From Tubiluchus corallicola (lineage: Eukaryota; Animalia; Priapulida), in the NCBI GenBank assembly GCA_030141605.1, contig JAQGDQ010000070.1:558001-622000 (forward strand): a stretch of DNA of 64,000 nucleotides, read 5' to 3'. The translations under genes were made by a program, and so were the position numbers. Of the stretch, positions 1 through 64,000 are shown piece by piece. The notes under the pieces are model-generated. The model saw nothing but the letters and a program-made list of their open reading frames with translations. It had not been told where the DNA came from and did not search any database. The number at the start of each line of letters is the position of its first letter. The first letter of the stretch is position 1.

Positions 1-415
1 GTTTGATAAATACTTTAATTGTTTGTGAGTAATTTGGCTAAATTATTCCCTATTGGACAATTTAATTTCTGATTAAGTACTGAAGTGAGTGTATTTAGCT
101 TGTAAGATAAGTTGATTTCCTGGTATTGAAAATGATAGATCTGCTAATCATTTTTATGCATCATCATAAAATGATGGTTAATAAATCTGAGGTGATCACA
201 TATCTTGAGTGATCATATAAAAATGTGAAAAAAGAGAATTTGTGATTACATATAAGATTTCCTAATTATGCCAGAAATCTTATTTCTTTAGCTGCATCTA
301 GACTTTGTGCCCACTTTAAAATGTGAATCAGATTGACAGTGTATACTGTAGTCAGTCATTAGGTCTGTTGAAACACTTTATGTCATTATATTTTCATTAT
401 GCCATTTTTAATTAG

Positions 416-16363
<15,948 letters not shown>

Positions 16364-16726
16364 CAACTCCTTCAAATGTCTTCCCTTCTGCACAATTTCT
16401 GTTGGATGTTATAAATGGCATTCAAACTAATTTTGAATAGTCAAACCAGAACTTAAAAAACCCATAGTGTGTTTTGCACACAGCACAGATACAACAGCTT
16501 CAGATTCAAGTATGCTGCACTGTGACTGTGGAGAAGAACATCTGAAGTCGTCGATGAAGCATGTGACTGCACTAACTACTGTGCATTAAATAACATAATA
16601 CATTATGGAGTGAGCAAGCCTTAACAATATATTTGATAATGTATTTTTATGTAGTTGTTCCTTTTTGTAGTTTGCTCATGTTGTTTACCGTCTACTTGTG
16701 TCTATCTTTCTGTCACAATGTTTCTG

Positions 16727-16732
16727 AATAAA
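16727..16732 (+). terminator. Candidate poly(A) signal of SLC4A11
   Basis: First AATAAA, ~365 nt after the stop codon. Confidence 0.5.
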
Positions 16733-19496
16733 ATATAAACTAAATTTATCTAAGTAACAATGTGACTTTTAAATGGCTAACCAGAAGTAACTGATCTGAA
16801 CTGCTACATGGTGCGATACGGCCGAGTGCTAAATGCATAACTACATCCTAAAATTACTACAACCAACATTGAAACTAATTAACACAATTATCAAGTCTCA
16901 ATAATATATTTCATTGTTCACTGACAACGTTAACTTCATCCTTAAGTTGTTATGACTCTGCAGACAGCCTAAAAATATTATTTTAAAGAAGGAACAAGTG
17001 TTCAGTGTAACATCAAACGAGATTTATTCTATCATTTGTAGTTGCTGCACAGGATTATAGAGCAGACAACTTGCTGTGCTCAAAAATCACAAAATTTGAC
17101 TTAAACTCGTACAAGTCTCAGACCTGCAGTGGCACTGAAATGATGCAGTCCATGCAAAATTAAGTTTTCCGTACAAAAACCATGCCGTGAGTAAACTATA
17201 TTATTGGCTTAGTGAATCTAATTAAATTGCTTAAGAATAGTGTTTCCATCACGTCAAGCTTCAAAGTTCAAAACTGCAAGGGAGAAGACATGAAACATTC
17301 TGTTTTACTAGTAATAATGCAAGAAAACACAGCATCGTTAACAAACAAATAGAGTTACAAACACTTATTCCATAACATAACAAGATAACTTTCAAAATAT
17401 TCATGTACCCAAACTCGAGTAAATCTAATTTCACTACAAATGACAATCCACTGTCAATAATTTCATACTGAGGGCACCATTAATTGACAAGTGGCATAAA
17501 AAAAGTAGCTGCAGAATTACTTTTCAGCTTTTTTGTAGCCCCTTCAAGAATGTCGCCTTCAGTAATTATAAAATAATTGAAAATAAGTTGGTAAGTTCTG
17601 ACCACAGAAGACTTTATCATTACATAAATCATCTACAGTTGTACTGGTACATTTGTATGCACTGCCATGGAAACACAAGAACATAGCACATGCACATAAC
17701 ACACAGTGTTGTTGAGGCTTTTTGTTAATAATTATCATTCTAATATTCAACCTATGTAACACTCATAATGTCATAGTGTGTCAAAACAAAAGCATGAAAA
17801 CTGCTACTTTGATATTCATGCTAGTTTACTGCCATATCACAAGTATGGAATAACATTAAATATGCAAAAATAAAACAAATGAACATATATCAAAACTTGC
17901 ACAACTTAGTGAACTAGAAAATTATATGTGTCACATTGTCTACTCACTAAATGGCTGATTTAAACTAGGTAACATATTGAATGCACAGATAAAATTGTTG
18001 ATCATGGAGCAAATTCAACAACATCACATCTTTATCTTCAGTGCTAGTAAAAAAACAACATGCTCCCCGGTCTTACAAGCAACAACAGAGAATCTGACTA
18101 AAATCTGTGGCAGCTGATGATGGTGTACACACTAGCAAATAAACCTAACAATCAAAATTAACTAGATTCTGAAACCGGTACTTTTCGCGCGAAAAAAGCA
18201 GCTTCCAGCTCAACATGTTAACTATAAAACTCAGCTCATTGTTAACTTAAATAATGTTCTCCAACTTACAGAATCTCAGATTATCCATGGAACTAAGAGT
18301 GTACACATTCAAGTGGTTTTTGCACACACACACACAAGAAAGAAACATTTCATCCACTTTACACATTCTATTTTGAGCTGTTTAATATTTATTCCACTTA
18401 CCACCAAGCATAATACTAGCATGTCCAAACCTAGCACATGGTTTGTACAAACCACATGAATACATCAGAGTAACTTTATGCTATTCTACAAACAGTACAT
18501 AACTAATAGATAAATTAAATGTTAACTGCGAAACAGGGTTCAGGTCCAACCAGCAGCAACAAACAGACATTAAGCATACCTGATATTACAGAAATGGTAG
18601 GCAGTTAGCAAAAGGAGATAACTTAAGCATCAGCTCACTTTTTACAGCAGTGTCTGTAGTAACAACTAATGCAAATTAAATATTTGTTGTAACAGATGAC
18701 ACAAACAAAACCACAACATTTCAGACCTTTTAGTCATATCTCTGTATTAAAACTCAGCAGAATTAAAATAGGTAAAAAAAAGAAAAGTATTTCAATGAAA
18801 CGCAAGAACACTTCTCTATATACTGCAGTGTCATTTCAAAAAGCTTTACAAGACAAGATTTCGGACAATTTCGAGCACATACCGCAATGGGTGCCGTTAT
18901 GCTTAAAAGGCATATTTCACATTATTGTCTTTATAACAACTAGTAACTAAATAAAACATATAATTATAGAGGTTTCGTTTCTACAATCTGGTAGCACTTC
19001 ACACCTAAGCAAGCAGTATAAGACTAAATAGTGTAAATCCAACAGCTAATTTGAAATTTTCGTTACTGACCAAGAAGTCTGCAATATCTGGACTTAAAAA
19101 ATGCAGTAAATGTGTCAACTGTCATCTCTTAAATTAGCTGATGTTTTCTCCACGGAATGCTAGAAATTCACGAGTTACAATATTTAAGCTACTGTATATG
19201 TGGAAGCGTCGTGAAATCATAACTAAACGGAGCATGTTAATATTCATTACTTACAGTAAAACTCATAATTTTCAAGGTCTGCCGTCGTTTCGGCAGCGAA
19301 AAACTGCATGCAATGTTACCAGTTATTATAGCAATAACAACAACAAGAACCTTATCATGATTACAATGCAATTTTGAGGACTATTATAAACAAAAACGTT
19401 TAATATAATACAGAAAAGTGAGAATGTCTCACACATTGTGACAGTCTCTTACAGCGCTAACTCTGCTGATATTGCGTGCAACTCCATCTTGGTAGC

Positions 19497-22400
19497 CTAC
19501 TTACCCAAGGTAGGGAAATCATTTTCATCGTCAACCTTGTACACTGGTCTATTATCGTGCTGCCGTCCGCGACCGCCACGAGGTCCACCACGTCCACGGG
19601 GGAATCCGCCACGTCCACCACGTGGACCCCCACGTGCTCCTCTGCCTCCGCGACGTACGGGATCATTAAATTGGATATCAATGTCTATGGTCTGTTTCTG
19701 TCTTCCATGGCGATACTCATCTTCATCGGACTAAAAGAAAAAGGGTTTGATATATTAAATCAAAGAATTCTCAAATGAACAGCATCATAAATATGTATCA
19801 GGTGCTGCAAAAATGTGGAAGTTTTGATCACGACATTATAAGAAAATAATGGAATCACTTGAAAATTACCACACTGATGTTACAAACGTTTATGTATAAA
19901 CACCAAAATTCTAGAAGATACAGAAGTCGTAAAACAATAAGTCAAAAAATAAATGCCGGAATAAATTTTGTCATTATTAAAATTTATTACAAGTGCTCTA
20001 TGTGTCCACCATTTTCACTGCAAACTAAGCTGACACAGTTCAATCTTTCTTTAAGATGCATTTGGTCCCAATGCTGCCACTAAATCAAATGCCTCTGCCC
20101 GGTGGCCATTCTACACTTCTCTGGAAATTCTACATACTGTAGTCATAGGAGAAAGTTCCATTTTTCTTGGAATATTTTTATCAGTACTTTATTTTTTGTG
20201 GTGAAGACCATGTATTGAAAATGCATTAAATACCAAAACTTAGCCATTTTTCAATTGATGATTAGCTGGCATTGTTCCGATATTTAAGTTTTTAACAGAA
20301 CAGAAGTTTTTCAACCATAACTTAAAAATTACTAAAGGTGTAAACTTATAACTTTTATAGCGAAAAGCTAATATATTATGGTATCATGATGTGAAATTTT
20401 AACTTTGTGCAGAGCACTTGCTTTAATGTTATTGCATTTTAAACTTTAGCATACTTTTTCTGTGCCACCAGGTATAAAAGCAGTCTATTTTTGAGATAAC
20501 ATTACTGACTCTTTGTAACTTGTCCTGTACAAGCAGATAACTGCCGACCAGGTACAAGTGACGGTAACATTTTACCCACCTCTTCCTCACTGTGTTCTCC
20601 GTTATGAAGGTCCTCTTTTGGCTTTTTCAACACGTACGTTTCTTTCCATTGCTGTCCGTCGACTCCTTCTCCCGGTTTGCGGATGTTGAATGCTGCCCGA
20701 AATCTCTGCTGCTTCTGCATTTCCTTCCATTCATCTAGTGACATTTCCCTGACATCTGGTTCGGCTGGTTCCTCAACCGTTTCCTCGGCTGCTTCAGCGC
20801 TGTCCCTGCCGCAAACAAGACATATTTTATATAATCTTAGCTGTCAACTCACAGGTTCTGAATAATTATTAACATTCAGCTTAGTCTTATGCAAATTAGT
20901 GAAACAAAGACGTTTTTACCCGCTGTACATAAAGTTTTCCTATGTATCATCTTAGATTGTATCTAGCAACAAACTGCAACAAAAAGACTAACTTTGAGGT
21001 GTCAATATCCGGATGGGGAGGCTCGGAGGTAGGCGACGCCCACATATCTTCCGCGTCTGCCTCCACCGCATTAATCTGGTCCTCAATCTCGTCCTTATTG
21101 CTCCCCCAGTTATGTGATCCGGAGCCGTCACGCTTATCTATGCTCTTTACGCCGCTGCTGGAATAAGGAAAATGTGTTTCTTCAAATCACAACATGCATT
21201 TAGGGTTAGTAGAAAACCACACAACACACTTGTAAGTATCAGTGAACAATTTTCTCATTAGTTTGAAAATACCATATACACATTATGGATGCATCTAATC
21301 CAGTTTTGCTGGTTCAGGATCGGACTGGATGTAAGTGCAGGATCCAGATCCTGTACCGGATCTACAATTTAATATAACTGATAATTCAATTATTTAGCCT
21401 TTGTTCACGTGGTAGCATCGCCTGCTCGTTTTCACGGTCACTGAGTAATTTTAAGTAGGAACACTGCAAACGTTTCTTTAAGTTGATGTACTGTAACTTT
21501 GAACACTTAGTCTGCGCTTCAGTTCTTTATTAACATACATGCATACAGAAAGTAGGTGGCTGTAAATTTTGACATTTTTGTGGCAACAGCACAGCAATCT
21601 TTGCGCGCTATTAGCTGCGCACTAGGAACCACAGTGTGAAGATTGCTGGTATTGCACACACTACAAGCATGTCGATATGAAAACTAAGCTACATTTTCAT
21701 AAACTTCCACAAGATTTTAATAGATTCTTTAAAATTCTTTAAAAAATTAAGACTATTCAAGTAATTAAGCTGCCATTGATATACTTTTCCTGTCCACACT
21801 AATTTTTTTCACAATTGGTGTGCAATTGATACTTTTACACATAGAAAAATACAAATACAAACAATGCAACGAACATTTCTGCTGGACACGGAGCCATTAA
21901 ATTACTGGATCTCGAGATCCAGAACTGGATCGGATACATCCCTAATACACAGTCTATATACATTTAAGAATGAAGAAAAGTAATGCATGATTATTGACTC
22001 TTCAATAAAGCTTTGGATATACAGTAGTGAACCAGCATAAGGACAGTTCTGAAACATTTTTAGTCTACAAGTAAAACTCAACTTTTTACGTAAATCAACT
22101 TGTACTGAATTGCATAAGAAATGTGCAGCTTTTCTGGGTGTTTTTGAACAATACTTTGTCTTTCATTGCTCAAGACAATGCTCATCCATTTCTCCTAAAT
22201 TGGCATCTGAAGTTACGCTCCATTTCTAGTAATCAAATCTCTGAATGTTCAAATATTGAAAAATTCAAGTAAGTGAGGTTACACGATAAGAATAAATCCA
22301 AGAAAAAGCAAAACCACGATTCAATTATTTACACATTTCGATGTGGTGCAAAAAAAATAACCACCAAATGTTTCTAAACAAACACCTAAGCAAGCAAAAT

Positions 22401-25400
22401 TTTGCACTATCAGCAAAATTAAAAATTGCAAAAACTGCAACTGTGCATAAAATGTTGCCCACCACACCAAAGATACACAAGCACTGACAAAAGTATCAGA
22501 GAGTTTCCGCTACAATCACAGAAACGCTTTTTCACGATTGTGAGAGCAGAAGTGACATCACATGCTGACAGTACATTTTTTTATATTCTGCCTTGATACT
22601 TTTTGCATACTTTTGAGTTATATGTACCTTAGTTTGTGTGTGTTTTGTCTCGTCTTATATCTAAAGAATTTAAATCATCAAAATTCTTCAAAAATTCGTC
22701 CGTAGAATCAGACACTGTAGCGAAATGCGCTGCGCACAATTCTGACTGTGACTGTAATGATGTCATTTCAGATTTCACACTGTAGCGACAACTCTCTATT
22801 ATTACTCAGTTATTAACAATATGTCAGGAGGAACAACTCTCCTCAAGAGCTAATCAAATTTTCATAGCTAATGCATAAAAACTGGCTAGTCAATCATGCT
22901 GTTAGCTCTACATTTTATGATTCAAGAAATGCAAAACAAAATGTATAGCAACAACCATTTCAAACATATTACCCATATAGTGTACGGATATGTTATAGTG
23001 CATAATCATAACCAAAACACATTTGTGCACTAAATAAATAATTATCAAAGAATGGATATTTTGTAGACTTCATCAACTTACGTTTTGTCACTACCACTTT
23101 GCCGTTCGAATTCTCTTTTTCCTCGTCCGTCGTAAGATCCTCGGCCACGACCACGACCACCGCGGCCTCGTCCTCGTCCCCTGAATGGTCTAGATGTTTC
23201 GTCATTTCGTTCCGTACCTGGTACACTGCAAAGAAAGACTAGGATAAATGTTGGGTCGTAATTTTCAGTGAAAACTGGAAAAACGGCGTCCGAGAATTGC
23301 AGTTTACCCAATCAGTATAATTTTTTTTTCATTGTCAATGTCTGACTCCATAGTCTAACATGTACAATAAAACATCATCTTGGGAAATCATTAACGATCA
23401 TTTACAAGCAAAATGTGCCTTGCAGTTTACACATTAAACTGAGGTCATTTACCTGTTTGAACCTCTGGTTTTTACTGTGTTTACTGATTGTATCATGTAT
23501 TAAAATGTGTTTTTATATGTACTTATTTTAGTACAAATAAACATTTATTATTTGATTACAGGTATATAAACTCAGCATAGCACATTCAACTACTGAGACT
23601 ATCACATATAACTTCCAAACTATATGCAATAATTTCCGGCAGGGTTTATTCCTAGCAGACAAGAATTGAAAAGAAAAGCCTAGCTAAAGTACCACACAGT
23701 GGTGTGATACCGGTTTCATTTTCAAATTTGTTAATCGGATAAGAAATTGATTCGATAATCTATCATAATCTTTCTTCAGGCGTAAAAAAATTGGTAAATT
23801 CCAAACGTCTAACAAAAAACCTAATCCTTTAAGTGCAACAGGTTTGTTATCTTAACCATTGTTGTTTTAATAACAATACTGGTAGAAAAAGTAAAAAGTA
23901 AAGAAGAAGTTTATAATGAATTTATTTTATTACTTAGGAGTTTACAAAACAACCCAACAAAACAGTCGTTGGTGATTGCATGCTTATACAAACTTATTAT
24001 TATTTACAAAAAACATGTCCTTGTGCTTATGAGAAATTTGTCTCTAAGCAGAGCTGCCAAGGTGATAAGTTAAGCAAAAGTAATGAGCTATTCCTCGTTT
24101 CACTGCAATGATAGCTATGTTTATTGTATTTTTGAGTTTTTTTCCGAAAAATAAGTACTGGTAATACAATGGATTTGCATCAAGAGCTGAAAAAATAATC
24201 GATGATCAGAAATAATGTCTAAATCGATTGTAATCGATTAAATCCATTAATCGGTCCCATTACTAAGCAAATGAAAAAAAACTCACCAGATTTGACTATT
24301 GCTCGATATCAATACAATATTGACATTTTACCTGAATTCTCCAGTGGGTGGAAAGGGTCGTTCCTTGTCGATATCCCGGCTAGTTTTATCATCTTCTCGG
24401 TTCCGTCGATTCCGCCTCTCCTCTGGCGCCAAGTTGTCTATCTGGCTTCCTCCGAATTTCACGTTCCGATCCTGTTTTTGACTCCGGTTCGGCTTCTGGC
24501 TTTCTTTTGGACTTTCTGAATAAAAAACGTTGATTATCATCTAACTGCTGGAAGTGCTTCTAAGCTCACTTTTGTGTCCCTATTCACATAAATTACTGAT
24601 TTTTTTTAAACGGATTTCACTAATAAAACATGTGTAATGGTGATACACGGGATGCCCTTTATACACACTTACATACGCCCTTTAACTTTAATTTTTAAGT
24701 AGTATGTGTAATTTTACATTTTAGTTTGCGTTTTCTATTATATCTCTTTTAAACTAAGTAGCTTCAGTAAATTTGTTCACATTTTTTCTCATTATGTCAT
24801 AACGACGGTTGAATAACAGAGCTAAGGTATCAACATACAAAACTTAAAGGAAAACCAGACGATTGTGTGAACTTTAGTTCAGAATAAAGAATGCTCTAAA
24901 ATATTGAGAACTACAATAACGTTTTTTAAATCAAAGCTTAGATTAAATAATAATTACCTCGGATACTCAAATTTTGTTAAACTTTCAAAGCTACACGCGG
25001 CTCAGTGAATCTACTATCAGTGAATCTACTAATTGATTGGCAAAAGCGCCTTTTTGTCACATGCGCGTGGCCGACAAATAGAAGGCGGTACCGTGATAAC
25101 CTTGATCATAAACTGCACTGTTAGTTTCCATCGTCATATGATGTAGTCCCCATTTTGGTGACAACACCCGTTTAAGCAGTAACACTTACGCAAACGTGCT
25201 TGCCGCACAGAGAAGGTGCCTACTATTGCACAAACTGTGGTTAGTTTCTGACATAAGCAATAGCTGCGTTCGGTTGCCATTAAATTAAGTTTCTAAGCTA
25301 ATTATTGAAATATAAGAAACAATTGCTAATTTTTATAGGCAAGAAAATGTAGATTTTGGACAGTAAATCAAAATAAGACTGAATCTAAACAATCGCATGG

Positions 25401-27737
25401 TTTTCCTTTAAAACACCAACATCCTTGTTGCTGCTCTGTTCACCATAAATGTACTTTTCCCATGGTTTTGTCATTTACAAACATTAAATTCTGCCATTTT
25501 AATAGGCACTACTGTACAAGCTTCAATTGCTGAAGAAACATTTTAACTCCATCCTGTACATAAACTAGGTGGCTTACATATCACGCACTGCACCTCAACA
25601 TGTGGCTTAAAGTTTACGGCTAATTATAGATTTATTGAGATGGTTGGCAGAACTGTTACACTCAGTGCTGAACTAAGCTAGAGAACACATTGATCAGGTC
25701 AAAAACCTCAGCAGCAGCAAGCAGGACGCTGTGGCTTCAACGCTTGTTTTCATTGTAAAAATCTGTGCTAGAACACACTTTACAACCCATGGACCTCACA
25801 ATACTCTAAGCAGTGATTTGTAAAATAAGACTGTTCAAAAGCTATTATCACTGCAACCAATTAAAAAAATGATAACCCCAACTTAAACAACAAAATGAAG
25901 CAATAAAGTGAAAAAAGGAATATGCCTGCATGATGTAGTTCCAAAACTGTATATGTTGTGATAATTAATGTATTCTGAGCACGACGTTTGAATTGGTCAG
26001 TCTCTAATACTCTCTATCCATACATATGCATGTGGCTTGTTCAAGGAAAATATGTGTACAACAACCACCCGAATTTGAACTGATGCCTCTAATAATAATA
26101 AAAACAGTCGCCACAGTCAAAGTAAACAACCCTAACTTTATGAAATGCTTTGCCAAAAAGTAATTTAGTGAAATTATTATAATCATTAGGGTCTATGTAA
26201 TATCCAGGTCCTTAAGAGCAGGATTAGATCCTGTGTGTGTCACAGAGCAAAACTACAGCTACATTACCACCGCATTACTACCAAAGATGGTAATTTAAAA
26301 CTTTCTACAAGTTATCAGGAAATATTTGTGCCCCAGGTATATGCAAAAAGATGATGGTACAGATCATTTGTTGAACTACAATAAGAACGGGAACGTGATA
26401 GAGGTGAATCCAGTGATAAAAAAATTAACGAGTGTAAGGAAACGACGAAAGCCAGAAACAATGAGTGAATGTATAATTCTGATGGTCTGTTCTGCTGCCT
26501 TGTAATCTTGTCCCGGAAGTTTGGCCAATTGAAAATTTGATAGAACCTTGGATTTGGCCATTAATCACAAAGTTTTACAATGTACAGACATTCACCTTTT
26601 AAATAATCAGCTACGACCCACTAATTGTTAAGAAATCAAAATGTGAGTATTTGCGTGTCTCAGGAAAAAAGTAGGACTTTAAATAGGAACAATACCATAA
26701 AAAACAGACATTAGGCAATAAAAATCCAATTTATCATAGGCCTACTCAATGAAAAACTGATATCTAATTATGTGTATCCAGTGCCACTAAGACTCTTTAC
26801 ACCTTGTATACAAATCAAAATCTATGTATGCAGCATTTACGAAAACATATAAAAGGGAATTTATAAATGTGTTTGGTCCTCCATCTGGAGTTGCAGTGCG
26901 GGCAACAGAGTCCTATAATTAGACTTCCCAAAACAGTTGTAAACTTTTTTTAAACAATGTCAGTATGTAACATTTAGGGCTGTTTTCCTATAAACTTGGA
27001 TGAGTGCTTCAAAAACTTTTTACAAATCACCATAATTCGAGGATACACTATTGTATCTCTATCGTGGCATAATAACTGCTGTTTTATAAAACGTTCAAGG
27101 GAAAAATCCACTGCATGAGTCTAAATACTAATTTCCGTAGGTTATATCTATGTACATTTACTGGCACATGAAAACCCAGTTGCCCTACACAATCTCTAAC
27201 TCCCGATATCAAGCGAATTATAGTAAATCTAAATGCATTATATGAAAACCATGTGTCGTTCTGTTGTGAAACAATGCCCAGAATTTTTACTAATTGCTTA
27301 TTTGGTACACTCTGGCATTAATTCATCTTCGTACAGTGATACATTTAGAGGCAGCACTGAGCAACGTCGAACACTTAATACTGCTGTGACAAAGCAAATA
27401 ATCACGTGTACAGCATGGAGCTTCACAAATCAAACGAACGAATCTACGGTGCACTACCTCCAGCTTTATTCGACGGTGCTTCTATAAGTTTCGCCTGTGA
27501 CGGTTTATTTTCAGTGGCATTGTCCAATATCGTATTTTTCGTCGGTTTTCCTTTGGCAAGTTTTCCTGATTTATCAGCCTCACGTGCTGCACTTTTATTG
27601 TGTTTTTGTCCTTTCTTTTCTTCAGCTTTTTTCTTAGCTAGTTCTTCTTGTGCACGCAATATATCGATCGGATCAGCGTCCTCGTCTAAAAACAAATCAT
27701 ATCGATTGTTGGTTTTTATCCCGTACACATTCTCCAT
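19497..27737 (-). CDS. SERBP1: SERBP1/HABP4 (PAI-1 mRNA-binding protein, vig-like), ~409 aa, 6 exons
   Basis: Exons 27737-27458, 24515-24332, 23225-23082, 21154(or 21157)-20993, 20805-20580, 19730-19497 join in frame. Motifs: MENVYGIKTNNRYDLFLDEDADP, GKREFERQSGSDKTGVK..DKRDGSGSHNWG, EMSLDEWK, FNIRKPGEG, RGG boxes, DFPTLG. Confidence 0.93.
21284..21944. mobile_element. Non-autonomous hAT transposon
   Basis: TIR TATGGATGCATCTAATCCAG / CTGGATCGGATACATCCCTA; subterminal GGATC repeats; 8-bp TSD ATACACAT / ATACACAG. Confidence 0.75.
22497..22798. mobile_element. MITE-like inverted-repeat element
   Basis: AGAGAGTTTCCGCTACA..GAAGTGACATCA on the left mirrors TGATGTCATTTC..TGTAGCGACAACTCTCT on the right. 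Confidence 0.55.
23697..24265. mobile_element. Possible degenerate hAT-like element
   Basis: Both ends are rich in AATCG/CGATT motifs; weak termini CAGTGGTG and CCCATTACTA. Confidence 0.35.
24848..25407. mobile_element. Non-autonomous Kolobok-type DNA transposon
   Basis: TTAA|AGGAAAACCAGACGATT ... AATCGCATGGTTTTCCT|TTAA: TTAA target duplication with purine (AGG) termini. Confidence 0.75.
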
Positions 27738-28189
27738 TGCACTGGATTCCTCTTCACGAGGATGGCAACGGATTTCTAGTACGAACCACACCACTACACA
27801 CTACAAAGCTCTAAAATGGCGTGTTTCTTCTCTGCTCAACATGCTCTGCATGCTGGGATATCAATGTGATATTTTCTGACGTCATATTGCCTTTTAGGGC
27901 ACATCCCTTTCTTATTATCTCCAAAAATCACTGCGTCGTTTTCTACGTTTTTGGACAACAAGCGAAGAATAATTTTTTACGCTAAATTTTTCTTAAAGTT
28001 CATTGCTGCATTGATTTCGTTATAAATATGGTATAGATTTAAAGGGCTTTTAAATCAAGTTGCTATCCCATGCCGCTTTGCAAAAGTCGCGACTGTTGCG
28101 CGCGAAAATTTTGCCTTTGCAAATATCTGTGCATGTGAAGTGGTGAGCGTTTGATCTCAGTTGTTTCTCAATTTATTACTTTAAAATTT
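27738..28189. promoter_or_regulatory. Bidirectional promoter region SERBP1/ZNF367
   Basis: Divergent ATGs 452 bp apart; YY1-like AAAATGGCG 27813-27821; CRE TGACGTCA 27877-27884; E2F-like GCGCGCGAAAA 28098-28108. Confidence 0.7.
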
Positions 28190-33023
<4,834 letters not shown>

Positions 33024-34199
33024 ATGTTAACATTGAGTGTTCTACTAATTTCTGTTGTGTTTCTCTATAATCCATAATTGTAATATAATTTTATATCTAT
33101 AATTAGATATAATCATCTGTAAACCATCTTATGAACTATAGGCAATTGTGGTTTAGTTTAAAATGCTTGTATCACTTTGTTTTTTTTTCTTTATACATTA
33201 CTGTGATCAGTTTACATTTTCTGTTTTTATATCATTATTCGGCCTATAAGCTATTTTATATCTTTATAGCTGCAGTGTTAGCTATTTTAGTTCATATTTC
33301 CTAATGTGTAATTTTATGGTTAAATATAACTTTTTAGCACCACTAGCTGCATTCATGTGCACTTGCACTGCAAGTGATTTTTATTGTTATTTTAGGTATA
33401 TATTAGGTATAATCATAATAAATGATGACTATTTTAATGTATTGATTTTCCACTTTGGTTATGTAAATATATTTTATCATATTCCTGTAGCAGATATTGC
33501 ATTTTGTTATTTCACTCTTTGTGCGTGCCCGAACGCGTATTGATAATTACAAATATAAGTGTTTCCCGTGTTACAAAACTGGTTTTATGAGTGTTGTAGT
33601 CGTTGAACATCATTATGTTGAAGCTTTGAAGGCATCAGTGGCTGTGTTGTTTCAAATTTCACCTGTTATGATGCACCTTCTTGAACAAGAGAGGTAACCA
33701 AATGACTCACTTTTGTCAATGCATCGATGACCATATTCTTTTGAGAAAAACTGTGATAACACAGGTTTAACGAGTTTAACTGTATATCATTACTAGGCTT
33801 TTTCACTCAGAACTAGTGCATCTACATATATGAATGAGCAGAGAAACAAGTATAGTTCTTAGTCTCTTTCAAATAATTGTTGCTTGGTAAAAGTATTTTT
33901 CCAGTGGTTGTAAACACTCTCCTTGCTTTCCCCATCTCTCTCAGTCTCTCTTCTTTTTTGTAATAATGCTTAATTAGTAACTACTACAGTCAAAGAAAAA
34001 CAGTGAATAATGTTTATGAAAATTATATTTCCTAGTTACTGTGTTTTTCTTATCATCCACTGAGTTTTGTGTTTGCCTTAAAAATTAAAATACATTACAT
34101 GTTGCCTTTTTTATAGTTCGACGTACTTCGGTCGTTGAGGTTGCAATGCTGTTATAATTACTAATTTGGCCTATAAATTTCTCTAATCGAGGACTGAAT

Positions 34200-34230
34200 T
34201 TACATGACGTCATGACGGTCACGTGGTACA
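34200..34230 (+). promoter_or_regulatory. Putative YTHDC1 promoter (CRE plus E-box)
   Basis: TGACGTCA at 34205-34212 and GTCACGTGG at ~34218; a probable non-coding first exon ends at GAG|GTAAAT (34387). Confidence 0.5.
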
Positions 34231-34577
34231 AGTTAGCTGCCAACCTGCCAAATTGTCTTTTGTTGTGTTTGGGCAGAATTTGGCAAAAATTGTTTTAACG
34301 TCTTTAGTGTATAATAATTTATTTAAGTAACTACCTTTCCTGAGTTATTTGCCGTTTTTACCCAATCTGCTATGTAGTTCTAGTGAGGTAAATAATAATC
34401 ATTTTGTCAAGTATCTTACAAAGTTCATATTACAATTTGCATGTCGTACTTCTGGTGTTCGTAATTTTTAGTGCCGCGAATGATAATTGGTCGGGTTTTG
34501 ACGGTCTATTTGGTTGCAGTTAATGAACTGTTTTTAGAAACACTTGATGTTGATGTGCTAGAATAATGTGATCCACG

Positions 34578-35470
34578 TTACATACATACATAATCTTTAT
34601 TTAAAGTCGTGTATATTAAAGAATATTAGCCAAATAGGCTATTCATACCGACTGAAATACACTATGCTAAAAGCTTTACTGAAATAGACATGCAATATTG
34701 CTCACAATGGAAATAAAATCAAAAGGTGAAAAAACAAAGATGAAAATGGTATACTGTGCAAAATACAAAATAAAATCACACCAGCAATGATAAAAACAAG
34801 ACAGTCACAATGAACAATAGAAATATTTAAACAGGTGAGTTCCACTTAATTCTGAGAATATGTAAAGATTATGTGGAGATAAAATGATCAGAAAACACTA
34901 AAACAATGAAGATACAGAGTACTTAAAAATAATTAACACAAATTAGGTAGCCCAGCTGAGCATCTATTTACGTCCCCGCTCCATGTGTTAATTTGCCTTA
35001 AGAAATCATTATAGTTAGTGACTATGCACAAATGATTGAGCAATTCACTCCAAATTTTAGAAGCTGAATATCGAAAACTTCTTTTATGTAATTCTGTGCA
35101 TATTCTGGGAATATTTACGATGTTATCATATCGCATTTCATAAAAGCTCTGTTTCAGATTAACCATGTTATATAAGCTTTCTGGACAGAGTTCATGTAAA
35201 GTTTTAAACTCCTCTAATGCTATTAACCTTTGCCTATTTTTCACAGGTTTTTCAATTTTAGCTTTTTTAACAATGTGTTATAATCACTAAAGTAATGTAA
35301 GGCACGTTCTTGTAATTTTTCCATGACGTTCGTTGCACCGCAAAAATACCAAACTAATGGGCAATAGTTGAAATTAGAAGATAATTAGAAGACGTTGTAA
35401 AACAATAACGAAATGAAAAAAACAGTTTATGTCATTACTTGGCTAGCATTGCTCATTTCTGAAGCAGTCT
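34578..35470 (-). mobile_element. 3' fragment of a CR1/L2-group LINE, degenerate
   Basis: Minus-strand peptides SNFNYCPLVWYFCGATNVMEKLQERAL and NIPRICTELHKRSFRYSASKIWSEL are typical post-RT C-terminal LINE sequence; the 3' end has AATAAA plus an (ATGT)n tail at ~34580-34605. Confidence 0.8.
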
Positions 35471-36361
35471 GCCTAACTATAAGATTTTGTGGCTATTATA
35501 AAAGTTTTGAGTGTATGATAAATGTTTGTAAAGGAAATGACTGCAAATTAAATATGCCATTTGTAAATTTACAAATTATGGTTTTATTTAGGGGATTTTA
35601 GGTCTATTATAAAGTAGATGAATGAATTAATTTAGTCAACACTATCACCTTTTTTAAATAGAGAATGTGCCTACACTGTATTCATATTTCTGTAACATGG
35701 GAAAGTCCTTTGCGTTACTTGTGCATAATGTATCATACTTGTTCCAGTGCATGATGTAACTTCACAAAATAATACATTAACCACATCTTCTATAATGATG
35801 TACACTACAGATTTCTCCAGTCGCATCTCTGCATTTGTTTACTTAGAATGGTAGGCCACCAGATAGCTTGTGGGCAGCAAATTGCTACGCGTATTCTGTA
35901 AAAAAAATTTACAATTTCAGTGAAAATTCTATTACAAGAGTCGCAGTGAAACTATTGAATACTCGTGATTAGAACTTGGAACTAATTGTCTGGTACGATA
36001 TACACAGTGCTTATATGGACAATAAGTTTTAATGTTGCTAATAAATTTACCTGTATTAGACACAATTTATGAATGACGCAGTGCTGATAATGCCAAAATT
36101 ATGGAAGCTATCTATTTGTGGTTGGCCTAACAATACAATAATAGTGCCTGTTGATAAGATGTAGGTGTGACATTCAGCATTAGACGGGTTTAAGAAATAT
36201 CCTATAAATGCAAGTTAAATAAAACAGCTTCAAAGATCTAGTTTTACTATTATTATTACAGCAAACAATTTTTTTGTTCCATTGCCGGTGTTTTGAATTT
36301 CAGTGCTTCTGATTATGTGTGTTATGGTGGGAACTGCTTGTGTAATATTTTAAGACATAGC

Positions 36362-39300
36362 ATGGACGATGAAACTTCTAACATTGTCGCGGAGTCTGTT
36401 CTAACAAACCTTGGCGTAAACTCTACAGGTATAATTGAATGTTTTTTCTTGCATACATTTTAAAGACCAATAGAGACGATTCTTATATAAATGTAAAAAA
36501 ATTAAAATTTTGAATCTTCCCCTTTTAAATTTGTTTGGCACACTCTAACATTTATTGGTCGTTTTCTTTTATGTATTCCAAAAATAGAATTTATCACACG
36601 GTTTGCCCAAGAACCTAAACTTTCTTACTGAATGTATATGATGATACCACAGGGCTGCTCATAGAATTGTCCTTTTCTTTATTTCCACTACTGTGTTGTT
36701 GCGACATTTTTTATTTATTATGCCTATTATCATTAAGAATTATCTCCATTTTATCAACATTGATGTATCTAAATGTTTGTAGATTTCAGTACTTTAACAT
36801 TCTAAAGATCTAGATTTCTAAGATAGCAAGACATCAAGCAAGCATATGGGAAAATGGGAAAGCAAGAATAAAAATCCAAATCTAGAACATACCTAGGAAG
36901 AAGTGGGATCTCTAACAACTCTCATTAATATGTCTGAACGAATTGTGGAAAGCCCTGATAAATTCTGAAGTTATTGGGCCTTGGATTTTTTCACTGATTA
37001 CAGGTGCTGCAAATAACTAAATGTTGTTAACACACATTGCAGGTGACACAGGTGAGCTTGTAAATGTGCTGAATGATATTCTTGATAATAATGCTGGAGA
37101 TGATGATCTGGTAGCTGAGCTAAATAACGAGGAAAAGCCAGCGAAAGGTATTAATGTTTTATCCATATAATTATAATTGGGTGTTACTAGTAATTATGAC
37201 CTATAAAAGTGATTTTATATATTTTCTGACCTAGCTGTCAAAATAAAGAATCTAATTTATTATTTTTAGTCAGCAGGTTTCTCTCTTTCGATGTTTGTGC
37301 AAAAATTTGATATATATTGACATGCTAACTGTTAGATATAAGTTTTTCCATGTTAAGTATGCTGTTAAACTTACTAATTGACACATTCTTTTTCTAGTTG
37401 TTTAACTTGGCGTTTATCCAACCCTAACTTTCACCACTGAGCCACAAAATTTGCCTTCCTAAATTGCATTTAAAAAATTTATCCGAATCCTGATTCACAG
37501 TAAAAGTGTTGTAATGTGATGCAGCCTGTAAGTCCATCCCTGACGATTTTGACTGTTAAACAATGTGCTGTAGCATTTCAGTTTGTCTGTTTTTAGTCTA
37601 GTAGGCTTACTTTAATGCAAATTCAGGCTTCGTTGATGATACTTTCAAATACTTTAGTCGTCTATTTGAAACTCTTATTGCATAGAGAGCATTATAGTTA
37701 CTGCACGGAAAGCTTAAAGATCAATATTTCACAGACTTGACTAGCTGACATTGATGTCTGTTTATAAACATTGACACAGCAGCCATGGCAACAGAATCTC
37801 ATGTGACAGATTTGTGACAGTTAAGCTTTTGTTTATAGGTCTTTTATAAATTTATTGTGTTTAATCATACTGTTCCATCAGCAAGCTAGCTGTAATATTC
37901 TAATTGTATGATTTTGAAATCAGGGAAGATACCTAAAGCAAAAACCAAGAGCAGTCCCGCTAAAGCAAAGAAGGGAACATCACCTGCTGCAACAAAAACC
38001 GCATCTAGTAAGAAGCAAACAACTGAGCCGTCATCTGCTGTAGAGGGCGCTGACTCGTCCAAGAAGACAACTCCAACAAAAAAGAAGACAACTGTAATTG
38101 TTTATATTATTTAGCGAACTGAATATTAGAAATTTTGCTAGTTATAAAAGATTGCAGATATAAAACACTTTTATATAAAGGTCTTTTATATCTGCAAAAA
38201 ATACAAATCTATATATACAAAAAAATACTGTGTATTGTTTTGCCTGCTTTCTTGGTCACTTTTCTATTTAGCTTTAACTTTCAGTTTGATAAAAGTACAA
38301 AATTTTGTCTGCTTAAAATTTTGAGAAATCTATATATGGCCTTGTTTGAGTCCTGGAGAATATATATATATAGCTTGTTTATATGCATGCAAAAATTACA
38401 AACTTCTTTATTTAAATTTATAGACTGTGAAAGCTGAAGGTGTTAAAACGAAATCTGCAAGCACAGCTTCTCAAGAAATCAATATAACCATTCCTGCGGA
38501 AAATATTAAGCAAGAGCCAGGTGGCGAAAATAAACTCGCTGCATCAAAAAGTATGTGAACTGAACTTTTCATTCCCTTGATTTAAGGATGGCCAGTTTTG
38601 AAACTGTTGCAAAATAACTAATTACAATTAATAATTCAACTGGACTGTTTGTAACAGAAATATGAACAGTTTTTTAACCTTTACTGCTAAGTCAGGCATT
38701 TTTATTGTACTTGAATATTCCGGCAATCAAATTATAGCAAGCTTAGAAGGCTCCAGCTGTTTTACCTACTAGGTGTGGTGGTATGCATTTAATTACTCAC
38801 AGTGATTACTGTGATGATTTATGATATTGAAATTTTGATTTTTTAATTTAAATCAATAAATTCATCAATAAATCAGTGCATCAATAATTTCTTGATTATT
38901 GTTAATTTTTTTACTTTTCTAAAAGTATTGTTCGCTTGATTGTTGTGACATCATTTTATAAAAAGAACGGATAAAATGATATTAAATTAAAAACTATAAC
39001 TGACTTTCTAGAATCTTGTTGACAAAAATAAAATTAAAATCAACAGCTGTGTTTATTAAGATAATAAACGAATAAAATTTATTAAGCTTATAATTATATT
39101 AATTCTCTAACATAAAACATTAGCTCTTGGGTAGTATAAATGTTGCTTTTAACATTTCAGAATCTAGTGGGTCTTCATCACCAGCTCAAGCCAAGCCCCA
39201 AACGCCAAAGAAGAGTTCAAAGAAGTCTCAGTCTCGAGCGAAGTCTCCGAAAGGTTCCTCTGAGCAGTTGAGTGCCAGAGTCTTGCCTTTTAAACCTATA

Positions 39301-42300
39301 AAGCCAAAACCGACCACAGACATGCCTACAGCTGGTAAATTACACATCTGCTGTAAATCAATTTTTGAGAAAACAGTTAGTTAGCCTTGCAAATGTGGTA
39401 TTGATTTATAAGATTGATATTGATTTATTATATTGTTTGATTAAAGTTTGCGGTAAATTTTCGCTAGCAATTTTGAAAATTTATGATTAACTCGCTGTGT
39501 TGTTATTTGTTGTTAACATTTATTTTTTTCTAACTCCGTGCTAGTTTTTATAATGTTATTGATGGATTATAATGTTATTATTGTCAATAAAATACTACTA
39601 CTACTACTACTACTATCGGAATGGTATTCAGTAGCTGACACTGGAGTTTAGGAACTAATTGATACATACACTAACTGTTCCAACAGTCTCTATATTGTTG
39701 ACATTTACCTTAATTGTGGGGGTACGGTAAGCGAATGTAACTCATAAGTGCATGAAAGTAATACCGAATTGGAAAGTCTGAAAAATTTATGCCTCCCCTG
39801 GAAATCGAACCCAACACCTCCGGTTTTCCGGGTAGCTCTTCCACCTAAGGTAGATTGTCCATTGTTTGATGCTCACTTGCTCTTACAGAAGGCGATCAAA
39901 TTACTGTGAAGACTGAAGCAGCTGAAGGAGATGCAGAGGCAGCAAAGAAACAAGTCAAGGAACAAGCAGGTATTCTTCTCTTTTCTTATTTATAGTAGTA
40001 AGCAAACTGGATAGTTAGTAGTTATTGTCTGATGTATGACTGATAGTTTTACAAATCTTCAAAAAGATGACATTTTAATTTTTTTATTTTATTTTTAGTT
40101 ATTTTTATTTATTCTAGTTATAAACTTGATAAATATACCATAATGCTTATTTTCTTATGTAGTAGAGTACAGTGGTGTTAAAAGTTTCCACTTACAAATT
40201 GGTGTGAATTTTGACTAATGGGATAGCTGCAGTAAAATTCTTTTTTCCATCCCATATTTTATTGTTGTTTGTCTGAGTATTGTTGACCATTGTCATTTTG
40301 AATATTGTAAAACCATTTTGTTATTTTTACTTTTCAGTATTGAACTGTTGGTTATAAATTCCTTGTTTGTAATTATATTAGTGAAGTGAATAAATTTATA
40401 AATTGTTTGGCAACAGTATTAATCGTTTCTTTGAGTGTAGTTCCTTACAGTTTACAGTCTTGTGGATTGTTTCTGAACATTCCGCAGACCTGGATTAAAA
40501 TCACAATTGAGAATTTTTTAAAGCTTTTTTATCCTTTTAGTCCATTTAAGAGTAGTGATAAACAGTAGTTTAGTTTTCTTTTCTCACTTCCATTTTTAAT
40601 TTAATTTAACTTCCAAATAGCAAATTTAATTAATATTTGTGAACTTACAGTATTCATGTTTTGAATGTTGAGGTCGCTTCTGATATATACGAGTTTTACG
40701 TTTATTCAGCCTCGCGGAAAACAGGACAAGGTGATGCAACTTTGGACTACGATACGCGCAGTGAAGCAAGCACCTCTTCCAGTGATTCATCCAGCAGTGA
40801 ATCAGAAGGAGGTAATACACTATTTTTTAGCTTACACAAGTATTGGCTTTGCTATTATTTTGTCTTGTGCAGTAATTTCTAAAAAAATGTGTTTAAGTGT
40901 AGTAAATAAAATAAGATAAAATTTATTTATGAACAGTGATGTTGGCTGTATGGAAGACTTGTTGCAGGAATAACATCATCATTCATGATATTACCTTTTT
41001 GTATATTGTGGGATAAATAATCTTTTATTTATGTGCAAATACGATTTCCTTTATAGTTTTAGTTATCTCGTGATATCTCTGTTTAATTTGTGCAAACACA
41101 TTTATAGAAAAGTGCTTCACATCAGCTATAAAGATAACAGTTACAAGGTATTAGATAGTTCTTAATAAAAAATTTCAAAATTTGCATATTCGTATGGGGA
41201 AGCATTACTTAATACATATTAAATATGCTGCTTTTGGGCAATTTTGTTACATGTAACAATGTATTTCTTAAAAGGAAAAGCCCAGGCTTATGCAAAGTTG
41301 AGATTTAAATATTTGGAAAAAATATTAAAAACTTTCAGCCCAAAAAAGTTTAAAGCCGTTGAACAGTCCGTTAAATGAGAGATTATCAATACTATTTTTG
41401 ATTTTTCATGAAACTTGTTGCACACTGTGTAATAAAAAACAGTTACTGACGATAGTGCAGTAACCGCAGAACTCGGTTAGTCAACCCCAAAAAAGCTGCA
41501 GAATAATTATTTTAAGAGGCAAAACTCAATTCTGTAAGCTAAGTAACCTATTCTGCACCTACTTTATGCTTGCAGAATTTCATGCATGTCTGAAACACAA
41601 CAAACAATCTGTAATTTAATTATGTACAGTGCTTACAGTATTTTGATGTGTAATCCCTTATTGTATGATGTATGTAGGCTACGTCATCTAGCTGTCCCAT
41701 TGCATATTATTTACTCTTACGGTTTTCTTTTTACTTATTTTAAATATTTTGTATACTGTCTGGGATTTATTTAACAAGACACCCACTGCCTACCTAAAAT
41801 TTGAAAAAAATTGCTACCTAGCAGTATTATCACTTAAGTGGTCAGCATTTTATCCTTTGCCAGTAACAGCTATTGTTTTTTTTTACATCTACTTGATTGA
41901 CCTACCGGTGCATTCAATGTGGTACAGTTTATACAATTTGTATCTACATTTTTGCCTCATTTGTGCCACAGCAATCGATCAGTTTTTCCGTGCGTGCTTC
42001 TACAGAATCATTAATTCATTTTTTGAATACTCAAGGATCTCTATAAGCAATTCTGTCAGGTCAAATACATGAGATCATACCTGGGATGTTCTGCAGATTT
42101 AGATTTTAACATTACCTTGTCGTATTTTAACGGAATGTTCGTAGGCCCGACTAATGCGTGGACAACTATGTGATGTGTATGGTTAATGAGTTTAGGATAA
42201 TAGCTTTTAATAGTTTTAAAAAGGTATTTTCTTTCACAAAAAAGAATTTTTTTTAACTGAAGTCTCTGCTGATAATAATTTTTTGATGAGAGGTTTTTAT

Positions 42301-42816
42301 TGCTCAGTGGAATTTTTCAGCAGTTCTTTTAGAACAATATCCTAGTCACCTATTGATCGAATTAAGAATTTCCCAGTTAAAACAACCAAACAGTTATTGC
42401 AGTTTGGCTAATATTATTTTCTTGTCTTTGGAGAATATGAAGAAATAGATGGTAACAATGAGTCAAAGAGAAAGAGAGCCCACAGTCCGATTGTTTTTGA
42501 TGCTAAAAGCAGCAGCGACTCTGATGATTCTGACGATGAAGGTGCGGAAGATGGCAAATTGCCAGGTGAGTCAACTTGTGTATGAAATTACGTACATTTT
42601 TCAGGTACCAGTGATAATAATCTATACTTTGAGGCTTAGCCAACCTAAGAGCATGATAGATTACCAATGCTTTTGAATGTATGAAAGTACAGAATTAGAA
42701 ATTAGAAAAACACGTAAATGAACATCTCGCTGAGAATATGATTCAGGTGAATTTGGAATACAGCAGCATTTTTGAGGGTTTGCAATTATGACTTATAAGA
42801 AGTGATTGTCAAATAT

Positions 42817-42848
<32 letters not shown>

Positions 42849-45800
42849 TGTATGTATGTATGTATGTATGTGTATGTGTATGTATATATCAAATACATTT
42901 TCCAAACATTATGTCCTTTCTCTGCTCTTTTTTCTTTTAATGCCTGATAACAAAGTAATTTGTATCGTTTTGTTACATGTTAAATCACAGAGACAGAATA
43001 GAATGCATCCCTTTTGGAGAATGAAATCAATAAACAAAATGGTTTTTAATTAGTTTCTAGCATAATTATTATACTATAATATTATTATAATATAATATTA
43101 TTATACTATACTAGAATAATTATGTAACACCGCTTACAATAAAACAGTTGAAATTAATTTCTGTGCAGAACACTAAGATCATGAATAACACAGACAAAAA
43201 TAATAGAGCACATTACAAATAGTATTTAATATTACTATTGCTAAATTTAGATTTAGATTTATTCCTAGATTTCAGTGCTAGATATCACAATGCACAAGTA
43301 ATGAACACAGTGTAAGCAGCAGTTACAGAACGTATACACATGAAAATCAAAAGCACAAAATTCACACTGCAGAAATGTCTTATCATTTTTCACATCTGGA
43401 CCCATTTTCCCTGCAGGTGGTCTTATTGAAACTTGCTACAACATGCAAATCATTCTACAGCATGTGGATGTTTAACAGAAATTACTAGAACTGTCGGGAC
43501 AATCACTATGCAACAATGTTGTGTGGGCGTGTGACGTCACTCATTTAAATTTATCAGTGAAGCATGGGCTCGTAGCAATTTACTAACATAATTTTAGTAC
43601 AGTTATGTGCAATTATTTATGTCCCATCTACAACTTTTCTATTATAATTTGCTTCTCTTACTTCTAGAGAAGCGGATTAGGGTGGATCCTAACAGTGAAC
43701 GGGGAACCGGAATGAAATACCTGTTCCGTGACACTGCCTACTTCTTGATCAAAAGCAATAATTACGAAAATGTTTCCCTAGCAAAGGCTAAGGTACGTGT
43801 TCGACAGCTTTAGAAACATTTCTTTTAGTGTATTTTTTCAACATAGTTTTTCAACATTTAGCAAAACAATATTTATAATGACTTTTAACTTTCCGTGTAT
43901 TTAATCCGCATTCTCTTCATGATTGTAAGACTTTTATGATATCATTTTGCATAATTTTTTAATATCTAAATAGCAGATATTTATAATAACGGTAATAATA
44001 TTTAAATTACGGTTCACCAATTGAATTTTAATTTCTTGGGTTTCTTTTAGGCTGTTTGGTCAACACCTCCTCAAAACGAAGCCAAGTTGAACAAAGCATA
44101 CAAGGAATGTCGCAATGTGATTCTCATATTTTCTGTAAAAGAAAGTGGGAAGTTTCAAGGTTGTTCTTCAATTTTTTCTGTAGATTAACAGCAGAATATT
44201 ACAGCCAATTTCACTTTTTTTCTAATTCTCACAACAAGTTCACTGTTTTCATTTGTTCCTTGCTACTTATTGCAATCTTCTGATTATTTAAAATCTCTCT
44301 CTGTCTCTCCCCTCTCCCTCCCTCTCACTCTCTTTTCCTCTCTCCCTCCCTGCCCTATTTCGCTTTGTCCCTGACTCTCATGCGTGTCCATTTCTCTTTC
44401 AGGTTTTGCTCGGCTGTGCAGTGGATCTCGACATGACATTCCGCCTCCTCAGTGGGTCCTACCTCCAGGCATGAATGTTCGGCAGCTCGGCGGAGTGTTC
44501 AAACTCGACTGGGTCAACAGGTCTTTATCGTTCAAATACCAGTTTCTGCAGTACTAACATTGCAGTACTTAAATACCTTAAATGACACGCGTAACAACAA
44601 TTCTTCTTTTATGTCTTCGAATCAAGCTATTTTATATTTAACGTGTTCTATGTTTTAGGAGAGAGTTGCCGTTTTCAAAAACGTTGCATCTTCACAATCC
44701 ATGGAATGAATACAAGCCTGTTAAAATAGGGAGAGATGGGCAGGTAATATTAATTATTGTATTGTGTTGAAAGCTTTACTTAAAACCTTTAGAAGTCTGA
44801 ATTTATCTCTGATCAATTTTGAATTTAGTGTATAAATTGCCATGTCTTAAAGGTTTGTTATTGTGGATTTTCTTGGTTCTTGGTAGTTCAATCTAAATAT
44901 ATATCAGTAAGTAAACACACGAATATTACCACAGTTTAGCTAAAAAGGAAAATGCTTAATTTATAATAAGTAAAGTATGTATTATAAAAATATCTGCTTA
45001 AATGTTAGTGCTCGTCTTAACCTATAAAAAAGATTTCGAAAGAGTTCTCATTATCTAAATATAATCATAATGAGTGGCTGCATTTTCACTGTGCTTTTTA
45101 GGAATTAATTATTTGGTTAAAATTTATCAGATAATTAATGAATCATCGCTAAACATCAATAAAGCCTAACACACATGAGGAATTTGATTTCCATGTGTGC
45201 TAGACAATTAAAAGTCAGTAAGTCATGTCAGTGCAGTGCGGACAACACTGCATTTACTGTAATTTACTATCACAACAATATTAATACTGTTCTTGGCGTC
45301 ACATTCTTAATACAGTAGTTGTTTTAGAACCATCATTCTTCCTACATTTTTGTAGTGATAACTACAATGTTAGTAGAGTGCATTTATTGAAAGACCATTG
45401 TTATTACAATTAGTTATCAAATTGTTAGCATACGAACTTATTCTTATTGCAATGTCTTTTTCTTATTCTGGTTTATCAAATTTGCTTATTTTGGAAATTT
45501 TTACGCACACAATTAAATACATTTTCAGGAAATTGAACCGTTTTGTGGCGAGGCACTGTGTAGACTGTTTGCAGTTGATGAAACGATCGACATGGCTAAC
45601 ATTTCACGAAAGGCCAAGCACAGTCGCAAGGCAGGTCCGAATCCGATTCCGCCTCAACGCATGGCAGAGAGACGGCGATACCGGGATGTACCACCTAGGT
45701 TAGAACTTTTACCGCCAGGAGGCTAAATGGCCGTGAAAAGTGCTGTTACATCTGTGCATGAAACGTGCCTTTGGTGTGGCATTTGTGAAACGTATGAGCA

Positions 45801-48800
45801 CGTGATTGGTGCTCATTCATTTAAAGTGTCTGAAGTGCTAAAAGAAGGCACAGTTTGGCATCGTGCCAATTGTGCGAAGCCCTGTTTCTGTCAATGAAAT
45901 AATTTGTGTTTTTTTCTCTTGTGAAATATCAATTATTTTTCCAGAAAGGTGCTAGATATCTACATCATTATGAGTATTCAAAAAAGAACTCCTTTTCCTG
46001 GACATTCTTGACTTCAAATTCAGCAAAATGTGAAAAAAGGGACTTATTTTGGACCTTTCCGTTTGGACTACCCACAGTTATTATGATTCCATGGTTTTTA
46101 TTTGTGTTAAACATTTTGTGTGTGATGTGCAAGAGGGTGGGTGATTTAAAATATCGCAGAGGAACTACATACCTTGTGAATGATGCAGTTCTTGGTGGGA
46201 AACGAGCTACCTACGTGAGCTGATTGGTCATCATGCCCATGAAAGGATTGTTCTTGCTTAGTGCATTGCATTGGACTTTAGCTCCTTTGCTCATATACTT
46301 TAAAATCACCTGTGAGAAAACGTCCTTTAATTTGATATAAAATTGCGAGCTTTGCTGCCTCTTGCCAAAGCTTATTTTTGCTTAAATCCCAGTGAAGTTT
46401 AGAAGCTTTTCTAATGCTATGACCCTTTTCAAGTAAAAGACTATAAAAAATTTTGGTGGCGCTATTGCCCTTTAGTAGCTGTGTACATCTTATAACACAC
46501 ACAGAAGGCATAAGTCAATCACTCTCTGGACTGACAATCAAACAATAAAAAAATTAGAACTGATTTTACCTTTGACCAGTAAGGTGATTCTTGGCAGACG
46601 TACGTGAGTTTTGTTTTGTCGTAATCTAATAACAGGTAACAAGTGTTAATTCAGGGAGACTCTGCTGAAGTTTTTGGAGAGCAGAAGTTTTTCAACTGTG
46701 TGTATCGCTGGAACAAGACTGTCTGGGGGTTTATACTTTTTTCTAATATAGGATTTGTTGCTAGAATCTAATGGTACCATTTAATATACTATCTTCTCTA
46801 GCTAATTATACATATTAGGGGTACAGTTCTGATAATCACTGTGTTGTCTGCTAACACTATACAAATACTGCTCTAGAAACCAGATAAGCTTCTATGTAAT
46901 CGCGACTGCTATGCAGTTACTTAAATTTGATAAGATGGAATTTATTTTCTGCTTTTAAGAAATGTGGACTTTTATCTGTATAATGTCAGAATAATGTCCG
47001 CAATTATTGAATTGTCGAGTCTAAACTTGACTGGAAGGGAAGAAATGTAAATAACTCAAGGCTGAGACTGGATTTGAACCAGTGACCTTTGAATTACAAG
47101 TCTGATACCATGATGACACAGCCCCTTTTGATTATAGCAGGTCTTAATTCGAACTCAATAGCTCACTGACGAATACAGCATTTTCAGGTGTTAATTTACT
47201 TACGCCATTGAGTACTTTGATTTTAGCTGCAGAATGTCAAACTGTCCTAAAAAAATCAAGGGGCTGTGTGGCATAGTTGTTGTGACATTGTACCTGTATT
47301 CTAAATGCCGCTGGTTCAAATCCATGTGCTGTCCCGACTTCACATTTCATTTCTTCCAGCGATATTTGGCTTCAGCAGTTGCGGGTTCATTTTATCAATA
47401 ACTAAAATTGAGATTATGAATAATTTTTACAAGATTGTCAAGCTAGGGTGCTAACACACTATTAACTCTTCTTCCCTGAATTTTTTTGACAATTTCATTT
47501 CACAGCTGTCAGCTAAATGCAATTGGATGTGTGTTAGTCCTGTTTAGATCTTCTGGTATAAGCTTTCAAAAAACTATTTAAATCACTAGCAGTCAAAATG
47601 TCACTCCACTTATTTTGTATTAATTTAATAGATACATTAATGCTCAAGTTTAAATGTAACCCTTGAACACTTGGCTGTTTCAGGCGCGGCTTTTCCAGGG
47701 ATTTTGACCGATCTCGAAGAGGGCGTGGCAGCGGTGACTTTGGTCCAGTGCGTGAAGGTGTCTATAACACTGTGCTATAATAAAAAAAACTATAGCTTGC
47801 TACGTGCTGAAAACTTTTTTTGATTTTTTTAAATCTTTTTCGTGAATTTGTTTTGCCTTTTTTTCATCATTTTATTGTAATTTACTTCAATATTTAACAT
47901 TACTCGTTGCAGTTCTTTACTCAGAAGACTAATCGTATCAAGATTCCAGCAACTTAAAATTACTTGAAGCTAACAATTCTTATTTTGTACGAATTTGGAA
48001 CTCTTTCGTGTTGTGTTTTTTATTAATTTGATTGTTAACAATGCTATTGTCTTCACTGAACAAAAAACAACTTACAGTATATTAGTGAACGAAAAATTGT
48101 AGTTTGTCACTAGTGAGAAAAAAATGCAACACACCATCAGATTGTAAAGTTTCTTTGATCGTTTTTCCATGATTGTACAACATGTAATCTTATAAAATTA
48201 TTTTCAAAGGTCGAGGCCCACCGCCATTCCGGGACATCCGAAGAGACAGAGGGTATGATATATTAGTAGTTTACTGAACAGCTATTCTGTGTTGCATAAC
48301 TTTTCAGACTCAAGAATATCTAATAAGTTCACACTATAGATTTTAATTCTATGTGCAAATTGTATGTTTGGCGCTTTTGATATCATTCATACTTGTGCAT
48401 TGCATAGTAATGTGCATGCAAAAAGTTACCAATGTTATTTTGTCCATCACTCGGCTAGTTTTGCGCTTAAAAATTTACACAATATTGCAAACAAAACTCA
48501 GACATTAAACATAATTCTTAACAGTTTAAAATTTGTTTACTATGTTCAAAATGACAAGATTTCGTCGGTTTAAATTTCTATTTGTGTATGTTTGTCAAGT
48601 GCGCATATGTTAAGATAGAAAAAGAAGAGAGCATTTGACAGTGCACAGTCCCGCTGGCTTGCAAGTTTGAAAGTTAGCAAAAGGCAAGGTTTTGGTCAAT
48701 TTTTTTGTCCAATCACTAAGAATCTAAGCGACTGAAAAAAGGTTGAACTACAGAACGGGTTATAATGAGCAAATTGTGCATTGCGTAGCGCCTGTACGTG

Positions 48801-51800
48801 GGAATCCTTAACTTACAAACTTAGAATAGAATACAGTGAAACTTTTCCAACAGTTAGGGAACTATTCTCCTCCAGAAGGCGGCTAGCAAATTTACAATTA
48901 ATTGAAACCTTTGAAATAAAAACCATTAATAATTAAATTATATTCATGAAAACTACAGAGATCAACAACCTAGCAAAAAATCTAAAATTCTGACGATGCC
49001 ACTGTGTTGTTGTTCGTTATCGAAATTCCGGGAACTTGAGTTTGCAAAGGGGATTTTGGGTATAACTGAATTAATATGGTTAAAATTAAGATGTTTTTAA
49101 AAATATTCGTAGATATTAATTTTGATTTAGTCCACTGTATTTTAAGACTGTAGGCGTACTTGTGATTCAGTGTGTGACAGCCTGTGTAATGTTTTACCGT
49201 GGAACTAAAATTCTTTGAATCAGTATTCATGCAGTGAAACAGTGTGAAACTGAAACCCGTACAAAATTCAGTGCACTAACTGAAGATCAGAACAGCAAAC
49301 TAGGATAATTCGTTTTTATTTGATTTTCAGAGGTCCACCAATGCGATACGGGGTACGTAGAGACACAATGTTAAATGGGGTAAGTATCATACTACATTTC
49401 TTTTGCATTTTCTACGTTTGCACATTCTTGATACTTAATGTTGCTGAGTGTAACTGAAATTTTGCAGTAGTGAGAATGCAGTCGGTGTGCTCAATCGTTC
49501 TCATATGAATTGCCTGCATTTTTAAGAAGACCCTTAGAGACTTTTCCGTGTTTTTTTTTCTGGTTTACTGTTTGTCATCTTGCACTTCAGATTTCTGCCA
49601 AAAATTAGCCTACTAGTTAAGCAAAAACAGCAGCTACTGTTGGCTGCTCACTTTAGTGAGAGAAGTAATTTAATAACTATGGCGCATCTAATTAATTTGA
49701 TCTTAGATCTGTGCTGCAGCTGATGTTATAGCTGCTTTTTGTGAGGGTGTGTCTGTTTAAAATGTGGCCTAGTCAAGCATGGCTCTGCTTTTCTTATATT
49801 TTGAACACTTTACACATTTTTGCAGTGCGATATTACTTGTTTTTCAAATTTTTTATATTGAAAATCTCAAAAATTCATATTTTTATTAACATTGCTCATT
49901 ATTTATTAACATTTATACCTTTGTCTAAGCGTGCTGAAAATTTTTAAATGCTAGACCGACGTGGGTATAATGCAGACTCGTGAAACTGAAGAAAGTGATT
50001 TGTTCTGATTGGTTTGTCTGTGTTCAATCAATGAGTGAATCATCGATTATTGTGTTTAATTACTGTCAGTTTGATCAAATGACCATAAAACATGAGTGAA
50101 AACAGATGCAACTCAGCTTTCTGAAATTTTGTTTTTCACTGTTAATTTTGACTAATGACGACACTTTCAGTCGTGACCCTATAGGTGCTTGACATTTAAA
50201 AATAATCTATAAATATCACAAAATTCACAAAGGGTAGAAACCCTTTTTAAATTATAAAAATAAACTTGAAAATGACATCATGAATTGCACCTTTCTTCTA
50301 CTCAGCCTGAAGCTTAATAAAATTCACGTGTTTTCATATTTTGTTTAGCTAGCATTCTTGTTGTAGGCAGCATTTAGGGTGTCGTCTGTATATCTGCTTA
50401 CATGTGTTTTTCTTGCAGCCGCGTCGTGGAGGCTTTTCTGGGAGGGGCGCAGGGTACTCTAGTCGCAGCCCAGGACACCCTCCATCGGCGTCTCCATCGG
50501 TATGGGGTTTTTGGGGGGCATGATTTGGATGCTGAGGGGCTGCTTACAATGCACCCCTCTCGGTTGGCCTCCAAATTTTGCGGGCAGTTTCTTACTTTTT
50601 GCATGTTGTAGTTATTAATCTCATTTCTCATTTTAAAAAAACAAATTTATCACTGGTTTATCAGGTTAACATTCCTCTTGCTCTTGCTGTATAATCATAT
50701 TATGGAATAATATGTGCCTGGACTATTATGCTTCAGCAGCTGCATACAAGCTCATCCTTGCTTTACTGTCCTGTTTTTTCAGACTGAAAAATATGTTTGT
50801 ACTGACCCATAAAAACACCAAGTTAAAACAACTTCTCCATCTAAATTGAGCTATTTTCTAGTTTTAAATCATTCATACTGCCTTTTTATTTGTTTGACAA
50901 ACAAGAATTATGTTTTTTATTGCTGCTTGATTTTTTGTGCTTTACCAAGAAAATTTAATTTTTTTTAGCTTATGCTTATTTAGATTTTCTTATTAATTTT
51001 TAACAACGTAATTATATTATTTTGGTATTTTGTTTATTCTAGATGGTTTTGCAGCACATACTGGCACTGAAACTTTGAGTCAGTGACTGTAATTTTACAC
51101 TACTGTAAATTAAACTGTATGGAGTGCTCACAACTGTGGGACAGAATCGCAGTGGAGGGGCATAATTTTTCAGAATTTCTAATATTGTAAAGCTTTCTTA
51201 CATTTTAATTGACTTCGTATTATGCCTTGATACTATAAGTCCGCATTCATTGAGGTTTCAGATCATTGAAAGTTATAATTGAAATTTACTTTATAAACGA
51301 CTTAATTATTCGATATTGAGTCAATTAGCGGATGCGCAGGAGTGCAATTAGGGCAGGAATGTATGCTGCAAAGCTTTGTATGTGCTGCTGCAGCTTAATT
51401 AATGTGAATTTTTGTTTGAAGATTTATTCCTATCTCATTCATTATCATCGTTTTCATATTGCACCTGCATTTTCTCATTTATAATGGGGTTGCATCAACT
51501 TAGGCAGATTCTGTCCTGTGCCATTTCCTTCTTTATCCTCCTGCTCCACAGAAAGCAAAAGGTACTACATTTGCTGCCTGTTGCATGTTTCAGATAAAGT
51601 AACTTTGTAATTTTGATTAGGATGAAGCTCTTGCATTAAATATATTCCTAACAGAGATGTCTCTGAAAATAATGAGTTCTTTTGTAAGCATCAGAGTATT
51701 CACCATCTGGCTTTCCACGGTCTTGGGCTCACTGGTGTTGCAAAATCTCTCCGCATATTTTTTTCAGTTTGACTGTCAAATTTTGCTGTTTTTTCTCAAT

Positions 51801-53921
51801 TTAAGAAATTTGCTGTTTTTTAGAATAGATAGTCTAGACAAGTAGAAGTAAAATAAGTTTATCTTCAAACATCAACACATTAAATTACTTAAACGTAATT
51901 ATAAGTAGGTGTCCATGAACTGTTCGTTCTATTTAGTTTTTGTTTTTTAGCTCAGCTTTTCTCTAACTTAAGCAGAGCTGTTCATTGCATTAATAATATG
52001 TTTTTTAATATTCTTTCTGACATTCGAAAACTCTTTGTGGTCAAATACGGGGGGACCTTCTGTGCTGTAGTTCACTTTTATGTTTTCTGTTTTAAAAGTA
52101 TGCAATTGCAAGGTAACACAGTTGAGTACTATTTAATTTTCTTTTTTCAGTCCTATGCTGATTATATGAAGGAACTGAATTATAGAAACTCAACTTCAGG
52201 TCCCAGCCATCCTAATATGGTATGTACCACTATTTCTATAACTTCGCTACACAATTTTAAAGAGAATATTTTCCCCCGACCAGTTGTAATACTGTAGGTA
52301 CATGCGACATGAAGCATTTAGTATTTAGACTAAATTGCTCGAAATTTATGTACTCTAGCTGTGGTAAAGTTAATTAAAGCAAAATAATTTTACTTTGGTG
52401 GTTGCTTCATTTATCATTTAATATGAATCCTACAATAAATTAAACAGCACAACTTTTAGTTCACAGTGACATGCCTTTTCTTGAAGAACTTTTTAGTAAC
52501 TACAAATCTTTCCATTAAGAATGATATCTGTGTCAGTCATTTATCTATTTGAATACAGCAATGCCTTAAGTATAAAACTACTGTTGACTTCTTCAGACCT
52601 GCCAAGCGTTTGATGTAAAAATGAATGTGAAATATAGAAAACCATTGGGGTTCACCTCGCCTCTGGCATGCTTGTTATTTCTAGTCCAAGAGCAAATGGA
52701 AAATACCAAACTGCTTATTAATTTTTCTAGGGACCGTATGGATACATGGATCCTACGACACCATACGATCGACCATCAAACTTCGGCCGTTCCGGACCGT
52801 CAGGCTTCGAAATGTCGAGACGAGCTGCTTTAGCCGAAAAACGATCTGTAAGTTTGTGCATTTCGTTTAGTAAACGATTTTTGGTAATTAGCTGTCTAAT
52901 AAAAGCGATAGAGGTCAGGCAGTTGGTCTTTCAAAGAAGTACTGAAATTGTTAGTACAGCTTGCTAATCTAGCAATTAATACATTTGCTACATTCAATGA
53001 GAATGGTGTTGATATGATAAGGTGCTTCATGCAGACCGCTTTCTTTTACTGTCTTGTTGATGGAATAGTTAGCCGCAAGTGACTATTTCCTTTTTGTTTC
53101 AATGCCTGTCTGCATGGGATTTTGGATAAGGGCACAAGCGTGCTCTTCTATTTAACAGAGATGCAATGATTAGTTTGTCAAACTTTCTTGGAAGTAGCTC
53201 ACAAGCAACTACACACTGGTCCTGAACAGACTAAAAGTTTTATCTCTGTCAGCATCATCTTGTTTACAAATGATCGTTTTCTGAGTAGCGTTGTACACCA
53301 TCAAGTCTACTTGCACTTTAATTTGTTAATATACATAAAAGCTTGTGAAATTGCTTCTCTAAACAAAATAATGCTGAAAGTTCAGCATGGATAATTGTAT
53401 TAAATCATCTTTTATTAATATAATGTAGACGTTTTCATAAATAGGTCCAGAAACTTCATTCAGCAGTCGCTGACAATACGCAAGTAACAATGAAAATGGA
53501 GAAGGGAAACGGATGAATGTGTTTACATAAATGTATATAATTATAGAGCATCATTATTGGAATGCTAGAAAAGTTAATGCTAAAAAATCATGAAGTATTT
53601 AATTGTATGAATTTGCATAAAAACAAGTACTATACAAACCAGTTTTAATTATCTGTGTTTTGACTAGTTGTTAATTTGATGAGCGGGAGATTATCCCATA
53701 CATTCGTCTTTGGCCTGAAAAGTTGAAAGCGAAGACCATATATTAGTTCTGTGCAAGACATGTCAAAAATTGCAATTTTTCACTAACTTTGGCAAGCTAT
53801 TTTAACAATTCATTTTTTGCAGTATGAAAGATCAGTAGATGACTTTTTACGTCGCACGAAGCAGTCGCACAGTCTACGACGAAGCCCGGATCGTGATCGG
53901 CGTTATCGTGATCGACACTAA
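36362..53921 (+). CDS. YTHDC1: YTH domain-containing protein 1 (nuclear m6A reader), ~698 aa, 20 coding exons
   Basis: Exons 36362-36428, 37043-37147, 37924-38093, 38424-38550, 39161-39334, 39889-39969, 40710-40811, 42434-42565, 43668-43792, 44051-44159, 44403-44520, 44659-44743, 45529-45698, 47684-47757, 48210-48252, 49331-49379, 50419-50499, 52151-52219, 52731-52847, 53823-53921 in frame. Motifs: [29 protein letters not shown] domain ([72 protein letters not shown]), [23 protein letters not shown]. Confidence 0.95.
39790..39850 (-). mobile_element. tRNA-derived SINE head
   Basis: Reverse complement contains GGGTTCGATTTCCAGGGGAGG (B-box/T-arm). Confidence 0.45.
42818..42885. repeat. (TATG)n microsatellite
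   Basis: About 12 tandem TATG units, then TATGTG variants. Confidence 0.95.
46990..47396. mobile_element. Palindromic element made of two divergent tRNA-like arms
   Basis: Minus arm 47060-47125 and plus arm 47260-47330 both read GGGGCTGTGT...CTGGTTCAAATCCA, followed by CACATTTC..CTTCCAG..TTGCGG tails; 134-nt spacer. Confidence 0.7.
51398..51886. mobile_element. MITE-like element with ~26-bp imperfect inverted ends
   Basis: AATTAATGTG..TGTTTGAAGAT mirrors ATCTTCAAACA..CACATTAAATT. Confidence 0.4.
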
Positions 53922-55240
53922 AGCTTTCTTCATGACTTCATGGCTAATAATACTGCTTGTGTTTTGTTTTATGTGGTTACACATGATTGTGCTTTTTTAT
54001 TACACCTGTGCTGACATCTAGTATTTATTAGATAGATTTTCATCTAAACTCACTTTACGCTACTACTTGTGCAGCAAGAAACGGCTACATTTAGTGTCTA
54101 ATGAAAGCTATTCATGGAATTTACCGTGAAACTGTACACAGCATAGCTACTGACTACCAGAGAAGCGCTTAAAATCGCTAATGTCAGTTCCAGCCTGGTC
54201 ATATTTTCAATTTCTTTAATCAATTGTAATAATGGTAACAGGCATAGAAAAACCCCTTAATGTGAAATTGTGCAACATTTGCAGTCAATTGAATGACTTG
54301 GTGTTATATAACTAAAACACTAAATTTATCGGAAAAGCTAAAACCTGTTTTTTTTCCTTAATATGAAGAGCAAAGTTTCTTTTCTGTGTAACTTGAAGTG
54401 TCTTTCGCCAGTGTAAATGGCATTACTAATGGTATAGGCCTAAGCATTACAATAATATTAATTTTGCATAACCATTACAGTCAGAAATTGTATGTACTTT
54501 TGTTGTATATATGACTTGTATGTTTGAAAAATGATGTGTGCATTTAAGATATGAACAATTGTTGTTTTAGTATATTTCATTATAATGCACAGTATGGCAG
54601 AGTTTGCTTGTCTTTCTGTTTTTAATCTTCATGCCAGTGAACAATATTAAGTAGCTGTCATGTCATTTCTCTGTTGTTTATTGGACTAGAGCTTTAGTTA
54701 ATTCTGTTATGTTACACTGGTCATATGTTACGGTAATGTAGCAGACAATATTAATTGCCATTGTATTTGCAGCAAAGCAATTTTATTTGCCCTACTGAGA
54801 TACACAGTTTTGTAAAATTGGCCTGACTAATGTCATTGTTTTGTTACTCTGTAGTTGGGATAACAGCTATACATTGCAGATGGAGTGATAAGGATATGAA
54901 TGTTCAATTGCGCATGCATGTGTGCCTGTTCAGTGGCACAAACCCTGAATTATTACTACAGAGTATACTTCTTTTGAATGTTTTCCAATAACACTTATTA
55001 CATAATATGAGCTTGTGTACATTTTAAATTTTCTGTTTGTTGGTGGTAACCATTACATTGTACCATTTGTTAAAACAGCCAAAAGCTCACTGCAGCAAAC
55101 TCATGTGTTTGGAACATCTCCCTCCTTTTGTACTTCAAATGTTTTTGAAAGTTGTTTAAGGTCTTGTAAAAATCTTGCATTTTTTAAATGGATCGTTATT
55201 AAATGATAATTTAAAACGTAACCTAGGTTATTATTATAGA

Positions 55241-55246
55241 AATAAA
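55241..55246 (+). terminator. Candidate poly(A) signal of YTHDC1
   Basis: AATAAA ~1.3 kb after the stop codon, followed by a GT/T-rich tract. Confidence 0.55.
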
Positions 55247-56135
55247 AAACTTTATTGAGATTTTATAAAATTTTTGCTGTTGCTTTTGTCTTTATTGGTG
55301 TTTGGCTTCTAATAGAATTAATACTCATTATCTGAAAAATTGTCACTTTAGCCAGTAGTTGTGACTCTCAAACTTCTGTAAAATCCTATAACCTTGTCAA
55401 TCCTAACTTTTCACGAGAAAAGACCTTTAAATTACATACAGGGTAGTATGGGAAACTATATGTAGTGGAAGTACAAAAGACAAAAAACTTTGTGATGTGT
55501 ATTCCCTAAAAAAAACTATAGGTAATCTTAACTCTATCTAAACTGGATCTTCTAAGTAGAACCTTTCAGACATTGATAATTCTGTATGAAAGGAAATACT
55601 TCTTCCTCAAAACAGTTCTGTTTAAATAAAAAAATTAAAGGATGAATCCTGTACCAATATTTTGAATTTGTGTTTCCACAACATTTGCCACTTTCCTCAT
55701 TTTGCCAAAAGGTACTAATTCATTCACATTCCTTCAAACATACGTGTGGGCAATGATTAATGCTACTTTTGCAGTACATCTTACATATTTTATTGTTTAA
55801 TTTCATCTACGCTGACTAAATTTCCTCTTGCAAGTTTGTAAGCAATTACAAAAAATTTGTGGCAAGTTTTAAAAAGTTTATCTAAGTATATGTATTCCCA
55901 CATAAGTTTGCATAATGTGCAAATTTAAAAAAAAGTAATTTCTCTTAAAACTCTCCCTTAAAACTGATTACTGACACTTAGTTGAGTACAGTCACCTCAA
56001 TATACTTGCTAGTATTTGTTTATGTTATGCAAATATATATATAGGCTGTTATAAGTGGTCATTCTAGTCAGTGTAGGTACTAGGTACAGCGTATATAAAC
56101 TGCCAGTTGATGTATGATATAAACTGATTCACGCA

Positions 56136-56170
56136 CTGAAGATGACTGCTGTAACGTAGTCGAAACGTTA
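56136..56170 (+). ncRNA. Hammerhead-ribozyme-like core (Penelope/retrozyme-type minimal HHR), probably degenerate
   Basis: CTGAAGA-T, stem II GACTGC/GTAGTC with loop TGTAAC, then GAAA and the palindromic AACGTT; no convincing stem I. Confidence 0.55.
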
Positions 56171-57109
56171 GGACTGTTTTCTGAAGCTCTTAACAATGAA
56201 GTTTTTTCTGTATAAGGACAAGTGTTTTTTTTCTATATAAAATGGCTAGGTTTTAAACCATTTGCTGAAGAAGGTGCTACTAATGGCATCGGGATAAACG
56301 TTCCCTGGGTTTAAAGGAAGACAGGATGAGTCTTCATATTTTTAGGTAAACGTGTACATTTTAACACCAATAATAATGGAAAGCGTTCTAATAGTAAAAA
56401 TAGATTAAAATCTTAATTAACGACGGGCGAGCCCATGCAACTATTGATGACACCACAAACGAACATACCTTTCAACAGCAAGAATATTCCACGAGCATGC
56501 TGCGCGTGTTTGTGAAAGAGAAAATTGAAGTACAGTACTTGCTACTATAAGAGATTTAGTGTGGTGTAATAAAATTTGACAAGTTTTAAGATAAAAATTC
56601 AAATTTCAAATTTACCGCTGTTCTCACGCATAAGCTGCCGAACGTGTGCAGTATGTCAGAAACGAACACATCTGAACTGAGAAGTACAACATCTGTTTTT
56701 TTTGTGCAATGCGTTTCCGAAATGCAGGCGCTAGTGCCCGTCTAACTAGAGAATTGAGAAAATACATGTACATGTAAGAGCGTAGAAACAGTGGCGCGAA
56801 CGCGAAATTGCGTTTGTGTGGTAATAATTCTTTCTCGTAAGGCATTCCGAAAAAATAGTGCGCCTCCTTTCAATATTTTATAAAGAGTAGATTATTTTGA
56901 CTTACAGTTTAAGATTGGGTCCGGTTTTGCTTGAATGTAGCCCGGCGATGTTGTTACTTCATGTCTCAATCTAACCCTAACCACGAGTGCCTGAGGTGCG
57001 GGATAACTTGTAAAAGCGAAGAGGTTTTGTAGAGGATTATTAATTTCGTAAACTCAAAATTCGTATTCCACTTTCTGCTTATTTACTTCACAATAATAAA
57101 TTCTACGAA

Positions 57110-60100
57110 ATGGAATTGGAAAACCAGGAAAAGGATCATCTTTATGACGTAGTTAAAGAACTAGAAACGGCTTTGGGCTGTGATGTCACATTTCTTCACA
57201 AAACTACCGGAGGCATAGTCAATGATTCTTATGCTTTTAACAGCAAAAAATATGGAAAACTGTTCGTGAAAATGAACAGAAGAGTTAACGATTCAATCTG
57301 TGAAGTAAGAATGCTAAGAGACGTATCTGTAATCGATAATCGATGTATATACGATGTATATATCGTCGATGTATACGTAATTAGGCCCTATATGTAGTTA
57401 TGGCAAGTTTCAATAATTGGTGTTTCATAAATTAATGCCCATCTACGAACTAGTGAAACCACAAAGGTAAAAATATTTCAATTTTGAATTAAAAAGTAGT
57501 TTCTTTTCATTATCTCATAATCTTCTTAATACTGAACATCGCTATGCAGTGTTCAGTAATTAAAATCACTGTTTAATGTTAGCACTTCACTTCCAAATTG
57601 TGTACCGATGTGCAATACCTCCAAAGTGCAAGAAAATGGTTTTATTCTTCGTGCGAAACCAGAGACAATAAAAACTATAGTTTAGTGCACATTAGTATCC
57701 ATAGCATGCATCTAAAACCCATTTCAGTGAATTCTACACTAGTACTGTCTCAAGTGTGCCTCCAGGGAAGACCTAAAGTGCACTACTGATAGCATGCGGA
57801 AAAATGCTCATTTTGTAGTTTTGAGTACTGCGCTACACCCGTACATACACTGGCTAGATTGCGTGCTTGTTTTGTCTCTCTACTAGATCTCATGACATAT
57901 AGTCGGATTTTAACTGCCTTCAGTCCATGGACACTGGACAGAACTCTAGAATAAACTCAGCTGAGATATTTTTCTCCGTTATTGTAGCATATGCCATCCC
58001 TACTCATGAAACAAACGTGTCACGCTAAGATGTTATCCTATATTCTATCACCACAATTCTTGCCAATACTCTCTGAACCTTCTAGATTTTTCCTGGATAT
58101 GATTCTTTTAATACAAATCCCATGCTGTGCTAAGAATATTAGAGTTTGAGCCATACCAGTGTGTTGTGTGCTATAGCCTTGACATTTCATTTGCTGAATT
58201 TGTTGTGTTATCAGTGTGGTCCTTGAACCATCCTTCCAATGAAATTCATGACAGAATTTAACACCCAGACAGTGATGTGTTGAACTGAAGAAAGTTGGTT
58301 TCTTACGGTAGTGGTGCCTTGCTTGCAGGACGTCTGTTTCACGTGACTGTTCCATAATCCTTTTCAAATTGAAGACAAGGTGTACTGCTTCGAATCGAAC
58401 TGCTGCAGTTTTAATTAATGTCCATGCAAAAATACTACAAAATTAGCCATTTAATCTTTTGTAAAAACTTATTATACTTTAAATGGAACCAGTGCACTGC
58501 TTTCCTTCAGACGATGAACGACATCATTGGTGGATGAAAAGGCGTCCAAAATTTGAGTACCAAAGCATGCAATGACCGTGACTTTAAAGTGATTTTACTA
58601 ATTACAACGTGCTTATCACACTTTTATTGCTAAAGCCTCACATTTTTCGCAAACACTGAAATGATCCCAATTTCCCAGAAGGCTTGCCCTTTCCTTTAAA
58701 GGCCAGCCTTTCGTTGTGAAAGAAAATCTGTTTTGCTACAATTTTAATTTAATCTGTAATAATTCTTCTAAATCTAACAGTATAATAATAACAACAAGTA
58801 CATTAAGTTTTTAATGAAAATGAAAATTTAGGTTAGTCACAGACTTACTGTCTTAAATATGCATGCGTAAGACATTTAAGTACAGTACATCCTAAGTGTA
58901 CTTTTTAATTATAGTGAGTTAGATACTTAATTGTAGAGCATTTATTTTATTTATAGGATCTTCATTTAGATCTCTTGCAAGCTGAGCTTGAAAGTTTGAA
59001 ACATGTCCACGCGACACATACATTTAGAACACCACAACCAGTTAAGGTGAGAACTGACTGCGTCTATACCTAATTAATTGTTAGAACTGTGCTACATGCA
59101 TTTCTTTCCAAAGCCAGTGTAATTTTGCATGTTTGTGTTTTTGCAAAACTAATGCCAGTGATTGCTAATTGGTTTGAATTTCTCTATCCTTTGACAGTTA
59201 AACTCACACTTGATATAGGCTGTATTTAACTTTGGCCTTTAAAACGTATAACATGATATATGCTTATAATTAATTGGTAACTGTTAGAAAACTTTTCTAG
59301 AAAAGATCAAGTATTGCGTAGTTTTTTTGAACTGTGAAGGGTTAGGGTTAGTGTTTTTACGCATATTTCATTTTTAAGTAAGATGCAAGTTTTTTGTGAC
59401 ATTTGCATTTTAACTTGAACTGACCATTTTAATTTGCCTGGAGCTTAACTCTATTGCACTTAGAAAAAATATCTTTGCAGTAAGTTAAATGGTTGTCAGT
59501 TTTGTAAAAGTAATAATTTTACATATTTTTGCAGTTAATAGATTCATGTAAACCATCCCTACTTGTACTGGAATATGTTGACATGAAGCCAATAGAAAAA
59601 TACTGGACTGAGGCAGGTACTCAACTGGCCAGGTTTGTGCAATTTACTTTTAATGTTTGATGATGTACTGTATTTTTTTCTTTCACGCCGGAATTTGCAC
59701 TCATTATTTTCTGGCTTTTGCATTCCAGGACTTGGCACTGAATGATGCCAAGTTTGTTCCAACTGATGAAGTTGTCATATTTAACTGCAGTAACTAGAGC
59801 GTAGAGATGCTTGCCGAGCTTTCTTTTGATAAATGCACAAGAATGGTTTTGGCCCTAATAATATTCTATAAGCTTGGACTATAGGAATGTATCATTTATT
59901 TCTACAAACAGTGGGAAAAGGTAAAAGGAAATATGCTTTAGTTTTATAATCTGAAATGATCAACATTAAAAAGCTGTTATAGTAAGTATTAGCTATTTCC
60001 ATTACCTTTTCAACTAGACACAACTGTAGTAACACGTGAGTTTGCTGCATGCCTACACATCTCTGAAGCCACCAGCCTCTAAGCTACTTATTAACGTATA

Positions 60101-63100
60101 TTAATCTTTATTGTAGGTTGCATTTACATAATATTAGAAGACTTCAGAAAAAAGACAATTGTTCTTCTCTTCATTACAAAGAGTCGCCTTTCTTGGCAGA
60201 TAAATTCGGTTTTCCACGCACAACGTATGCTGGAATTCATCCAGTTGACAACACGTGGAGTAATAGCTGGATTGTATGTAGTTAATTTTAATACTTTTCT
60301 CATGTGACCAATCCTTCAAATCTAACGCTTAGATATTCCAGTACCATTGTCTGGCTAAAGGCTCCTAATTTTTAATATTAACTACACCGTTCTGTGTTAA
60401 TTAACTTGCATATTTTAGTTTGAATAGAAATTAAATAAAACTTTATTAGTAAGCATGAAACATGCTGTGGTACCAAACTGCTGGGTTTATAAGGGAATTT
60501 TAAGCTTAAAGAGGCCTTTTAGGCACAGCAATTCATTTGGTTTGCATTGGGTTCATTGTGTGAACCATGCTGAAGCATCTGTTGCATGCTGAAGGTAAAG
60601 TGCCACGCAGCTTGTTTGAAGCAAGTAAACAAAAACTGTTGTTACCGTGCATAATATGTTTGCTGCAATTTTTTGTTGTTCGATGAAAAATCTCCAACAT
60701 TTTCACTGTTGGGTTTAACTAATTTTGTGAACTCTTAATATTTTTTCTACAGGAACTTTTTGCAAGAACTAGATTAAAACCAGAATTCGACATAATAGAA
60801 GCTCAGGTACTCTAACTAAATATATTGCACTTATTAAAACAGCTGAAAACACTCTTTCATTTTTCTCTAATAACCTTGTACAAGTTTATTTTACATTGTT
60901 AGCATGTAATTTCTTTGATCATTTTAAAGCCTGTCTTCACTACTTATCTAAAGGAACTTCGTATCAATTTAGCTGCTTTTGATCTTTTAAAGTGCCACTA
61001 TGCAGTATTTGGAGAGTTTTCTATATACATTGTGCACGTAATGAGTATATCCCACACATGCGCACGATAACTAACAACAATTTTTTTGACAACAAACTTA
61101 GGTGAGGCATAACATCCCAGAATAGCCTAGTGTATGCATACCATCCCTTTTGAATTGATAAGCAGGGCTGAAAGGCATAGTAGGTCATTGGCTTCGGGCC
61201 CATGGGATGTGGTCCACAGTGTACCAGCATAAAACCTTGTTTAATGTATTTGTATAATTTATACATATAATATATTCAAAATCGTAAGGACCCCTGTTCC
61301 ATGAGCATAGATCCTAGAGACCCTATATAGGGACTTGCATTGGGCCCTATACCATAAGTGTAGACCGTATTTCTGTAAATTTGGGGGCCCACTGATGAGT
61401 TTGGCCTAGGGCCCGTAAGTATGTAAATCCAGCTCTGTCAATAAGCAAACTATCTAGAAGAAAAAGAGAACATCAAAGCAAGCATGACTAGTCATCCCAT
61501 CTGGGATGTAAAAATCATAAAGTAAGGATTTGATAAGTTAAGTTGATCAACTACTAGAACAAGAAAATTTTTCTAATTAAATTAGTGCTTAACAAACAAT
61601 AACAATAGAAGGTTGATTAAATCCAAAATTTCATGTAGTAACACTTATTAATCTTAGCAACGGCAAAATGGGGTTTATGTTGTTGCATCCGGTATCTGCA
61701 TAAGTATTAATGTTTTTATCAACATCTTCTGTTTCAACAGTATGGAGACAGAGAAGTGAGTGAATTGTGGGCAGAGGCTCAGTTCAAGTTAGACTTACCA
61801 TTTAGAAATGTGGAAATTTTACCCGCTCTTTTACACGGTGACTTCTGCATGATTAACATCGGTGAAACAGAAAAGGAACCAGGTAAAAATGTTTAGCCTT
61901 TCTATTAGCAATTTGTTACTGCTTAGCCAATTGCAACATATTAGATGCGCAGCAAAAATATGCCAAAATTTAGACTACAATAATATTAGAAGCAAGTGCC
62001 CTTCAAAGATGGAATTTCACAGTTTAATGTCAGGGCATCTTAACAGCATTACAGACACCTGGGCAAAGCAGTGCACAGGAGTTCCAACCTATACAACCAC
62101 TCACAAGGTAAAAAATGTAAATGGTCCATAAAATTAAACATGTACATTTATTGTATTGGTACTTCCAACAAAATCAGTGTGTAAACATTAAAGAACATGG
62201 TGTACAGCAAAAATTAATCAACACAGATGTTGATTAGTTAATGTACAATATAACATGAGCATCGAAAAACACATACATAGACCCGGGCAACTGCATACTG
62301 TGGCCATGCGTTAGATGGCCCTGAGTTTAATATGTTCAGTACATAGTAAATGACTGTGAAAGTTACAAGTTTATAGCTTTAGTAGTCTTAAGTTATGGCC
62401 AAAAAGCTTTTGCATGTTAAAAATTTAGCTAATCAGCTATTGAAAAATATCCACGTTGACGAACATATAAAGCACTCAATAGATATAAAGCAAAACGACA
62501 AAGAAATCAACCAATTCTTACATCACGAAAAGATAAAATACTTATAAAGCTTTGTTATCAAGATAAAATGGGACCACTGGACTGCGATATAGGAATTTAC
62601 TTGAAGAAAAAAATGTACGATGTCCACACTGAGCTATCCGATGCACGAAAAGGAAAAATTGTTGATTGCTTAATGCCCAAATTTTTAGTAAAACAAAATG
62701 TCTATATTTCCATAGACATGTACGTGTTAATGCACCTTGTTATAATACCACACTCCTTGTAATGCCAACTTTTTTGCAGTCCAAAAGTTGGCGATATAAA
62801 GAGGTTTCAATATTAGATAGTTGATTGATTGCTTTGCTACTCAGTGTTAGTCTAGAAAATACATAGGCAAAAATTGCCTTCAAAAAGGACTACATAGACA
62901 TCAAAATAGACAAAATTAAGGCAAATATGAATCCATCATTTTGTGCATTCTTTGACTAAAGTAAACTGCAACTATGTCTACAGTAGAAAAATTGCATTGA
63001 AATCATATTGCACAGTTTTCCAAGGAAATGTGTGTCTGAGTGTAATTTTTACTGTTTGACAATCTTGTTATTTCTTTAGTGACTTTCGACTGCCAAAGCG

Positions 63101-63348
63101 TTTATGGTCACTCTGAGCTGGATCTGTTATTGCCGATGTGCGAGGACGTTCTGCCGTCAGAATTCTTTACGGAGTACCACAGTCTGATTCCCAAGGCACC
63201 TGGATTTGAATCCAGGCACGATATTTACTGTTTATTTTTTAATGCAATCATGTGGACTCACGTAGGTATGGAAGAGGGCAAACCATATCGAAATGGACTC
63301 ATTCAGTGTTTAAAAAAAGTAAATAGTCAAGTTGTCAGTTTATCGTAA
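57110..63348 (+). CDS. Fructosamine-3-kinase / ketosamine-3-kinase family protein, divergent, ~334 aa, 7 exons
   Basis: Exons 57110-57304, 58957-59046, 59535-59632, 60117-60273, 60753-60806, 61741-61882, 63080-63348 in frame. Motifs: LFVKMN, AELESL..RTPQPV, LVLEY, QLARLH, KFGF..T..G..DNTW..SW..LFA..RL, PALLHGD, YGHSELD, EYHSLIPKAPGFESR. Confidence 0.88.
61163..61437. mobile_element. Non-autonomous hAT element (CAGGGC family, related to 10923-11768)
   Basis: Termini CAGGGCTG / CAGCTCTG, internal GGGCCC repeats, degenerate 8-bp TSD TTGATAAG / TCAATAAG. Confidence 0.6.
62735..62810. mobile_element. Partial copy of the pogo-type MITE at 15978-16155
   Basis: TTATAAT..TAATGCCAACTTT..CAGTCC..AAAAGT.GGC..TATAA.GAGGT shared with 16075-16150. 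Confidence 0.55.
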
Positions 63349-64000
63349 TACAAGGAATTAACTTTTAATGCATTATTTATCTGTTTATTGGCAATGGCAT
63401 CAGCGGAGCGTGTGGGTTTGGCTGTCAGGTAGAACTAGTATTGACCATTTAAATTACTAATGCAAATAGCTAAAACACGTGGAATACAGTCATAAAGTGA
63501 TTATCTGCGTTATCTTGTAAAAAGAGAAAAAATGTGTATTAAGAGATGTTCCAGAAATCAGATCTTTAAGTATTGTGTATTAAACTGCAGGGTTTTTATT
63601 GAAATTGCCCTATGTTTAACAATATGATGTATATAATATAATTGCACAATTTACAGGCTGTGATCAATGTGATGTATATATCTGTAACAATATACAGACT
63701 GTAGACAATGTGATGTTTATAATTGAGACAATATTGTTTAAAGTGCAACAACATATTGGGCACTATAATTAAAGTACTGGTATGACATTTAGAAATATGT
63801 TACCAAAAATTGTAGATAGTGATTGAATTTCATAACTAATTAGTATTAGCATATATTGCTTAATTAGCTTTAGAAGCATTGGCAATATCTGATATTTGTC
63901 CTTTCTATTGATAGCTAATATATACAATAAAATATTGATTAACTAAAGAATATTTACATTGATAATACAAAGGTTGGTATGTCTGTTTAATATATTCACT

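Follow-up and report, generated by a model that had tools for sequence, protein, structure and literature searches.

Autoregulation through poison exons is established for SR proteins and other splicing factors. The closest described counterpart of the locus reported here is mouse Ythdc1, for which Wei et al. 2021 (PMC8327914) cite SR-protein poison exons as a parallel. As given there, transcript ENSMUST00000156363 carries exons of 109, 118 and 85 nt followed by one of 1525 nt, that is, 167 nt plus a 1358-nt extension. A stop lies 52 nt past the donor of intron 11, m6A peaks are found at +70 to +230 and at +906, and upon METTL3 degradation the minor junction falls from 20.4% to 0.07% and the protein goes up (PMC8327914). 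Similarly, a miCLIP2 paper (PMC8450095) reports less retention of Ythdc1 intron 11 in Mettl3 knockout. What the available text of both papers demonstrates is that intron 11 depends on the writer; it does not demonstrate that this event depends on the reader. Within the literature found, the feedback has been described for mouse cells only, and a search for work on this intron outside mammals, covering mostly titles and beginnings of abstracts of mainly non-subscription papers, returned none.

Here we describe the YTHDC1 locus in a 64-kb window, i.e. the whole stretch of priapulid DNA that was analyzed. An earlier reading of this stretch (the original prediction) had proposed an m6A-sensing poison module in the intron that follows the YTH domain, noting that the equivalent intron of mammalian Ythdc1 (intron 11) is m6A-marked and that its unproductive splicing depends on METTL3; for mouse, this agrees with PMC8327914 and PMC8450095.

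Results

The gene spans 36362..53921 on the forward strand and was modeled with 20 coding exons forming a single open frame of 698 aa, with GT..AG at all introns and the sole stop at the end; six of the introns are confirmed by joints in sequencing run X2 (see below). Pfam YTH matches exons 10 and 12, and across 152 residues the domain is 60–69% identical to 41 YTHDC1 proteins, with 77% identity to the YTH region of Priapulus. The two cage tryptophans and the leucine of the YTH domain are all matched in the alignment. In a quick tree the domain grouped with Priapulus (SH-aLRT 90); this tree omits four proteins and 9 of its 68 inner branches are starred, so the lineage labels of the loci used below are tentative. 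By these sequence criteria the gene is YTHDC1, the nuclear m6A reader, as originally called.

Exon 13 (45529..45698, 170 nt) is the last YTH exon; its product aligns with the last 31 residues of the YTH constructs of human YTHDC1, and it corresponds to mouse exon 11 (167 nt). It is followed by intron 13 (45699..47683, forward strand), a phase 2 intron of 1985 nt and the longest of 19, and by exon 14 (47684..47757), with which begins the Arg-rich C-terminal region that unproductive forms would lack. The chain of exon sizes leading to the intron is 109/118/85/170 nt here and 109/118/85/167 nt in mouse, both ending in phase 2, and vertebrate isoform indels map to the aligned residue at this position. 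Judged from exon chain and phase, intron 13 is the positional orthologue of mouse Ythdc1 intron 11, and the predicted equivalence stands. The locus thus has gene, intron position and phase 2 in common with the mouse alternative 5' splice site of PMC8327914. The stop lies at +25 here and at +52 in mouse, the intron measures 1985 versus 2433 nt, and candidate distal donors fall at +886 to +938, compared with the one used in mouse at +1358. The mouse m6A peaks fall where candidate m6A motifs cluster here. Unlike the mouse system, this one belongs to an invertebrate and contains a strong internal acceptor, in a comparison made without the mouse intron sequence.

The proximal, productive donor (AG/GTTAGA, 45696..45707) carries a DRACH motif (GAACT) at +5 to +9. 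Scored leave-one-out, it ranks 13th of 19 donors, which is middling and not the gene's weakest, and we rejected the idea that it is unusually weak. Retention or exon extension reaches an in-frame TAA at 45724..45726 (530 aa, YTH intact) and a cassette reading stops at 46009 (543 aa); the original prediction had put both stops near these positions. It had also flagged a cryptic acceptor at 45944 as good, and this candidate (45925..45944) indeed outscores every other one of the intron's 103 AGs, at 9.5 bits versus 6.2 for the real acceptor with a matrix built from the other 18 introns. Candidate distal donors lie at 46584, 46600, 46604 and 46636 (46584..46641); 46636 and 46584 top the 123 intron GTs (7.9 bits), and 46604 is outside the top 12 but is the donor to which a contig end in X2 points. 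Of the donors first proposed, at about 46599–46603 and 46635, the GTs do exist (starting at 46600, 46604 and 46636, the earlier numbers being last exon bases), and that at 46584 had been missed. A 106-aa open reading frame at 45903–46223 was rejected as a coding exon: gaps in X2 break its frame and it has no Pfam match. A host role for snoRNA or miRNA, a tRNA gene and a stable fold were likewise rejected; the sole Rfam match in the intron is a tRNA-like piece (47059–47123, minus strand), and 45945–46240 lacks an unusual fold (z = 0.64).

Sense GGACT motifs lie at 46040, 46065, 46273, 46528 and 46966, with GGACA at 46000 and GGACC at 46051; every motif, AATAAA and acceptor site named beforehand was found where it had been placed. 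Four GGACH form a core cluster at 46000..46069, with no change listed in X2 at 46040, 46051 or 46065. Against 5000 dinucleotide shuffles of 45699–46970, the seven GGACH compare with 2.13 ± 1.38 expected (p = 0.0054) and the five GGACT with 1.02 (p = 0.0034), and the antisense strand has neither GGACT nor GGACH. The predicted count of seven therefore stands and its expectation of about one does not under shuffling, although the rate in the remaining 18 introns (2 GGACT and 8 GGACH in 13,478 nt) predicts 0.76 GGACH. No other 1 kb of the window, on whichever strand, is as dense. In the same stretch generic DRACH does not rise above background (26 versus 27.2, p = 0.69), an outcome that the original prediction, taken as worded, had named as counting against it, and a generic DRACH or RRACH enrichment was rejected here and in the other loci. 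In this stretch alone GGACT ranks 7th of 1024 5-mers, below TGGAC.

The same intron was then compared among other animal loci. The set comprised 78 loci in 57 clusters; 15 loci were counted, with donors chosen by eye (in four of them the intron end was not located and the first 527–1500 nt were counted), and 37 remaining clusters were left out as spliced or intron-poor, without the intron, or ending too early. Over the 15 loci GGACT occurs 48 times in sense and once in antisense (9.2 expected), and generic DRACH is flat (255 versus 241). The GGACT excess is significant in 8/15 loci and not in the other seven, namely four rotifer-like loci, two cladoceran and L039, with L002 among the seven; five further rotifer-like clusters, sharing the same donor and with partial introns, add 2 sense and 0 antisense GGACT. 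When all 16 orthologous introns are pooled, GGACT ranks first of 1024 5-mers (53 versus 10.8) and GAACT sixth; CAGTG is enriched too, and the non-DRACH word GGACG shows no enrichment (8 sense, 4 antisense). A DRACH within 16 nt of the donor is found in 11/16 orthologous introns versus 2/18 other introns of this gene. The AG/GTTAG donor recurs in L068, L070 and L078, with a DRACH at +5 in the first two, an early in-frame stop falls at +37 to +235 in 14/15 other loci (+643 in L073), and in the nine other loci with both lengths known the intron is 4–14 times longer than its upstream neighbor. No intron sequence could be aligned across phyla: only donor-proximal blocks are shared within groups, such as the first ~90 nt conserved without GGACT clusters among rotifer-like loci, and the window shares the donor region alone with L068. 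The intron is absent from genomic loci L030, L037, L040, L043, L054 and L064, and a short plain version occurs in L056. As predicted for a module common to invertebrates, GGACT bias and intron inclusion recur in annelid-, mollusc- and arthropod-like loci.

Run X2 is a single small run, presumed to be RNA, from a relative of another genotype, ~8% diverged in exons; its contigs are unstranded and its cover patchy, with exons 12 and 13 uncovered. Six GT..AG joints agree with the gene model, and by bin depths the other introns have no non-repeat cover, yet X2 contains four pieces of intron 13, ~92% identical to the window. Divergence is 52/628 nt (8.3%) in three intron-13 pieces versus 56/688 (8.1%) in exon pieces, identities being inflated because a piece must exceed 80% identity to be placed. 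The first conserved non-coding block, at 45998..46222 (depth 21.7), differs over 226 nt by 14 substitutions and three gaps of one base each. The second, at 46383..46604 (depth 65.7; 23 substitutions and 12 gap letters in 215 nt), keeps GGACT 46528 intact with changes beside it at 46523, 46524, 46526 and 46535. Its contig stops exactly at 46604, the point at which RNA joined 46603>47684 would diverge. A third block beyond the distal donors (46648..46834, depth 37.2) shows 15 substitutions and 3 gap letters in 187 nt, and a fourth contig runs unspliced over the border of intron 13 and exon 14 (47578..47731, depth 41.2; 13 substitutions, 17 gap letters, terminal adapter). None of the six assessable RRACT sites is changed (2.4 expected, p = 0.04); conservation of GGACH alone (4/4 kept, p = 0.15) and of all DRACH (p = 0.17) is non-significant, and AGACT 46716 is altered. 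No joints inside intron 13 are listed in X2, in which 45699–45997, 46223–46382 and most of 46835–47577 have no non-repeat cover, gaps that count neither way. Run X1, near-identical to the window and DNA-like, gave no splice joints, and no RNA run of the window's own genotype turned up.

Intron 13 is thus retained in presumed spliced RNA, as seen from the X2 pieces and unspliced acceptor, and likewise in L002 and in database forms. L002, which is poly(A)-ended and free of the upstream YTH introns, retains the full 580-nt intron, and its 99.9% twin L003 lacks it. Full-length read-through open reading frames at this junction were found in 21 Logan contigs of oyster and 10 of Daphnia magna, and further ones in three tick contigs and a RefSeq model, two gastropod contigs and cricket isoform X1. 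These forms resemble the retention in PMC8450095 in keeping the same intron in poly(A)-type RNA, with the difference that L002 carries only one GGACT.

Discussion

Building on the observed position, phase, stop, motif bias, conservation and intron sequence in spliced libraries, we consider it fairly probable that intron 13, the orthologue of mouse intron 11, acts as an m6A-dependent poison intron. Its sense GGACU motifs would be marked by the writer in this animal, and methylation would disfavor the middling proximal donor. The donor stretch that contains +7 pairs with U1; the DRACH at +5 to +9 would offer a candidate m6A at +7 within it and might act there. A fraction of the RNA would then likely retain the intron or use a distal donor near 46604–46636 and meet the stop at 45724, 877 nt ahead of a 46603 junction, and marked RNA may be detained or cleared by NMD. 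Low m6A would give more reader output and high m6A less, and YTHDC1 binding the marks on its own RNA would close the loop. As in SR-protein poison exons, a splicing regulator would be coupled to a premature stop through a conserved non-coding block; what differs is that an RNA modification probably serves as the signal, and that conservation across phyla lies in motif content and donor type, not in alignable sequence.

The order of events may be the reverse, with a slow intron retained first, its long unspliced stretch methylated second, and YTHDC1 setting the fate of the RNA (nuclear detention or decay) and not the splice choice. m6A is favored away from exon junctions (the junction-exclusion model), and most GGACH here lie 300–1270 nt from the donor. 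L002 keeps its intron with a single GGACT, so retention is possible without a cluster, and the plentiful read-through forms in assemblies are consistent with a detained pool. We nevertheless regard this order as unlikely, given the excess of donor-adjacent DRACH over control introns and the near-loss of the mouse minor junction after acute METTL3 loss, where m6A-driven decay predicts the opposite (PMC8327914).

Still less probable is conserved unproductive splicing independent of m6A, in which a different RNA-binding protein would recognize words resembling UGGAC/GGACU, in the manner of the poison exons of SR proteins. The rank of TGGAC, the pooled CAGTG enrichment, the flat DRACH and the GGACT-poor intron starts conserved in rotifer-like loci fit it. 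Against it, the 5-mer that ranks first in the pool is the one METTL3 favors most, accompanied by GAACT and not GGACG, and the mouse orthologue is m6A-dependent (PMC8327914 and PMC8450095).

We think slightly less again of the form originally put forward, a cassette from 45945 to a donor at 46603–46635 or a last exon ending at AATAAA 46544, perhaps giving a short YTH-only protein. The strength of acceptor 45944, X2 cover that begins inside the cassette at 45998 and a contig ending at 46604 speak for it, as do internal donor- and acceptor-like sites in L068 and L070. As the main form it is not supported: X2, in which 45944 itself is uncovered, shows no junction into 45945, continues through 46544 and includes 46648–46834 and the unspliced acceptor. 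Database truncations start with the residues predicted for read-through at the proximal donor, and the forms known from mouse arise by a distal donor and by retention (PMC8327914 and PMC8450095). AATAAA occurs in 14/19 introns of the gene and in only 2/8 GGACT-rich loci, and was rejected as background. The likely unproductive form resembles that of mouse, with the intron either retained or spliced from a distal donor.

Finally, a chance cluster combined with carry-over of pre-mRNA or DNA, with a repeat or with some unrelated RNA that overlaps the intron is barely credible: the window-wide chance of such a cluster without a position prior is 0.06 for GGACT and 0.24 for GGACH, and X2 is unstranded and only presumed RNA, but the sense bias in the other loci and the pooled motif counts largely refute it, X2 has the other introns removed, and a repeat origin was rejected with no copy in the window except a 30-nt match and nothing but the tRNA-like piece and an ordinary fold within the intron.

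Returning to the m6A-dependent poison intron, annelid-, mollusc- and arthropod-like loci share with mouse the position of the intron, the type of donor, the early stop and the bias in motifs, which speaks for a module that arose in the bilaterian ancestor and was lost or eroded in some lineages afterwards. Since intron parts occur in spliced sequences of the relative, oysters, ticks and water fleas, a self-limiting YTHDC1 loop is likely common to bilaterian animals. We are evenly divided on the fuller proposal of a homeostat already present in the last common bilaterian ancestor and passed on from it, comprising a non-consensus donor with a methylatable A at or beside the U1 stretch, an early stop, a long GGACU-loaded intron and a distal donor. 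It would survive in priapulids, annelids, molluscs, chelicerates, several crustaceans, hemimetabolous insects and vertebrates, and would have escaped fly work since fly-type Ythdc1 would stem from an intron-poor paralogue.

If it holds true, introns of 582–1985 nt from oyster, Daphnia, tick and cricket would serve as natural minigenes bearing on the debate over whether m6A in an intron, near the 5' splice site, directly alters splice choice. Lineages that carry the cluster, lack it or lack the whole intron would act as built-in controls. If it holds across protostomes, selection would maintain the single best m6A motif and not DRACH generally. A loop present across protostomes would date back over half a billion years.

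Intron 13 of YTHDC1 corresponds to intron 11 of mouse Ythdc1

The YTHDC1 gene spans 36362-53921 on the forward strand and comprises 20 exons encoding 698 aa, with GT..AG introns and a single stop. Its nearest match over the N-terminus and YTH region is Priapulus caudatus (77%, 171 columns), and a quick tree paired the two as sisters (SH-aLRT 90); the source is thus likely a priapulid of a different species. Neighbouring loci are a SERBP1/HABP4-family RNA-binding gene (~19400-27800, reverse strand), a C2H2 zinc-finger gene (28139-33023, forward) that stays open over as many as 569 codons, and a fragment resembling an SLC4 anion exchanger (~7950-8330, forward), which scores under the Pfam cut-off. 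Intron 13 (45699-47683, forward, phase 2), the longest of 19, directly follows the exon closing the YTH domain. The original prediction placed it at the position of mouse intron 11, and the chain of exon sizes bears this out. According to the PMC8327914 supplement, the mouse transcript has exons of 109, 118, 85 and 1525 nt, the major donor leaving a last 167 nt of the 1525-nt exon and the minor donor adding 1358 nt; the window exons before intron 13 measure 109, 118, 85 and 170 nt, so the intron is the same. The same supplement places a stop 52 nt inside mouse intron 11 and m6A peaks at +70..+230 and +906.

Optimal m6A motifs are concentrated in the intron

All motif positions predicted in intron 13 were confirmed. 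Within 45699-46970 we counted 5 GGACT against 1.02 expected from dinucleotide shuffles (p = 0.0034), and the proposed excess of GGACH was upheld (7 against 2.13, p = 0.0054). The antisense strand contains neither motif, and the remaining 18 YTHDC1 introns together hold 2 GGACT in 13.5 kb. Generic DRACH density, suggested as a check, was at background (26 against 27.2 in shuffles of the same interval), as was AATAAA, claimed as part of the module and present in 14/19 introns. In a blind scan of the 64 kb such a cluster had a chance probability of 0.06 for GGACT and 0.24 for GGACH; the window alone is therefore suggestive only. The runner-up GGACH kilobase (20007-21006, reverse strand, 6 sites) is in sense orientation to the SERBP1-like gene and partly coding. 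A 30-nt match between 20286-20315 and 46668-46696 (87%, E = 0.009) is probably due to chance. The 3' half of intron 13 carries tRNA-like pieces at 47059-47123 (reverse strand; Rfam tRNA, 30.6 bits, without an ARAGORN call) and ~47270-47340 (forward, by eye only). Loose-ended contigs of X2 (see below) and of the near-identical, DNA-like run X1 indicate dispersed repeats, likely heads of tRNA-derived SINEs.

A metagenome contig scan gave 78 YTHDC1 loci in 57 clusters, 20 of which have a phase-2 AG|GT at this position. Across the 15 clusters analysed, labelled by lineage from a quick tree, GGACT occurred 48 times in sense and once in antisense orientation, where 9.2 were expected from shuffles and 7.9 from the rest of each contig; generic DRACH was flat. 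Eight loci were significant singly: annelid-like L068 and L070, bivalve-like L078, termite-like L075 and unplaced arthropod-like L046, L050, L052 and L073. The excess was not significant in the other seven (rotifer-like L047, L057, L061 and L069, cladoceran L002 and L071, unplaced L039). Donors fell into three types, AG|GTTAG (window, L068, L070, L078), AG|GTAYA-like and AG|GTCAG. A DRACH lies within the first 16 nt of 11/16 orthologous introns versus 2/18 other window introns, the related loci not being independent. Internal GTAAGT-type donors occupy similar places within the groups L068/L070 and L046/L050/L052. The intron is absent from L030, L037, L040, L043, L054 and L064, and L056 has a short plain one.

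Bdelloid-like loci (L047, L057, L061, L069, with L041, L044, L055, L058, L063 and L072) retain the AG|GTCAG donor, and their read-through sequence can be aligned as far as the stop, covering the first ~90 nt of the intron, without a GGACT cluster; L064, one of the loci without the intron, is another bdelloid-like copy. Hemimetabolous insects apparently have two Ythdc1 paralogues (L004, L005 and L007-L012 versus L075; proteins P0163, P0166, P0203, P0205, P0211-P0217 and P0223). One, in the termite, cricket and cockroach group, carries the poison intron. The other is intron-poor (L007, a 16.6-kb genomic contig, has an unbroken frame from YTH to stop) and in the quick tree falls together with the proteins of moth, beetle and lacewing (SH-aLRT 86), which could be why fly work missed the poison intron.

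The intron is represented in presumed RNA of a relative and in database sequences

X2, a small run that is RNA by guess, was found through the species label it shares with the best-matching run. It differs by ~8% in coding exons despite that label (56/688 nt over six exon pieces), so that either the lineage has diverged or the label is imprecise. Six GT..AG joints match introns 1, 2, 8, 10, 18 and 19 of our model. Exons, 3' UTR and intron 13 account for the bin depths over 19.5 kb (85% identity), and no cover of introns 11, 12 or 14 was found at 80% identity in 44300-48400. Among the 8 of 15 pieces listed, 45998-46222, 46383-46604 and 46648-46834 lie in intron 13 (52 substitutions/628 nt), and three further short ones are loose-ended and repeat-like; piece 47578-47731 spans the acceptor unspliced. 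Depths were 22-66 for intron-13 pieces and 67-90 for exon contigs, contig depth being a poor measure. No substitution is listed for any of the 6 assessable RRACT sites, against an expectation of 2.4 (p = 0.04), 4/4 GGACH sites were unchanged (p = 0.15) and 3/12 of all DRACH were changed (p = 0.17); AGACT 46716 was altered. In the 3' UTR, the block 54601-54708 is kept in X2 at the greatest depth (186) with 12 differences/108 nt and includes the sole 3' UTR GGACT (54683); an AATAAA lies at 55241.

One X2 contig passes through 46584 and 46600 and stops at 46604, where a GTGAGT donor begins with the letter that also opens exon 14. Such an end is the assembly-graph branch point expected if 46603 were spliced to 47684, a hint only of distal splicing, as contigs are short, adapters cause breaks and no joint inside intron 13 is among those listed.

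In another animal, the sequence L002, which has a poly(A) end and none of the upstream YTH introns, still contains the 580-nt intron, which is gone from the 99.9% identical L003. A C-terminal motif was missing from 25 of the 148 YTHDC1 proteins in which the YTH domain is complete. Of these 25, 11 part from their full-length siblings precisely at the intron 13 junction, 7 stop or diverge close to it, and the other 7 are intact or diverge further on. The motif filter let through two additional read-through forms. Many such entries are gene models without RNA proof; single ORFs on short Logan/JGI contigs are better evidence, because an unbroken YTH frame would imply that upstream introns were spliced. 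Oyster gave at least 21 read-through contigs against ~40 of normal form, from a listing of 15 of the 52 cluster members in which five were judged from their length alone and one entry includes NCBI. Daphnia magna gave 10 against 59, tick 3 and gastropods 2. As the search demanded an intact YTH domain, forms that keep upstream introns could not show up in it for use as a control. Catfish and loach (P0028, P0035) and echinoderms (P0002, P0005, P0006) have isoforms that gain 10-16 residues or take on divergent ends at this junction, which suggests further alternative splicing there in deuterostomes.

Possible mechanism

We lean towards a reading in which m6A on intron 13 would promote retention or distal-donor use and so cut productive YTHDC1 mRNA, as in mouse. 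The mouse METTL3 dependence put forward in the original prediction holds in both papers: METTL3 degradation took the minor junction from 20.4% to 0.07% and raised YTHDC1 protein (PMC8327914), and intron 11 retention fell in Mettl3 KO (PMC8450095). That m6A instead sets the fate of RNA already retained is unlikely, with the mouse junction itself responding to METTL3. It is improbable that the motifs are read by an m6A-independent protein. The cassette form originally proposed, or a poly(A) form, is a slim prospect. With a matrix built from the other 18 introns, its good cryptic acceptor at 45944 did rank top of 103 AGs and, among 123 GTs, candidate donors 46636 and 46584 came first; the true donor was 13th among 19 donors. 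However, mouse unproductive forms, as described in PMC8327914 and PMC8450095, are distal-donor use and retention, with no cassette. Chance or carry-over is hardly credible; in the pool of 15 loci and window, GGACT was the most enriched of 1024 5-mers (53 against 10.8).

Literature searches found no paper on this YTHDC1 intron outside mammals. New here are the exon-size proof of orthology, intron cover in the presumed RNA of a priapulid-like relative, the retained/spliced pair L002/L003, the database read-through forms and the 5-mer ranking. The window intron shares four testable features with the mouse Ythdc1 module and, by this analogy, is likely a member of a mouse-type m6A poison module.
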